From an uncultured Acidobacteriota bacterium (GTDB lineage: Bacteria > Acidobacteriota > Thermoanaerobaculia > Multivoradales > SZUA-115), in assembly GCA_963805975.1 (NCBI GenBank), contig CAWDVR010000002.1:1088001-1152000 (forward strand): a stretch of DNA of 64,000 nt. The letters are read 5' to 3'. How positions within the stretch are numbered: position 1 is the stretch's first letter; every line of letters begins with the position of its first letter. A program made the position numbers and the translations under genes. Below, in pieces: positions 1-64,000 of this stretch. Below the pieces are notes generated by a model. It saw only the letters and a list, made by a program, of their open reading frames with translations, had not been told where the DNA came from and did not search any database.

Positions 1-308
1 TCGTCTGCTTCCAGTCCCGCCTGGGGCGCACGCCGTGGCTCACCCCGCAGACCGACGAGGTGCTGGCAGCCGAGGCCCGACGGGGCGTGCGTAGGGCCGT
101 GATCATCCCGGCGTTCGTGGCCGACTGCCTGGAGACCCTCGAGGAATTGAGCATCCGCGGCGCCGAGATCTGGCGTGAGAACGGCGGCGAAACGTTGACC
201 GTGGTGCCGGCGGTCAATGCCGGCGACCGCTTCGCCGAGGCGGTGATCGAGATCGCCGCCGAAAGCTCGACCTGGCTCGAGGCGGCGAGCGGAGCCTCGG
301 CCTCCTGA
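1..308 (+). CDS. hemH: Ferrochelatase, C-terminal part (truncated by window edge)
   Basis: Frame 3 reads VCFQSRLGRTPWLTPQTD...PAFVADCLETLEEL, the ferrochelatase signature; adjacent to protoporphyrinogen oxidase. Confidence 0.93.
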   Translation, partial: VCFQSRLGRTPWLTPQTDEVLAAEARRGVRRAVIIPAFVADCLETLEELSIRGAEIWRENGGETLTVVPAVNAGDRFAEAVIEIAAESSTWLEAASGASAS

Positions 309-310
309 CC

Positions 311-1734
311 ATGCCGCCGCGGGTGGCGATCGTGGGTGCAGGGATCGGTGGTCTCGCCGCCGCCCATCATCTGAGCTTCCTGGCTGCGGAGCGCGGCTGT
401 GCGATCGAGATCGTGCTCCTCGAGGCGTCCGGGAGGCCGGGAGGAGCGCTGGCGACCGAGCTTGTCGAGGGTGCGCTCCTCGAGCGCGGCCCGGACACGC
501 TGGTGACGCACAAGCCGGCGGGCCTCGCCCTCTGCGAGCGGCTGGGCCTGGGCGAGCGCATCGTCTTCCCGCCGCCGGGTCGCATCGACATTCTCGACCG
601 TGGTCGCCTCCTGCCCGTGCCGGCGGGTTTTGCGCTGCTCGCTCCAACGCGCGCTCGGCCGCTCCTGTCGTCGCCGCTCCTGTCCTGGCGGGGCAGGCTG
701 CGCGGCGTGCTCGAGCCTCTGGTGCCGGCCAGAGCCGACCTCGGTGACGAGAGCGTCGCCTCGTTCGTGCGCCGCAGGTTCGGCGCCGAGGTCTACGAGC
801 GGCTCTCCGAGCCGATGGCGGGCGGGCTGTTCATGGCCGATACCGAAGAGCTGAGCCTCGCGGCCGGCTTCCCCCGCTTCGCCAGCCTCGAACGCGAACG
901 CGGCCGGCTTCTCGGCGGATGGCGGGCGCCCGCAGTCTCCAGGGCCCACCGCCGCGACCCTCGCCGGCGGCCTCGGCCAGATCGTGGACGCCCTGGTCGA
1001 GCGGCTGCCGCCGGGCTCCCTGCGCCTGGGCCAGGCGGTACAAGGGCTCGTCCGGCAGCCCCGAGGCTTCGTGCTGAAGATGGCCGAGGGTCCCGCGCTC
1101 GCCGCGGAAGCGGTGCTGGTCGCCATCCCGGCGCACGCGGCGGCGCCGCTCTTTTCCGAGCTGGACCCGCAGCTCGCCGGCGAGCTGGCCCGGATCTCCT
1201 ACGCCTCCTGCGTGACGGTGAACCTCGCATGGCCTCGGCAGGCCGTGAAACGCCTGCCCCAAGGCCACGGCTTTTTCGTTCCCCGCACCGCGGGCCTGCC
1301 GGTGGTGGCGGCGAGCTTCGTGAGCGTCAAGTTCCCCGAGCGGGTGCCGGTGGACCAGATCGTGGTCCGGGTGTTCCTCGGGCGGAGCGCTTCACCCGGA
1401 GGTCTCCGGCCGCTCGGACGCCGAGCTGGTCGAGGCCTCGACGAGCACCCTCGCGCCGCTCCTCGGGTTGCGGGAGCCGCCTTCCTGGAGCCGCGTCTGG
1501 CGCCACCCGCTGTCGATGCCACAGCGGGTCGTGGGGCATCCGGCGCTCGTGGCGCGCGTCACCGCGCGGCTGGATGCACATCCCGGCCTCGAATTCGCGG
1601 GCGGCCCGCTCGGCGCCTACGGCCTGCCCGATTCGATCGCCGCGGGCGAGGCGGCGGCGGAGCGCCTGCTCGACTGGGTCGCGGCTCGCAGCCGGGGCGC
1701 AACCTTCCGAGATTCCCGGATAGTGCCGTCATGA
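311..1734 (+). pseudogene. hemG: Protoporphyrinogen/coproporphyrinogen oxidase (HemY/HemG type), split by two +1 frameshifts (~925-950 and ~1381); probably a sequencing artefact
   Basis: GAGIGGL FAD motif, LEAS..PGG and LERGPD in the first frame; TLAGGLGQIVDALVERL...GHGFFVPR in the second; SMPQ..VGH...GLPDSI in the third. Confidence 0.85.
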
Positions 1735-2231
1735 GCTCTAGCTCCCAACCGCCACGCCCGTTGCTCCTGGCCGTCCTCTCGGACACGCACGGGCTGTTCC
1801 GGCCCGAGGTGCTCGACGTGCTCCGCGGCGCGGACCTGATTCTCCATGCCGGCGACGTGGGCTGCCCCGAGGTGCTCCGCCGGCTCGAGGCGATCGCGCC
1901 TCTGGTCGCGGTGCGGGGCAATGTCGACCACGGCGCCTGGGCCGAGGCGCTGCCGCTGTGGGAGGTCGTGACCGCGGGCGAGCACAGGATCTACATGCTG
2001 CACGACCTCCAGCACCTCGACCTCGATCCCGTGGCGGCCGGCTTCTCGGTCGTGGTGTCCGGGCACACGCATCGTCCGCGGGCCGAGCACCGGGCCGGGG
2101 TGCTGTACCTGAACCCCGGCAGCGCCGGCCCGCGGCGGTTCAAGCTGCCGGTGTCGATCGCCCGGCTCAGGATCTCTGGCTCTGCGATCGAGCACGAGCT
2201 GGTGGAGCTGGAATCCATCCGTTCCGTCTGA
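1731..2231 (+). CDS. Metallophosphoesterase (YfcE/MJ0936 family)
   Basis: SDTHG, HAGDVG, VRGNVD, SGHTH and NPGSAG motifs. Confidence 0.9.
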   Translation: MSSSSQPPRPLLLAVLSDTHGLFRPEVLDVLRGADLILHAGDVGCPEVLRRLEAIAPLVAVRGNVDHGAWAEALPLWEVVTAGEHRIYMLHDLQHLDLDPVAAGFSVVVSGHTHRPRAEHRAGVLYLNPGSAGPRRFKLPVSIARLRISGSAIEHELVELESIRSV

Positions 2232-2250
2232 GGTACGCTCTCCAGCCGCT

Positions 2251-3456
2251 ATGGACTTCTCCATCCCCGAAGACCTCCGGCAGCTCTGCGCACAGGTGCG
2301 GAGCTTCGTGGAGGAGGAGATCTATCCGCTCGAGCCCCGGTTCTTCGTCGAGGGCTTCGCGGCCGTGGAGGCTGGCCTCGAGAAGGCGCGGCAGCGGGTG
2401 AAGGCGCTGGGGCTCTGGGCGCCGCAGCTCCCCCGCGAGCTGGGCGGGATGGGCCTCTCGCTCCTGGAGTTCGGCCTGCTGAGCCGCGAGCTGGGCCGGA
2501 GCCCGCTCGGCCACTTCGCCTTCAACTGCCAGGCGCCGGACGCCGGCAACCTGGAGGTGCTGGCCGAGTTCGCGAGCCCCGCACAACGCGAGCGCTTCCT
2601 GCTGCCCCTCGCCGCCGGCTCGGTGCGGAGCTGCTTCGCCATGACCGAGCCGGACCTGCCGGGCTCGAACCCCTCCTGGATGGCCACCGTGGCGCGGCGC
2701 GACGGCGACGGCTTCGTGATCGACGGCCGCAAGTGGTTCACCTCCGCGGCCGAGGGCGCCGCCTTCGCCGTGGTGATGGCGGTGACCGACCCGGATGCGC
2801 CGCCGCACCGGCGGGCGAGCCTCTTCCTCGTGCCGCTCTCGACCCCGGGCTTCCGCATTCTGCGCAACCTGCCGGTGATGGGCGAGGCCGGCTCCGGCTG
2901 GGCGAGCCATGCCGAGGTGGTGTTCGAGGGCTGCCGGGTGCCGGCCGAGCAGCTCTTGGGCGAGGTGGGCGACGGCTTCCGCATGGCGCAGGCGCGGCTG
3001 GGGCCGGGGCGCATCCATCACGCGATGCGCTGGCTGGGCATCTGCGAGCGTGCCTTCGAGCTGCTCTGCCGGCGCGCCGCCGAGCGCGAGATCGCTCCGG
3101 GCGAGCCGCTGGGCTCGCGGCAGCTCGTGCAGGGCTGGATCGCCGACAGCCGGGCCGAGATCTCGGCCGCCACTCTGCTGGTGCTCGAGACCGCCTGGAA
3201 GATCGAGACCTCGGGCACTCGCGCGGCCCGCGAGGAGATCTCGCTCATCAAGTTCCACACTGCGCGGGTGCTGGGCCAGGTGCTGGACCGGGCGATCCAG
3301 GCCCACGGCGCCCTGGGGATGACGGACCTGACGCCGCTCGCCTATTTCTACCGCCACGAGCGGGCGGCGCGGATCTACGACGGGCCGGACGAGGTGCACC
3401 AGGGCGTGGTGGCACGCGAGGAGCTGAAGCGCTTCGGTTTCGGCGGCGGGCGCTGA
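2251..3456 (+). CDS. Acyl-CoA dehydrogenase (ACAD10/11-like, LvaC-like subgroup)
   Basis: FNCQAPDAGNLEVL, CFAMTEP, GRKWFTS, RLGPGRIHH and RIYDGPDEVH motifs. Confidence 0.92.
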   Translation: MDFSIPEDLRQLCAQVRSFVEEEIYPLEPRFFVEGFAAVEAGLEKARQRVKALGLWAPQLPRELGGMGLSLLEFGLLSRELGRSPLGHFAFNCQAPDAGNLEVLAEFASPAQRERFLLPLAAGSVRSCFAMTEPDLPGSNPSWMATVARRDGDGFVIDGRKWFTSAAEGAAFAVVMAVTDPDAPPHRRASLFLVPLSTPGFRILRNLPVMGEAGSGWASHAEVVFEGCRVPAEQLLGEVGDGFRMAQARLGPGRIHHAMRWLGICERAFELLCRRAAEREIAPGEPLGSRQLVQGWIADSRAEISAATLLVLETAWKIETSGTRAAREEISLIKFHTARVLGQVLDRAIQAHGALGMTDLTPLAYFYRHERAARIYDGPDEVHQGVVAREELKRFGFGGGR

Positions 3457-4526
3457 TGGAGCCGGCCCCCGACGAGACGGTGCCGGTGCGGGTCGGCGAG
3501 GAGCTTCCGGCCGACGGCCTAGGTCGGTTTCTGGCCGGGGCTCTCGGGCTCGACTCGGAGGCTCCGCTCACCATCCGCCAGTTCCCGAGCGGCTACTCGA
3601 ACCTCACCTACCTGGTGCGCGCCGGGGACCGCGAGCTGATCCTGCGCCGGCCACCGGTAGGGAGCCAGGTGAAGACCGCGCACGACATGGGCCGCGAGCA
3701 CCGGGTGCTGGCGCGGCTCCACCCGGTCTACCCGCTCGCGCCCCGGCCGCTCGCGGCCTGCGACGACGCCGAGGTGCTCGGCTTTCCTTTCTACGTGATG
3801 GAAAGGGTGCCGGGGGTGATCCTCCGCGCCCGCCTGCCCCACGGTGTGGCGCTCGACGCCGCCACGGCGCGCGGCCTGTCCGAGGCTTTGATCAGCAACT
3901 TGGCGGACCTGCATGCGCTCGACCTCGAGGCCACCGGCCTCGGCGAGCTGGGCAAGGCGACCGGTTACGTGGAGCGCCAGGTCAAGGGCTGGCACGGGCG
4001 CTACCAGGCCGCCAAGACGCACCAGAACTCCGAGCTCGAAGCGGCCTTCGCGCGGCTCGAGGCGCGCATCCCGGCGGAGAGCGGCGCGGCCTTCGTCCAC
4101 AACGACTACAAGTACGACAACCTGGTGCTCGACCCCGGCGACCTGACCCGCCTCTGCGCCGTGCTGGACTGGGAGATGGCGACCGTGGGCGACCCGCTGC
4201 TCGATCTCGGCACGGCGCTCGGCTACTGGGTGGAAGAGGGCGACGCGGAGGAGGTGCGCCGCTTCCGCTTCGGCCCCACGGACGTGCCCGGCTCGCCTTC
4301 CCGGGCCGAGATGGCGGCGCTCTACGGCCGGGCGAGCGGCCGGGACCTCTCGAACCTGCCCTACTGCTACGGCTTCGGCCTGGCGAAGATCGCGGTGATC
4401 GCCCAGCAGATCTACTACCGCTTCCACCAGGGGTTGACCCGCGACCCGCGTTTCGGCCAGTTGCCGTCCGCCATCCGCACCCTGGGCCGGCAGGCACTGG
4501 CGGCGATCGACGAAGACCGGCTGTGA
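3456..4526 (+). CDS. Phosphotransferase (APH/choline kinase family)
   Basis: QFPSGYSNLTY, AHDMGRE, HNDYKYDN and VLDWEM motifs; ATG overlaps the upstream TGA. Confidence 0.9.
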   Translation: MEPAPDETVPVRVGEELPADGLGRFLAGALGLDSEAPLTIRQFPSGYSNLTYLVRAGDRELILRRPPVGSQVKTAHDMGREHRVLARLHPVYPLAPRPLAACDDAEVLGFPFYVMERVPGVILRARLPHGVALDAATARGLSEALISNLADLHALDLEATGLGELGKATGYVERQVKGWHGRYQAAKTHQNSELEAAFARLEARIPAESGAAFVHNDYKYDNLVLDPGDLTRLCAVLDWEMATVGDPLLDLGTALGYWVEEGDAEEVRRFRFGPTDVPGSPSRAEMAALYGRASGRDLSNLPYCYGFGLAKIAVIAQQIYYRFHQGLTRDPRFGQLPSAIRTLGRQALAAIDEDRL

Positions 4527-5417
4527 CTACGCCGCCCGGCGAGCGCTGACCAGGAAATACCCGAAGCGGTGGCGGGCGAGGCCCACCAGAGGCGACAGCA
4601 CACAGGCGCGCAGGTGCCCCCAGCGCACCGCGCTCAGCCGCAGGCCGTGGGTGCGGAGCTCGCGCCACAGGAAGCGGGCGGTGACCCACGGGATGTGGGC
4701 GACGGACGGGGCGATCCGCCAGGAGATCTCCTCCACCTGCAAGTCTTCGAATCCGTGCTCTTCGAGGCAGCGGGTGAAGGCGCCGATCTCGGCGAAGGTC
4801 TCGAGCGCCCAGTCGGCGCACACCACTTCGAACAACCGCGAGAGCGGCCACCGCAGCGGCCGGCCGCCCTTGAGGAAGCCGTCCGCCAGCGCCAGGCGCG
4901 CGCCGGGCTTGAGCACCCGCGCCGCCTCGCGCACGAAGCCTTCCTTGGCGATCCCCTGGTCGTGGCAGGCGCTCTCGATAGCGTAGGCGCCGTCGAACGT
5001 CGCCTGGGCAAAGGGAGTCAGGGTGAAGTCGGCGCTGACGAAACGCAGCCTGCCGTCCGTCCCCTGGAGGGCCGCGAGCCGCGTGGCGTTTCGCGCCTGC
5101 CACGGCACCAGGGTCGCGGCGTCGATCGACAGCCGCGGGTGGTGCCGCACGGCCCAGCGCGCCGGCGCCCCCAGGCCGCAGCCCAGGTCGAGCAGGCGGT
5201 GGGCGGCCGAGAGATCGAGCCCGAGCCGGCCCAACACCTGCCGCGTCATCTCGTCGAGCATGCTCTCGAGAAGCAGCGGGTTCAAGCCGCGCCGGAAGTA
5301 GCCAAAATGCATGTTGAAGCTACGGCTCCAGGCCTCGTAGTCCTGGCCGGCCTCGGTGTAGTAGCGCACTACCTGCCGGCGGGCGTCGCCGGCAGCGCCT
5401 GAGCTTCTCGCAAGCAT
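4527..5417 (-). CDS. Class I SAM-dependent methyltransferase (sterol/tocopherol methyltransferase-like)
   Basis: [19 protein letters not shown] and RVLKPGARL motifs. Confidence 0.85.
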
Positions 5418-5527
5418 GGGTGGAGCAGTCTGTCACACGGGAGTGTGGCTCCCGGCCAGGCTGCCGGTCGCTGGAATGCGGGGGTGCTACCGCTTCAGCT
5501 AGACTCCCGGCACTCAAGGGACTACCG

Positions 5528-6856
5528 ATGAACAGCGCTCAGAATGCAGGCGGCGAGCTCGCCGCGCTCGCCCATCACCTCGCCAGCCGGCGGGAGGCCA
5601 TCCTGGACGCCTGGCGGCAGGCCGTGGAGGCCGACCCGGAGCTGACCACCGCGCCCGCCTTGTCGCGCACCCAGTTCTACGACCACATTCCCGCCGTCCT
5701 GGATGCCTTCGAGCGCCGGCTCCGGGCGCGCGGGGGCGAAGAACGGGCGGCAGCGGAGGCAGCTCAGAAGGAGAGCGCGGCCGGGCACGGCCTGCTCCGC
5801 TGGCAGCACGGCTATCACCAGCGCGAAGTGATGTTCGAGTGGCGCCACTTGCACCTCTTGCTGGTCGACGAGCTCGAGATCTATTGCTCCTCACAGTCCG
5901 GGCTCGACCCCGGTGCGATGTCGTTCGCACGGCGGGCCCTGGCCGAGCTGTGCAGCGAGGGGGTCTGTGAGAGCGCCACCCAGGTCGCCCGCCTGCAGCA
6001 GGCGGAGGCGGCCGGCCGCGTTCGCGACCTGGAGCACGCCCTCCAGGAGCTCCGTGCCCTGGAGCGCCGGCGCGCCGAGGCCTGGCGCGAGGCAGCGCAC
6101 GACCTGCGAGGCAACCTCGGCGTGGTCAGCAACGTCGCCGCGGTGCTGAACTTCGACGACGTGACGGCCGGGGAGCGTGCCCAGTTCACCCAGGCGCTGC
6201 AACGATCGGTGGTCGCGCAGAAGTCCTTGCTCAACGACCTCATGGACCTGGCGCGCCTGGAGGCCGGCCACGAGCAGCGGCGGGTCGAGCCTTTCGACGT
6301 CGCGGCACTGCTCGGCGAGCTCTGCGCCAGCATGCAGCCCCTCGCCAAGGAGCGCGGCCTTTCCTTGCGCACCCAGGGGCCCCCGGAGCTGCGGGTCGAG
6401 GGAGATGCCGTCAAGGCCCGGCGGATCGCGCAGAACCTGCTGTCGAACGCCCTCAAGTACACGGAGCGCGGCGGCGTGCGGCTGACCTGGGAACAAGCGG
6501 CGGGCGAGCATTGGGTGCTCTGTGTGCAGGACACCGGCCCCGGCTTCGAAGACGGCTCGGTCACCCCGATCGCCCAGGCGCTCAAGGAAGCCACGGAGGA
6601 GGCCCGGGAGGTCGAGGTGCGGGCTCTGGAGGAGCACGAGGAGGCGCTCGAGCCCTCCGCGCAGGCGGAGCCGGCTCCCACGCTGACCTCGCAGTCCGCG
6701 CATCGGCCGGCCTACGAGCCGCCGGGGGAAGGCATCGGCCTCTCCATCGTCAAGCGCCTCTGCGAGCTCCTGGACGCCAGCCTGGAGCTCGAGACCCGGC
6801 CCGGCCAGGGCAGCACCTTCCGGGTGGTCTTTCCCGGCAGGTACGAGACCCCCTGA
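5528..6856 (+). CDS. Cytoplasmic sensor histidine kinase with N-terminal RsbRD_N-like helical domain
   Basis: H-box AAHDLRGNL, N-box NLLSNALKYT, G1 DTGPG, G2 GEGIGLSIV; no transmembrane segment. Confidence 0.88.
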   Translation: MNSAQNAGGELAALAHHLASRREAILDAWRQAVEADPELTTAPALSRTQFYDHIPAVLDAFERRLRARGGEERAAAEAAQKESAAGHGLLRWQHGYHQREVMFEWRHLHLLLVDELEIYCSSQSGLDPGAMSFARRALAELCSEGVCESATQVARLQQAEAAGRVRDLEHALQELRALERRRAEAWREAAHDLRGNLGVVSNVAAVLNFDDVTAGERAQFTQALQRSVVAQKSLLNDLMDLARLEAGHEQRRVEPFDVAALLGELCASMQPLAKERGLSLRTQGPPELRVEGDAVKARRIAQNLLSNALKYTERGGVRLTWEQAAGEHWVLCVQDTGPGFEDGSVTPIAQALKEATEEAREVEVRALEEHEEALEPSAQAEPAPTLTSQSAHRPAYEPPGEGIGLSIVKRLCELLDASLELETRPGQGSTFRVVFPGRYETP

Positions 6857-6877
6857 AGCGAAGGAGGACCTGTCTTC

Positions 6878-7453
6878 ATGACGACGGGCCGCCTGCCCTC
6901 GCTCCAGCGCTCCTCGTGGGTGGGGAGCCTCGGGTTCTGTTTTGCCAGCCTGGCGGTCTTCGGCACGGTCGCCTTCGGCGAAGGCTGGATGTACCGCCGA
7001 CTGGGCCTGCTGGGGGCCTACCTGGCCTGGACCGCGATGTTCATTCTGCTCGGTGGCGCAGCGCTCCGGCCCCTGGTGGTCGATCCCGAACGAAAGCGGA
7101 AGTTCTTCCTGATCTTCGGCCTGGCCTTCTTCGCCTATGCCGCCGGCTGGGTGGGCGTGTACTTCGCCCTGCCCAACCTCGAGGGCGAGGTCGTGGCCTC
7201 CTTCGCGGGCTCTCTCCTGATGGGCCTGGTGATCGCCCGGGCGTTCGGCGCCCTGCGCTCGGCGCTCTACCTCGCCGGGGTGCTGTTCGTTGCCAGCTCC
7301 AGCGGCTACTTCGTCGGCTCGGCCCTCAACGCGTGGGTCGGGGGGAAAGCCGGGATGATGCTCTGGGGCGTCGCCTATGGGTTGTGCTTGGGAGCGGGGC
7401 TGGGCGCTGTCCTCCACCTGGCTCAGTCCCGCCCGGCGAATGAGCACGGGTGA
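6878..7453 (+). CDS. Hypothetical multi-pass membrane protein
   Basis: RBS GGAGG; about 6 hydrophobic segments. Confidence 0.75.
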   Translation: MTTGRLPSLQRSSWVGSLGFCFASLAVFGTVAFGEGWMYRRLGLLGAYLAWTAMFILLGGAALRPLVVDPERKRKFFLIFGLAFFAYAAGWVGVYFALPNLEGEVVASFAGSLLMGLVIARAFGALRSALYLAGVLFVASSSGYFVGSALNAWVGGKAGMMLWGVAYGLCLGAGLGAVLHLAQSRPANEHG

Positions 7454-7970
7454 GATCCTCACCAGGGCGACGATCTGGGTCTCCCTCGCGGGGTGGGCCA
7501 CAGGGTCCGCCGTCCTGGCGCTTTCCCGAGGAAGAGCCGGTTGGGACCGGGCGGCGAGGCTCGCCTGGACGGCAGGCTGCGTCGCCCTCCTCGCCCACGT
7601 CGCCTGTGCCTTCCATTTTGCCCACGGCTGGAGCCAGGGCCACGCCTACCGAGAAACGGCACGCCAGACGGCAGAGGTGTTCGGGCTCGACTGGGGCGGC
7701 GGCCTCTTCATCAACTATGCCCTCCTCGTCGCCTGGGTCCTGGACGTCGCCTGGTGGTGGCGCGGGCTCGAGCTCTACCGGCGCCGGCCGCGGTGGCTCA
7801 CGGCACTGTGGCAAGGGTTCCTGGTCTTCATCGTCTTCAACGCCACCGTGGTGTTCAAGACCGGTGCCCTGCGCTGGATCGGCTGGCTCCTGTGCCTGGG
7901 GCTCTGCGCGGTCTGGTGGCGAGCCTCTGCGAGTACACTGCCCGGCACCCAGAAAGGGCGCCCGACATGA
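7440..7970 (+). CDS. Hypothetical membrane protein (4-5 TM, His-containing)
   Basis: MSTGEILTRATIW...LLAHVACAFHFAHGWS; overlaps both neighbouring genes. Confidence 0.75.
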   Translation: MSTGEILTRATIWVSLAGWATGSAVLALSRGRAGWDRAARLAWTAGCVALLAHVACAFHFAHGWSQGHAYRETARQTAEVFGLDWGGGLFINYALLVAWVLDVAWWWRGLELYRRRPRWLTALWQGFLVFIVFNATVVFKTGALRWIGWLLCLGLCAVWWRASASTLPGTQKGRPT

Positions 7971-9223
7971 GCTCGCTCTCCGCCGAAGCACCCCGCCCCA
8001 CGGTCGGCCCGGCCCGCCTGCCGTTCTACTACGGCTGGGTGAACCTCGGCGTGGCCGCGCTGGCGATGGTGGGCACTCTTCCCGGGCGCACCCAGGGCCT
8101 GGGGCTGATCACCGAGCCGCTGCTCAGGGACTTGCAGGTCGACCGCGTGCTCTTCGCCCAGATCAACCTCTGGGCCACCCTGATCGGCGCCCTCTTCTGC
8201 CTCGGCATCGGACGGCTGATCGACCGCTTCGGCAGCCGCGTGGTGCTCTCGGCGGTCGCGCTGGCGCTCGGCGCGGTGGTGCTCGCGATGAGCGGTGCCC
8301 ACGGCGTGCTGTGGCTCGCGCTTCTCATCACGCTCTCCCGCGGGCTGGGCCAGAGCGCCCTCTCCGTGGTGAGCCTGACGATCGTCGGCCAGTGGTTCGT
8401 GCGCCGGATCAGCCTGGCGATGTCCGTCTACACCGTGGTACTCAGTATCGGCTTCATGGTGGCCTTTCCCGTGGTCGGTGCGGCCGTGGTCGGGAGCGGC
8501 TGGCGCGCTGCCTGGGCCGGGGTCGGGGCCATGCTGCTGCTCTTGCTGGTACCGGCGGCCTGGCTCTTCGTCCGGCGGACGCCGGAGGACTGCGGCATCG
8601 CGCTCGACGGTGAGCGCCAGCCGGAGGGCGAGCCGGTGGCCAGGCAGGGTGCGACGCTGCGGCAGGCGCTCTCGACGCCCGCCTTCTGGGTGTTCGGTCT
8701 CGCGAGCTCGGTCTACGGCCTGACCGCCTCGGGCATCGCTCTGTTCAACGAGTCGATCCTCGCCGAGCGGGGCTTCGATCCGGCCACCTACCACCGCAGC
8801 CTGGCGGTCACCGCGCTGACCGCCCTCGCCGGGAACTTCCTGGGCGGCTGGCTGGTCTCCAAGGGTTCCATGAACCGGCTGATGGCGCTCGCCATGGGCC
8901 TGCTCGCGGGTGCGCTCCTGGCGCTGCCCCAGGTCAGCACCCAGGCGCACGTCGCGGCCTATGCCGTGGTCATGGGGCTGGCCGGCGGCTTCGTGATGGT
9001 GATCTTCTTCACCTTCTGGAGCCAGGCCTTCGGCCGCGCCCATCTCGGCAAGATCCAGGGTGCGGCGCAGTCCCTGACCGTGCTCGCGTCCGCGGTCGGG
9101 CCACTGCTCCTCGCAGAGTGCGTGGCCCGGACCGGTTCCTACGCGACGATGTTCTACCTCCTGGCCGTGGTGGTGGCGGTTCTCGGCGCGGCCGCCTGGT
9201 TCGTCACTCCCTCACGTTCCTGA
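7967..9223 (+). CDS. MFS transporter
   Basis: FYYGW start, GRLIDRFGSR motif A, about 12 TM segments; ATGA overlap with the upstream gene. Confidence 0.9.
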   Translation: MSSLSAEAPRPTVGPARLPFYYGWVNLGVAALAMVGTLPGRTQGLGLITEPLLRDLQVDRVLFAQINLWATLIGALFCLGIGRLIDRFGSRVVLSAVALALGAVVLAMSGAHGVLWLALLITLSRGLGQSALSVVSLTIVGQWFVRRISLAMSVYTVVLSIGFMVAFPVVGAAVVGSGWRAAWAGVGAMLLLLLVPAAWLFVRRTPEDCGIALDGERQPEGEPVARQGATLRQALSTPAFWVFGLASSVYGLTASGIALFNESILAERGFDPATYHRSLAVTALTALAGNFLGGWLVSKGSMNRLMALAMGLLAGALLALPQVSTQAHVAAYAVVMGLAGGFVMVIFFTFWSQAFGRAHLGKIQGAAQSLTVLASAVGPLLLAECVARTGSYATMFYLLAVVVAVLGAAAWFVTPSRS

Positions 9224-9234
9224 CACGTCGCGCC

Positions 9235-10098
9235 GTGCCGCGAAGCCTCTTGCTCGCCTTCCTCGTCCTGCTCCTCGCCGTCGAGGTGGCGCTGCCGGTG
9301 GCGATGGCGCTCTCTCGCAACCGACTGATCTTCCTGCCCTCGATGGCGCCCGGTGCAGAGGCGGGCTCGAGGTTCTTTCCACCGGACGTCGAGGCGCGAG
9401 TGGTGAGCGTCCGGCGTCCGGACCGCCGGCTGCTGGCGGCGTACGACGCCAGGCCACGCGGCCTGGGTGACGGTGAGGGGCCGGTGGTGCTCTTCTCCCA
9501 CGGCAACGCCGGCAACCTCTTCTACCGCGCCTCGCTCCTCGGCCTCTTCGTGCGCCACACCGGGGCGCGTACGCTGGCCTTCGACTACTCGGGATACGGC
9601 GGCAACGAGGGCAGGCCCAGCGAGGAAGAGGTCTACCGGGACGGCCTCGCGGCCTACGACCACCTGGTAGCCGAGGGCGTGACAGCGGGACGGATCGTCC
9701 TCTACGGCGAGAGCCTGGGCGGGGCCGTGGCCTTGAAGGTGGCTTCCGAGCGACCGGTGGCCGGGGTGGTGCTGCAAGCGCCCTTCGCCTCGCTCGCCTC
9801 CCTCGCCCGGCGCCTCTACTCCTGGCTGCCTCTCGCCGCCGTGCTGGTCCGTGGCGACTTTCCCAACGCGGAGCGCGTGCGGCGGCTCACAGTGCCCGTG
9901 CTCGTGGTGCACGGCACCGAGGACGAAGTGATCCCTCTCGCCGAAGGCCACGCTCTCCACGCCGCGGCGCCACCCGGCTCAGAGCTCCTACCCATCGAAG
10001 GCGCCGGTCACAACGACCTCTTCGAAGTGGGCGGCGAGGAATACCTGCGAGGGCTCGGCGAACGGTTCCGGGCGTGGACGGAGAGGTCCAAGAGCTAG
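9235..10098 (+). CDS. Alpha/beta hydrolase (ABHD13/17-like)
   Basis: HGNAGN, DYSGYG, GESLGG nucleophile, HGTEDEVI and GAGHND motifs; N-terminal anchor. Confidence 0.9.
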   Translation: MPRSLLLAFLVLLLAVEVALPVAMALSRNRLIFLPSMAPGAEAGSRFFPPDVEARVVSVRRPDRRLLAAYDARPRGLGDGEGPVVLFSHGNAGNLFYRASLLGLFVRHTGARTLAFDYSGYGGNEGRPSEEEVYRDGLAAYDHLVAEGVTAGRIVLYGESLGGAVALKVASERPVAGVVLQAPFASLASLARRLYSWLPLAAVLVRGDFPNAERVRRLTVPVLVVHGTEDEVIPLAEGHALHAAAPPGSELLPIEGAGHNDLFEVGGEEYLRGLGERFRAWTERSKS

Positions 10099-10153
10099 CT
10101 GCGCTCGCGAGTCGCCCCGAGGTGGTACGGAGCTCGTGGGCGAAGCGCGCATC

Positions 10154-10182
10154 TTGACGGAGCTACGGATAATCCGTAGTCT
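10154..10182 (+). promoter_or_regulatory. Sigma70 promoter of the TA operon with a palindromic operator
   Basis: TTGACG-17 bp-TAGTCT ending 7 nt before the GTG start; perfect inverted repeat CTACGGAT-A-ATCCGTAG (10163-10179) in the spacer. Confidence 0.75.
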
Positions 10183-10189
10183 GACGAAG

Positions 10190-10477
10190 GTGGAATACGA
10201 GTGGGATACCACGAAGGCCGCCGAGAATCTACGTAGGCATGGGGTCGATTTCGTGGAAGCCATCGCGGCTCTTGAGGACCCGCATCGCTTCGAGACGATG
10301 GACACCCGCTCGGTCTACAGCGAGGAAAGGATGCAGGTTCTCGGCATGAGCGCTGACGGCATCTTATTCGTGATACCGACGATGCGCGGCAACGAGCGGT
10401 GCCGCATTATTTCGACCCGGAGGGCCACGCGCCATGAAGCAGACCGGTACTACGCGGGTGATCGTGAAGCTTGGTGA
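10190..10477 (+). CDS. BrnT-family toxin
   Basis: EYEWDTTKAAENLRRHGVDF...EER...RIISTRRATRHE. Confidence 0.88.
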   Translation: MEYEWDTTKAAENLRRHGVDFVEAIAALEDPHRFETMDTRSVYSEERMQVLGMSADGILFVIPTMRGNERCRIISTRRATRHEADRYYAGDREAW

Positions 10478-10805
10478 ACCCCTATCGCGCGGCGAAACCG
10501 ACTGGGCACGGGTGAAGGCGATGACCGATGAAGAGATCCTGGCAGCAGCGCTCTCCGACCCCGATGCTCAGCCTCTCACCTCGGAGGAACTGGCGAGGAT
10601 GCGGCGGGTCTCCCCTGCCAAGGTGCTGCGGCAACGGCTCGGGATGACCCAGGTCGAGTTTGCCGCTGAGTTCGGGATACCGGTGAGCACGCTGCGGGAC
10701 TGGGAACAGCGCCGGACCACTCCGGATGCGCCGGCTCGTTCGTTGCTGCGAGCCATCGAGCGTGAGCCCGAGACCATGAGGCGGCTGCTGGCCCAGGTAG
10801 CCTGA
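10434..10805 (+). CDS. Antitoxin with Xre-type helix-turn-helix
   Basis: TDWARVKAMTDEEI N-terminus plus LGMTQVEFAAEFGIPVSTLRDWEQ HTH; overlaps the toxin gene. Confidence 0.85.
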   Translation: MKQTGTTRVIVKLGEPLSRGETDWARVKAMTDEEILAAALSDPDAQPLTSEELARMRRVSPAKVLRQRLGMTQVEFAAEFGIPVSTLRDWEQRRTTPDAPARSLLRAIEREPETMRRLLAQVA

Positions 10806-11000
10806 GCCAGCGAGGGTCGCCGGGCGACTGTCGTCACGGGCCGGGCGACGCATGGCTTGCCGAGGCCCCCGATGACGATTCGGGCATCGCACGCGCCCTG
10901 GGCGACATTGCCCGCACCAGCCGAACAGATCCATCGAGCGGCCCACCCTGCGCTAAACTCCACAAGAACCAGCAGCATAGCCAGCACGGGGAGGCCCGCG

Positions 11001-14000
11001 ATGCCGTTCGAGGCCCGCTCTCTGGAGTTTTTCCATACCCACTCGCCGCGACGCTGGCCTTGGGCCGCCGCTTTCTTGTCGGCGGCCGCCCTCGCCCTGC
11101 TGCTCCTCCCCGCTTTCGAGGTTCAGACCCAGACGGCCGACCCGCCTTGCGACCTCTACAGCCCGGAGCCGGTGCCGGCGAGCTTCGTGGGATGTGCCGA
11201 TCTGCAAGCGAAGGTGGAGGACACGGCCGCCTTCATGGGCCAGGATGGGTTCGATCTCGCGGGCTACGAGGGCGTGCTCGGCGAGTTCTTCGACAACTAC
11301 TGCCACCGCAACGCCGCTTCCGGCTGGGTGCGCGACAAGCGGGTGCGCGACACCGGTCCGTACGTGGCGGTGTCGCAGCCGGGCGGCACCTGGAGCTCAC
11401 CGCGCGCCTACGGCACCCACCTGCCGGTGGTGATCTGGTACAACCCGAAGATGATCGAGTGGCTGCGGCAGAACCGGCCGCACGAAGGAGACGCGCCCGC
11501 CGCGCCCGCGCCCATCCCGGATGGTGCGGTGATGGTGAAGGAGATGTTCCCGGCGCCGGCGGCGCGCTGCGACCGCTACCCGCCCGAGCACCTGACGGTG
11601 CCTGCCTCGACGGGCGTGGCCTTCATGATCCGCGACGCGGCCAACGCCCAGGACGGCTGGTTCTGGGGCGCCTGGTGGCAGGGGTTCACCCCGGATTGGC
11701 CGCCGCAGGGCCGCGGGCTGGCGGCGATGGGCTTCGGGCTCTACTGTCTCAACTGCCACGCCTCGGCGAAGGACAACTCCACCTTCGCCGACCTCGCCAA
11801 CGTGGCCGGCGAGCCCGGCGAGCCCAACGTCTACCTGTCGCAGAACTTCCTCTTCGAAAACGCTATCGCCCCCCAGGAGGAGCTGGGCCGCCACCGCACC
11901 GTGGTGGACACCACCGACGACCCGCCCCGCGAGCAGGCGCCGCTCTCGAGCTACAACCCCGCCTTCCTGGCGCGCTTCCCCACGACGACTCCACCAGTGC
12001 AGAGCGCCATCACCTCGCTCCCGTCCCAGACCTACGACCACGTGTGGGTGCCCGGTGGAGGGCCCACCGTGGCGAGCCAGTTCGTCACCTCGGACCAGTG
12101 CATCGGCTGCCATGACGCCGGCTCCACGGGCCTGCAATTCGACATGACCGAGCCCTCGCCCAAGGCGAAGGCGCTGCTCAACCTTTCGCCCTACGCCACC
12201 TGGCGCACCTCGCCCATGGGCCTGGGCGGGCGGGACCCGATCTTCCTCGCCCAGCTGGCGAGCGAGACGGAGACCTTCCACCCCCAGCATGCGGCGATGG
12301 TGCAGAACATCTGCTTCGGCTGCCACGGAGTCCAGGGGCAGCGCCAGCTCGGCATCGACCACTTCGAGAAAACTGGTGTCTGCGTCCCGTTCGACCGCGC
12401 CATGGTCGACGCCGTGCCCTATCCGGCCGCCGCGGCCCACAACCCCGGGCTGGCCTTCGCCCGCTACGGCGCGCTGGCTCGCGACGGCATCGCCTGCTCG
12501 GCCTGCCATCACATGGCGCTGACGCCGGCCGAGATCGAGCGGGTGAAGGACGCGCCGCAGAACCACTGCGTCGAGGAGCGCCAGGAGCTGCTCAACCCGG
12601 AGAACAAGGGCTTCGCCCGCACCTTCACCGGCAGCTTCTTCGTCGGCCCGCCGGGCGAGCTCTACGGCCCGTTCACCGAGCCCCAGCAGAAGCCCATGGA
12701 GCACGCGCTCGACATCCAGCCGATCCACAACACGGCGGTCAAGAGCTCCGAGCTCTGCGGCACCTGCCACACCGTGCACCTGCCCATCTTCGGCGCCGGC
12801 GGCAAGCAACTGGGCTCGACCTACGAGCAGACCACCTATCCGGAATGGGCGATGAGCGCCTACCGCACCGGCGCACTGGCCGACGGCTCGCCGCTGCCGT
12901 CCGGCGTCGGCAGCCTGGCGCAGTCCTGCCAGGGCTGCCACATGAAGTCTTCGGACGGGAAGACCGGGCTCTACCAGAGCAAGATCGCGAGCATCCAGGA
13001 GAAGAGCAACTTCCCGGCCACGGAGAACACGCTGCCGGCAGCGGAGATCGACCTCTCCCCCCGACCCGGCTTCGCCCGCCACACGCTGGTGGGGCTGAAC
13101 GTCTTTTTCAACGAGATGGCGCAGCAGTTCCCGGACGTGCTGGGCATCCCGACGCAGGACCCGATGATGGGCTCGCTCGGCCTCGACCCGCTGCTCGCCA
13201 CCGAGCAGGCGATGCTCCAGCAAGCCGCAGAGCAAACTGCGACCGTGGCCGTGAGCGAGGTGCGCCTCGCCGGCCGCAAGCTCTCCGCCCGGGTCACGGT
13301 CGACAATCTCGTCGGCCACCGCTTCCCCTCGGGCGTCGGCTTCCGCCGCGCCTTCCTCGAGGTCGCGGTGCTGGACGCCGCGGGCCAGGTGCTCTGGGCC
13401 TCGGGGCGCACGGACGGCGCCGGCACGCTGGTGGATCAGAACGGCCAGGCCCTCGCCGGCGAGATGCTGTGGCAGAGCGACTGCTCCGCGCTCCTTCCCG
13501 GCACCGCCCACCAGCCGCACTACCAGGTGGTGAGGCGCCAGGACCAGGCGCAGATCTACCAGGAGCTCTCGCTCTCGCCGGCACCGGTGCCGGACCCGCG
13601 CTGCGGGCGACACCCGGTTCCGGGCGGCGCCATCACCACCAGCTTCCTCTCGATCTGCGGCCCGCTCAAGGACAACCGCCTGCTGCCGGATGGTTTCCTG
13701 GGGGATCGCGAGCGGCTGGCGATCGCTCGCGCCCTGGGGGCCGGCCACGAGCTGGCGGAAGAGACCGGGCCGTTCGCGGTGGGCGACGACCCGGACTACA
13801 GGAGCGGCGGCGGCGGAGACTCGCTGCGCTACGAAGCGGACCTCGCCGAGGTGGCTGGCACCCCGGTCTACGTGCAGGCGACGCTCTATTACCAGGCCAT
13901 CCCGCCCTTCTATCTGCAAGACCGCTTCTGCACCTCACGAAGCGGCGACACCGAGCGCCTCTACTACCTCGCCGGGCATCTCGACCTCGCCAAGAGCCCG

Positions 14001-14084
14001 ATGGAGAGCTGGAAGCTCACGGTGGCGAGCAGCGGCCGCGTGGTGATCGGGCCGGCGGCGGAGGCGGTGCAGGCGGCGAGGTAG
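11001..14084 (+). CDS. Secreted multiheme cytochrome c: cytochrome P460-like domain fused to a pentaheme region
   Basis: Signal peptide; DGAVMVKEM...MIRD...DGWFW...CLNCH, then CIGCH, CFGCH, CSACH, CGTCH and CQGCH; RBS GGAGG. Confidence 0.85.
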   Translation: MPFEARSLEFFHTHSPRRWPWAAAFLSAAALALLLLPAFEVQTQTADPPCDLYSPEPVPASFVGCADLQAKVEDTAAFMGQDGFDLAGYEGVLGEFFDNYCHRNAASGWVRDKRVRDTGPYVAVSQPGGTWSSPRAYGTHLPVVIWYNPKMIEWLRQNRPHEGDAPAAPAPIPDGAVMVKEMFPAPAARCDRYPPEHLTVPASTGVAFMIRDAANAQDGWFWGAWWQGFTPDWPPQGRGLAAMGFGLYCLNCHASAKDNSTFADLANVAGEPGEPNVYLSQNFLFENAIAPQEELGRHRTVVDTTDDPPREQAPLSSYNPAFLARFPTTTPPVQSAITSLPSQTYDHVWVPGGGPTVASQFVTSDQCIGCHDAGSTGLQFDMTEPSPKAKALLNLSPYATWRTSPMGLGGRDPIFLAQLASETETFHPQHAAMVQNICFGCHGVQGQRQLGIDHFEKTGVCVPFDRAMVDAVPYPAAAAHNPGLAFARYGALARDGIACSACHHMALTPAEIERVKDAPQNHCVEERQELLNPENKGFARTFTGSFFVGPPGELYGPFTEPQQKPMEHALDIQPIHNTAVKSSELCGTCHTVHLPIFGAGGKQLGSTYEQTTYPEWAMSAYRTGALADGSPLPSGVGSLAQSCQGCHMKSSDGKTGLYQSKIASIQEKSNFPATENTLPAAEIDLSPRPGFARHTLVGLNVFFNEMAQQFPDVLGIPTQDPMMGSLGLDPLLATEQAMLQQAAEQTATVAVSEVRLAGRKLSARVTVDNLVGHRFPSGVGFRRAFLEVAVLDAAGQVLWASGRTDGAGTLVDQNGQALAGEMLWQSDCSALLPGTAHQPHYQVVRRQDQAQIYQELSLSPAPVPDPRCGRHPVPGGAITTSFLSICGPLKDNRLLPDGFLGDRERLAIARALGAGHELAEETGPFAVGDDPDYRSGGGGDSLRYEADLAEVAGTPVYVQATLYYQAIPPFYLQDRFCTSRSGDTERLYYLAGHLDLAKSPMESWKLTVASSGRVVIGPAAEAVQAAR

Positions 14085-14152
14085 ATTGTCGGGGTCTCGC
14101 GAGTCGTTCGCCGGACTCCAGCCCAAACTGTTGACTGGTTGTGGAGGTTTCT

Positions 14153-14500
14153 ATGGCACTCGTCGTCCGCGCCTTTCCCGTTCTGCCCGAAAAAGAAAAG
14201 GAGCTTCAGGCCTTCGCGGCTGAGCTCACCGAACAGCGCCAGCAGGAGGCATCCGAGTTCTTTCGCCTCTTTCGTGTGCAGCATGAAAGCTGGCATCTCC
14301 AGCACACTCCACACGGTTCGTGGGTGATCGCAGTCACCGATCTCCTGGAAGAGCCGGAAGTGGTGGCACAGGAGTATGCGGAGTCTGAGCGACCTTTCGA
14401 CCGATGGTTCAAGGGCCAGGTTCTTTCCTTGTCGGGCATCGACCCGGACCTCGAGCCGCTCGGCCCACCGACAGAGAAGATCTTCGAGTGGCGGAGCTAG
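14153..14500 (+). CDS. Small hypothetical protein (possibly dimeric alpha-beta barrel-like)
   Basis: RBS GGAGG; plausible acidic globular sequence; lower GC. Confidence 0.7.
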   Translation: MALVVRAFPVLPEKEKELQAFAAELTEQRQQEASEFFRLFRVQHESWHLQHTPHGSWVIAVTDLLEEPEVVAQEYAESERPFDRWFKGQVLSLSGIDPDLEPLGPPTEKIFEWRS

Positions 14501-15009
14501 GCAACGCCGTCTCACCCCTCGTCGGCCACGCTCTGGTATGGGGCCTCTTCCTCAGCGCGGTCCTCTTCACCATGACCCTCCTGCTCCTCTGGTGGAACCC
14601 GGAGATCATGCTCAGGGACTATCCGCCGGACATCCAGGCCCAGCACGGGCCGATGAGCGAGCGGTCGAAGCGCCAGCGATGGCCGGTGGGAATCGCTTTC
14701 CTGGCGGTGCTGGTGGCGATCGTCGTGGCCTCGTTCCAGCGCGTTCACGCGCTCGCGGGCGGGGACATCTCCTTCGCCGTGGCTTTCGTCCACTCGTGCA
14801 CGATGTTCTCGCTCTTCAACCTGCTCGACTGGCTGGTGCTCGATTGGGGGATGGTCGCCCTGCAACCCCGCTTCGTCGTCTTGCCGGGGACCGAGGGCCT
14901 GGCCGGCTACCGTGACTACTGGTTCCATTTTCGCGGCTTCCTGATCGGCATCGTGGTGACCCTCCTCGCCAGCCTGCTGACTGCCGGGATCGCCGCCAGG
15001 TTCTTTTGA
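14488..15009 (+). CDS. Hypothetical membrane protein
   Basis: 4 TM segments, NLLDWLVLDW...PGTEG..GYRDYWFH; start codon uncertain. Confidence 0.7.
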   Translation: MAELGNAVSPLVGHALVWGLFLSAVLFTMTLLLLWWNPEIMLRDYPPDIQAQHGPMSERSKRQRWPVGIAFLAVLVAIVVASFQRVHALAGGDISFAVAFVHSCTMFSLFNLLDWLVLDWGMVALQPRFVVLPGTEGLAGYRDYWFHFRGFLIGIVVTLLASLLTAGIAARFF

Positions 15010-15127
15010 AGAGGCTACACAGCTCGCCGTCGGGTTGATCTCCGCGCCAGGAAGCGCACGAGCGTGGCGCGACTTAGAGGCATGATGCGCGTCCGATGAC
15101 CGGACCGCCCTCAAAGGGAGAGATGAA

Positions 15128-15583
15128 ATGAGTCACTTCACACGACTGGGAGCAGGTCTCGTCCTCATCGCCATCGTGGGCACGTGCATCTGGGCCTTCT
15201 TCCCGCGCAAGGAAAACGGCGTGGACATCGACTTCGTGGTCGGCGTGACAGCGTTCTCGATCGCGATGGTGACGTTCTTTGGCATCCTCGGGCCGGATCG
15301 CTCGACCAAGGAACGATCCTCGCTCGGCGGCGACCGGCTGAGGACCGCAATCGCCTGCTCACTCATCATCACCTACATCTACATGGTTTCCTTCACCGCC
15401 TTCGTGTGGAACCCACCCGAGGTCGGGGAGGTCACCAGGACGTTCGTCGAGAGCTTCTCGAGCGTGATCGGCATCACGATCGCTTTCTATTTCGGGGCCT
15501 CCGCCGCGGCGCAGATTTTCGGCACGGAGAAGGAGCCCCCACTCGCCGGCAAGCGCGCCGACGAGAAGGGCCCCGACTCGTAG
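15128..15583 (+). CDS. Hypothetical membrane protein (4 TM)
   Basis: RBS GGGAGAG; hydrophobic segments ending in TIAFYFG. Confidence 0.7.
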   Translation: MSHFTRLGAGLVLIAIVGTCIWAFFPRKENGVDIDFVVGVTAFSIAMVTFFGILGPDRSTKERSSLGGDRLRTAIACSLIITYIYMVSFTAFVWNPPEVGEVTRTFVESFSSVIGITIAFYFGASAAAQIFGTEKEPPLAGKRADEKGPDS

Positions 15584-15762
15584 CCGAAGGAGGCCCGGTC
15601 GATGGGCGCTCCAGGTGGCTTCCGAGCACGCGGTGCCCGAGTGGTGCTGCTCGGTGCGTGCGCGGCGTCGGCTTGCTGCCCACCACGCTCAGCTCCTCTT
15701 CGAGACGGACCAGACGGAGCGCCTGATGCAATCGATCCTGCACTTTCTCAGGGGGCCGTAGC

Positions 15763-15819
15763 TTGCACTAGAACCCCAGATCCGCTAGCCTCGGCGAGTC
15801 TTGTGACGCTTGTCACAAG
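15763..15819 (+). promoter_or_regulatory. Promoter of the ACIII-caa3 operon with a Rex/CRP-type palindrome
   Basis: TTGCAC-17 bp-TAGCCT (15763-15791) followed by the perfect palindrome CTTGTGAC-GCTT-GTCACAAG (15800-15819). Confidence 0.65.
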
Positions 15820-15911
15820 CGCCTTGTGGGAGAGCTGGGGGCTACGTTATCCTCTCGCCGGTTCCCACAGGCCGGCAGGCCCATAGAATCTCTAGCCGAG
15901 GCCCCTTGACG

Positions 15912-16562
15912 ATGGCCCAGGTATTCCATCGCAGCACGAACACGATCGCCAAGGCGACGATCTATGGCGGTGTGGTTTTTGCGGCCTTCGCGGGCTGGCT
16001 GCTCCTGGCCCTGGCGCGCTCCCCTTACGTCACCCGCCAGGGGGTGGTGCGGCAGCAGCCGGTGCCCTTCAGCCACGACCACCATACGGCCGGCCTCGGC
16101 ATCGACTGCCGCTACTGCCACACCTCGGTCGAGGACTCGTCCTTCGCCGGCCTCCCCCCCACGCAGACCTGCATCGGCTGCCACAAGCTGATCTGGACCA
16201 ACGCCGAGCTCCTGGAGCCGGTGCGGGCGAGCTGGCGGACCGGCGAGCCGATTGTCTGGCGGCGCATCCACGACCTGCCGGACTACGTGTACTTCGACCA
16301 TTCGATCCACGTCGCCAAGGGCGTCTCCTGCTACACCTGCCACGGGGCGGTGAACGAGATGCCGCTCATGTACCAGAAGTCTTCGCTGCTGATGGAGTGG
16401 TGCCTGGACTGTCATCGCGACCCGGCGAAGTTCGTGCGCCCCAGGGAAGAGGTGGTGAACTTTCGCTGGCGGCCCGAGGAGCCCCAGGAAGTGCTGGGGG
16501 CGCGGCTGGTCGAGGAGTACGACATCCACAGCATGACCAACTGCTCGACCTGCCACCGTTGA
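15912..16562 (+). CDS. actA: Alternative complex III pentaheme cytochrome c subunit
   Basis: N-terminal TM, QPVPFSHDHH, five CxxCH motifs, LPDYVYFDHSIH. Confidence 0.92.
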   Translation: MAQVFHRSTNTIAKATIYGGVVFAAFAGWLLLALARSPYVTRQGVVRQQPVPFSHDHHTAGLGIDCRYCHTSVEDSSFAGLPPTQTCIGCHKLIWTNAELLEPVRASWRTGEPIVWRRIHDLPDYVYFDHSIHVAKGVSCYTCHGAVNEMPLMYQKSSLLMEWCLDCHRDPAKFVRPREEVVNFRWRPEEPQEVLGARLVEEYDIHSMTNCSTCHR

Positions 16563-16600
16563 TATGTCACCGTTGAAAGAAAACTGGGTCACCGCCGAGC

Positions 16601-19710
<3,110 letters not shown>

Positions 19711-19711
<1 letters not shown>

Positions 19712-21114
19712 TGACGCCCGGCGAGAACGTCAGCGTGCTCGACAAGCCGCCGTTCATCGAGCCCGGCCACACTCCGGGAACGGTCACCGACAAGATCAGC
19801 TCGATCGTCCTCGGCAAGATCCCGATGTGGTGGTACGGGGTCTTCGGCGTCGGCTTCATCCTGCTCACGGTGCTGCTCCAGGCGCTTGGCTACCTGATCC
19901 TCAAGGGCACCGGCATCTGGGGCGTGAACATCCCGGTGGGCTGGGGCTGGGCGATCATCAACTTCGTCTGGTGGATCGGCATCGGCCATGCGGGCACGCT
20001 GATCTCGGCGATCCTGCTGCTGCTGCGCCAGCAATGGCGCACCTCGATCAACCGTTTCGCCGAGGCGATGACCCTCTTCGCCGTGGCCTGCGCCGGCATC
20101 TTCCCGCTGATCCACACCGGCCGGCCGTGGCTCGGCTACTGGCTGCTGCCACTGCCCAACGTGATGAGCGTGTGGCCCAACTTCAGGAGCCCGCTGGTCT
20201 GGGACGTGTTCGCGGTCTCGACCTACGCCACAGTCTCGATGCTCTTCTGGTACGTGGGCCTGGTGCCGGACCTCGCCACGCTGCGCGACAAGGCGAAGCA
20301 CAAGGCCGCCAAGATCGCCTACGGCGTCTTTGCCATGGGCTGGCGCGGCTCGGCCGTGCAGTGGCACAACTACGAGTCGGCCTACCTGCTGCTCGCCGGC
20401 CTCGCCACACCGCTGGTGCTCTCCGTGCACACGGTGGTGAGCTTCGACTTCGCGGTCGGCCAGCTTCCCGGCTGGCACGCCACGATCTTCCCGCCCTACT
20501 TTGTCGCCGGCGCCATCTACGCCGGCTTCGCCATGGTGCTGACGCTGGCGCTGCCGCTGCGCTACGCCTTCGGCTTGCACGACTTCATCACCGACCGCCA
20601 CCTGCAGAACATGGCCAAGGTGATGCTCGCCACCGGCCTGATCGTGGTCTACGGTTATTTCATCGAGATCTTCGTCGGCTGGTACGGCGGCCATCCCTAC
20701 GAGCAGTTCCTGATCAAGAACCGCATCACCGGCCCCTACTGGCCGGCCTGGTGGGCCCTGATCCTGTGCAACGGCATCGTGCCGCAGCTCCTGTGGATCA
20801 AGAAGCTGCGCACCAACCCGTGGCTCCTGTTCGGCATCTCGATGGTGGTCAACGTCGGCATGTGGCTCGAGCGCTACGTGATCGTGGTCACCAGCCTGAC
20901 GCGCGACTTCCTGGTCTCCTCCTGGGGCACTTACCACGGCACCAAGTGGGACGTGATGACGTTCATCGGCACCATCGGCCTGTTCATCTTCCTGTTCTCG
21001 CTGTTCATCCGCTTCCTGCCGCTGATCTCGATCTTCGAGATGCGCACCATCGTGCCGGAGGCCGAGCGGGTGCTGAAGCACCGGCCGGAAGAGCCCGAGG
21101 GGACGGGACCATGA
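19711..21114 (+). CDS. actC: Alternative complex III subunit C (NrfD/PsrC family quinol-binding subunit)
   Basis: [45 protein letters not shown]. Confidence 0.93.
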
Positions 21115-21656
21115 AGACCGAAGACGCGTTCCAGCTCTACGGCGTGATGGCGGAGTTCGAGACCCCCGAGGGCCTTCTCGCCGGCATCCGCGCCAGCCGC
21201 CGGGCGGGCTACGAGGATCTCGACGCCTACACTCCCTACCCGATCGAAGCGGTGTGGGAGGAGATCGGCCACCATCACTCGAAGGTGCCGCTCTTGGTGC
21301 TGATCGGGGGCATCCTGGGCGGTCTTGGCGGCTTCGCCCTCCAGTACTGGACCTCGGTGATCGACTATCCGCTCAACGTCGGCGGCCGGCCCTTCAACAG
21401 TTGGCCGGCGTTCATCGTGCCGACCTTCGAGTGCACGATCCTCGCCGCCGCGGCGTCGGCGGTCTTCGGCATGTTCTTCCTCAACGGGCTTCCCAGCCCG
21501 TACCACCCGGTGTTCAACGTGCCGCGCTTCGCCGCGGCGTCCCGCGACGCCTACTTCCTGGTGATCAAGGCCACGGACGACAAGTTCGACCTGGACGCCG
21601 TGCGCCGGTTCCTCGGCGGCCAGCCGGTGAGAGAGGTATCCGACGTTGAGTATTGA
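21111..21656 (+). CDS. actD: Alternative complex III subunit D (DUF3341)
   Basis: DAYTPYPI and [23 protein letters not shown]; position in the operon. Confidence 0.9.
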
Positions 21657-22308
21657 GAACCCGAGGGTCGGGGCGAGGGTGCTGGCGGGCGTGGCTCTGC
21701 TGCTCGCCACCGGCGGTTGCCGCCAAGACATGCACGACGCGCCGCGCTACGACGCGCTCGAGAAGTCGAGCTTCTACGCCGACGGCCGGTCGGCGCGGGA
21801 CCCGATGGCGGGCACCGTGGCGCGCGGCCACCTCAACGAGGACACGGTGCTCCTGACCGGCAGGACGCCGGACGGCAAGTTCGCCACCGCCGCGCCCATG
21901 CCGCTCGATCTCGCCCTGCTCCAGCGCGGCCAGGAACGCTTCAACATCTTCTGCTCGCCCTGCCACGACCGCGTGGGCACGGGCAACGGCATGATCGTGC
22001 GCCGCGGCTACAAGCAGCCGCAGACCTACCACAGCGACCGCCTGCGCGATCAGCCGCTGGGCTACTTCGTGGACGTGATGAGCAACGGCTTCGGCCAGAT
22101 GCCGAGCTACGCCCACCAGGTTCCGCCGAGGGACCGCTGGGCGATCGCCGCCTACATCCGGGCCTTGCAGTACTCGCAGAACGCCCGCCTCGCCGAGCTC
22201 TCGGCCGACGACCGGCAGCAGATCGCCGCCGCCGGGTCGCGGCCGGCCGGGGAGGCCGGCGCCGCGGCGCACGGCGGCGGCGGCGGCCACCACCAGGGGG
22301 AGCGATGA
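21646..22308 (+). CDS. actE: Alternative complex III monoheme cytochrome c lipoprotein
   Basis: Lipobox TGGC-RQDM, GTVARG, CSPCH, MPSY. Confidence 0.9.
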   Translation: MSIENPRVGARVLAGVALLLATGGCRQDMHDAPRYDALEKSSFYADGRSARDPMAGTVARGHLNEDTVLLTGRTPDGKFATAAPMPLDLALLQRGQERFNIFCSPCHDRVGTGNGMIVRRGYKQPQTYHSDRLRDQPLGYFVDVMSNGFGQMPSYAHQVPPRDRWAIAAYIRALQYSQNARLAELSADDRQQIAAAGSRPAGEAGAAAHGGGGGHHQGER

Positions 22309-23558
22309 GCGAGCACGCGGTACCGCAGCCGATGGCGCACGGCGCCGCGAGGCCCCGGGTGGTGGCGCCCGCCAACTGGCGGAGCCTCTCCTGGACCGCG
22401 CCGGAAGCGATCGGCCGGCTCCAATCGCGCTCTTTCCTGGTGGGCGCGATCGGCCTCGCCCTGGCGGCCATCGGCCTGTTCTTCAATCGCCAGCACTTCT
22501 TCCAGTCCTATCTGGTGGGTTATCTCTATTGGCTGATCCTCGCCCTGGGCTGCCTCGGCATCCTGATGTTGCACCACACGTCGCGCGGCGCCTGGGGCCT
22601 GGTGGTGCGCCGCATCCTCGAGGCCGGTGCCCGCACCCTGCCCTGGATGCCGCTCCTCTTCCTGCCGGTGCTCCTGGGGATGCGGTACATCTTTCCCTGG
22701 CTGAATCCCGAGGTCGCGGCGGAGGAAGTGGTCCGCCACAAGGCGGCCTACCTGAACGCGCCGTTCTTCATCGCCCGCTACGTCTTCTACTTCGCCGTCT
22801 GGACCTTCCTCGCCTGGCGCCTGTCGAGGCTCTCGATCGAGCAGGATCGGCGGCCGGGAGACGATCAGCTCACGCGGCGCATGCAGGTGTACTCGGCGCC
22901 GGGCCTCCTCATTTTCGCCATCACCGTCAGCTTCGCCTCGTTCGACTGGCTGATGTCGCTCGACCCGCTCTGGGCCTCGACCATCTACGGCGTCTACGTG
23001 ATCGGTTGCGCCGGGCTCTCGGGCTTCGCGTTCGTGATCGCGGTCGCCTACTACCTCTCCCGCCAGTTACCGATGGCGAACGTCTTTGGCAGCCGCCACT
23101 TCCACGACTATGGCAACCTGATGATGGCCTTCATCATGTTGTGGGCCTACTTCTCCTTCTCGCAGTTCCTCATCATCTGGTCGGCCAACCTGCCAGAGGA
23201 GATCCCCTTCTACCTCAACCGCTCGCGCCACGGCTGGCAGTTCCTGAGCCTCGCGCTGATCATCTGTCACTGGGCGATCCCGTTCTTCCTGCTGCTCTCC
23301 AAGGGCCGTAAGCGCGATCCCTCGCGCCTGGTGAAGGTGGCGCTGTGGGTGCTCGCGATGCGCTTCGTGGACCTCTACTGGCAGACGGCGCCGATGCCGA
23401 CCTTCCACCCGGAGAGCCTGCTGCCCCGCCTCGCGGACATCCCCGCGGTGGTGGGGATCGGTGGCATCTGGCTGGGGCTCTTCGCCCGCGAGCTGGGGAG
23501 CCGGCCGCTCCTGGCGGTCAACGCTCCCGATATGGAGGAGGCGCTCGGCGATGAATGA
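22305..23558 (+). CDS. actF: Alternative complex III subunit F
   Basis: DWLMSLDPLWASTIYG, HFHDYGNL, WAYFSFSQFLIIWSANLPEE. Confidence 0.9.
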   Translation: MSEHAVPQPMAHGAARPRVVAPANWRSLSWTAPEAIGRLQSRSFLVGAIGLALAAIGLFFNRQHFFQSYLVGYLYWLILALGCLGILMLHHTSRGAWGLVVRRILEAGARTLPWMPLLFLPVLLGMRYIFPWLNPEVAAEEVVRHKAAYLNAPFFIARYVFYFAVWTFLAWRLSRLSIEQDRRPGDDQLTRRMQVYSAPGLLIFAITVSFASFDWLMSLDPLWASTIYGVYVIGCAGLSGFAFVIAVAYYLSRQLPMANVFGSRHFHDYGNLMMAFIMLWAYFSFSQFLIIWSANLPEEIPFYLNRSRHGWQFLSLALIICHWAIPFFLLLSKGRKRDPSRLVKVALWVLAMRFVDLYWQTAPMPTFHPESLLPRLADIPAVVGIGGIWLGLFARELGSRPLLAVNAPDMEEALGDE

Positions 23559-24093
23559 GCTCAAGGACGCCAACCTCGACGCCGGTACTCAGGGTGCGGC
23601 GCCGCAGCCCGATCTCCATGCCGCCGGTCATCGCGGCGAGGGCGAGACCTTCGACCTCGAGATCGACGTCAAGTCCATCGCGGCCACCGGCGGCTGGCTG
23701 TTCGTGACCATCGCCGTCTCCATGGTCCTGATGTGGTTCCTGATCGTGGCCCTACGCAACTGGGAGCGAAAGGCCGACCCGCCGGCCTCGCCCGCCTTTG
23801 CGCAGGCGATCCAGGAACGGGTGAGCTTCGACCCCCCGGGGCCGCGCCTCCAGCCTTCACCGGCGAGCGACCTGCGGCCCGAGGCCGAGCTGACCGCCTT
23901 CCTCCACGAGCAGGACGAGGCGCTCGGCAGCTACGGCTGGGTGTCGAAGGAGGGCGGCATCGCCAGGATCCCGATCGCGCGGGCGATCGCGCTGCTGGCC
24001 GAGAAGGGCCTGCCCGCACCGCGGCCCACGGCCGAGGTCGTCACCTTCCCGCCGGTCGCCGAGCCCCACGCGGCGCCGGCACAGGGCCATTGA
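23551..24093 (+). CDS. ActG-like single-TM subunit
   Basis: PPGPRLQ...YGWV....ARIPIARAI motif; lies between actF and SCO. Confidence 0.75.
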   Translation: MNELKDANLDAGTQGAAPQPDLHAAGHRGEGETFDLEIDVKSIAATGGWLFVTIAVSMVLMWFLIVALRNWERKADPPASPAFAQAIQERVSFDPPGPRLQPSPASDLRPEAELTAFLHEQDEALGSYGWVSKEGGIARIPIARAIALLAEKGLPAPRPTAEVVTFPPVAEPHAAPAQGH

Positions 24094-24109
24094 GAGTGCG
24101 ACGAGGCCC

Positions 24110-25003
24110 ATGGTGAGACCTGGAACCCTTCTCCTGGCGCGGCTCCTGCCGGCGTGCGCCGCCCTGGCCTGGTCCCTGGGCGCGGCTTCGCCGGCGCTCG
24201 CGCAGGCGACGGCCCAGCCCGCGCTCGGCGATCCGCTGGGAACGACCCCTTCGACCAAGATGCCCGACGAGTTCAAGGACGTGGGCTTCGACCAGCGCCT
24301 GGGCGAAGGTGTACCGTTCGACGGGGCATTCACCGACGAGGCCGGCCGGAGCGTGCGCCTGGGCGACTTCTTCGGCCAGCGCCCGGTGCTCCTGGTGCCG
24401 GTCTATTACGAGTGCCCGATGCTCTGCAGCCAGGTGATGAACGGGCTGGTGGCGGGCCTCGCCACGATCCCCTTCCTGCCCGGCAACGAGTACGAGGTGG
24501 TGGCGGTCTCTTTCGACCCCCGCGACACGGTCGAGGACGCCTTCAAGCGCAAGAACACGGTGCTCGGCCGCTTCGGCCACCGGGAGACGGCCGGCGGCTG
24601 GCACTTCCTCACCGGCTCTCCGGAGTCGATCCGCGCCTTCACCGACGCGATCGGCTTCCGCTACCGCTTCGACGAGAAGAAAGGCGAGTTCGCCCACACC
24701 GCCGGCGCCGTGCTGGCGACCCCCGAGGGCCGCATCTCCCGCTACTTCTTCGGCCTCGAGTTTCCCGGCCGGCACCTGCGGCTGGGCATCGTGGAAGCAT
24801 CGGCCGAGCGCATCGGGTCGGTGGCGGACCACGTGTTCCTCTACTGCTTCCGCTACGACCCGACGACGGGCCAGTACACCGCCCTGACTCTGAACATCGT
24901 CCGCCTGGCCGGCGGTCTAACCGTCGCCCTGCTCGCCGCCTGGCTCACCGTCACCCTGAGCCGGGAGCGGCGGCGCAACCGAACCTCTCTGGGGACCGCC
25001 TAG
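24110..25003 (+). CDS. SCO1/SenC-family copper chaperone
   Basis: YYECPMLC, AVSFDP and FAH motifs; C-terminal TM. Confidence 0.9.
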   Translation: MVRPGTLLLARLLPACAALAWSLGAASPALAQATAQPALGDPLGTTPSTKMPDEFKDVGFDQRLGEGVPFDGAFTDEAGRSVRLGDFFGQRPVLLVPVYYECPMLCSQVMNGLVAGLATIPFLPGNEYEVVAVSFDPRDTVEDAFKRKNTVLGRFGHRETAGGWHFLTGSPESIRAFTDAIGFRYRFDEKKGEFAHTAGAVLATPEGRISRYFFGLEFPGRHLRLGIVEASAERIGSVADHVFLYCFRYDPTTGQYTALTLNIVRLAGGLTVALLAAWLTVTLSRERRRNRTSLGTA

Positions 25004-25004
25004 G

Positions 25005-25988
25005 ATGCCGCAATTCCCCTTGTTTCCCCAACAGGCCTCGACCGTGGCCGGCGAGGTCGACGCCCTGTACCTCGCCTGGGTGGCGATCAGCCTGTTCTTC
25101 ACGGTGCTCATCTTCGTGCTGGTGGTGTACTTCGCGGTGCGCTACAAGCGCCGCTCGCCGGGCGAGGTGGGAACCGAGGAGACCGCGCCGGCTTCGCTCG
25201 AGATCGTCTGGTCGGTGATCCCGCTCGCCATCTGCCTGGCGTTCTTCTTCTGGGGAACCAAGGTCTTCTTCACCCTGTCGCGCCCGCCCGCCGACGCCGT
25301 CGAGTACTTCGTCACCGGCAAGCAGTGGATGTGGAAGGTGCAGCACCCGAGCGGCGTGCGCGAGATCAACCATCTGCACGTGCCGGTGGGCGTACCGATC
25401 CGGCTGACCATGACCTCCGAGGACACCATCCACTCCTTCTATCTGCCGGCGTTCCGCGTCAAGCAGGACGTGCTCCCCGGTCGCTACTCGACGGTCTGGT
25501 TCGAGGCCACCAAGCCCGGCACCTACTACCTCTTCTGCGCCGAGTACTGCGGCGCCGAGCACTCGCTGATGGGCGGCTGGGTCACCGTCATGGAGCCCAG
25601 GGCCTACGAGGAGTGGCTGGCCGGAGGGCCCTCCACCCTGCCGCCGGTCGAGATGGGCAAGGAGCTCTTCGGGAGCCTCGCCTGCAACACCTGCCACATG
25701 GCCGGCGACACGCAGCGCGGCCCGAAGCTCGACGGCGTCTTCGACAGCGAGGTGACGCTCTCGACCGGGCGCGTGGTGGTGGCCGACGAGAACTACCTGC
25801 GCGAGTCGATCCTCAACCCCGGCACCAAGCTGGTGGCCGGCTTCGAGCCGCTGATGCCGACCTTCCAGGGCCAGGTCTCCGAAGAGCAGTTGAACGCCTT
25901 GATCTCCTACATCAAATCGCTTCCCAAGACGGTGCCCGCCGGGCAGGCTGCCGTCGCGCCCCAGGCCGCGAGCGGCGCCGTCCACTGA
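25005..25988 (+). CDS. coxB: Cytochrome c oxidase subunit II with fused cytochrome c (caa3 type)
   Basis: CuA ligands IHSF and CAEYCGAEHSLM; CNTCH heme c motif. Confidence 0.95.
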   Translation: MPQFPLFPQQASTVAGEVDALYLAWVAISLFFTVLIFVLVVYFAVRYKRRSPGEVGTEETAPASLEIVWSVIPLAICLAFFFWGTKVFFTLSRPPADAVEYFVTGKQWMWKVQHPSGVREINHLHVPVGVPIRLTMTSEDTIHSFYLPAFRVKQDVLPGRYSTVWFEATKPGTYYLFCAEYCGAEHSLMGGWVTVMEPRAYEEWLAGGPSTLPPVEMGKELFGSLACNTCHMAGDTQRGPKLDGVFDSEVTLSTGRVVVADENYLRESILNPGTKLVAGFEPLMPTFQGQVSEEQLNALISYIKSLPKTVPAGQAAVAPQAASGAVH

Positions 25989-26001
25989 GGAAGATTGAGC
26001 C

Positions 26002-27687
26002 ATGAGCACTGAATCGTTCCTGACGGCACCGGAGCCCGGGGTCGAAACGACCGCCACCGAGCTGCCGCGCCGCCATTTCATGAACAGCAAGTACGGCATC
26101 CTGTCGTGGCTGCTGACCCAGGACCACAAGCGGATCGCCATCCTCTACCTGATCTCGGTCTCGGCTTTTTTCGCGCTCGGCGGCGTGATGGCGATGCTGA
26201 TCCGCCTCGAGCTCCTCACCCCGGCGGGCGACCTGTTCCAGGGCGACACCTACAACCGGGTGTTCACCATGCACGGCGTCTTGATGGTGTTCTTCTTCCT
26301 GGTGCCGGTGATCCCGGCGATCCTCGGCAACTTCCTGCTGCCGATCATGATCGGGGCCAAGGACCTGGCGTTCCCCAAGATCAACCTGGCGAGCTGGTAT
26401 CTCTACACCATCGGCGGCGCGTTCACTCTCTACGCCATGCTGCACGGCGGCGTCGACACCGGCTGGACCTTCTACACGCCGTTCTCCTCCGCCTACTCGA
26501 ACACCGGCGTGCTGGCGACGGCGGTCGGCGTCTTCATCGCCGGCTTCTCTTCGATCTTCACCGGTCTCAACTTCATCGTTACCGTGCACCGCATGCGGGC
26601 GCCGGGGCTGACCTGGTTCCGCCTGCCGCTCTTCGTGTGGGCCAACTACGCGACCAGTCTGGTGATCATGCTCGGCACGCCGGTGATCGCGGTGACCCTC
26701 TTCCTGCTGGCCCTCGAGCGCGGCCTCGGCCTGGGCATCTTCAACCCGGCCCTGGGCGGCGACCCGGTGCTCTTCCAGCACCTCTTCTGGTTCTACTCGC
26801 ACCCCGCGGTCTACATCATGGTGCTGCCGGCGATGGGCGTGGTCAGCGAGCTGGTGGCGGCCTTCGCCAGAAAGCCCGTTTTCGGCTACAAGGTGGTGGC
26901 CTTCGCCTCGATCGCCATCGCCGTTCTCGGCTTCCTGGTCTGGGGCCACCACATGTTCGTCTCCGGCCAGTCGGTGTACGCGGCGACGGTCTTCTCCGTG
27001 CTCTCGATGCTGGTGGCGATCCCCTCGGCGGTCAAGGTCTTCAACTGGACGACGACGCTCTACGAGGGCTCGGTCTCCTACGAGACGCCGATGCTCTACG
27101 GGCTGGGGTTCATCGGCCTGTTCACCATCGGCGGCCTGACCGGCGTGATGTTGGCGACGCTCGGCATCGACGTCCACGTGCACGACACCTACTTCATCGT
27201 CGCCCACTTCCACTACGTGATGGTGGGCGGCACGCTGATGGGCTATCTCGGCGGCCTCCACTACTGGTGGCCGAAGATGTTCGGCCGCATGTATCCGGCG
27301 TTCTGGTCGAAGCTGTCGGCGCTCTGCGTGTTCATCGGCTTCAACTTGACGTTCTTCCCGCAGTTCATCGTCGGGTACATGGGCATGCCGCGCCGCTACT
27401 GGACCTATCCGGCCGAGTTCCAGGTGCTGAACGTGCTCTCCTCGGCCGGTGCCTCGATCCTCGGCTTCGGCCTCCTGCTGCCGGCCTGCTACCTCTTGTG
27501 GTCGCTCGCCAAGGGCCGGGTGGCGGGCAACAACCCGTGGGGCGCAGTGGGGCTCGAGTGGGAGACCACCTCGCCGCCGCCCACCGAGAACTTCACCTCC
27601 ACCCCCGAGGTGGCCGGCGGCCCGTACGACTACATCAACAAGGACAAGATCTTCGCCTTCCCGCACGAGGAGGCACGCGTTGTCTAG
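26002..27687 (+). CDS. coxA: Cytochrome c oxidase subunit I (type A2)
   Basis: [19 protein letters not shown] (YS motif of A2 enzymes), WGHHM, AHFHY. Confidence 0.96.
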
Positions 27688-28450
27688 CCCGCACTCGCAG
27701 GCCCTCGACTCCCACGCGGCTCGCCCGCTGACGGAGCACGGCGATCACCCTCCAGGGCTCGCGCACCACTTCGAGTCCTTCGCGCAGCAGCGCGAGTCCT
27801 CGACGCTCGGCATGTGGCTCTTCCTGGTCACCGAGATCATGTTCTTCGGCGGCATGTTCCTGGCCTACACGCTCTACCGCCGGGAGTTCCCGCTCGCCTT
27901 CCAGGCCGGCAGCCACTCGCTGAGCATCGGGCTCGGCGTGTTCAACACCGCGGTCCTGATCGGCTCCTCGCTCACCATGGCGCTGGCGGTGCGCGCAGCG
28001 CAGCTCTCCTGGCGCAAGGGGATCGTCCTGTTCCTGGTCCTTACCATCCTCCTGGGCGGCATCTTCTTGGGCGTCAAGGTGATCGAGTACTCGCAGAAGG
28101 GCGTCCCCATCCCGGTCGTCGGCCCCTGGGTGCTCTCCCAAACCCCCGAGCCCCACCACATCTACGTGCCCGGCGACCGGTTCCACTTCGAGGGCGAGGG
28201 CAAGTTCCAGGGCGCGGCCGAGAACAACGTGCAGATGTTCTTCTCGCTCTATTTCGCGATGACCGGCACGCACGCGCTGCACATGATCATCGGCATCGCG
28301 ATCATGCTCTTCATGCTGCGGCCGGCATGGCGCGGCAGGTGGAACACCGACAACCACAACTTCGTGGAAGGCTTCGGCCTCTACTGGCATTTCGTCGACA
28401 TCGTCTGGATCTTCCTCTTTCCGTTGCTGTATCTCATCGGCCGGCACTAG
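27680..28450 (+). CDS. coxC: Cytochrome c oxidase subunit III
   Basis: [42 protein letters not shown]; TTG start inferred. Confidence 0.92.
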
Positions 28451-28465
28451 GCAGGAGAGGCGCTC

Positions 28466-28765
28466 ATGTCCGTCCACGTGTCCCCGGTGCGCCTTTACCT
28501 GGCGATCTTCTTCGCGCTGCTGGTAGGCACCGCCCTCACGGTGTGGGCCGCGTTCATGGAGTTCGGCCCCTTCAACAACATCGTGGCGATGGCGATCGCC
28601 GTGGCGAAGGCGACCCTCGTGGTGCTGTTCTTCATGCACGTCAAGTACTCGACCCGGCTGACCAAGCTGGTCGTCGCCGGTGGCTTCCTCTGGCTGGGGC
28701 TGCTGTTCCTCTTCACGCTCGCCGACTACATGAACCGCGGCTGGCTGGGCGTCGCCGGCAAGTAA
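28466..28765 (+). CDS. coxD: Cytochrome c oxidase subunit IV
   Basis: 3 TM segments; KATLVVLFFMHVKY. Confidence 0.88.
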   Translation: MSVHVSPVRLYLAIFFALLVGTALTVWAAFMEFGPFNNIVAMAIAVAKATLVVLFFMHVKYSTRLTKLVVAGGFLWLGLLFLFTLADYMNRGWLGVAGK

Positions 28766-28810
28766 CGCCCGACCCGCCGGCCCTGAGGCCGGCCCACGGT
28801 CTCAGCTCTC

Positions 28811-29374
28811 ATGCGCCGCAACGAGACCCTCCTCGACCTTCTCCTCGAGATCCAGATGCTGGACCGCGTGCCGCGGATGGGCTACGCACTGCGCGGCGTG
28901 GTGGACGGCGAGAGTGTCACCGAGCACTCCTGGCACGTGCTCTTCCTGGTCTGGTCGCTGGCGCCGCGCGTCCCCGAGGTGGACCCGCACCGGGCCGTCG
29001 AGATGGCCCTGATCCACGACTTGGCCGAGCTTCGGGTCGGGGACCTGCCGCGCACCGCCTCGCGCTACTTCCCGGCCGGCGCCAAGCGGGCCGCCGAGAC
29101 CGCCGCCATGGCCGAGCTGGCGGCCCCTTTGCCCGAGCGCGCGCAGGAGCTCTTCGCCGACTACGAACAGGGGACGAGCCCGGAGGCGAAGCTGGTGAAG
29201 GCCTGCGACAAGCTGCAACTGATGCTCAAGGTGGCGGTCTACCAGCACTGGGGCGCGGGCGGCCTCGGGGAGTTCTGGGAGAACCCGGACAACTTTCCTG
29301 ACGGCGGTTTCCCGGCGGTACGCGAGCTGTTCGAGGAGCTCAGGCGCCGCCGGGACGAGGGGGCGAAGTCATGA
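28811..29374 (+). CDS. HD-domain phosphohydrolase (YfbR/HDDC2-like)
   Basis: RVPRMGY, ESVTEHS, IHDLAE..GD and DKLQ motifs. Confidence 0.88.
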   Translation: MRRNETLLDLLLEIQMLDRVPRMGYALRGVVDGESVTEHSWHVLFLVWSLAPRVPEVDPHRAVEMALIHDLAELRVGDLPRTASRYFPAGAKRAAETAAMAELAAPLPERAQELFADYEQGTSPEAKLVKACDKLQLMLKVAVYQHWGAGGLGEFWENPDNFPDGGFPAVRELFEELRRRRDEGAKS

Positions 29375-29739
29375 GGATGGCCCCCGCGAGCTGGCGTAAA
29401 GCCTGCTTTCTGCTGGCGCTTGCCACGACCCTGGCCTGCGGCTCGTCGCCCGAGGACCGTGTGGCACGCGGCCGCGTGCTCTATCAACAGACCTGCTCCA
29501 TCTGCCACGGCGGTGACGCCAGGGGCATGCGGGGGCTGGGCAGGAGCCTGCTCGGCAACCAGTTCATCGCCGACCGGAGCGAGCGGGAGATGGTGGACTT
29601 TCTGAAGGTCGGCCGGCGTTTCGACGACCCCACGAACGAGACCGGGGTCGACATGCCGCCCCGCGGCGGCAACCAGGGCCTGCGGGACGACGATCTCGGC
29701 GCCATCGCCGCCTACCTCAAGACCCTGCCGAGCCACTGA
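29371..29739 (+). CDS. Small monoheme cytochrome c lipoprotein
   Basis: Lipobox LAC, CSICH, MPPRGG axial Met; ATGA overlap. Confidence 0.85.
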   Translation: MRMAPASWRKACFLLALATTLACGSSPEDRVARGRVLYQQTCSICHGGDARGMRGLGRSLLGNQFIADRSEREMVDFLKVGRRFDDPTNETGVDMPPRGGNQGLRDDDLGAIAAYLKTLPSH

Positions 29740-29755
29740 GGGGCGCCCGGGCCCG

Positions 29756-30340
29756 CTACTTCTTTTTCTTCTTCTCCTGCTTGGCCAGGAACTTCTCGAG
29801 CTTGGGCTGGAAGCTCGGCCCCAGGAGGCGGTGGGCGGCGGAGGTCACGTCGCCCAGCACCACGCGCAGATCCTCGGGGCCGCTCCAGTGCTTGCGGGCG
29901 TGGGCCTCGAGCTCGCCGCCGAACGCCTGGGCGAGGACGGCGGTGGCGAGCACCACGTCCTCCAGGTAGCCGGCGCCGCCCAGCAGCGCCTCGGGCAGCA
30001 GGTCCACCGGCAGCAGGAAGTAGGCGAGCACCGAGCCGATGAGGGCCCGGGTGCGGGGCGGCACGTCGCGGTCCATTACCAGCCGTACCAGCAGCAGGAA
30101 GATGTCCGGCACCAAGAGCAGCACCTTGACCGCGTCGGCCCCTAGCTTGCCGCCCTTCTTCTCCACCGCCGCGAGCACCTTCTCCCGCAGCCGGTCGTAG
30201 GTGGTGAGCAGATGCTCGCGCTCGGGCGGAAGAACCTCTTCCTCGTCGGCCCTATCCTCGCTTGCCAGAGCCTCGGCGGCGGCTGCGTCGGACAGCTCGA
30301 TCTCGGTAGCGGCTGGCGGCTGGCGGTTCTCTTCGTTCAT
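29756..30340 (-). CDS. DUF1232/YkvA-family protein
   Basis: LAYFLLPVDLLPE...GYLEDV. Confidence 0.82.
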   Translation of the reverse strand: MNEENRQPPAATEIELSDAAAAEALASEDRADEEEVLPPEREHLLTTYDRLREKVLAAVEKKGGKLGADAVKVLLLVPDIFLLLVRLVMDRDVPPRTRALIGSVLAYFLLPVDLLPEALLGGAGYLEDVVLATAVLAQAFGGELEAHARKHWSGPEDLRVVLGDVTSAAHRLLGPSFQPKLEKFLAKQEKKKKK

Positions 30341-30406
30341 CGAGGCTCCGAGTGCGGCGCCATTGTAGCAGCGGGTCCACCACTGCCTCGAGCTCGTCTC
30401 GACTCA

Positions 30407-30459
30407 CCCCTTGACAGCTTAGGGGTCCCTGCGCGACACTCCCCTAAACGACTTAGGGT
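30407..30459 (+). promoter_or_regulatory. padR promoter with two imperfect palindromic operators
   Basis: CCCCTTGACAGCTTAGGGG (30407-30425, contains TTGACA) and CCCCTAAACGACTTAGGGT (30441-30459). Confidence 0.65.
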
Positions 30460-30465
30460 GAAACC

Positions 30466-30798
30466 ATGGCGAGACGATCCACCGACCTCCTGCAAGGCAC
30501 CCTCGACATGCTGGTGCTCAAGGCCCTCACTCGCGAGCCGCTCCACGGCTACGCCGTGATGCGCTGGCTGCGCCAAGTGTCGGACGACGGCTTGAAGATC
30601 GAGGAGGGGGCCCTCTACCCCGCGCTCCACCGTCTCCAGGCCCGCGGCTGGGTGGCCGCGGAGTGGGGCCTGTCGGACACCAACCGCCAGGCGAAGTACT
30701 ACGCGCTGACCGCCAAGGGCCATGGCGCGCTCGACTCCGAGACCCAGGCCTGGCGCGGCTACGTGACCGCGGTCAGCAAAGTGCTCGAGGCGGTCTGA
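30466..30798 (+). CDS. PadR-family transcriptional regulator (acidobacterial type)
   Basis: LLQGTLDMLVLK, HGYAV, EEGALYPALHRL, NRQAKYYALT. Confidence 0.92.
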   Translation: MARRSTDLLQGTLDMLVLKALTREPLHGYAVMRWLRQVSDDGLKIEEGALYPALHRLQARGWVAAEWGLSDTNRQAKYYALTAKGHGALDSETQAWRGYVTAVSKVLEAV

Positions 30799-30807
30799 GA
30801 GCCGTTC

Positions 30808-33480
30808 ATGGATCCCGGCTTCCAGAAGGTCCGCCGCTTCAGCCTCGGCCGCCGCGACCGCCGCCGCGAGGTGGAGGAGGAGCTCGCTTTTCACCTCGAG
30901 TCGAGCCAGCGCGATTTGATGGCCACCGGCCTCACGGCGCCGCTGGCCCGTGAGGAAGCCGACCGGCGCTTTGGCGACCTCGACCGCTACCGCAAGGCCT
31001 GCCTGACCATCGACCAACGTCGCGAACGCGCGGAAAGGCGAGGTGAGCTCGTGACCGACCTGTTGCTGGACTTCAAATACGCCCTGCGCTCCTTCCGCAA
31101 GAGCCCGGCCTTCCTGGCCGGCACCGTGCTGACCCTGGCGCTCGGCATCGGCGGGGCCACCGCCGTCTTCTCCGTGGTCTACGGCGTGATGCTCAAGCCG
31201 TTGCCGTTCCCCGAGCCGGATCGCCTGATGCACCTCTGGGAAAAGAACCCGGAGCGCGGCTGGACGTTCAACGAGGCGTCGCCCGCCAACTTCCTCGACT
31301 GGCGCGAGCGCGCCACCAGCTTCTCCGGGATGACCGCCTACAGCACTCTCGGCAACGACATGGCGCTGACCGGCGACGGCGAGCCCGACCACATCGCCGG
31401 CGTCCTGGTCTACCCGAACTTCTTCGAGGTGCTGGGTCTCCATCCGGTGCTGGGCCGCTGGTTCGAGGAGCAGGATTCCTGGCAGGGCAAAGCGACCGTG
31501 GTGGTGCTCTCCCACGAGATCTGGCAGCGGCGCTTCGGTGGCGACCCGGCCCTGGTGGGCCAGAGCATCCAGTTGAACGGCCGAGACCGGCTGGTGGTGG
31601 GCATCGCGCCGGCCGGCATCCCGTTTCCCCAGCCCGGCTTCGACTTCTGGCTGCCCATCGCCTGGGAGCCGGCCAACCGCTCCGAGGTCTGGTTCCGGCG
31701 CGCCCATTTCGTCCGGCCGGTGGCGCGCCTCAAACCGGGGGTCTCGCCCGAGGCCGGCTCCACGGAGCTCGAGACGATCGCGGCGCGGCTCGAGAAGGAG
31801 TATCCCGAGACCAACCTGCAGATGGGCGCCGGCCTCACGCCGCTCTCCGCATGGATGAGCCGTGGCAGCCGCCTGTCGCTCCTCGTGCTGCTGGCGGCGG
31901 TCGGGCTGTTGCTCCTCGTGGCCTGCGCCAACGTGGCCCATTTGCTTCTCGCCCGCGCCGCGCCGCGCACCGAGGAGATGGACGTGCGCACGGCGCTCGG
32001 CGCCAGCCGCTTTCGCATCCTGCGGCAGGTGCTGGCCGAGAGCCTGCTCCTCGCCGGCGCCGGCGGCGCGCTCGGCTGCGTGCTGGCGGCCTGGGGCACC
32101 ACGGCGCTCCTCGCCCTTGCCCCGGCCAACCTCCCACGGCGCCAAGAGATCGGCCTCGACGCACCGGTGCTCGCCTTCGCCGTGGCGCTCACGCTCGCCG
32201 CCACCGTGCTCTTCGGCTTGGCGCCGGCCTTCAAGGCTTCGCGGGGCAAGGCCCTGCGTGCTCTCGCCGCCGGCCGCGGCTTGGCCGCCGCGGGCTCCGT
32301 GCGCCGCGGCGCACGAGTGCTGGTGGTGGTGGAGATCGCGCTCTCGCTGGTGCTGGTGGTCGGCGCTGGCCTGTTCGGCAAGAGCCTGCTGCAGCTCACC
32401 CGGGTCGATCCCGGCTTTCGGCCGCAGAACGTGCTCGCGGTCAAGCTCGGACTGCCCGGCGCCCGCTATGCCGATACGCCGCAACAGCTCGCGTTCTACG
32501 ACGACCTGGTGGCGCGCGTGAGCCGTCAGCCCGGTGTGATCGCGGTGGCCTTGACCGACCGTCTGCCGGTCACCGGCTCCAACTGGACCAGCGACTTCGC
32601 GGTCGACGGCCGAGGCCGCGAGGAATTCGGCATCGACGTGAACCATCGCTCGGTGAGCCCGGGCTACTTCCAGGCGCTCTCGGTGCCGTTGCTGAGCGGG
32701 CGCATCTTCACCGCCGCCGACATCGCCGGCGCCGAGCAGGTGGTGGTGGTCAACCAGGCGCTCGCCCAGCGCTACTTCCCCGGTGAGAGCCCGGTGGGAG
32801 AGCGGCTCTGCTTCGACCGCTACCCGGAACCCGAGTCGCGCTGGCGGACGATCGTCGGCGTGGTCGGGGACGAGAAGATCGAGGGCCTGGCGAAAGCCCC
32901 CCGGCCGGAGATCCTGCAGCCGTTCGCGCAGAACCCGGAGGCGGGGGCCGAGCTCTTGGTGCGCACGGCCGGCGAGCCCCTGGCCCTGGTGGCTGCGATC
33001 CGCGCCGAGGTGCGCTCGCTCGACCGCCATCTGCCGCTCTTCGAGGTGCGCACCGTCGAGCAGGTGGTGGCCGGCTCGCTGGTCCGCGAGCGCTTCCTCG
33101 CTCTGCTGCTCGGCCTGTTCGCGGCCGGCGCCTTGGTGCTGGCCGCGCTCGGCACCTACGCCCTCCTCGCCTATCAGGTGGCGCTCCGCAAGCGAGAGAT
33201 CGGCATTCGCATGGCGCTCGGCGCCAGGCTCGACAACGTACTCCGCCTGGTGGTGAGCGAGGCGGTGGTCCTGGCGGGGATCGGCCTCGCACTGGGCATC
33301 GGCATCGCGCTGGCGCTCACCCGGCGCGCCTCGAGCCTGCTCTACGAGGTGAGCCCGGCAGACCCCGCGGTGTTTGCCGCCGTGGCCCTCTGCCTCACCG
33401 CGGTCGCCGCCGCCGCGAGCTACCTCCCCGCCCGCCGCGCGGCGCGCATCGACCCGGCGCTGACGCTCAGGGAGGAGTAG
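30808..33480 (+). CDS. ADOP-type duplicated ABC permease (MacB_PCD/FtsX twice)
   Basis: EEELAFHL...RRFGD N-terminus, LALGIGGATAVFSVV, ACANVA, REIGIRMALGA, ARRAARIDP; no adjacent ATPase. Confidence 0.92.
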   Translation: MDPGFQKVRRFSLGRRDRRREVEEELAFHLESSQRDLMATGLTAPLAREEADRRFGDLDRYRKACLTIDQRRERAERRGELVTDLLLDFKYALRSFRKSPAFLAGTVLTLALGIGGATAVFSVVYGVMLKPLPFPEPDRLMHLWEKNPERGWTFNEASPANFLDWRERATSFSGMTAYSTLGNDMALTGDGEPDHIAGVLVYPNFFEVLGLHPVLGRWFEEQDSWQGKATVVVLSHEIWQRRFGGDPALVGQSIQLNGRDRLVVGIAPAGIPFPQPGFDFWLPIAWEPANRSEVWFRRAHFVRPVARLKPGVSPEAGSTELETIAARLEKEYPETNLQMGAGLTPLSAWMSRGSRLSLLVLLAAVGLLLLVACANVAHLLLARAAPRTEEMDVRTALGASRFRILRQVLAESLLLAGAGGALGCVLAAWGTTALLALAPANLPRRQEIGLDAPVLAFAVALTLAATVLFGLAPAFKASRGKALRALAAGRGLAAAGSVRRGARVLVVVEIALSLVLVVGAGLFGKSLLQLTRVDPGFRPQNVLAVKLGLPGARYADTPQQLAFYDDLVARVSRQPGVIAVALTDRLPVTGSNWTSDFAVDGRGREEFGIDVNHRSVSPGYFQALSVPLLSGRIFTAADIAGAEQVVVVNQALAQRYFPGESPVGERLCFDRYPEPESRWRTIVGVVGDEKIEGLAKAPRPEILQPFAQNPEAGAELLVRTAGEPLALVAAIRAEVRSLDRHLPLFEVRTVEQVVAGSLVRERFLALLLGLFAAGALVLAALGTYALLAYQVALRKREIGIRMALGARLDNVLRLVVSEAVVLAGIGLALGIGIALALTRRASSLLYEVSPADPAVFAAVALCLTAVAAAASYLPARRAARIDPALTLREE

Positions 33481-33504
33481 GATCCTTGGCGTGGAGGTCC
33501 CTCG

Positions 33505-33975
33505 ATGGCCGAGTACAAATCGACAGTGGTCTGGGCTCGCAACGGCGCGGTGTTCACCGACAACCGCTACAGCCGCGGTCACCGCTGGGTGTTCGACGGT
33601 GGCGTCGAGGTGGCAGCCTCCTCCTCTCCACACGTAGTCCCGCTGCCGTTTTCGGTAGAGGAAGCCGTCGATCCGGAGGAGGCGTTCGTCGCCAGCCTCT
33701 CCAGTTGCCACATGTTGTCGTTCCTGTGGGTCGCCGCCAAGCGCGGCTTCGTGGTCGAGAGCTACCGTGACGAAGCGGTCGGGGTGCTCAGGAAGAACGA
33801 CGAGGGCAAGCTGGCGATGACCCGCGTGACCCTCCGGCCCGAGGTCCGGTTCGCTGCGGGCCCACCGACGACGAGCGACGAGGTCGAGGCCATGCACCAC
33901 GAGGCCCACGAGCAATGCTTCATCGCCAGCTCGGTCAAGACAGATGTGCGGTGCGAGCCGGTGGCCGTGGCCTAG
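33505..33975 (+). CDS. OsmC/Ohr-family protein
   Basis: DPEEAFVASLSSCHML and HEAHEQCFIASSV, with both conserved Cys. Confidence 0.9.
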   Translation: MAEYKSTVVWARNGAVFTDNRYSRGHRWVFDGGVEVAASSSPHVVPLPFSVEEAVDPEEAFVASLSSCHMLSFLWVAAKRGFVVESYRDEAVGVLRKNDEGKLAMTRVTLRPEVRFAAGPPTTSDEVEAMHHEAHEQCFIASSVKTDVRCEPVAVA

Positions 33976-34880
33976 GCGACGTTGGCCACGGCCTCCCACA
34001 GCTCCCCCACCGCCTCGTCCACGCTCTTCTCCGCTCGCCATCCCAGCCCTCTCAGCTTCCCCGGGTTGCCTGCAAGAAGCGGCACGTCCACGGGGCGGAA
34101 GCGAGCGGGGTCGGTCTGAATGGAGACCTCGGCGCCGGCTGCCTTCATGAGGAGGCCGAGGGCTTCTTCGATCGAGAGGGCGTGGCCGGAGGCCACGTTG
34201 TAGACCTCGCCGGGCTGGCCGTGGAGGGCCAGGAGACGGTAGGCGCGGGCGCCGTCCGAGACGTGGACGAAGTCGCGCCGGGCGGAGAGGTTGCCGGCCT
34301 CGAGCAGGGGTTCCTGCTCGCCCCGCCGGATGGCCGCGAGCTGGCGGGCGAAGGCGGGCAGGGCGAAGTGCGGCGCCTGGCCGGGACCGATCAGGTTGAA
34401 GGTGCGGGCCACGACGCCGCCCGCCGCCAGCACGAAGCGCTCGGCGCAGGCCTTGGTCATGGCATAGGGCGAGGGCGGTGCCACGGGCCGCTCCTCGCGG
34501 ATCGGCTGCTCCGCCTCGGGCACCACGCCGTAGACCTCGGCGCTCGAGGCGAAGACCACGCGCCGCCCGCGCGCCGCGGCGAGCAGCCGCTCGGTGCCCA
34601 GGACGTTGACCCGGAAGTACTCGCCGAGCCGCTGCCAGGAGGCGCCGACGTGGGCGAGCCCCGCCAGGTGGACCACGACCTCGGGGTCCACGGCCTCGAC
34701 CAGCGCCGCCATGGCCGCGGTGTCGGTGACGTCGGTGGCGTGGAGGTCGATGCCCCGTAGCAGGTCCGATTCCGGCCGCGTGCCGGTATAGGTGCCGGTG
34801 ACCGCGTCGCCGCAAGCGGAGAAATGGGCCGCGAGATGGCAGCCCACGAAACCGCTGGCGCCGGTGACCAGGACGCGCAA
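33972..34880 (-). CDS. NDP-sugar epimerase/reductase (Rmd/GDP-mannose dehydratase-like SDR)
   Basis: VTGASGFVG, SSAEVYG, YAMTK, GNLSARRDF. Confidence 0.85.
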   Translation of the reverse strand: MRVLVTGASGFVGCHLAAHFSACGDAVTGTYTGTRPESDLLRGIDLHATDVTDTAAMAALVEAVDPEVVVHLAGLAHVGASWQRLGEYFRVNVLGTERLLAAARGRRVVFASSAEVYGVVPEAEQPIREERPVAPPSPYAMTKACAERFVLAAGGVVARTFNLIGPGQAPHFALPAFARQLAAIRRGEQEPLLEAGNLSARRDFVHVSDGARAYRLLALHGQPGEVYNVASGHALSIEEALGLLMKAAGAEVSIQTDPARFRPVDVPLLAGNPGKLRGLGWRAEKSVDEAVGELWEAVANVA

Positions 34881-34884
34881 GGCT

Positions 34885-35847
34885 CTACTTCTGGAGCTTC
34901 GCCCGCCAGTAGGCGAGCAGGTCGGCGAGGGTCTGGTCGAAGGGGATCTCGGGCGCCCATCCGGTGTCGGCGCGGAACTTGGAGCTGTCGCCGATCAGGA
35001 TCTCGACATCGGAGGGCCGCAGGCGGTCGGGGTCGGTCACGACCTCGACCTCGACGGTCGAGAGCGCCAGCAGCTTGCCCAGCATGTCGCGAATGGTGAT
35101 GCCCTCGCCGCGGGCGATGTTGTAGACCTCGCCCGGCCGGCCCTTCTCCACCGCCAGCCAGTAGGCGCGCACCATGTCGCGCACATCGGTGAAGTCGCGC
35201 ACCGCGTCGAGGTTGCCGACGCGGAGCACTGGTGCCTGCCGGCCGGCCTCGATCGAGGCAATCTGCTTGGCGAAGTTCGAGGTGACGAAGACCTCGCCGC
35301 GGCGCGGGCCGGTGTGATTGAAGCCGCGGGTGCGCACCACCTTCAGGCCGTAGCTCTGGAAGTACTGATAGCCGAGAAAGTCCTGCCCCACCTTCGAGAC
35401 CGCGTAAGGCGACAGCGGGCGCAACGGGTTGTTCTCGGTGATCGGCACCTCGTCCGGCAGCACCAGGCCGTACTGCTCGCTCGAGCAGGCGATCTGGATC
35501 ACCGGGTCCAGGCCCAGGGTCCGGCAGCCCTCGAAGAGGTGGGCCTGGCCCACGATGTTCGAGGACAAGGTGTCGGCCGGGGCGGACCAGCTCGTGGGCA
35601 CGAAGCTCTGCGCCGCGAGGTGGAAGATGTAGTCCGGCCGCGACCGCTCGAGCGCCGCGGCCACCGACGCGTAGTCGCGCAGCTCGCACTCGACCAGCCG
35701 CACGCGGTCGCCCAGGTGATCGATATTGTCTCGCCGGCTGCGCCAGCGATAGACGCCCCACACCTCGATCTCCGGATGGTGGGCGAGCAGATAGTCGGCG
35801 AGGTGGGAGCCGGCAAAGCCGGTGATCCCGGTGATCAAGGCCTTCAT
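34885..35847 (-). CDS. GDP-mannose 4,6-dehydratase-like SDR
   Basis: MKALITGITGFAGSHL, HLAAQSFV, SPYAVSK, FNHTGPRRG, GNLDAVRDF. Confidence 0.88.
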   Translation of the reverse strand: MKALITGITGFAGSHLADYLLAHHPEIEVWGVYRWRSRRDNIDHLGDRVRLVECELRDYASVAAALERSRPDYIFHLAAQSFVPTSWSAPADTLSSNIVGQAHLFEGCRTLGLDPVIQIACSSEQYGLVLPDEVPITENNPLRPLSPYAVSKVGQDFLGYQYFQSYGLKVVRTRGFNHTGPRRGEVFVTSNFAKQIASIEAGRQAPVLRVGNLDAVRDFTDVRDMVRAYWLAVEKGRPGEVYNIARGEGITIRDMLGKLLALSTVEVEVVTDPDRLRPSDVEILIGDSSKFRADTGWAPEIPFDQTLADLLAYWRAKLQK

Positions 35848-36753
35848 CGATCTCCTCCCGCGCCCGCCGACTCGCGGCGGGCACGATCCCCAAGGCCCGC
35901 CCCCTCGCGGCGGGCACGATCCAAATACTCGGCCAGGCCCCAGAGCCACGGCTCGACGCCACGGCCGGTGGCGGCCTCGAAGCGGGCGACGTCGAGCACG
36001 GAGTAGGCCGGCCGCCGGGCGGGGCGGGGAAACTCGGTCGTCGCCACCGGGGTGACGGTTGCGCCCGGCGCCACCGCCCGGGCGATCTCGGAGGCGAAGC
36101 CGTGCCAGGACACGGCGTCGCGGTTGCGGTAGTGGACGACGCCGGTGAGCCCGCTTCCGGCGAGCTCCCACAAGGCGTTGGCCAGGAACGGCGTGTAGGT
36201 CGGGCAGCCAACCTGGTCATCGACCACGCGGAGCGGCTCGCCCTTCGCCAGCCGGCCGCGGATGGTGGCCACGAAGTTCGGCCCGCCGGGTCCGAAGAGC
36301 CAGCTCGTCCGCACCACCAGCGAACGCTCCCAGGCGAGCACGCGGCGCTCGCCGGCGAGCTTGCTCTCGCCGTAGACCGAGAGCGGGCCGGTCCGCGCCT
36401 CCTCGGCGTAGGGCTGCTCGTGCGTCGCCGGAGAACACGTAGTCCGTCGACACCTGGAGGAGCCGTGCGCCGGCTTTCTCCGCGGCCTCGGCGAGGATCA
36501 TCGGCCCCAGCTCGTTGACGGCAAAGGCGGTGGCCGGGTTGTGCTCGCAGTCGTCCACCCGGGTGAAGGCGGCGCAGTTGAGGATCAGCTCGGGCTGGTA
36601 GGCGCGCATCCAGTAGGCCACGCGCTCGCGGTCGGTCACGTCGCCCGCGAGCCGCGACAGGCCCAGCACCGGCAGGCGCCGCCGCCGCCCCTCGCTCACC
36701 ACGGCGCGGCCCAGCATCCCGGTGCCGCCGAAGACCAGCGTCCGCAAGCTCAT
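35844..36753 (-). pseudogene. rfbD: dTDP-4-dehydrorhamnose reductase with one +1 frameshift near 36421 (probably an artefact)
   Basis: GGTGMLG, NCAAFTRVDDCE and STDYVFSG in one frame; PYAE...YGESKLAGE, RTSWLFG, VVDDQVGCPT and ARRPAYS in the next. Confidence 0.88.
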
Positions 36754-36763
36754 GGCGTCGGTC

Positions 36764-37834
36764 TCATGGGATGCCCACCTCGGAGTTGTCGCCGAGCATG
36801 AAACGGAACGCCTTGGGCTTGAGGTCGGTCTTCTTGAGCTTGACGTTCCGGCCGACGAGAGAGCCGTCGATGCGCACCGGGATGTCGCGGATCTCGCTCG
36901 CGGCGAGGACGATCGAGTTCTCGATCTCGCAGCGCGACAGCGCGCAGCCCTCGCCGATCGAGGTGTAGGGGCCGACGAAGGCGTGCTCGATCCGCGCCCC
37001 GTCGCCGATCACCACCGGCCCGCGCACCAGCGAGTCGACGATCGTGACGCCGTCGCCGAGCGACACCCGGCCCTCGATCGCGCTCGTCTCGACGCTCGTC
37101 GCGCCGCCGCGGCGGCTCGCGATCTGGTCGAGCACGATGCGGTTGGCCTCCAGCATGTCCTCGAGCTTGCCGGTGTCCTTCCACCAGCCGGCCACCAGGT
37201 GCGGGTGGACGGCGAGGCCGCGATCGATCAGGTCCTGGATGGCGTCGGTGATCTCGAGCTCGCCGCGCGCCGAGGGCTTGATGCGGCGCACGGAGTCGAA
37301 GATCGTGGCGTCGAACATGTAGACGCCGACCAGCGCGAGGTCGCTCTTGGGCTCGCGGGGCTTCTCGGTCAGCCGCCGCACCCTGCCGGCGTCGTCGAGC
37401 TCGGCGACGCCGAACTGCTGCGGGTTGGGCACCCGGGCGAGGAGGATCTGCGAGTTGCAGGCGCTCGCCTCGAACTCCTCGACCAGGCTGGTGATGCCGC
37501 CGGCGATCAGGTTGTCACCGAGGTACATGACGAAGGAATCGCCGGCGAGAAACGGCTCGGCGACCAGCACCGCGTGCGCGAGGCCCAGCGGCGCCTCCTG
37601 CTCGATGTAGGTCACCCGGGCGCCCCAGCGCGAGCCGTCGCCCACCGCGGCGCGGATCTCGTCGCGGGTGTCGCCGACGATGATGCCGATGTCCTCGATG
37701 CCGGCCGCCACCACCGCCTCGACGGCGTAGAAGAGCACCGGCTTGTTGGCCACCGGCACGAGCTGCTTGGCCGAGGTGTAGGTCAAGGGCCGCAGGCGCG
37801 TGCCCTTGCCGCCGGCCAGGATCAGACCCTTCAA
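36764..37834 (-). CDS. rfbA: Glucose-1-phosphate thymidylyltransferase (long form)
   Basis: GLILAGGKGTRLRPLT..AKQLVPV, PLGLAHAV, SARGELEITDA. Confidence 0.92.
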   Translation of the reverse strand: MKGLILAGGKGTRLRPLTYTSAKQLVPVANKPVLFYAVEAVVAAGIEDIGIIVGDTRDEIRAAVGDGSRWGARVTYIEQEAPLGLAHAVLVAEPFLAGDSFVMYLGDNLIAGGITSLVEEFEASACNSQILLARVPNPQQFGVAELDDAGRVRRLTEKPREPKSDLALVGVYMFDATIFDSVRRIKPSARGELEITDAIQDLIDRGLAVHPHLVAGWWKDTGKLEDMLEANRIVLDQIASRRGGATSVETSAIEGRVSLGDGVTIVDSLVRGPVVIGDGARIEHAFVGPYTSIGEGCALSRCEIENSIVLAASEIRDIPVRIDGSLVGRNVKLKKTDLKPKAFRFMLGDNSEVGIP

Positions 37835-37850
37835 GGTTGGGTCTCCGCGC

Positions 37851-40259
37851 TCAGAACGAGCCCGCCTGCGACTGGCGCCCGTTCAGGTCGAGGAACGTGC
37901 CCACGTTCTTGAGTGTCAGGAGCAGGCGGTAGTCGCGGTCCTGCAACTGGCTGGTCTTGAACTCGCGGCCCTCGATGCGGAAGGCGTAGCACTGCGAGGT
38001 GTAGGAGACGGCGTAGCGTTGCTGCTGGAGCTCCGAGCCGTCGATGTCGTAGGCGAGCTGGGACTCGACGGTCAGCCGCTGGGGCACCAGTTGGAGCGTC
38101 GCCCAGAGCCGCGCCTGGTCGCTTTGCGTCTCGCCGGTTTGCGGCCGGTAGGTGGTGTACCAGGTGAGCCCCACCGTCGAGCCCAGGATGCCGACCGAGC
38201 CCGAGAGCGAGCGCTGGGTGATGCGGCTGGCGAGCGTGTTGTAGGTGACCTGGGCCGAGATGCTGGTCTTCTCGCTGGGGTCGAAGCGCAGCTCGCCGTC
38301 GATCGGCCCGACGCGCGTCGAGTCCTCGCCCAGAACCTGGAGCGGGGTCTCCTCGTCGAAGCTGTAGAAGCGCGACAGCTTGAGCGAGAGGATCTCGCGC
38401 GCGCTGCCTTTCTTCTCGTCGAGCGGCTTGGCCAGGAGGCGGTTGAAGAGCACGACTCGGCCGACGTTGCCGGCGGCGAAGGCGTCGACCTCGTCGAAGA
38501 GCGGCGTGCGCCGCACTTCCTTCTGCTCGATCTCGCCCAGGTAGCTGTAGATGAAGCGCGGCTCGATGACGTGCTTGAACTTGCCGAAGCGGCCGATCTG
38601 GGTGTTGAAGATGCGCGAGAACGAGGGACCCACGATCTGCGCGCCGGCCACCGGCAGGGTACGCGACAGGCTCTCACCCACGAAGGTGGTGCCGGCGAGC
38701 GGATCGCAGGGGTTCTCACCCGCCAGGTCCGAATCGCACAGGCTGTCGCCGTACCAGGTGTAGCGGTAGCCGCCGTTGACCGAGGCCGAGAGCCAGGGGA
38801 GCGACAGCACGTTGGCCTGCAGGTTGGGCTGCACGTCGAAGCGGCCGTAGCCGGCGTCGTAGGTCGCCGAACGCCGGACGTCGAGGAAGGCGAGCGAGCT
38901 GTCGAGGTCGACGTAGAGGGGGAGCTTGCCCAGCCGCGTGGGCCGCAGCTTGTACTCCACCTCCGGCAGGCGGCGCTGGATGACGCTGTTCAGCGGGTTG
39001 ATGAAGGTCTCGCGGTCCTCGACCAGGAGGTTGAGCGACTGCGTGCCCCAGTTGCCGCTGACGAAGCCCCGGGAGAGCACCGAGCGCACGGTGTTGCGGT
39101 CGATCTCGCGCTCGAAGTCCCCGAGGTAGTCGAAGTCCGAGTACTTGCGGTAGGCGAGGGCGCCGCGCATGTTCCACGGCAGGTCGGTGGTGGTGGCGTC
39201 GAGGCGCAGCTTCCAGCGCCATTCGTCGCCCTCGGCCCGCTCGGGGTCGCGGATCGCGTAGCCCTCGAACCAGCCCTCGGTGCCCTCGGTGGGCCGCCAG
39301 CGCAGCTCGTTGCCCAGGCCCAGGAAGTCCTTGCTGTAGAGGTCGGCGAAGATCGTGGTGTCGTAGCTCCGGCCCAGGGTCTGAAAGTAGGCCAGGGAGA
39401 CGGAGGCGCCGCGGCGGTTCGAGTAGCCGGGCTGCGGGATCAGAAAGCCGGAAGCGCGCTCCCGCTTCGCCGGCCACACGATGTAGGGGATGTAGAGCAC
39501 GGGGACGTTCTTGACCCGCATCGAGGCGCCGCGGATGTGAGCGTAGCCCTCCACCTCGACCCGCGCCTGCTTCATGCGGAAGCTCCAGTCCGGCACCTCG
39601 TCCTTGCAGGCGGTGAGGGTGCCGTTCTTGATCTCGTAGGTGAGGTCGCCGGTCTTCTGGAGCTCTTCGCCGCTGAAGTAGAAGTCGGGGTCGACGTAGG
39701 CCGTGGCCCGGGTCAGGGTACCGGTCTTGTTCTCGAGGTCGTAGACCGCGGACTCGCCGGCCAGGCGCTGCGGCCCCTGGTCGATGGTGACGCCGCCCAG
39801 TGCCGTCAGCACCCGGGTCTGGAGGTCCACCGCCACCTCCGCCGCCCGGAGAGTGATCTCCTTGTAGCGGATCTCGACGTCGCCCGAGAGCACCGCGGTG
39901 CTCTCGCGCTCGAAGCTCAGCGTCTCGGCGCTGCCGACGGCCACCCCGCCGCCCGACTCCTCCGGGAACGGCAGCTTGAACTCGGTCCGCTGCCTCGCCG
40001 TGGGCGCGGGCGGCGCCGGCGGCGGCTCGCTCACCGGCGGCAGGGTGGTGATGGGCTCGCTCGGCGGGAGCTGCGAGGCGGGCGCCGGCTCGGCACCCGG
40101 CGGCAGCATCTGCGGCGCCACCGGCGCCGGCGGCACGACCTCCGGTACGGGAGCCGCCGGCTCCTGGGCGCGCACGGCGCCCGCCGGCACCAGGAGCGCC
40201 GCCAGCACTCCGGCGAGTGCCCAGAAAGTACGTGTGCGTGAGCGGGCTCTAGCCGGCAT
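37851..40259 (-). CDS. lptD: LPS-assembly outer-membrane protein LptD
   Basis: Signal peptide, OstA-like N-domain, TAC...PDWSF, PAKRERASGFLIP, beta-barrel region with QCY near the C-terminus. Confidence 0.85.
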   Translation of the reverse strand: MPARARSRTRTFWALAGVLAALLVPAGAVRAQEPAAPVPEVVPPAPVAPQMLPPGAEPAPASQLPPSEPITTLPPVSEPPPAPPAPTARQRTEFKLPFPEESGGGVAVGSAETLSFERESTAVLSGDVEIRYKEITLRAAEVAVDLQTRVLTALGGVTIDQGPQRLAGESAVYDLENKTGTLTRATAYVDPDFYFSGEELQKTGDLTYEIKNGTLTACKDEVPDWSFRMKQARVEVEGYAHIRGASMRVKNVPVLYIPYIVWPAKRERASGFLIPQPGYSNRRGASVSLAYFQTLGRSYDTTIFADLYSKDFLGLGNELRWRPTEGTEGWFEGYAIRDPERAEGDEWRWKLRLDATTTDLPWNMRGALAYRKYSDFDYLGDFEREIDRNTVRSVLSRGFVSGNWGTQSLNLLVEDRETFINPLNSVIQRRLPEVEYKLRPTRLGKLPLYVDLDSSLAFLDVRRSATYDAGYGRFDVQPNLQANVLSLPWLSASVNGGYRYTWYGDSLCDSDLAGENPCDPLAGTTFVGESLSRTLPVAGAQIVGPSFSRIFNTQIGRFGKFKHVIEPRFIYSYLGEIEQKEVRRTPLFDEVDAFAAGNVGRVVLFNRLLAKPLDEKKGSAREILSLKLSRFYSFDEETPLQVLGEDSTRVGPIDGELRFDPSEKTSISAQVTYNTLASRITQRSLSGSVGILGSTVGLTWYTTYRPQTGETQSDQARLWATLQLVPQRLTVESQLAYDIDGSELQQQRYAVSYTSQCYAFRIEGREFKTSQLQDRDYRLLLTLKNVGTFLDLNGRQSQAGSF

Positions 40260-41433
40260 CGCGCTCGACGATCATGGCCGTGGCCTCGCCACCGCCCAGG
40301 CAGATGGCGGCACAGCCGCGGGAGAGGCCGCGCTCCGCCAGGCTCGAGAGCAGGGTGACGAGGATGCGGGCGCCCGAGGAGCCGATGGGATGGCCCAGCG
40401 CCACCGCGCCACCGCGCACGTTGACCGCCTCGGGCGAGAGCCCCAGCTCGCGGATGAAGGCCAGGGCGACCACGGCGAAGGCCTCGTTGACCTCCCAGAG
40501 GTCGATGTCGGAGAGCCCGAGGCCGGCGCGCTCCACCACGTTCTTCACCGCCTGGATGGGCGCGGTGGTGAACCACTCCGGCGCCTGCGCCGCGGTGGCG
40601 TGGGCCACGATGCGGGCGAGCGGCTTGACGCCCAGCGCGCGGGCGCGGGAGGCGGTGGTGAGCACCAGCGCCGCGGCGCCGTCGTTGAGCTTGCTGGCGT
40701 TGGCGGCGGTGATGGTGCCGCCCTCCTCGAAGGCCGGCTTGAGGGTCGCCATGCGCTCGAGGTCGGCCCGGAAAGGCTCCTCGTCGCGGTCGACCACCGC
40801 CGGATCGCCCTTGCGCCTGGGGATCGTCACGGGAACGATCTCCTGCGTGAAGAGCCCCGCCTCGGTGGCCTCGCGGGCCCGGCGGTAGCTCTCGCGCGAG
40901 TAGGCGTCCTGCTCCTCGCGGCTGATCCCCAGCTCGCGCGCACAGAGCTCGCCGCAGACCCCCATGTGGACGTCGCCGTACGGGTCCCACAGGCCGTCGT
41001 GGATCATCGAGTCGATGAGCTTGCCGTGCCCCAGCCGGTAGCCGTCGCGCAGGCTGGGAGCGAGGTACGGGGCATTGCTCATGCTCTCCATGCCACCGGC
41101 GGCCACGATGCCGTAGTCGCCGCAGCGCAGCTCGTTGGCGGCGGTCATCACCGCCTTCATGCCCGAGCCGCAGACCTTGTTGATGGTGACGGCGCCGGTC
41201 GAGGGTGGGCAGCCGGCGGCGAGCGCCGCCTGCCGGGCCGGCGCCTGGCCCTGGCCGGCCGGCAGCACGCAACCCATGTAGACCTGATCGATGTCGCCCG
41301 GCGCGAGGCCGGCGCGGGAAATGGCACCGGCCAACGCCTGCGCCCCGAGCTTGGGCGCCGGCAGGCTCGCCAGGGCTCCCTGAAAGGAGCCGATGGGCGT
41401 GCGGGCAGCGCTCAGGATGACGATCTCTTCCAT
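40249..41433 (-). CDS. Acetyl-CoA C-acyltransferase (thiolase)
   Basis: RTPIG, NKVCGSG, NEAF, GHPIG and CLGGG motifs. Confidence 0.95.
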   Translation of the reverse strand: MEEIVILSAARTPIGSFQGALASLPAPKLGAQALAGAISRAGLAPGDIDQVYMGCVLPAGQGQAPARQAALAAGCPPSTGAVTINKVCGSGMKAVMTAANELRCGDYGIVAAGGMESMSNAPYLAPSLRDGYRLGHGKLIDSMIHDGLWDPYGDVHMGVCGELCARELGISREEQDAYSRESYRRAREATEAGLFTQEIVPVTIPRRKGDPAVVDRDEEPFRADLERMATLKPAFEEGGTITAANASKLNDGAAALVLTTASRARALGVKPLARIVAHATAAQAPEWFTTAPIQAVKNVVERAGLGLSDIDLWEVNEAFAVVALAFIRELGLSPEAVNVRGGAVALGHPIGSSGARILVTLLSSLAERGLSRGCAAICLGGGEATAMIVERDAG

Positions 41434-41541
41434 GGTGGATTTGCTTTCCGGAACGACGAAAAAGAACGACCGATGCTAGCACAGGGCCACCGGCCGGCCG
41501 GCCGGCTCCGGGGACCTGCGGGCGGCGGTTAGAATCCCCTC

Positions 41542-41958
41542 GTGCGAGCTTTGGGCATCGACTTCGGTGAGCGGCGGATCGGTCTCGCGATCTCGGACCC
41601 GCGAGGTTCCATGGCGCTGCCGCTCGTCACTTTCGAGCGCCGCGACGACCGCCGCGCGGCGCGCCGCATCGCCGCCATCGCGCGCCAGGAGGAAGTCGAG
41701 TGCCTGGTGCTCGGCGAGCCGCGCAACCTCGATGGCTCGCGCGGCGAGGCGGCGGAGCGCGTGGCCCGTTTCGGCCAGCGCCTGCGGGAGGCCACGGGCC
41801 TGCCCCTCGAGTGGGTGGACGAGGCGCTGACCTCGGTCGAGGCCCGCGCGCGGCTGCGCGAGGCGGGTGCGCGGCCGGCCGAGATCGCCGAGCACATCGA
41901 CGCCGTGGCCGCGCAGATCCTCCTCCAACAGGCCCTGGACCGCAGGTCTCCCTCATGA
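41542..41958 (+). CDS. ruvX: RuvX/YqgF putative pre-16S rRNA nuclease
   Basis: LGIDFGERRIGLAISD, DEALTS, DAVAAQILLQ. Confidence 0.92.
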   Translation: MRALGIDFGERRIGLAISDPRGSMALPLVTFERRDDRRAARRIAAIARQEEVECLVLGEPRNLDGSRGEAAERVARFGQRLREATGLPLEWVDEALTSVEARARLREAGARPAEIAEHIDAVAAQILLQQALDRRSPS

Positions 41959-42005
41959 CAGGGCGCAGGTCTCCCTCATGACAGGGCGCAGGTCTCCCGC
42001 ATGAC
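41941..42005 (+). repeat. 23-bp tandem repeat (about 2.8 copies) at the ruvX-mltG junction
   Basis: CGCAGGTCTCCCTCATGACAGGG twice, then CGCAGGTCTCCCGCATGAC. Confidence 0.95.
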
Positions 42006-43089
42006 CGCCAAGAAGACGAAACCGCGCCGGGCCGAGAGGGGCTGCGGCTGCGCCACCGTCAAGCTCGCCCTGCTCTTCCTGCTGGTGGCGGGCGCCGGCG
42101 GCTATTGGGTGTGGCAGTCGCTCGGCCGGCCCTACCAGGGCTTCGCGGGCGAGTCGACCCGACTGACCATCGAGCCGGGCACCCCGGCGGTCGCCATCCT
42201 CGAGCAGCTCGAGAGGGGCGGCGTGCTTCCCAACGCCTTCCTCGCCCGCGGCTATCTCGTCTACTGGCTGGGCGATCCGCCCCTCCAGGCCGGCCAGTAC
42301 GAGTTCGTGGCGCCCTCGAGCCCGCGGCAGGTGCTCGCCAAGCTGGTCGCGGGCGACGTGGTGCGGGCGAGCGTGACCGTGGTCGAGGGGCTGACCCTGG
42401 TCGAGACCGCCGAGCACCTGGCGCGCGAGGGCTTCGGCAGCCGCGAGGCCCTGCTCGCCGCCATGCGCTCGCCGCAGCCGATCTCCGATCTCGACCCGGA
42501 GGCCCTGGACCTCGAGGGCTATCTCTTCCCGGACACCTACAGCCTGGCGGAGGGCATGCCGCCGCGCGCGGTGGTCGCCGCCATGGTGGCGAACTTCCGC
42601 ACCCGGTACCGGGAGGAGATCGCGCCTGGGCTGCCGGCCCAGGGGGGCCTGACGCTCCGCCGGCTGGTGACGCTCGCCTCGATCGTCGAAAAGGAGGCGC
42701 AGCGGCCGGAGGAACGGCCGCTGATCGCCGCCGTCTACCGCAACCGGCTGCGCGATGGGATCGGTCTCTACGCCGACCCGACGGTGATCTACGCGCTGAA
42801 GCGCCTCGAGCGCTGGAACGGCAACCTGACGCGGGCCGACCTGGCGCTCGACTCGCCCTACAACACCTACCGCTACGGCGGCCTGCCGCCCGGACCGATC
42901 GCCTCGCCCGGCCTCGCGAGCCTCGCCGCGGCGGCCAACCCGGCCCCCGCCACCTACCTCTACTTCGTCAGCCGGAACGACGGCTCCCACGTCTTCGCGG
43001 ACACGCTCGCCGAGCACAACCGCAACGTCGACCGCTGGCAGCGGCAGTACTGGCGCGAGCGCTGGGCGGCCGAGGGCCGAGGGCGGTAG
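42001..43089 (+). CDS. mltG: Endolytic transglycosylase MltG
   Basis: LEGYLFPDTY, LASIVEKE, DPTVIY, SPYNTY..GLPPGPIASPG, YLYFV. Confidence 0.95.
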   Translation: MTAKKTKPRRAERGCGCATVKLALLFLLVAGAGGYWVWQSLGRPYQGFAGESTRLTIEPGTPAVAILEQLERGGVLPNAFLARGYLVYWLGDPPLQAGQYEFVAPSSPRQVLAKLVAGDVVRASVTVVEGLTLVETAEHLAREGFGSREALLAAMRSPQPISDLDPEALDLEGYLFPDTYSLAEGMPPRAVVAAMVANFRTRYREEIAPGLPAQGGLTLRRLVTLASIVEKEAQRPEERPLIAAVYRNRLRDGIGLYADPTVIYALKRLERWNGNLTRADLALDSPYNTYRYGGLPPGPIASPGLASLAAAANPAPATYLYFVSRNDGSHVFADTLAEHNRNVDRWQRQYWRERWAAEGRGR

Positions 43090-43209
43090 CCCCTCACCCC
43101 GACCCTCTCCCCGCTCACGCGGGGCGAGGGCGCCACCACCCGCCGGAGCGAAAGCCTTTCCTCTCCGGTTCCCTCGCCCCGCTTGCGGGGAGAGGGCCAG
43201 GGTGAGGGG
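43090..43209. repeat. Inverted pair of REP-like palindromic units
   Basis: CCCCTCACCCCGACCCTCTCCCCGCTCACGCGGGGCGAGGG (43090-43130) and its near reverse complement (43171-43209). Confidence 0.85.
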
Positions 43210-43328
43210 TGCTGCTGACAGGGCACTCCTGCTGATATAACAAGGCGACATTCGAGACGACGACGGCACGAGCCGCGTTCCTCCGGGCGAGGAACGCCGG
43301 CCGCGCCGCCGTCTCCGAGGGAGGCCCA

Positions 43329-45308
43329 ATGAACGCTCGTGATGTGACCGGCCGGGAAGAGTTTGGCAGCTACACCTTGCTCAAGAAGCTCGCCGAGGAC
43401 CCCCTGGGCGAGACCTTCCGCGCCGGGAGGATCGGCGCCAAGGGCATGGAGCAGGTGGTGCTCCTGCGTGTTTTCAACGGCCCGAGCGTCGAGCCCGACG
43501 CCCTCTGGCGCCAGCTCGCGAACCGTGGCGCCGTGCAGGAAGCGCTCAAGAGCCCGAACGTCGGCAGCGGCGTCGAGCTGGGACGGGTGCGCAACGTGCC
43601 GTTCGTCGCCTACGACTACATCTCCGGCAAGAGCCTGGCCTCGCTCCTGGCCCAGATCAGCCACGAGCGCTCGCCGCTGCCCACCGACCACGCCCTGCTG
43701 ATCGCCGAGCGCATCGCGCTCGGGCTCTCGGTGGGCTACGAGACCAAGGTGCAGGAGCAGCGCATCCTGCACGGCTTCCTGGTGCCCCCGCTGCTGATGC
43801 TCGGCAACGAGGGCGACATGCGGGTGCTCGGCTTCGAGGCCGCGCCCGGCCTGCGCGAGGTGGTGAAGACCGGCTCCCTCGCGCCCGAGGTCGCGCGCTT
43901 CCTCGCTCCCGAAACCCTGTCCGGGGCCCCCCTCCACCGCGCCGACGACGTCTACTCGCTGGGCTCGATCCTCTTCGAGCTGCTGACCGGCCAGCCGCTG
44001 CCGAGCGGCGCGGGCGCGCGCGGTGTCGACGGCGCGCGGCTCGCCGGCGAGGGCACGCCCATCCCCGCCGAGATCGCCAACCTGATCAAGCGCAGCCTCG
44101 CCCCGCAGGCCGAGCGCATCCCCGACGTGGTGACCTGGCACCGCCTGCTGTCGAAGCTGATGATCGACAGCCAGTACAGCGCCACCACCTTCAATCTCGC
44201 CTTCTTCATGCACAACCTCTTCCGCGACGAGATCGACCGCGAGAGCAAGGAGATCGAGAAGGAGAAGACGCTGGCGCTGCCGCGGCGCGAAGTGCTGGCC
44301 GCCGCCGCGGCGGCCGGCCACGGCCAGTCGGCGACGGTGGAGATGAGGCCGGGCGCGCCGAGCCCGGCGTTCGGCGCCCACGACGCCGACGCGCGCGACT
44401 CCGCGGCCAAGGGCGGCAACATGGCGCTCTGGGGAGGGCTCGCGGCGCTGGTGCTGATCGGCGGCGGCGCGGGCATCTACTTCGGCCTGATCCGGGACTC
44501 GAAGCCTGCCGCCCAGACCGAAACGTCGCCCGTACAGGACACCGCGGCGCCGGTCTCGACCGAGGAGACGGCGCCGGCGACAGGGGAGCCCACAGCCGAC
44601 GCCACGGTGACGGCCCAGGCCCCCGACGCACAGTCGGACCTCAACGCCCAGCTCGAGAAGCTCCTCGCCGAGCGCATGGCGGCGATGGAGAAATCCGTCC
44701 GCGCCCAGTACGACGAGAAGATCCGCGGCCTGCAGCAGTCGATCGATCAGTCGCAGCGGGCCTCGGCGGAACGGCCCGCCGGCGCCACCGAGGCCGGCAA
44801 ACCACCGGCAGGGGCCGTCGAGCCGGCGCCGGCGACTTCCGGTGCCGCGAACCCGGACGGCGCGGCGAGCGCCCCGGCGGGAGGGCCTGCGGTGGCCGAC
44901 ACCACGAGCGCCGACACCGTTCCCGAGCCGGCGCCCGCCGCCGCGGACTCGGTACCCGCCCCCTCGCCGACCACCGCCGCCGAGCCGCAGCGCCGCCAGG
45001 TGCGGGTGGGCGATCTCGTCGAGGCCGGCCCCGGGGTGATCGCGCCCCGCATCAAGAACATGCCCAACCCGGTCTACCCGCCCGCCGCCAGGCGGCTCAA
45101 CAAATCCTCGGTGGTGCCGGTCCGGGTGCGCGCGCTGGTGGACGAAAACGGCCGTGTGACCCGGGCCGAGCTGGGCGGGCCGGACCCCGGATTCGGATTC
45201 GGGGACGCGGCGCTCGCCGCCGCGCGCTCCGCCCGCTTCGAACCCGCCACCCTGCAAGGGGTGCGGGTCAAGATGTGGAAGCCGTTCACGGTGGAGTTCA
45301 AACCGTAG
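43329..45308 (+). CDS. Ser/Thr pseudokinase - TM - Pro/Ala linker - TonB C-terminal domain fusion
   Basis: Kinase fold (FGSYTLL, FLAPE, DDVYSLGSILFELLTG) with degenerate catalytic motifs; TM ALWGGLAALVLIGGGAGIYFG; PVYPPAARR...VDENGRV...ARFEPA TonB-C. Confidence 0.85.
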   Translation: MNARDVTGREEFGSYTLLKKLAEDPLGETFRAGRIGAKGMEQVVLLRVFNGPSVEPDALWRQLANRGAVQEALKSPNVGSGVELGRVRNVPFVAYDYISGKSLASLLAQISHERSPLPTDHALLIAERIALGLSVGYETKVQEQRILHGFLVPPLLMLGNEGDMRVLGFEAAPGLREVVKTGSLAPEVARFLAPETLSGAPLHRADDVYSLGSILFELLTGQPLPSGAGARGVDGARLAGEGTPIPAEIANLIKRSLAPQAERIPDVVTWHRLLSKLMIDSQYSATTFNLAFFMHNLFRDEIDRESKEIEKEKTLALPRREVLAAAAAAGHGQSATVEMRPGAPSPAFGAHDADARDSAAKGGNMALWGGLAALVLIGGGAGIYFGLIRDSKPAAQTETSPVQDTAAPVSTEETAPATGEPTADATVTAQAPDAQSDLNAQLEKLLAERMAAMEKSVRAQYDEKIRGLQQSIDQSQRASAERPAGATEAGKPPAGAVEPAPATSGAANPDGAASAPAGGPAVADTTSADTVPEPAPAAADSVPAPSPTTAAEPQRRQVRVGDLVEAGPGVIAPRIKNMPNPVYPPAARRLNKSSVVPVRVRALVDENGRVTRAELGGPDPGFGFGDAALAAARSARFEPATLQGVRVKMWKPFTVEFKP

Positions 45309-45402
45309 GGTAGAGCCAGAAACGGCATGCGCTGAGCATCCGCGCTCTGAACGCCAGAGGACCGTGGCCAACTCCGGCGGCGTCCCGTGGGAGGAGAACA
45401 GA

Positions 45403-46425
45403 ATGAGACCCGAATTCACGCGCGCGTTGTTAGTACTCTTGGTATCGAGCTTCGCATCTGCCAACTCATACGCCGTTTGCGACTACGGCCCAGACACCTG
45501 CCTGTTCGGATTCGTGTGGCGGGAAGCGTTCCCTGGTGATCACGTTTGCGTAACAGGCGCTACTCGCGATCAGGCAAGGAGTGACAACAACCTGGCTGAC
45601 CAGAGAAGATCGCCGACAGGCGGAGACACATGCTTACCCGGATTCGTGTGGCGGGAAGCGTCGCCTACCGATCATGTCTGCGTGCTCGGAAGCACGCGCA
45701 CGGAGGCGGCTTCAGATAATGCTCAGGCAGGCGCCCGAAGAGATCCGCAATGCGCCGATCCATCGCTAAGCGACAGTTCGGCGCCCAGTTTCATCGAGAA
45801 CACGATTACCTTTGTACGTGTCTCGGACAATCTTCAGGTCGGGTCAGAAGTCATACCGCCTGCCGGATTGACAAAATCATCAGTGGCCCGAGATCGACGA
45901 TTTGTAGTAGCAGCTTCTGCGGGCGACAACGAGAGCGGCATCGCCAGCATACGCCTGCAAGGTGGAATAGGCTGGAACTGCACACCGCGCCTCGAGGGCG
46001 TGGGCACCAATCAACAAGGGTCGCTGGGCGCGCCGTCTGATGAAGAAAAAGATAACACCAGCACACCGGGAAATCCGCTGCTGCGAAGCGCTCATTTCAC
46101 CATCGATCCTTTTGAGGGCAATCCCTTGCGCCTGGTTTGCCCATGCACCAACGATTCCGGGCCGCTCACGGTCAGCATCACGTTGGCTGCACGCAACGGG
46201 AAGGGACTGGAAACAACTTCTCCACCAATTACGGTGGAGTACTCCCCCCAATTACCGACCTGCGGTGTTGCGTCGGGTGCAATTTGTGGCAACAATGTGC
46301 TCGGCCAGGTCCTGACTTGCACAGACGGCCGGAGCTGCGACTTCAAAAGGTCTACGGTTTGCTCGGGATGGTGGATATTCAGAACCTGCGACAAAATTCA
46401 GACAACAGACATGTTCTGTCCGTAG
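45403..46425 (+). CDS. Secreted cysteine-rich protein with two DTCxxGFVWREAxPxDHVCV repeats
   Basis: RBS GAGGAG, signal peptide, 16 Cys, identical 23-bp repeat at 45507 and 45639; visibly lower GC than its neighbours. Confidence 0.8.
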   Translation: MRPEFTRALLVLLVSSFASANSYAVCDYGPDTCLFGFVWREAFPGDHVCVTGATRDQARSDNNLADQRRSPTGGDTCLPGFVWREASPTDHVCVLGSTRTEAASDNAQAGARRDPQCADPSLSDSSAPSFIENTITFVRVSDNLQVGSEVIPPAGLTKSSVARDRRFVVAASAGDNESGIASIRLQGGIGWNCTPRLEGVGTNQQGSLGAPSDEEKDNTSTPGNPLLRSAHFTIDPFEGNPLRLVCPCTNDSGPLTVSITLAARNGKGLETTSPPITVEYSPQLPTCGVASGAICGNNVLGQVLTCTDGRSCDFKRSTVCSGWWIFRTCDKIQTTDMFCP

Positions 46426-46501
46426 GTACTGCTCGAGACCGCCGCGAACGGCGGAATCGGCCGCTACAGGCGTCCTCTCAGAGTCTCCGGTCACACTCTG
46501 G

Positions 46502-46543
46502 CCCCTCTCCCCGCGTGGGCGGGGAGAGGGCTGGGGTGAGGGG
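46502..46543. repeat. Single REP-like unit (same family as 43090-43209)
   Basis: CCCCTCTCCCCGCGTGGGCGGGGAGAGGGCTGGGGTGAGGGG between convergent genes. Confidence 0.85.
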
Positions 46544-46549
46544 TCTGTC

Positions 46550-47176
46550 CTACAGGTCGGCGGCCTTGATGCTGGCCACCAACTGCTGCACCACCGGCTT
46601 CATCACCTTGTCGAACTGGCGCTCGTCGCCCTGCACACCGCCGCCGAAGCCGCCCACCGAGAGCTTGAAGGCCGTGTCCTCGCCGCGCGCCTCGTCCGCC
46701 CACAGGATCTCGCCGGTGGTGGTGTCGATGATGCGCGCGTTGGCCGCGGCGACGAAGGTCTTCTTGCCGCCCGAGAAGCCCGGCAGCCCGCGCACGCCCG
46801 GCCCGTGAGCGCCGGTCTCGGTGGCGCCGTACTCGGTGACCGCGCCGGTCAGGAAGTACTGCACGCCGATGAGCTTGCCGGCCTTGATGGCGGTCTTGGG
46901 ATCGACGTCGCCGGACAGCGAGAGGTTCTTCTCGGCCAGCAGGGCATCGAGCTGCTCGCGGTCCATGACCCGGAACTTGCCGCTCTTGACCAGCTCGGTG
47001 ACGAACACGTCCTGCATCGCAGCGGAGCCGCCGTGCCACCAGTACTGGCCATCCGCCTTGTTCTTGAACTCCAGAACGGCGATGCGGGGCTTGCCGTCGC
47101 TGGCCGCCGTGGCCAGGGGGACGACCGCCAGCGCGACCAGCGCGGCAACGATCAGCAGGGAAAGCACCTTCTTCAT
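46550..47176 (-). CDS. CsgG/HfaB-family exported protein
   Basis: MKKVLSLL signal, KPRIAVLEF, LVKSGKFRVMDREQLDALLAE, RIIDTTTGEILW. Confidence 0.85.
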   Translation of the reverse strand: MKKVLSLLIVAALVALAVVPLATAASDGKPRIAVLEFKNKADGQYWWHGGSAAMQDVFVTELVKSGKFRVMDREQLDALLAEKNLSLSGDVDPKTAIKAGKLIGVQYFLTGAVTEYGATETGAHGPGVRGLPGFSGGKKTFVAAANARIIDTTTGEILWADEARGEDTAFKLSVGGFGGGVQGDERQFDKVMKPVVQQLVASIKAADL

Positions 47177-47398
47177 GGCTTGAAACCTCCTGTTGGCACC
47201 CATCATGGGGTGTTCGTACTGTGCTCGGAAAGCGCGCGCTCGGCGCCGTCCCGGCTCTTCGTCGAATCGCTCATGGAACGCGCTACAGCTTACTCCAACT
47301 CCTGGCCGGCCGCGAGACAGCCGGCTCAACGCGACCGGCATTTGCGATAGCCTCTCGCGGTCCGCCGCCCGACTCCGACCGCGAACCCGAGCGCCCTC

Positions 47399-48187
47399 AT
47401 GCCAGCCGCCCGCACCTACAGCAACTACCTCAAGCTCGACGAGCTCCTCGTCCTCCAGCAGCCCCTGTCCGACGGGCCGGAGCACGACGAGATGCTCTTC
47501 ATCGTCATCCACCAGGTCTACGAGCTGTGGTTCAAGCAGGTTCTCTGGGAGCTCGACTGGCTGCGCCAGGCCCTGCTCGAGAATCGCGCCCCCCGTGCTC
47601 TCGCCACCTTCAAGCGCATCCTCACCATCATGAAGACGCTGGTGGCGCAGATCGACGTCCTCGAAACCATGACCCCGGTCTCCTTCGGGTCCTTCCGTGC
47701 CCGGCTCGACGCCGCGAGCGGCTTCCAATCCCGGCAGTTCCGCGAGATCGAGTGGGTGCTCGGCACACGCCGGTCGGCCCGTCTCGCGAGCTTTCCGGAG
47801 GGTGAAGAAGACCGCCGCCGTCTCGAGGCCCGCCTCGCCGAGCCCTCGCTCTACGACACTTTCCTCCGCTTCCTGGCCGCCAACGGCGAGCCCGTACCGG
47901 CCGAGGCCTTCGGGCGCGAGCCCGCCGCGCCGCCTTTCGAGGACGAGCGCGTGCGCCGGATCCTGATCGGCATCTACCGCGAGAACCCCGCCCTGCGCGA
48001 GGTCTGCGAGCGCATGGTGGACCTCGACGAGGGCCTCCAGGAGTGGCGCTACCGGCATATCAAGATGGTGCAGCGCACGATCGGTACCAAGCGGGGCACC
48101 GGCGGCTCGCCCGGGGCCGAGTATCTGAAGACCACGCTCTTCGACCCTCTCTTCCCGGACCTCTGGACCATGCGGGCCGACCTCTGA
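47399..48187 (+). CDS. kynA: Tryptophan 2,3-dioxygenase
   Basis: YSNYLKLDELL, HDEMLFIVIHQVYELWFK, SGFQS.QFR, WRYRH, GTGGS. Confidence 0.95.
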   Translation: MPAARTYSNYLKLDELLVLQQPLSDGPEHDEMLFIVIHQVYELWFKQVLWELDWLRQALLENRAPRALATFKRILTIMKTLVAQIDVLETMTPVSFGSFRARLDAASGFQSRQFREIEWVLGTRRSARLASFPEGEEDRRRLEARLAEPSLYDTFLRFLAANGEPVPAEAFGREPAAPPFEDERVRRILIGIYRENPALREVCERMVDLDEGLQEWRYRHIKMVQRTIGTKRGTGGSPGAEYLKTTLFDPLFPDLWTMRADL

Positions 48188-48265
48188 GCGGCTCCGGCAA
48201 ACCCATCTCTCCCAGCAACCTATCCGCTCTTTCCCGCTTCGCGGGGCCAGGGCTCTGAGATCATC

Positions 48266-49462
48266 GTGCATCCTCGGGACCTCGCATCTACGCCCAACCC
48301 GCTCGCCCCGCACTACTCGCGCTTCCGGGTCGGGGAACGGCTGCTCCTCACCGGGCACTCCCACCAGGCTTGGCCGGACCTGGCCCTCGAGGGCCAGGTG
48401 GAGGCCTTCCACGATGCCGCGGAGCGGGTGGACGAGAAGTGGGAGCGCGCCTTCGCCAAGGCGGCGCGGTTGAAGCGGGGCATCGCCCGCTTTCTGGACG
48501 ACGACGCAGGCACCTATGCGCTGGGCGCGAGCACGCACGATCTCGTGGTGCGGTTCCTCTCGGCCCTGCCGCTCGCCCGCCGGCCGCGGTTGGTGACCAC
48601 GGACGGCGAGTTTCACACCTTGCGGCGCCAGCTCGCGCGGCTGGCCGAGGAAGGTGTCGAGGTGGTCCGCGTGGCCGCCGAGCCGGCCGAGAGCGTCGCT
48701 TCACGGCTGATCGCGGCGCTGGACGAGCGGACCGCGGCGGTGCTCGCCTCGTCGGTCTTCTTCGGCAGCGGGCGGATCGCCCTGGGCCTGGGCGAGGTGC
48801 TGGCAGCCTGCCGGCGCGCCGGGGCCGAGCTGCTGGTCGACGCCTACCACTCGCTGGGGGTCGTACCGCTGTCGGTCCCCGGCGAGGAGCTGGACGGCGC
48901 CTTCCTCCTAGGCGGCGGCTACAAGTACCTGCAGATGGGTGAGGGCAACTGCTTCCTGCGGGTGCCGCCGGGCCGGGACCTGCGCCCGGTGGTGACCGGC
49001 TGGTTCGCCGAGTTCGAGGCCCTGGCCCAGGGCCATGACCCGAACGAGGTGGCCTACGGCGCCGGCGCCGCCGCCTTCGCCGGCGCCACCTACGATCCCA
49101 CCAGCCACTACCGGGCCGCCGCGGTGCTCGACTTCTGGGACGAGCACGGTCTCAAGCCCGGCCTGCTCCGCGCCGTGAGCCAGCGCCAGGTGGGTCTCCT
49201 CGCCGAGCGCTTCGACGCCCTCGACCTGCCGCCCGCGCTCGTCACCCGCGACCGCGTGCCCATCTCGTACCTCGGCGGCTTCCTCGCCCTCACCTCGCCG
49301 CGCGCCGGCGAGCTCTCGGCCGCGCTCTCGGACCGCGGCGTGATGACCGACTTCCGCGCCAACGTCCTCCGCCTCGGCCCCGCGCCCTACCTCTCCGACG
49401 CGCAGCTCGAGGACGCGATGGCGCGCCTCGGCGAGGCCGCGCGAAGCCTCGCCGACCGCTAG
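48266..49462 (+). CDS. kynU: Kynureninase (PLP-dependent)
   Basis: LLTGHSHQ, DAYHSLG, GGYKYL PLP lysine, TGWFA; follows kynA. Confidence 0.85.
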   Translation: MHPRDLASTPNPLAPHYSRFRVGERLLLTGHSHQAWPDLALEGQVEAFHDAAERVDEKWERAFAKAARLKRGIARFLDDDAGTYALGASTHDLVVRFLSALPLARRPRLVTTDGEFHTLRRQLARLAEEGVEVVRVAAEPAESVASRLIAALDERTAAVLASSVFFGSGRIALGLGEVLAACRRAGAELLVDAYHSLGVVPLSVPGEELDGAFLLGGGYKYLQMGEGNCFLRVPPGRDLRPVVTGWFAEFEALAQGHDPNEVAYGAGAAAFAGATYDPTSHYRAAAVLDFWDEHGLKPGLLRAVSQRQVGLLAERFDALDLPPALVTRDRVPISYLGGFLALTSPRAGELSAALSDRGVMTDFRANVLRLGPAPYLSDAQLEDAMARLGEAARSLADR

Positions 49463-49473
49463 AATCCCTCGTC

Positions 49474-51063
<1,590 letters not shown>

Positions 51064-51069
51064 GCACCC

Positions 51070-52599
51070 TCAGGGATCGATCTTTTCTCGCCACGCGGCC
51101 GGCAGCCTGCTGATGGGCAGGATGTAGCCGAGCTGGGAGTAGACCTCGGCGTCCTCCACCGTGGCGGACGGTACGCCGATCAGGCGATAAGCGCCGTCGA
51201 GCGCCGCGCCGCCCGAGTTGCCGGAGCCGATCTCGGCATCGGTCTTCAGCACCACGCCGGCCTCGGTGGTGTCGAAGCCGCTGATCACGCCTCGGGTCAG
51301 GGTCACCGACACGCGGCTGCCGAGCCCCCCGGCGCCGGGGAACCCCAGCACGGTCACCGGATCACCGATCGCCACCGCCTCGGAGCTGCCGCGTTCGAGG
51401 AACGGGAACCGGTAGCCGGCCGGCAGCTCCTGGCCGTAGAGACCGCTCTCGATCTTCACCAGCGCGAGGTCCAGCGCGCGGTCGGCCAGCACCACGCTGC
51501 CACGGAACAGCTCCGCCGGCGGCATCCTGGCGTCGAGGCACAGGCTCACCACCAGCTCTCCACTACCCGCCGGGTTGCCGGTGTCGTCCACCACCACGTG
51601 GAAATTGGTCAGCACCCAGCCGTCCGGAGAGACCAGCGTACCGCTGCCGCTGCCGCTCTGGGTCAGGATCTCGACCGTCGACAGGAGCGCGCGATCGATG
51701 CCCGCGGCCGGCTGGCGCAGCGTGGGGATCGAGAGCAGCTCTGCCGCCGGCTGTGCCGCGAAGCTGGCGTGGGCGGTGAAGCGGGCGAGGTCGAGCTGGA
51801 AGGGGTCGAAGACGCTCACGTACCAGGTGCCGGGGGCGAGCGGCGGGTCGCTCGCCTCGTCGATCAGCAGCGTCTCCCGGCCGAGCAGGCTGTCCGCCAC
51901 ATGGTCGGCATCCTCCGGGTTCAGCACCGCCTGGCCGCGCCGGGCCACCATGTCGAGGTCGCTCGTCACCTGGTCGAGATCGATGCGCAGCGCCGCGGCG
52001 CCCCGCGGCACGTCCACCGTGAAGGTGCGGAACCAGCCGCTGTCGGCGGAAGTCTCCATCGCCCGCGGCTCGCCGGGCACCAGGCGGCCGTCCACGCGGG
52101 AGCGGATCACGGAGGCGGTGATGGTGAATGGGATCTCGTTCACCCGTCGCTTGCGGATCCGCGGCTCCGCCTCCACCGTGTAGGCGACGTCCACGTAGTA
52201 GGTGCCGGGCACGAGCGGCGGCTCGCCGGAGCGCAGGATGGTGAGCGTGTCGTTGTAGAGCCGGGTCGAGGCCTCGTACTCGGCGTCCTCGTCGTAGTTG
52301 GCGAGCGGGCGGTCCCGGCGCGCGAAGAGGTCGAGGTCGACCGGCGCGTCCTCGATCTCGAGGGTCAGCATCATGGCGTCGCCGGGCACCTCGACGATGA
52401 AGCTCTGCCAGAGCTGATCTTCCCAGTCGATGACCGCCGCCTTCGGCCGCCCCAGCTCCAACCGCGTGGCGCTTTCTTCGGCGTCCTCGGCCACGGGCTC
52501 CTGAGCCAAGAGCGGCGTGCCAAGGCCCGCGAGCGCCGTGAGGATCCCCAGCCAGGCCAACAGCGGACCGCCCGCGCAACGCCAAGGGCTCGATTTCAC
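51070..52599 (-). CDS. Exported trypsin-like serine protease with two N-terminal PPC-like domains
   Basis: Signal peptide; repeated DLDL/DLDM...PPL.PGT(Y/W)YV domains; triad LTNFHV, DLAL, GNSGG; GTG start inferred. Confidence 0.85.
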
Positions 52600-52619
52600 G
52601 CGACGAGTCTCCTGCCAAC

Positions 52620-52650
52620 AAAAAAGCGAGCCGCAAATGCGACTCGCTTT
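52620..52650 (-). terminator. Rho-independent terminator downstream of tRNA-Met
   Basis: Stem-loop AAAGCGAG.CGCA-AA-TGCG.CTCGCTTT with a U-tract on the minus strand. Confidence 0.8.
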
Positions 52651-52657
52651 GACTTGA

Positions 52658-52738
<81 letters not shown>

Positions 52739-52773
52739 TCACAAGGAGCGTCGCCGCTCCTCGAAGAACGGGA

Positions 52774-52802
52774 AGTATCCCAAAACTTGCCGGCGCTGTC
52801 AA
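52774..52802 (-). promoter_or_regulatory. Sigma70 promoter of tRNA-fMet
   Basis: Minus strand TTGACA-17 bp-GATACT. Confidence 0.75.
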
Positions 52803-52864
52803 AGTCCGGGCAGGGCCTGCGCGCCGCGGGCTCCGTCGAGGTGGCTGTACAATTCGCCGACAGG

Positions 52865-53497
52865 ATGCCTCCCCTGCCGCCCAACCAGAAGCGCGAGGAA
52901 GAAGCACAAAAGATCCTGGCGGCGCTGCGGGAGGGCTCGCTCAGCTTGGACCTCGCTTTCGATCGCCTCTTTCGCTCGCACTACGCCGCCGTCCGTTGGC
53001 TCTTCCGCCAGTGGCTTACCAGCCCGGAGGATCGTGAGGAGCTAACCCAGGAGACTTTTCTCCGCATCTATCTGAGCATCGAGGCGTTTCGCGGAGATTG
53101 CAGCTTCAGCACGTACCTCTTCAAGCTCGCCAAGAACGTGTTCCTCGGGCACCGGCGGAGCAAGCTCGCCGAGAAACGCAGCGGCATCGAGGTTTCTCTC
53201 ACGGGGAGCCCGGAGACCGGGGAGGAGCCGAGCACGGAGCCGCTCCCTCCCGTGCCGCCGGAGCAAGAGGATGCTGTGCTCCGAACGGAGCAGGAGAAAA
53301 AGTTGCTCGAGGTAGTGGGACAGATGCCGGATCAAAGACGCAAGTGCCTGATTTTGAAGTACTACCAGGATCGCAGCGTGCAGGAGATCGCGGCGCTGCT
53401 CCACCTCGCCGAGGGCACGGTGAAGGCGCACTTGCACCAGGGGCGAGAGCAGCTCCGAACACTTCTGGGGGCGGACGCGCTGACGGAACGGACCTAG
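52865..53497 (+). CDS. ECF RNA polymerase sigma factor
   Basis: Region 2 EELTQETFLRIY...FRGDCSFSTYLFKLAKN; region 4 QEIAALLHLAEGTVKAHLHQGR. Confidence 0.93.
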   Translation: MPPLPPNQKREEEAQKILAALREGSLSLDLAFDRLFRSHYAAVRWLFRQWLTSPEDREELTQETFLRIYLSIEAFRGDCSFSTYLFKLAKNVFLGHRRSKLAEKRSGIEVSLTGSPETGEEPSTEPLPPVPPEQEDAVLRTEQEKKLLEVVGQMPDQRRKCLILKYYQDRSVQEIAALLHLAEGTVKAHLHQGREQLRTLLGADALTERT

Positions 53498-53535
53498 ACC
53501 TTCGGGGGCGGGGGTTTCAGGAAAGCAGGTGGAAG

Positions 53536-54321
53536 ATGGCTCAGACACTGAAGATCAAGACCCTGCTCGAGGGCCTGGCTCGCGAGCAGGGCGAGCCGGC
53601 GGCCGGCCATCCCAGCGACGAGGAGCTCGTCGAGTACGAGGCCGGCGAGCTGGACCCGGAGGACTACCGGCGCGTTCAGGACCACTTGGTGGCCTGCGAG
53701 CCGTGCGCCCGTCTGGTGCTCGAGATCTCGCTCCTCGAGCCCAAAGCGCTCGACGGCGAAGACCCGGTTTCCGAGCACGAGCTGGCGCAGTCGCTGCGCA
53801 GGATGCGAACCCGGCTCCCGGCGCAGCCGCCGCTCCGGGTGGTGGCGCAGCCGGTCAGGCCGGGCGGGACCCCCAACTGGTACAGAGCCGTGGCGGCAGG
53901 CCTTTCGGTGGCCGTGCTCGGGCTCGCGGGCTGGGTGGGGCTGCTGCTCTCCCACCGCGGCGGCCCGGAGATCAACGCCTACGTCTGGAACCTGAACGAC
54001 ACCGGCACGCGGGGAGGCTTCGAAGAGGCCGATCTCGTGGAGGTGCCGGCCGGCAGCAACGCCGTGACGCTGTTGCTCTACGCCTCGAAGCTCGGCGAGC
54101 AGGGCACGCCGGAGTACGACGGCTTTCGCGTCGAGATCGCCGGCGCCGGCCGTACCTGGAGCCGCGACGGCCTGCTGGTGGTGGGTTCGGGCTCGTTCTC
54201 CCTCACTCTGCCGAAGGACGATTTCCCAGCCGGCGCCTACAACGTGAGGATCCTGGGTACGCGCCAGGGCCAGCAGGAGGCGGCCCTGGCGACCTACACG
54301 ATCGATCTGCGCTACGCCTGA
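53536..54321 (+). CDS. Zinc-binding (zf-HC2/ZAS) transmembrane anti-sigma factor
   Basis: HPSDEELVEY...HLVACEPC (HxxxCxxC), one TM, beta-rich extracytoplasmic domain. Confidence 0.88.
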   Translation: MAQTLKIKTLLEGLAREQGEPAAGHPSDEELVEYEAGELDPEDYRRVQDHLVACEPCARLVLEISLLEPKALDGEDPVSEHELAQSLRRMRTRLPAQPPLRVVAQPVRPGGTPNWYRAVAAGLSVAVLGLAGWVGLLLSHRGGPEINAYVWNLNDTGTRGGFEEADLVEVPAGSNAVTLLLYASKLGEQGTPEYDGFRVEIAGAGRTWSRDGLLVVGSGSFSLTLPKDDFPAGAYNVRILGTRQGQQEAALATYTIDLRYA

Positions 54322-54338
54322 GGTAGGCTCCGGCCGAG

Positions 54339-57300
54339 ATGCCTCGGTCCTCCAGCCGAGCGGCGATCGTCTTCCTGATTACGGCTCTGCTCGCCTTTCT
54401 CGCCGGCTACGAGAGAGCTCGACTTCCACCCGCCACTCGCCAAGGCCTGCTGACCGCAACGCCGGCACCGGAACCAAGGCCCGCGGCGCGCTCCCTCCCG
54501 CTCGTCGCCGGCACCGAGATCCCGGCCATCCTGGCCGGCGGCGAGGCCCACGAGTACAGCCTTTCACTGCGAGAAGGCCAGTTCGTGGACCTCGAGGTCG
54601 AGCAGCAGGGCATCGACGTGATCCTCGAGCTCTACCAGCCCGGCGGCGACCTCGAGACCCTCGTGGACAGCCCGAACGATGCCTCGGGACCGGAGCCCCT
54701 GCTGCTGCTGGGCGAGGCGGCGGGCGAGTACCGTCTTTCGATTGCAGCAGGAAACCCGGCAGATCCATCCGGCCGATACATCCTACGTCTCCTCGCCGTG
54801 CACGAGGCCGGGGCCGACGACCGCACCCGGGTCACCGCGGAGCGCATGTTCGCCAAGGGCGAAGGGCTGCGGCGCGCAGGAACCGCCGAATCCCTGACCG
54901 AGGCGATCGATTGGGACCGGCAGGCTCTCCTTCGGTACCGCAGCCTGGAGAGTCGTTCGCGAGAGGCGGATGTTCTCGTTGCGTTGGGAAGGGTCCACTC
55001 ATTTCGCGATGACTGGCAGCAGGCACTCTCGGCATTCGAGCAGGCCCTTCCCATACTGCGAGAGGCCGGGCGAGGCGTGGACGAGGCGGCAACGCTGAAC
55101 AACATTGGCCTGGTCCTCAACAAAACAGAGCAATCCCAACGGGCGCTCGACCTTTTCAGGCAGGCAGAAGCTCTATACCGGCGGTTTGGACACCCCCACC
55201 AAGCCCGCGCCCTGAGCAACATCGGCTGGGCTCACGAGAAGCTCGGCGACCTCGAGGACGCTATTCAGGCTTACCGCGATGCCTATACACAATTTCTCAG
55301 GTTGAGCGACTCGCCTGGCGCTGGAATCTGCATGCTCAACATCGGGGATCTTTACTCCAGACAGGGTCAGACTGAGAGTGCGATCGATGCTTATGAAGAA
55401 GCTCGCGCTCGGCTCGAGAAGTCTCCGGACCGGCGATCACTTGCGCTGACCCAGACGAGGCTCGGGTACGCACGCTACCGGTCCGGCCAGGCCGAACAGG
55501 GCCGAGAGCTCCTGGAGACCGCCCTGGAGATGCAGCGACGCCTGGGTGCACGAAGAGACGAAGCGATCTCTCACAACTCTCTGGCTCTCCTCCTGAGTGA
55601 GGCAGCCGAGACCGAGCTCGCCAAGCTCCACTATCACGAGGCTGCAGCCATCGGCACGGCGCTGGGCGACGAAGCAGAGCGCGCTGTGACTCTCGCCAAC
55701 CTGGGGCATCTCGAGCTCGAGAGCGGCTCCGACGAAGCGGCCGAGGGCACATTCCGAGAGGCGCTGGCGACTTTTGCCCGGGTCGATTCACCCCTGGGCG
55801 AGGCCACCGCTCTCTTTGGGCTGGGGACGCTTCTCGCTCAGCAAGGCAAGCTGAGCGAGGCCGCATCGGTGCTCGAGCGGTGTACTCGCAGAGTCGAGGA
55901 CGTGCGCAACGCGACGGCGAGCTCGGATCTGCGAAGGTCATTCCTGGCGCTCCAGCAGCCAACCTACGGGTTGTACATCGAAACCCTCATGAGGCTCCAC
56001 GCGGCAGATGTGGACGCCGGGTTTGACCTGATGGCCTTCGAGGTCGCCCAACGTGTACGAGCGCGTGGCCTGCTCGACGACCTGCTGGCGTCCCCTGCGG
56101 CGCTGCGGAGAGACGGCCCCCACCCTCTGGTCGAGGAAGAAGCAGCCCTCAGCCAAGCAATCAACAGAACAGCAGAGGAACGTCAGCCCCTGCTCGCCAT
56201 CCCTCGATCTCGACAGAAGGTCGACGACCTCGGCAAAGTACTGAGAGGGCAGCTCGCGGCTGCTGATCATCTGGAAGCAAGGATGCGGAGAAGCAGCACG
56301 GCCTTCCGCGAAACCATCTCGGCACCGGCTCAGACACTCGAAACGATCCAGCAACAGCTTCTCGGCGCGGAAACCATCCTCTTGGAGTACGCTCTCGGCA
56401 ACAACGAGAGCTACCTGTGGGCAGTGACTGACAGCTCGTTGTCGAGCTTCCGGCTGCCGCCGCGCCGAGAGCTCGAGGCGCAGGCAGCGGCACTGTACCG
56501 CGCGCTCTCGCTCGGGCCGCAGCCACTCGCTTCGGGTCAGACCGAGGCCTTGCTGAAAAAACTTTCAGAGACTCTCCTGGGGCCGGTGGCAGAGCTCGTT
56601 GGTGATCGGCGGATTCTGGTAATTCCCGATGGGGACCTTGCACTGCTCCCGTTTGCCGCCCTCCCCAGACCGAGCACAGCCGCCAAGGCTCATCAGAAAG
56701 CGGACTCGGAGCCGATCGCCACCGGGCACGAGGTGACGATACTGCCGTCCGCGTCGTCCCTCGCCTTCTTGCGGCGCAGATCTCGGGCGCGCTCCTCCGC
56801 CCCGGGGCTCCTGGCAGCGATCGGAGATGCGGTTTCCAACCCCGGAGACCTGCGGTTTCCCAGGCGACCTCCCGTCCCCCCCGGCTCACAGCTCATCCAG
56901 TTCCCGCGGTTGCCTTATGCACGAGCAGAGATGGAGCGAATTCTATCTCTCGCGGGTGAGGAGCCGAAGCTCGCGGCGTCAGGATTCGAAGCCAGCAGAA
57001 GCACGCTCATGACCGAGGTCCTGTCCAGATATCGAATCGTTCACTTCGCCACTCACGGTGTCTTTGACCCCGAGTTCCCCGAGCTGTCGGCGATCGTACT
57101 GTCGACCTTCGATGCCAGCGGATCTCCCCGAGATGGTCTGGTTCGAGCCCATGAGCTGCGACGGATGAATTTCAACGCAGAGCTAGTCGTGGTCTCCGCC
57201 TGCGAGACCGCACGCGGGAAGACGGTGCGCGGAGAAGGAGTTGTGGGTCTGGCTCGCAGCCTGCTCTCCGCCGGGGCCCAACAAGCAATGGTCAGCCTCT

Positions 57301-57527
57301 GGGAGGTCGACGACCAGGCGACGGCAAACTTGATGGAAGAGTTCTACCGCGGCTTGCTGGTCGAGCGCCGTAGCGCTGCTGCAGCGCTGCTGGAAGCGCA
57401 GGCAGCCGTCGCCCGCCAGGAGCGGTGGCACTCTCCGTACTTCTGGGCCGGATTCCTATTGATTGGCGACGGGAGTGGTCTCGGCGCTAAACCGCACATT
57501 CCCCCGTCGCATCTGAGACGGAATTAG
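54339..57527 (+). CDS. Exported PPC-like/TPR/CHAT (caspase-HetF) protease
   Basis: N-terminal hydrophobic segment, EQQGIDV PPC-like domain, many TPRs, LLEY, IPDGDL..LPF, HFATHG, VSACETARG, SLWEVDD, PYFWAGF. Confidence 0.92.
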   Translation: MPRSSSRAAIVFLITALLAFLAGYERARLPPATRQGLLTATPAPEPRPAARSLPLVAGTEIPAILAGGEAHEYSLSLREGQFVDLEVEQQGIDVILELYQPGGDLETLVDSPNDASGPEPLLLLGEAAGEYRLSIAAGNPADPSGRYILRLLAVHEAGADDRTRVTAERMFAKGEGLRRAGTAESLTEAIDWDRQALLRYRSLESRSREADVLVALGRVHSFRDDWQQALSAFEQALPILREAGRGVDEAATLNNIGLVLNKTEQSQRALDLFRQAEALYRRFGHPHQARALSNIGWAHEKLGDLEDAIQAYRDAYTQFLRLSDSPGAGICMLNIGDLYSRQGQTESAIDAYEEARARLEKSPDRRSLALTQTRLGYARYRSGQAEQGRELLETALEMQRRLGARRDEAISHNSLALLLSEAAETELAKLHYHEAAAIGTALGDEAERAVTLANLGHLELESGSDEAAEGTFREALATFARVDSPLGEATALFGLGTLLAQQGKLSEAASVLERCTRRVEDVRNATASSDLRRSFLALQQPTYGLYIETLMRLHAADVDAGFDLMAFEVAQRVRARGLLDDLLASPAALRRDGPHPLVEEEAALSQAINRTAEERQPLLAIPRSRQKVDDLGKVLRGQLAAADHLEARMRRSSTAFRETISAPAQTLETIQQQLLGAETILLEYALGNNESYLWAVTDSSLSSFRLPPRRELEAQAAALYRALSLGPQPLASGQTEALLKKLSETLLGPVAELVGDRRILVIPDGDLALLPFAALPRPSTAAKAHQKADSEPIATGHEVTILPSASSLAFLRRRSRARSSAPGLLAAIGDAVSNPGDLRFPRRPPVPPGSQLIQFPRLPYARAEMERILSLAGEEPKLAASGFEASRSTLMTEVLSRYRIVHFATHGVFDPEFPELSAIVLSTFDASGSPRDGLVRAHELRRMNFNAELVVVSACETARGKTVRGEGVVGLARSLLSAGAQQAMVSLWEVDDQATANLMEEFYRGLLVERRSAAAALLEAQAAVARQERWHSPYFWAGFLLIGDGSGLGAKPHIPPSHLRRN

Positions 57528-57562
57528 CACCATCTATTCCTTCTGCTCGCAAAGGAGAGGCG

Positions 57563-57814
57563 ATGAGAACCAGTTCGCATCCGAAAGAAACTGATCAGGG
57601 GACGGCGGAGAAATCTACCAGCGTGACCAGGGTGGACCCGGGCTTTCCTATCGAGCAGGGAGCTGGGGGCCAGGGGTCGGGTGGCGGCACTCCGGCCAAG
57701 CCACCCAATCAATCGGACGGCGAACCCGGTTCGGTCAGCCCCAAGAAGCGCGTCCGAAAGATCAGGCGAGGAGCGGTCCCGAAGAAGGCCAGCCCGACCC
57801 GAAGATCGGCATAA
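57563..57814 (+). CDS. Small low-complexity protein (Gly-rich centre, basic tail)
   Basis: Strong RBS AAGGAGAGG just before the ATG; co-oriented inside the cassette; no recognisable domain. Confidence 0.55.
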   Translation: MRTSSHPKETDQGTAEKSTSVTRVDPGFPIEQGAGGQGSGGGTPAKPPNQSDGEPGSVSPKKRVRKIRRGAVPKKASPTRRSA

Positions 57815-57907
57815 CGTCGGACACCGCTTCCAAGGCTCGCGGCGCGGTCCGGCGGTCGTTTACCCGGCGCCCGCGCCGCCATTGCCATATCCTATGCCGC
57901 CAAGGCC

Positions 57908-59393
57908 ATGACAGATCCTTGCTCGGTGTTCAACGGCATTCATGCCACGACGGGCCGCACCTTGTATCCGGCGCATCCGGTGAGGAGCCTGATTCACCTC
58001 GCAGAGCGGGAGAGGGGCTCGCCGATGCAGACCGGCCCTCTTGCCCCTCCTCGGGCTCGCGCGTCCTCGTGCGCAGGGGCTCCCCGCGGCCCTGCTCTCC
58101 GACTGCGACTTCAGGGACCCGGCCGAGGCCGGCTGGGGGGTGATCTTTTCCGCCCAGGCCGATCCCAAGGTTCGAGCGGCCCTCGCTCCATTGCTCGACC
58201 ATCGCAAGGAACAGGTGACGCGTTCCAACGAGCGCCGATACCACGAGTTCTCGGGTGAGCTGGGCTACCAGAAGGGCGATACCAAAGCCAGGTTCCTCCA
58301 TCGCCAGTGCGTGGGGCCCGGCGAGTTCGACGCCCTGCGCGTGCCCTACTACCTGCTCCTGGTGGGCGGACCGGAAGAGATCTCTTTCGGTTTTCAGGAC
58401 AAGCTCGATCCCCGGTACGCCGTCGGCCGGCTCTGTTTCGATCGGGTGGAGGACTACGCGCGCTACGCGGCCCACGTGGTCGCCACCGAGCAGGCGGCGA
58501 AGCTGCGCCCGTTACGCGCCACGGTCTTCGGGGTCGCCAACGCGGACGACCGCGCCATGGAGCTGACGTGCGAGTACCTGGCCAAGAGGGTCGCCACCAA
58601 TCTCGCAGCCAAGGCCCAGGGCTTTGCAGTCGAGAAGGTGCTCGGGGTGGCCGCCACCAAGGACCGCCTGCGGCGCCTGCTGGGCGGCGATCAGACTCCC
58701 GACCTGCTCTTCACCACCTGCCACGGAATGGGTTTCGACGCCGGTGATCCGCGCCAGGAGATCGAGCAGGGCGGCCTCGTTTGCGCGGACTGGCCCGGTC
58801 CCTTGGCCTGGCAGAAGCCGCTCGACGCCAGGCACTACTTCACGGCGCGAGACGTGGGCGACGAGGCCCGCCTGGGTGGCTTGATCACCTTCCACTTCGC
58901 CTGCCACAGCGCCGGCACCCCGGATCACGACGCCTACGGCGAGCGCACGAACCAGAATCCCCGCCGCCTGGCGACCCGGCCCATGGTCGCCGGCTTGTGC
59001 AAGCGTCTTCTCGCTCACCCCGGCGGCGGCGCGCTGGCGGTGGTCGGCCACGTCGAGCGAACCTGGGGATACTCCTTCCTGTGGCAGGGCATCGGGCCGA
59101 CTACGCAGGCCTTCGAGCGGACTCTCGAGAGCCTGCTCGCCGGCAACCCGGTCGGTTTCGCCATGGAGCCCTTCGCGGCCCGTGCTCACGACCTCGGCGA
59201 GGATCTGCGCGAGGAGGGAGACCCGGAGCGGGCGGCCATGCTGTGGACCGCGCTCCAGGACGCCCACAACTACATCATCCTGGGCGATCCGGCGGTGCGC
59301 CTGCCGGCACCGAAGCCGCCTCGGCTCCGGCCGCCCCCGGGGCCGTCGTCGCCGCTCTCGCGCCGGAAGCTCCAGTTCGGAGAAGCCGGTTGA
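57908..59393 (+). CDS. Clan CD cysteine peptidase (C25 gingipain-like), apparent +1 frameshift near 58040-58100
   Basis: N-terminal VFNGIHATTG in one frame; GWGVIF, VPYYLLLVG, AVGRL, FTTCHG, FACHSAG, VGHVER and ILGDPAVRL in the next. Confidence 0.75.
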
Positions 59394-59400
59394 CGACTGG

Positions 59401-60798
59401 CTACTGCAGATAGCCCAGCGCCCGCAGCCGGTCCTCCGCCTCCTTGCCCAGCAGCAGGCTCTTCTCCGAGGCCGCCGAGCCTTCGATCCTCACCAGCCGC
59501 TCGTAGAGCGCTCTCTGGAGACGCTCGAGCTCTGCGGGATGCCGAGCAGACAAGTCTTCGAGCTCGCCGGGGTCCGCGGCGAGGTCGAACAGGGCGAAGG
59601 TGCGGCGCGCCATGTCGTAGAGCAGCTTCGAGCGCCCGTCGGTGACGCTCCGCCACTCGCCCTGCGAGCTGAAAGCGAGCCGCGGAGCGTCCTCACCGGG
59701 CGGGGCCTGGGAGCCGAGCCAGGGACGCAGGCTCTCGCCCGCGGGCGCCCAACCGCCCGACGCGCGGGCATCGAGCCCCGCCAGGTCGAGCAGCGTGGGT
59801 GCAAGATCGAGGTTCGAGACGGCCCCCTGCACGCGCCTGCCGGCCGCGCCGTGTGGAGTCCGGATCAGCAACGGCGTCCGGACCTGGGTGTCGAACGGCG
59901 CATGGCAGTGCTTCACATCGCCATGCTCGAGGAAGGCCTCGCCATGGTCGGACGCCAGGACGAGGACCGTGCCGCCCGCCGACCGGGAGCTCTCGAGCGC
60001 CGCCAGCAGGCGCGGCAGCTCGCTGTCGAAGTAGGCGATCTCCTCGTCGTAGAGGTCGACCAGGTGCTGTAGCTGGTCGGCGCTCACCGGCGACGGCTGG
60101 CCGTGCTTGTAGAGGGCGTCGGCGATCGGGTTGGGGTCGCCGGCGAGCACGAAATCCGGCGCCTCGATGGGCAGCGCCCAGCGCCTGGGGTGCCGCTCCG
60201 GAGGCCGGTAGGGCCCGTGGGGCTCCATGAAGTGGAGGTAGAGGAAGTAGGGCGGCCCGAGGCCGGGCAACAGCGCTTCGAGGCGGCCGTTCACGCAGTC
60301 GGCCGACTGCCACAGGCACTGCTCGTCGAAGATCTCGAAGCCGCGGTCGAACCCCCCAGCCGGGTTGAAGCGGGTGGGAGACTTGCGCACCACGGGGCTC
60401 GCGGACACGGCGGCGGTCGTGTAGCCCGCGTCACGAAGCACCTCCGCCAGCGACGGAACGGTCTCCGGGATGCCCAACCGCCCACCCTCCTGCCCCAGGA
60501 ACACCAGGGGATCGCGTGAGGTGAGGAGGGAGTTGACGGAAGGAAACGTGCAGCTCGCCTGGGCGCGCGCCTGCTCGAAGAGCACCGCCTGCCGGGCGAG
60601 CGCATCGAAGTTCGGGCTGGTCTCTCGAGCGTAGCCGTAGGCGCTCAGGTGATCGGCGCGCAGCGTGTCGACCACCACCAGCACCAGGTTGGGCTTGGGC
60701 GCGGGAGAGGCGGGAGAAGGTGAGGGCGGCTCCCCGCCGCAACCCATCCAGGCGGCACCGGCGAGCCACCAGGAGAGCGAGCGCGCGAAACGCCGCAT
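59401..60798 (-). CDS. Sulfatase/alkaline-phosphatase-superfamily lipoprotein
   Basis: PNLVLVVVDTLRADHL, CTFPS, HFMEPHGPY, YDEEI, ASDHGE, LRALGY. Confidence 0.88.
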   Translation of the reverse strand: MRRFARSLSWWLAGAAWMGCGGEPPSPSPASPAPKPNLVLVVVDTLRADHLSAYGYARETSPNFDALARQAVLFEQARAQASCTFPSVNSLLTSRDPLVFLGQEGGRLGIPETVPSLAEVLRDAGYTTAAVSASPVVRKSPTRFNPAGGFDRGFEIFDEQCLWQSADCVNGRLEALLPGLGPPYFLYLHFMEPHGPYRPPERHPRRWALPIEAPDFVLAGDPNPIADALYKHGQPSPVSADQLQHLVDLYDEEIAYFDSELPRLLAALESSRSAGGTVLVLASDHGEAFLEHGDVKHCHAPFDTQVRTPLLIRTPHGAAGRRVQGAVSNLDLAPTLLDLAGLDARASGGWAPAGESLRPWLGSQAPPGEDAPRLAFSSQGEWRSVTDGRSKLLYDMARRTFALFDLAADPGELEDLSARHPAELERLQRALYERLVRIEGSAASEKSLLLGKEAEDRLRALGYLQ

Positions 60799-60815
60799 CT
60801 CCTACCCGCCTCTCT

Positions 60816-61439
60816 CTACCCAGGGAGATGGACGAGAAGCTCGCGCCGCAGCAGGTCGGAGAGCTCGGCCAGGAGCTCGGGCCGCGGCGCGCCCTTCGCC
60901 GCCTCGACGATCAGGACATGCGGCATCTCGGGCGAGTCGCCGTAGGTCTCGTGGCGCTCGAGGCCGCGGAAGAAGTCGTGTTGGCTCTCGCCGTAGCGGC
61001 ACCAGGCGAGGTCCCTGAACCCGCAGGCCTCGAGGGCCCGGGCCAGCATCTCGCGGTTCCACACGAACTGGTGCCCCCAGGCACGGAAGGCGCGGTTCAT
61101 GCGGATCGCCATCTGCCGCTTCTCGTCCGGGTCGGCCTCCAGCCGGTAGTGCGTGAGCCACACCCAGTCGAGGTTCGGGGTCGAGAGGCGGATCCAGCCG
61201 CCGTCCGCGAGCACGCGGTGGGACTCGAGCAGGAAGGCGAGCGCCTTGTCCACCTCCAGGTGCTCGAGGAAGTGCTCGGCGAAGACCGCCTCGACGTTCT
61301 TGAACTTGAGGCCCCGGGTGACGTCGGCCACCACGTCCACGCCCGGCAGACGCTTCAGATCGACGTTGACCCAACCCTCGAGCCGCTTGTCCCCGGCCCC
61401 CACGTGGAGCTTCACCGGCTTGCCGCTGAACCAGCTCAT
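60816..61439 (-). CDS. Class I SAM-dependent methyltransferase-like protein
   Basis: KLHVGAG, GWVNVD, HFLEHL, HRVLADGG..RLSTP. Confidence 0.82.
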   Translation of the reverse strand: MSWFSGKPVKLHVGAGDKRLEGWVNVDLKRLPGVDVVADVTRGLKFKNVEAVFAEHFLEHLEVDKALAFLLESHRVLADGGWIRLSTPNLDWVWLTHYRLEADPDEKRQMAIRMNRAFRAWGHQFVWNREMLARALEACGFRDLAWCRYGESQHDFFRGLERHETYGDSPEMPHVLIVEAAKGAPRPELLAELSDLLRRELLVHLPG

Positions 61440-61447
61440 GGCCGGCA

Positions 61448-61476
61448 ACGATCCCCGTTCAAACCATAGATGTCAA
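61448..61476 (-). promoter_or_regulatory. Sigma70 promoter, probably leaderless
   Basis: Minus strand TTGACA-17 bp-GATCGT, 8 nt before the ATG. Confidence 0.6.
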
Positions 61477-61509
61477 GCCGGGCTCGTGGTCGTGATGTGC
61501 TCGGGCTCA

Positions 61510-61605
61510 CAGCCGGATGGATTCCCGCTTGCGCGGGAATGACCGCGACGAGAGCAGAGGCATCATAGGCTGTCGTTCCCGCGCAAGCGGGAATCCATCC
61601 GGCTG
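61510..61605. repeat. 34-bp inverted repeat made of REP-like ATTCCC-N-GGGAAT palindromes
   Basis: CAGCCGGATGGATTCCCGCTTGCGCGGGAATGAC ... GTCGTTCCCGCGCAAGCGGGAATCCATCCGGCTG (1 mismatch). Confidence 0.88.
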
Positions 61606-61633
61606 CCCTCGCAGAAGGTCCATCGCCCTCTAA

Positions 61634-62986
<1,353 letters not shown>

Positions 62987-62996
62987 GAGACCGGCA

Positions 62997-63374
62997 ATGC
63001 AGGCCAGTACCATCGCCGATCCGCGGCCCTTCCGGTCCCTCCTGACGGTGGCCGTGGCCGCTCTGCTCCTGCTGCTCGTCGCCTTCGGCGCCAAGGGCTA
63101 CCAGGACCTCAAGAGCGCGCAGGCGCGGGAGCTCGAGCTCGAAGCCCGCATCGCCGAAAAAGAGGCGCGGATCGCCGAGCTCGAGCAGCGGGTCCACCGG
63201 CTGGGGGGCGACCCCGCGACCCTCGAGCGGCTGGCCCGCGAGGAGCTGTGGATGGCGCGGCCTGCCGACGTGGTGATCGTGCTGCCTCCCGAGCCCGGCG
63301 ATGCGCCCCCTCTCGCGACCCGCGCGCTCCGCCGCTCGGCCCCCGCGAGCCTACCGGCCCGTCCCAGCCTCTGA
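62997..63374 (+). CDS. ftsB: Septum formation initiator (FtsB/DivIC)
   Basis: Single TM, coiled coil, LERLAREELWMARP; classic position after eno. Confidence 0.85.
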   Translation: MQASTIADPRPFRSLLTVAVAALLLLLVAFGAKGYQDLKSAQARELELEARIAEKEARIAELEQRVHRLGGDPATLERLAREELWMARPADVVIVLPPEPGDAPPLATRALRRSAPASLPARPSL

Positions 63375-63456
63375 GCTCCAGCGGCCGGCCGAGACTGAGC
63401 CCGGCCGCTGCCTTCGCAGGCCGCATTTCCTTTCTACAAAAATACAGGCAACGCTC

Positions 63457-63485
63457 TTGACACTCTGGCAGTGGTGCTATATACA
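63457..63485 (+). promoter_or_regulatory. Sigma70 promoter in the ftsB-moaA intergenic region
   Basis: TTGACA-17 bp-TATACA preceded by an A/T-rich UP-like tract. Confidence 0.6.
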
Positions 63486-63829
63486 GATATTGAAAAGCGA
63501 CATTCCCGCTGGCGGCCCGTTACCAGGACGGTCGTGGCCCGGTTCCGCCGGCAAAGGCAGAGACACAGAGCACAGGCAAATGCACCATCTCAGGGACACA
63601 GCCGCTCCACCCAGCGCCGGCCTGGCCGGTGCCCCATCGTTCGCGGACCCCCTACGCGGCCTCACGGCCGCGTCACTCGGATCGGCCGGCTGCGGCGTCC
63701 AGCCGCAGGGCGGCTAGCCGAGCCCACCTGCGCTGTGGCGGGCACGTCCCACCTGCCACAGCGCACTCCCCCTCCTCACCGACGGAAAGTTCAAGCCGGC
63801 GGCAAAAGGCCGCGCGCTATGATCGATCG

Positions 63830-64000
63830 GTGCCGGATGTCACGGACCGCCTGCGACGGCCGCTCCACGATCTGCGGATCTCGGTCACCGACCGCTGCAA
63901 CTTCCGCTGCCCGTACTGCATGCCGCGAGAGGTCTTCGGCCCCGGATTCGAGTTCCTGCGCCGTGCCGAGCTCCTGACCTACGAAGAGATCCATCGCCTC
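63830..64000 (+). CDS. moaA: GTP 3',8-cyclase MoaA, N-terminus (truncated by window edge)
   Basis: [29 protein letters not shown]...LLTYEEI, radical-SAM CxxxCxxC motif. Confidence 0.93.

Follow-up and report, generated by a model that had tools for sequence, protein, structure and literature searches.

The locus studied here probably represents the DdvS-DdvA switch of M. xanthus in a form split over two proteins. We hold with moderate confidence that its exported TPR-CHAT protein would act as a site-1 protease on the neighbouring anti-sigma factor, freeing an ECF sigma factor predicted to turn on defence cargo. The stretch of DNA that was analysed, called the window, is 64,000 nucleotides long and contains the following features.

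52662 to 52738, minus strand: tRNA-Met(CAT) (ARAGORN); divergent neighbour, context only
52865 to 53497, plus strand: ECF sigma factor, 210 aa (Pfam Sigma70_r2, r4_2, ECF; NCBIfam TIGR02937)
53041 to 53071, plus strand: predicted ECF promoter P1, inside the sigma gene (matrix score)
53536 to 54321, plus strand: zinc-binding ZAS anti-sigma factor, 261 aa, with a cytoplasmic domain, one TM and an Ig-like ectodomain (zf-HC2, AF2, Foldseek, alignment)
54010 to 54012, plus strand: candidate site-1 cut at anti-sigma Arg159 in a TGTR/GG loop (conservation among homologs)
54339 to 57527, plus strand: TPR-CHAT protease, 1062 aa (Pfam, alignment, AF2, Foldseek)
54930 to 57875, no strand: exchanged lower-GC cassette of TPR, CHAT and small ORF (comparison with a relative's contig; GC3)
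57486 to 57516, plus strand: predicted ECF promoter P2, at the CHAT 3' end and 5' of the small ORF (weak score)
57563 to 57814, plus strand: small peptide ORF, 83 aa (ATG with Shine-Dalgarno)
57908 to 59393, plus strand: C25/gingipain-like clan CD peptidase, predicted cytoplasmic, +1 frameshift near 58039-58043 (PF01364)

As proposed in the sequence-only reading, the five genes are co-oriented, separated by gaps of 38, 17, 35 and 93 bp, and divergent from the tRNA gene. The sigma factor matched Pfam r2 and r4_2 with E-values of 4e-13 and 1e-15. That reading had also seen no cas gene or CRISPR array, and none was found within positions 44000 to 64000. Genome-wide, a simple scan for arrays pointed to one spot only (C4, near 576 kb). 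PADLOC, applied to four window proteins, returned no named system and only a generic TPR model. The surroundings of the locus are housekeeping genes, not a defence island. The host is a soil bacterium, and the gene set is conserved.

The linkage of sigma factor, anti-sigma factor and CHAT protein had been proposed for a neighbourhood check, and it proved tight. Among 60 loci chosen by the anti-sigma factor alone, a TPR-CHAT gene (948-1400 aa) adjoined it in 54 (22 downstream, 30 divergent, 1 upstream, 1 convergent), where the roughly 30 divergent loci belong mostly to one family and are not independent. Four of the six remaining loci are contig ends; L161 and L189 have full flanks and no CHAT. 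Within the genome itself, 36 ECF-like genes were listed, and 11 of them have a CHAT domain no more than 4 kb away.

The TPR-CHAT protein consists of an N-terminal hydrophobic helix, a beta-sandwich, a TPR array and a CHAT domain (Pfam E 2e-67). Based on the helix, recognised by eye, and on hydropathy in homologs, the protein is predicted to be exported. Its AF2 model (pLDDT 88.8) places the beta-sandwich at about residues 60-156. Earlier this domain had been called PPC-like, for which no Pfam match was obtained at E<=0.1; the TPRs and the His-Cys dyad named alongside it were recovered. The catalytic residues are His906 (57054), Cys955 (57201) and Asp992, and the alignment shows His906 and Cys955 to be invariant in 22/22 CHATs that partner such anti-sigma factors. 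The Asp of the SLWxVxD motif is kept in 28 of 33. We take Asp992 to be equivalent to the separase Asp, by its motif and not from an alignment. In a Foldseek search with the CHAT model, separase was the top fold match, DdvA ranked seventh and Csx29 was also matched, whereas phmmer against the PDB gave no sequence match to DdvA, DdvS or Csx29. Separase has an invariant Asp with which it cleaves after Arg (PMC10317155). This specificity does not extend to all CHATs, because those of Craspase cleave after Met or Leu. In this type III-E system (Csx29, Csx30, CASP-sigma; PMC10028731) a TPR-CHAT protein of the same fold likewise cuts an anti-sigma factor and thereby frees an ECF sigma that drives defence genes. 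Craspase is, however, cytoplasmic, RNA-triggered and dependent on Cas7-11, whereas the window CHAT is predicted to lie outside the membrane, and the window contains no Cas7-11.

The anti-sigma factor had been described as carrying an HxxxCxxC motif, one TM and an external domain, and all three were confirmed. The zf-HC2 residues are H50-C54-C57, a single helix spans residues 115-140, and the ectodomain is a beta-sandwich of about 120 aa with an Ig-like fold (AF2 model, Foldseek). A suspected likeness of the ectodomain to DUF928 was dropped, with no Pfam match at E<=5 for 17 members. Arg159 is the most conserved residue of the ectodomain. Of 70 homologs (below 60% identity), 68 have it, and Lys never takes its place; a small residue (G/S/A/D) follows in 64 of the 68. 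The loop has low confidence in the AF2 model and varies in length among homologs. In an alignment-free test the Arg motif was present in 67/70 homologs and in 33% of control windows. A separate Arg-Gly control, on non-CHAT anti-sigma factors of the same genome, is not clean, with R-small pairs arising by chance in 10/16. Arg159 is a candidate site-1 cut, and the near-invariant extracytoplasmic Arg-Gly loop is compatible with such cleavage. Alternatively, a role in binding is conceivable for the conserved Arg.

One of the closest known systems is DdvS-DdvA. In both, an ECF sigma gene precedes a ZAS anti-sigma factor with a single TM, and a TPR-CHAT domain with a His-Cys dyad lies outside the cytoplasm (by prediction in the window). 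In gene order the locus also matches the Fig. 1 legend of PMC11506125, where ddvS and ddvA are followed in the M. xanthus operon by an unknown gene and then by a peptidase of C25 type. The locus had been put forward as a new kind of system; this published operon, not cited there, leaves that unsupported. The ddv island contains SAVED-CHAT and type III-B genes, to which the module of relatives is likewise linked. DdvS-DdvA controls a CBASS/CRISPR island; the window has neither, but loci L184, L185, L187 and L211 of relatives have such genes beside the module. In DdvA the TPR-CHAT region is fused to the anti-sigma factor, whereas here it forms a protein of its own, with an anchor and a beta-sandwich: the anti-sigma stop codon is at 54319-54321 and the CHAT start at 54339, and the genes are separate at all mapped loci. 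The Ig-like ectodomain with its conserved Arg loop is a further difference from DdvA. No fused DdvA-like forms were detected among longer homologs (a weak test) or in nine CHAT loci of the genome. The survey in PMC11506125 places DdvA-like proteins in Myxococcota and one Comamonas only. A literature search, limited to the main text for PMC11506125 and PMC7826278, brought up no publication that describes the split form.

A different role for the TPR-CHAT protein is also conceivable. It could be a shield and co-sensor that binds the ectodomain by way of Arg159 and keeps RseP from acting until a ligand removes it; the first cut would then be made by another protease or not at all. According to PMC11506125, the TPR-CHAT domain of DdvA blocks RseP, which degrades DdvA lacking it; phage infection was not seen to trigger autoproteolysis, and mutating the dyad gave no phenotype. 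Both the linkage and the conserved Arg suit binding as well as cutting. Against a shield stand the invariant dyad and the Arg loop itself. An Arg in a loop of variable length, never replaced by Lys and followed by a small residue, is a pattern typical of cut sites. We regard the shield as rather unlikely.

Comparison with a 7.7-kb contig of a relative revealed that both flanks are about 95% alike, with about 2960 different letters between them; a 39-base piece is the sole likeness in this stretch. GC3 is 0.68-0.71 in the cassette and 0.87-0.90 in the anti-sigma and C25 genes. TPR-CHAT and peptide are a swapped lower-GC cassette. The 83-aa peptide is disordered, rich in P, G, S and K, and has neither a signal peptide nor a family. 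Positional equivalents of 45-97 aa, chosen by eye, were found in 27 other loci. A weak motif, [FY][PDE][PIVT], occurs in 11/28 peptides compared with 3.5 after shuffling, the patterns having been picked post hoc. Peptide similarity did not co-vary with TPR identity across the 28 loci (Spearman 0.05, p 0.36). In the model the peptide probably pairs with the TPR-CHAT of its own locus, as ligand or feedback inhibitor, and this is the weakest step. The missing signal sequence, with a CHAT predicted to be periplasmic, counts against such a partnership.

The joint exchange of TPR-CHAT and peptide would also suit a CHAT that processes the peptide or an outside protein into a signal, for which the Ig-like domain of the unchanged anti-sigma factor would be the receptor. 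An anti-sigma factor that reads the product should, however, have changed with the cassette. The peptides also lack signal sequences and show no enrichment of the Arg-small motif (19/28, against 17.7 in shuffled sequences), and we consider such processing quite improbable.

Promoters were predicted with a matrix trained on 14 intergenic sites, none from the window. P1 (TAACC-n16-GCATCT) overlies the sigma codons L-T-Q-E-T-F-L-R-I-Y and, with a score of 23.1, is the third best site in the genome. The rare Leu codon CTA/TTA occupies this spot in 19 of 32 sigma genes with L-T there, against a background of 1.4%. P1 is predicted to drive the anti-sigma factor and TPR-CHAT. P2 (TAAAC-n16-GCATCT) scores only 9.9, a common level in a genome that has 115 sites of at least 13. 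The motif was found 5' of the small ORF in 15 of 28 upstream regions (shuffle mean 0.07), and its strict form is missing from the other 13; a held-out test gave 9/18 against 3.2. Genome-wide, five sites reached 21 or more, compared with 0-1 for wrong spacers. At scores of 15 or below there was no excess, and the regulon cannot be fixed. The consensus TAA(A/C)C-n15/16-GxxTCT differs from the GTAA-n16-CGT of DdvS (PMC6061681).

For the TPR-CHAT protein as site-1 protease, we propose the following sequence of events. The ZAS domain would keep the sigma factor at the membrane. A protein or peptide ligand on the fast-evolving periplasmic TPR array would align the His-Cys dyad, and CHAT cleavage after Arg159 would shed the Ig-like domain. 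An RseP-type protease, which the genome encodes (PF02163, C4:162154-163380, E 1e-64), would then cut the TM and release the sigma factor. The sigma factor would fire P1 within its own gene, giving more anti-sigma and CHAT, and P2, giving the small peptide and the cargo that follows, here one cytoplasmic C25-like peptidase. The switch would be reset because P1 yields anti-sigma and CHAT without extra sigma. The scheme has in common with DegS/RseA/RseP a class I anti-sigma factor with one TM, an RseP homolog and predicted two-step cutting. The difference lies in the first cut, which is predicted to be made by a dedicated clan CD cysteine protease from a neighbouring gene, with one such enzyme for each sigma factor.

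A defence role, suggested earlier, is compatible with the cargo of relatives. Cas, SAVED-CHAT, CHAT-SIR2, caspase or C25 genes follow the module in 11 of 22 co-oriented loci. The cargo is a Cmr operon with a short array (type III-B) in L185, Cas6 with arrays in L187, SAVED-CHAT with Cas10 in L184 and SAVED-CHAT in L211; nSTAND1-WD40 is seen in further relatives. In L187 one copy of the motif follows CHAT and another five lie in repeated CRISPR leader-like units; L185 and L211 have no motif site of at least 11. The module had also been called CRISPR-independent. This applies to the window, but the module is not strictly so, because in relatives it stands 5' of cmr, cas6, cas10 and arrays. The same switch might instead serve general envelope or surface adaptation, with defence genes as occasional passengers. 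Subtilase, VWA, other secreted proteins and kinases are also among the cargo, the divergent loci share no common cargo, and strong motif sites elsewhere in the genome sit 5' of a response regulator and a secreted protein. In view of the immune-type cargo in half of the co-oriented loci and the leader-like repeats of L187, we think this very doubtful.

The last gene matched PF01364 with an E-value of 7e-8 (32.5 bits, cut-off 23). Its own dyad (His at 58722, Cys at 58902), noted before, is present in 22/22 aligned homologs, and no homolog has a hydrophobic N-terminus. What did not hold is a single intact ORF: the start (ATG 57908) was placed by homologs, which are continuous from there, and in the assembly the catalytic part lies in another frame. 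The extra base at 58039 or 58043 is absent from relatives' contigs in both runs covering the spot. The gene shares the Pfam family and the His-Gly and Cys dyad with gingipains; these are secreted, whereas the window protein has no signal peptide, and a 22-sequence profile found no PDB match at E<=1. The subfamily is large and distant (at least 3999 matches), and the atlas clusters closest to the window protein include Myxococcota-rich ones. C25 is cargo and not core of the module, because only 6/60 anti-sigma-picked loci hold it. The full cascade first imagined, with C25 as integral amplifier or second-step protease, hardly survives: 14/20 C25-picked loci of relatives hold C25 together with sigma, anti-sigma and TPR-CHAT, and the M. 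xanthus operon (Fig. 1 legend) also has C25, but 0/63 C25 loci named outside Acidobacteriota have a sigma or anti-sigma factor of the studied type, and the genome combines about 11 sigma-CHAT modules with a single C25. The companions of C25 outside Acidobacteriota are cytoplasmic CHAT, nSTAND1-WD40 and caspases. The Haliangium SAVED-CHAT/PCaspase cascade (bioRxiv 2023.06.23.546230) likewise has one defence locus in which a CHAT protein and a sigma factor are joined by another clan CD protease; it is cytoplasmic and triggered by cyclic oligoadenylate, whereas the two proteases here are predicted on opposite sides of the membrane.

A more speculative extension, which we consider unlikely, is a cell-to-cell alarm. 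The sigma-induced peptide would be confined to the cytoplasm until infection ends in lysis and would then bind the matching TPR-CHAT of kin; cleavage at Arg159 would ready these cells for the coming phage by priming CRISPR, CBASS-type and caspase-like defences. Receptor and peptide would be co-swapped specificity alleles, with some ten parallel switches per genome. Unlike DdvA, the split family has its enzyme and substrate on two chains, a single bond predicted to be cut, a promoter that can be read out with a reporter, and a peptide as candidate partner. Whether site-1 cleavage in an ECF pathway can be the work of a caspase-like protease thereby becomes testable in vitro. The design would also reach beyond myxobacteria into Acidobacteriota, which have it in expanded numbers and 5' of CRISPR and other immune cargo.

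The five genes that the sequence-only reading had placed next to a divergent tRNA were found in place, four of them with a Pfam family, and the tRNA was found beside them:

52662-52738, tRNA-Met(CAT), divergent from the locus
52865-53497, ECF sigma factor (Pfam)
53536-54321, zf-HC2 protein, the anti-sigma factor (Pfam)
54339-57527, TPR-CHAT protease (Pfam, CHAT E 2e-67)
57563-57814, 83-aa ORF (no Pfam family)
from ATG 57908 (set by homologs), Peptidase_C25 gene, last of the locus (Pfam, E 7e-8)

Both claimed His-Cys dyads mapped as described (CHAT, 57054/57201; C25, 58722/58902). The locus sits between housekeeping genes of a 5.36 Mb genome (6 contigs, 70% GC) that has 20 CHAT genes, one C25-like gene and 11 of 36 listed ECF-like genes at most 4 kb from a CHAT gene. 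Inspection by eye of the region 52780-52853 showed a tRNA promoter on the minus strand (TTGACA-17-GATACT) and a TACAAT box at 52848-52853, directly before the sigma start; the box suggests housekeeping transcription of sigma. Beyond the tRNA, 51073-52632 (minus strand) encodes a protease of secreted type that has PPC and trypsin-like domains and shows no sign of module membership. The gene at 45364-46425 (plus strand) has a 65-nt internal repeat and encodes a Cys-rich protein (353 aa) that begins like a signal sequence.

When loci from related genomes were picked by C25, sigma, anti-sigma and TPR-CHAT were present in 14 of 20. To avoid the bias of C25 picking, a second search used the anti-sigma alone and, among 301 genomes from the Acidobacteriota class of the source genome, matched 70. 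A TPR-CHAT of 948-1400 aa was adjacent to the anti-sigma in 54 of the 60 hits fetched (hand-chosen, mostly near-full-length and not fetched earlier), in support of the suspected sigma/zf-HC2/CHAT linkage. The remaining six comprise four contig ends and two real absences (L161, L189). The linked loci showed window order in 22 cases, divergent in 30 (mostly one family and therefore not independent), upstream in one and convergent in one. C25 was present in only 6/60 loci, which speaks against its proposed role as an integral part of the cascade. At 63 C25 loci named outside Acidobacteriota, this sigma or anti-sigma was found at none and some CHAT at 26; nSTAND1-WD40 and CHAT-nSTAND1 fusions are among the neighbouring genes of those loci. 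Because of these three counts (54/60, 6/60 and 0/63), gene neighbourhood defines sigma, anti-sigma and TPR-CHAT as the core module, with C25 as cargo. The locus is real, conserved and coherent.

Genes following the module were surveyed by scanning 32 of 85 candidate ORFs.

Cargo after the module (L-numbers are loci fetched from other genomes)
L185, type III-B Cmr operon and short array
L187, Cas6 and arrays
L184, SAVED-CHAT and Cas10
L211, SAVED-CHAT
L167, CHAT-SIR2
L182, caspase
Six loci, C25
L181, L191, L208, Ser/Thr kinases
L163, L178, secreted proteins

Cas, SAVED-CHAT, CHAT-SIR2, caspase or C25 genes followed the module in 11/22 loci co-oriented as in the window, where the cargo is C25 only. 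In L187 the module is flanked by arrays, of two repeat types. Between peptide ORF and cargo in L037, L038, L039, L041, L095, L101, L117, L187 and L217 lies an unnamed ~130-aa exported protein without a hit in Pfam and NCBIfam.

The C25 gene is frameshifted in the source assembly, with the catalytic part in a different frame from ATG 57908. Its four closest homologs are unbroken from the corresponding N-terminus into the catalytic part, and relatives' contigs from two studies are each one base shorter, at 58039 or 58043. Two of the 20 CHAT genes of the source genome are likewise split across two frames (C3:12746-13559 and C6:55536-56355), a pattern suggestive of indel errors in the assembly. 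Most likely, the C25 frameshift is an assembly error; a strain-specific lesion is a lesser possibility. For the C25 gene, the closest named record has 72% identity (Thermoanaerobaculia). A same-genus locus (L031, G001:C57) carries two tandem intact C25 genes (5292-8311; 479 and 509 aa) between flanking genes resembling those of the window. In many Chloroflexota/Cyanobacteria loci (L054-L130), C25 often carries a fused, unnamed domain of ~110 aa, unnamed 260-aa and 110-aa genes without Pfam hit come next, and nSTAND1-WD40 and cytoplasmic CHAT adjoin; this is possibly an undescribed conflict system.

The locus had been proposed as a candidate new system. However, its design has a published precedent. 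Excerpts of PMC11506125 and PMC6061681 give the M. xanthus ddv operon, within a CBASS-CRISPR island, as DdvS, DdvA, an unknown protein and a presumed peptidase of C25 type. DdvA is described in the former as a ZAS-TM-TPR-CHAT fusion, with proposed self-cleavage before RseP acts. The window locus probably works alike, but it is not a member of the DdvS-DdvA system because fusion, promoter and island differ. Craspase (PMC10028731) and SAVED-CHAT/PCaspase (bioRxiv 2023.06.23.546230), as excerpted, are cytoplasmic parallels. On the split form, a search largely of open-access main texts gave nothing relevant beyond PMC11506125, PMC10028731 and the bioRxiv text. 'CHAT' is absent from the main text of the ECF reclassification (PMC7826278), as are 'C25' and 'gingipain' from two conflict-system surveys (PMC8195603, PMC7159879).

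In many co-oriented loci, whether C25 is present or not, a 45-97 aa ORF comes after CHAT. These ORFs have an ATG and a Shine-Dalgarno sequence, are P-, G- and D-rich and have no signal sequence. Our set of 28 consists of the window plus 27 retained by eye from 62 scanned CHATs. The motif TAA(A/C)C-n15/16-Gxx(T/A)CT, derived from this same set, precedes 15/28 small ORFs (shuffle mean 0.07, max 2). A scoring matrix built from 14 non-window sites was tested three ways. Of its top three source-genome sites, two fall within sigma genes of the family, one being P1 (53041). At the P1 spot a rare CTA/TTA codon occurs in 19/32 sigmas with L-T, versus 1.4% in the source genome; the sigma protein sequence accounts for part of the motif, but not for this codon. 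Outside training, sites scoring at least 9.5 directly followed CHAT in 9/18 co-oriented loci, versus 3.2 with wrong spacers, and in one of 32 other loci. The window site before the small ORF, P2 (57486), is weak (9.9). L187 (G059:C45) has a motif variant once after CHAT and in five leader-like repeated units, copies and not independent, that precede short CRISPR arrays or a gene (13571-17661 and 6740).

We infer from these sites that the neighbouring sigma reads the motif. P1 would then raise anti-sigma and protease, not sigma, and P2 would drive peptide and cargo. Strong source-genome sites outside the module, at C3:72620 (plus; before a response regulator-like gene), C3:427851 (minus; before a 507-aa secreted-looking protein) and C3:303646 (plus), are possible further targets.

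One relative's contig matches the window at ~95% over 52713-54929 and 57876-59600 and differs across TPR, CHAT and peptide, and another sequencing run carries the window allele of this stretch in pieces. GC3 falls to 0.68-0.71 over TPR-CHAT and peptide. Identity to the same-genus locus is 32% for TPR, 60% for sigma, 52% for anti-sigma and 72-74% for C25. This exchange, the GC3 drop and the low TPR identity suggest a specificity pair made up of peptide and TPR-CHAT; co-variation of peptide and TPR was not measurable across 28 loci.

In the AF2 model of the anti-sigma, the cytoplasmic domain is helical, residues 115-140 form a helix, and there is a beta-sandwich that has Ig-like matches; in this sandwich, a low-confidence loop of variable length separates the first strand from the rest. 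Arg159 in this loop is the most conserved ectodomain residue, kept in 68/70 homologs (78 aligned, 8 removed as >60% identical) and never Lys. G, S, A or D comes next in 64/68. Without alignment, an Arg-small pair was found in the loop window in 67/70, versus 33% of other windows. Zinc ligands are replaced in about one third of the 78 homologs (H50->L, C54->Y, C57->L), with the Arg loop retained. From this conservation, the loop is a candidate site-1 cut site.

In the alignment, partner CHATs keep His906 and Cys955, and mostly Asp992. In structure search, separase, DdvA and Csx29 match the CHAT model, and the nearest match of its TPR part is to the LGN/Pins repeats, which bind peptides. Separase cuts after Arg via an invariant Asp (excerpts of PMC10317155 and PMC4626109). 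By its motif, we take Asp992 to be the probable counterpart of separase's Asp. The source genome encodes an RseP-type protease. Craspases cleave after Met or Leu, which counts against an Arg site, and self-cleavage of DdvA was not seen, which counts against cutting by CHAT (both from excerpts of PMC11506125). On balance, we consider it moderately probable that the TPR-CHAT, predicted to be exported, cuts the neighbouring anti-sigma after Arg159, whereupon an RseP-type protease would free sigma. The design itself is precedented, while the predicted scissile bond and the predicted promoter allow a direct test of a question still unanswered.
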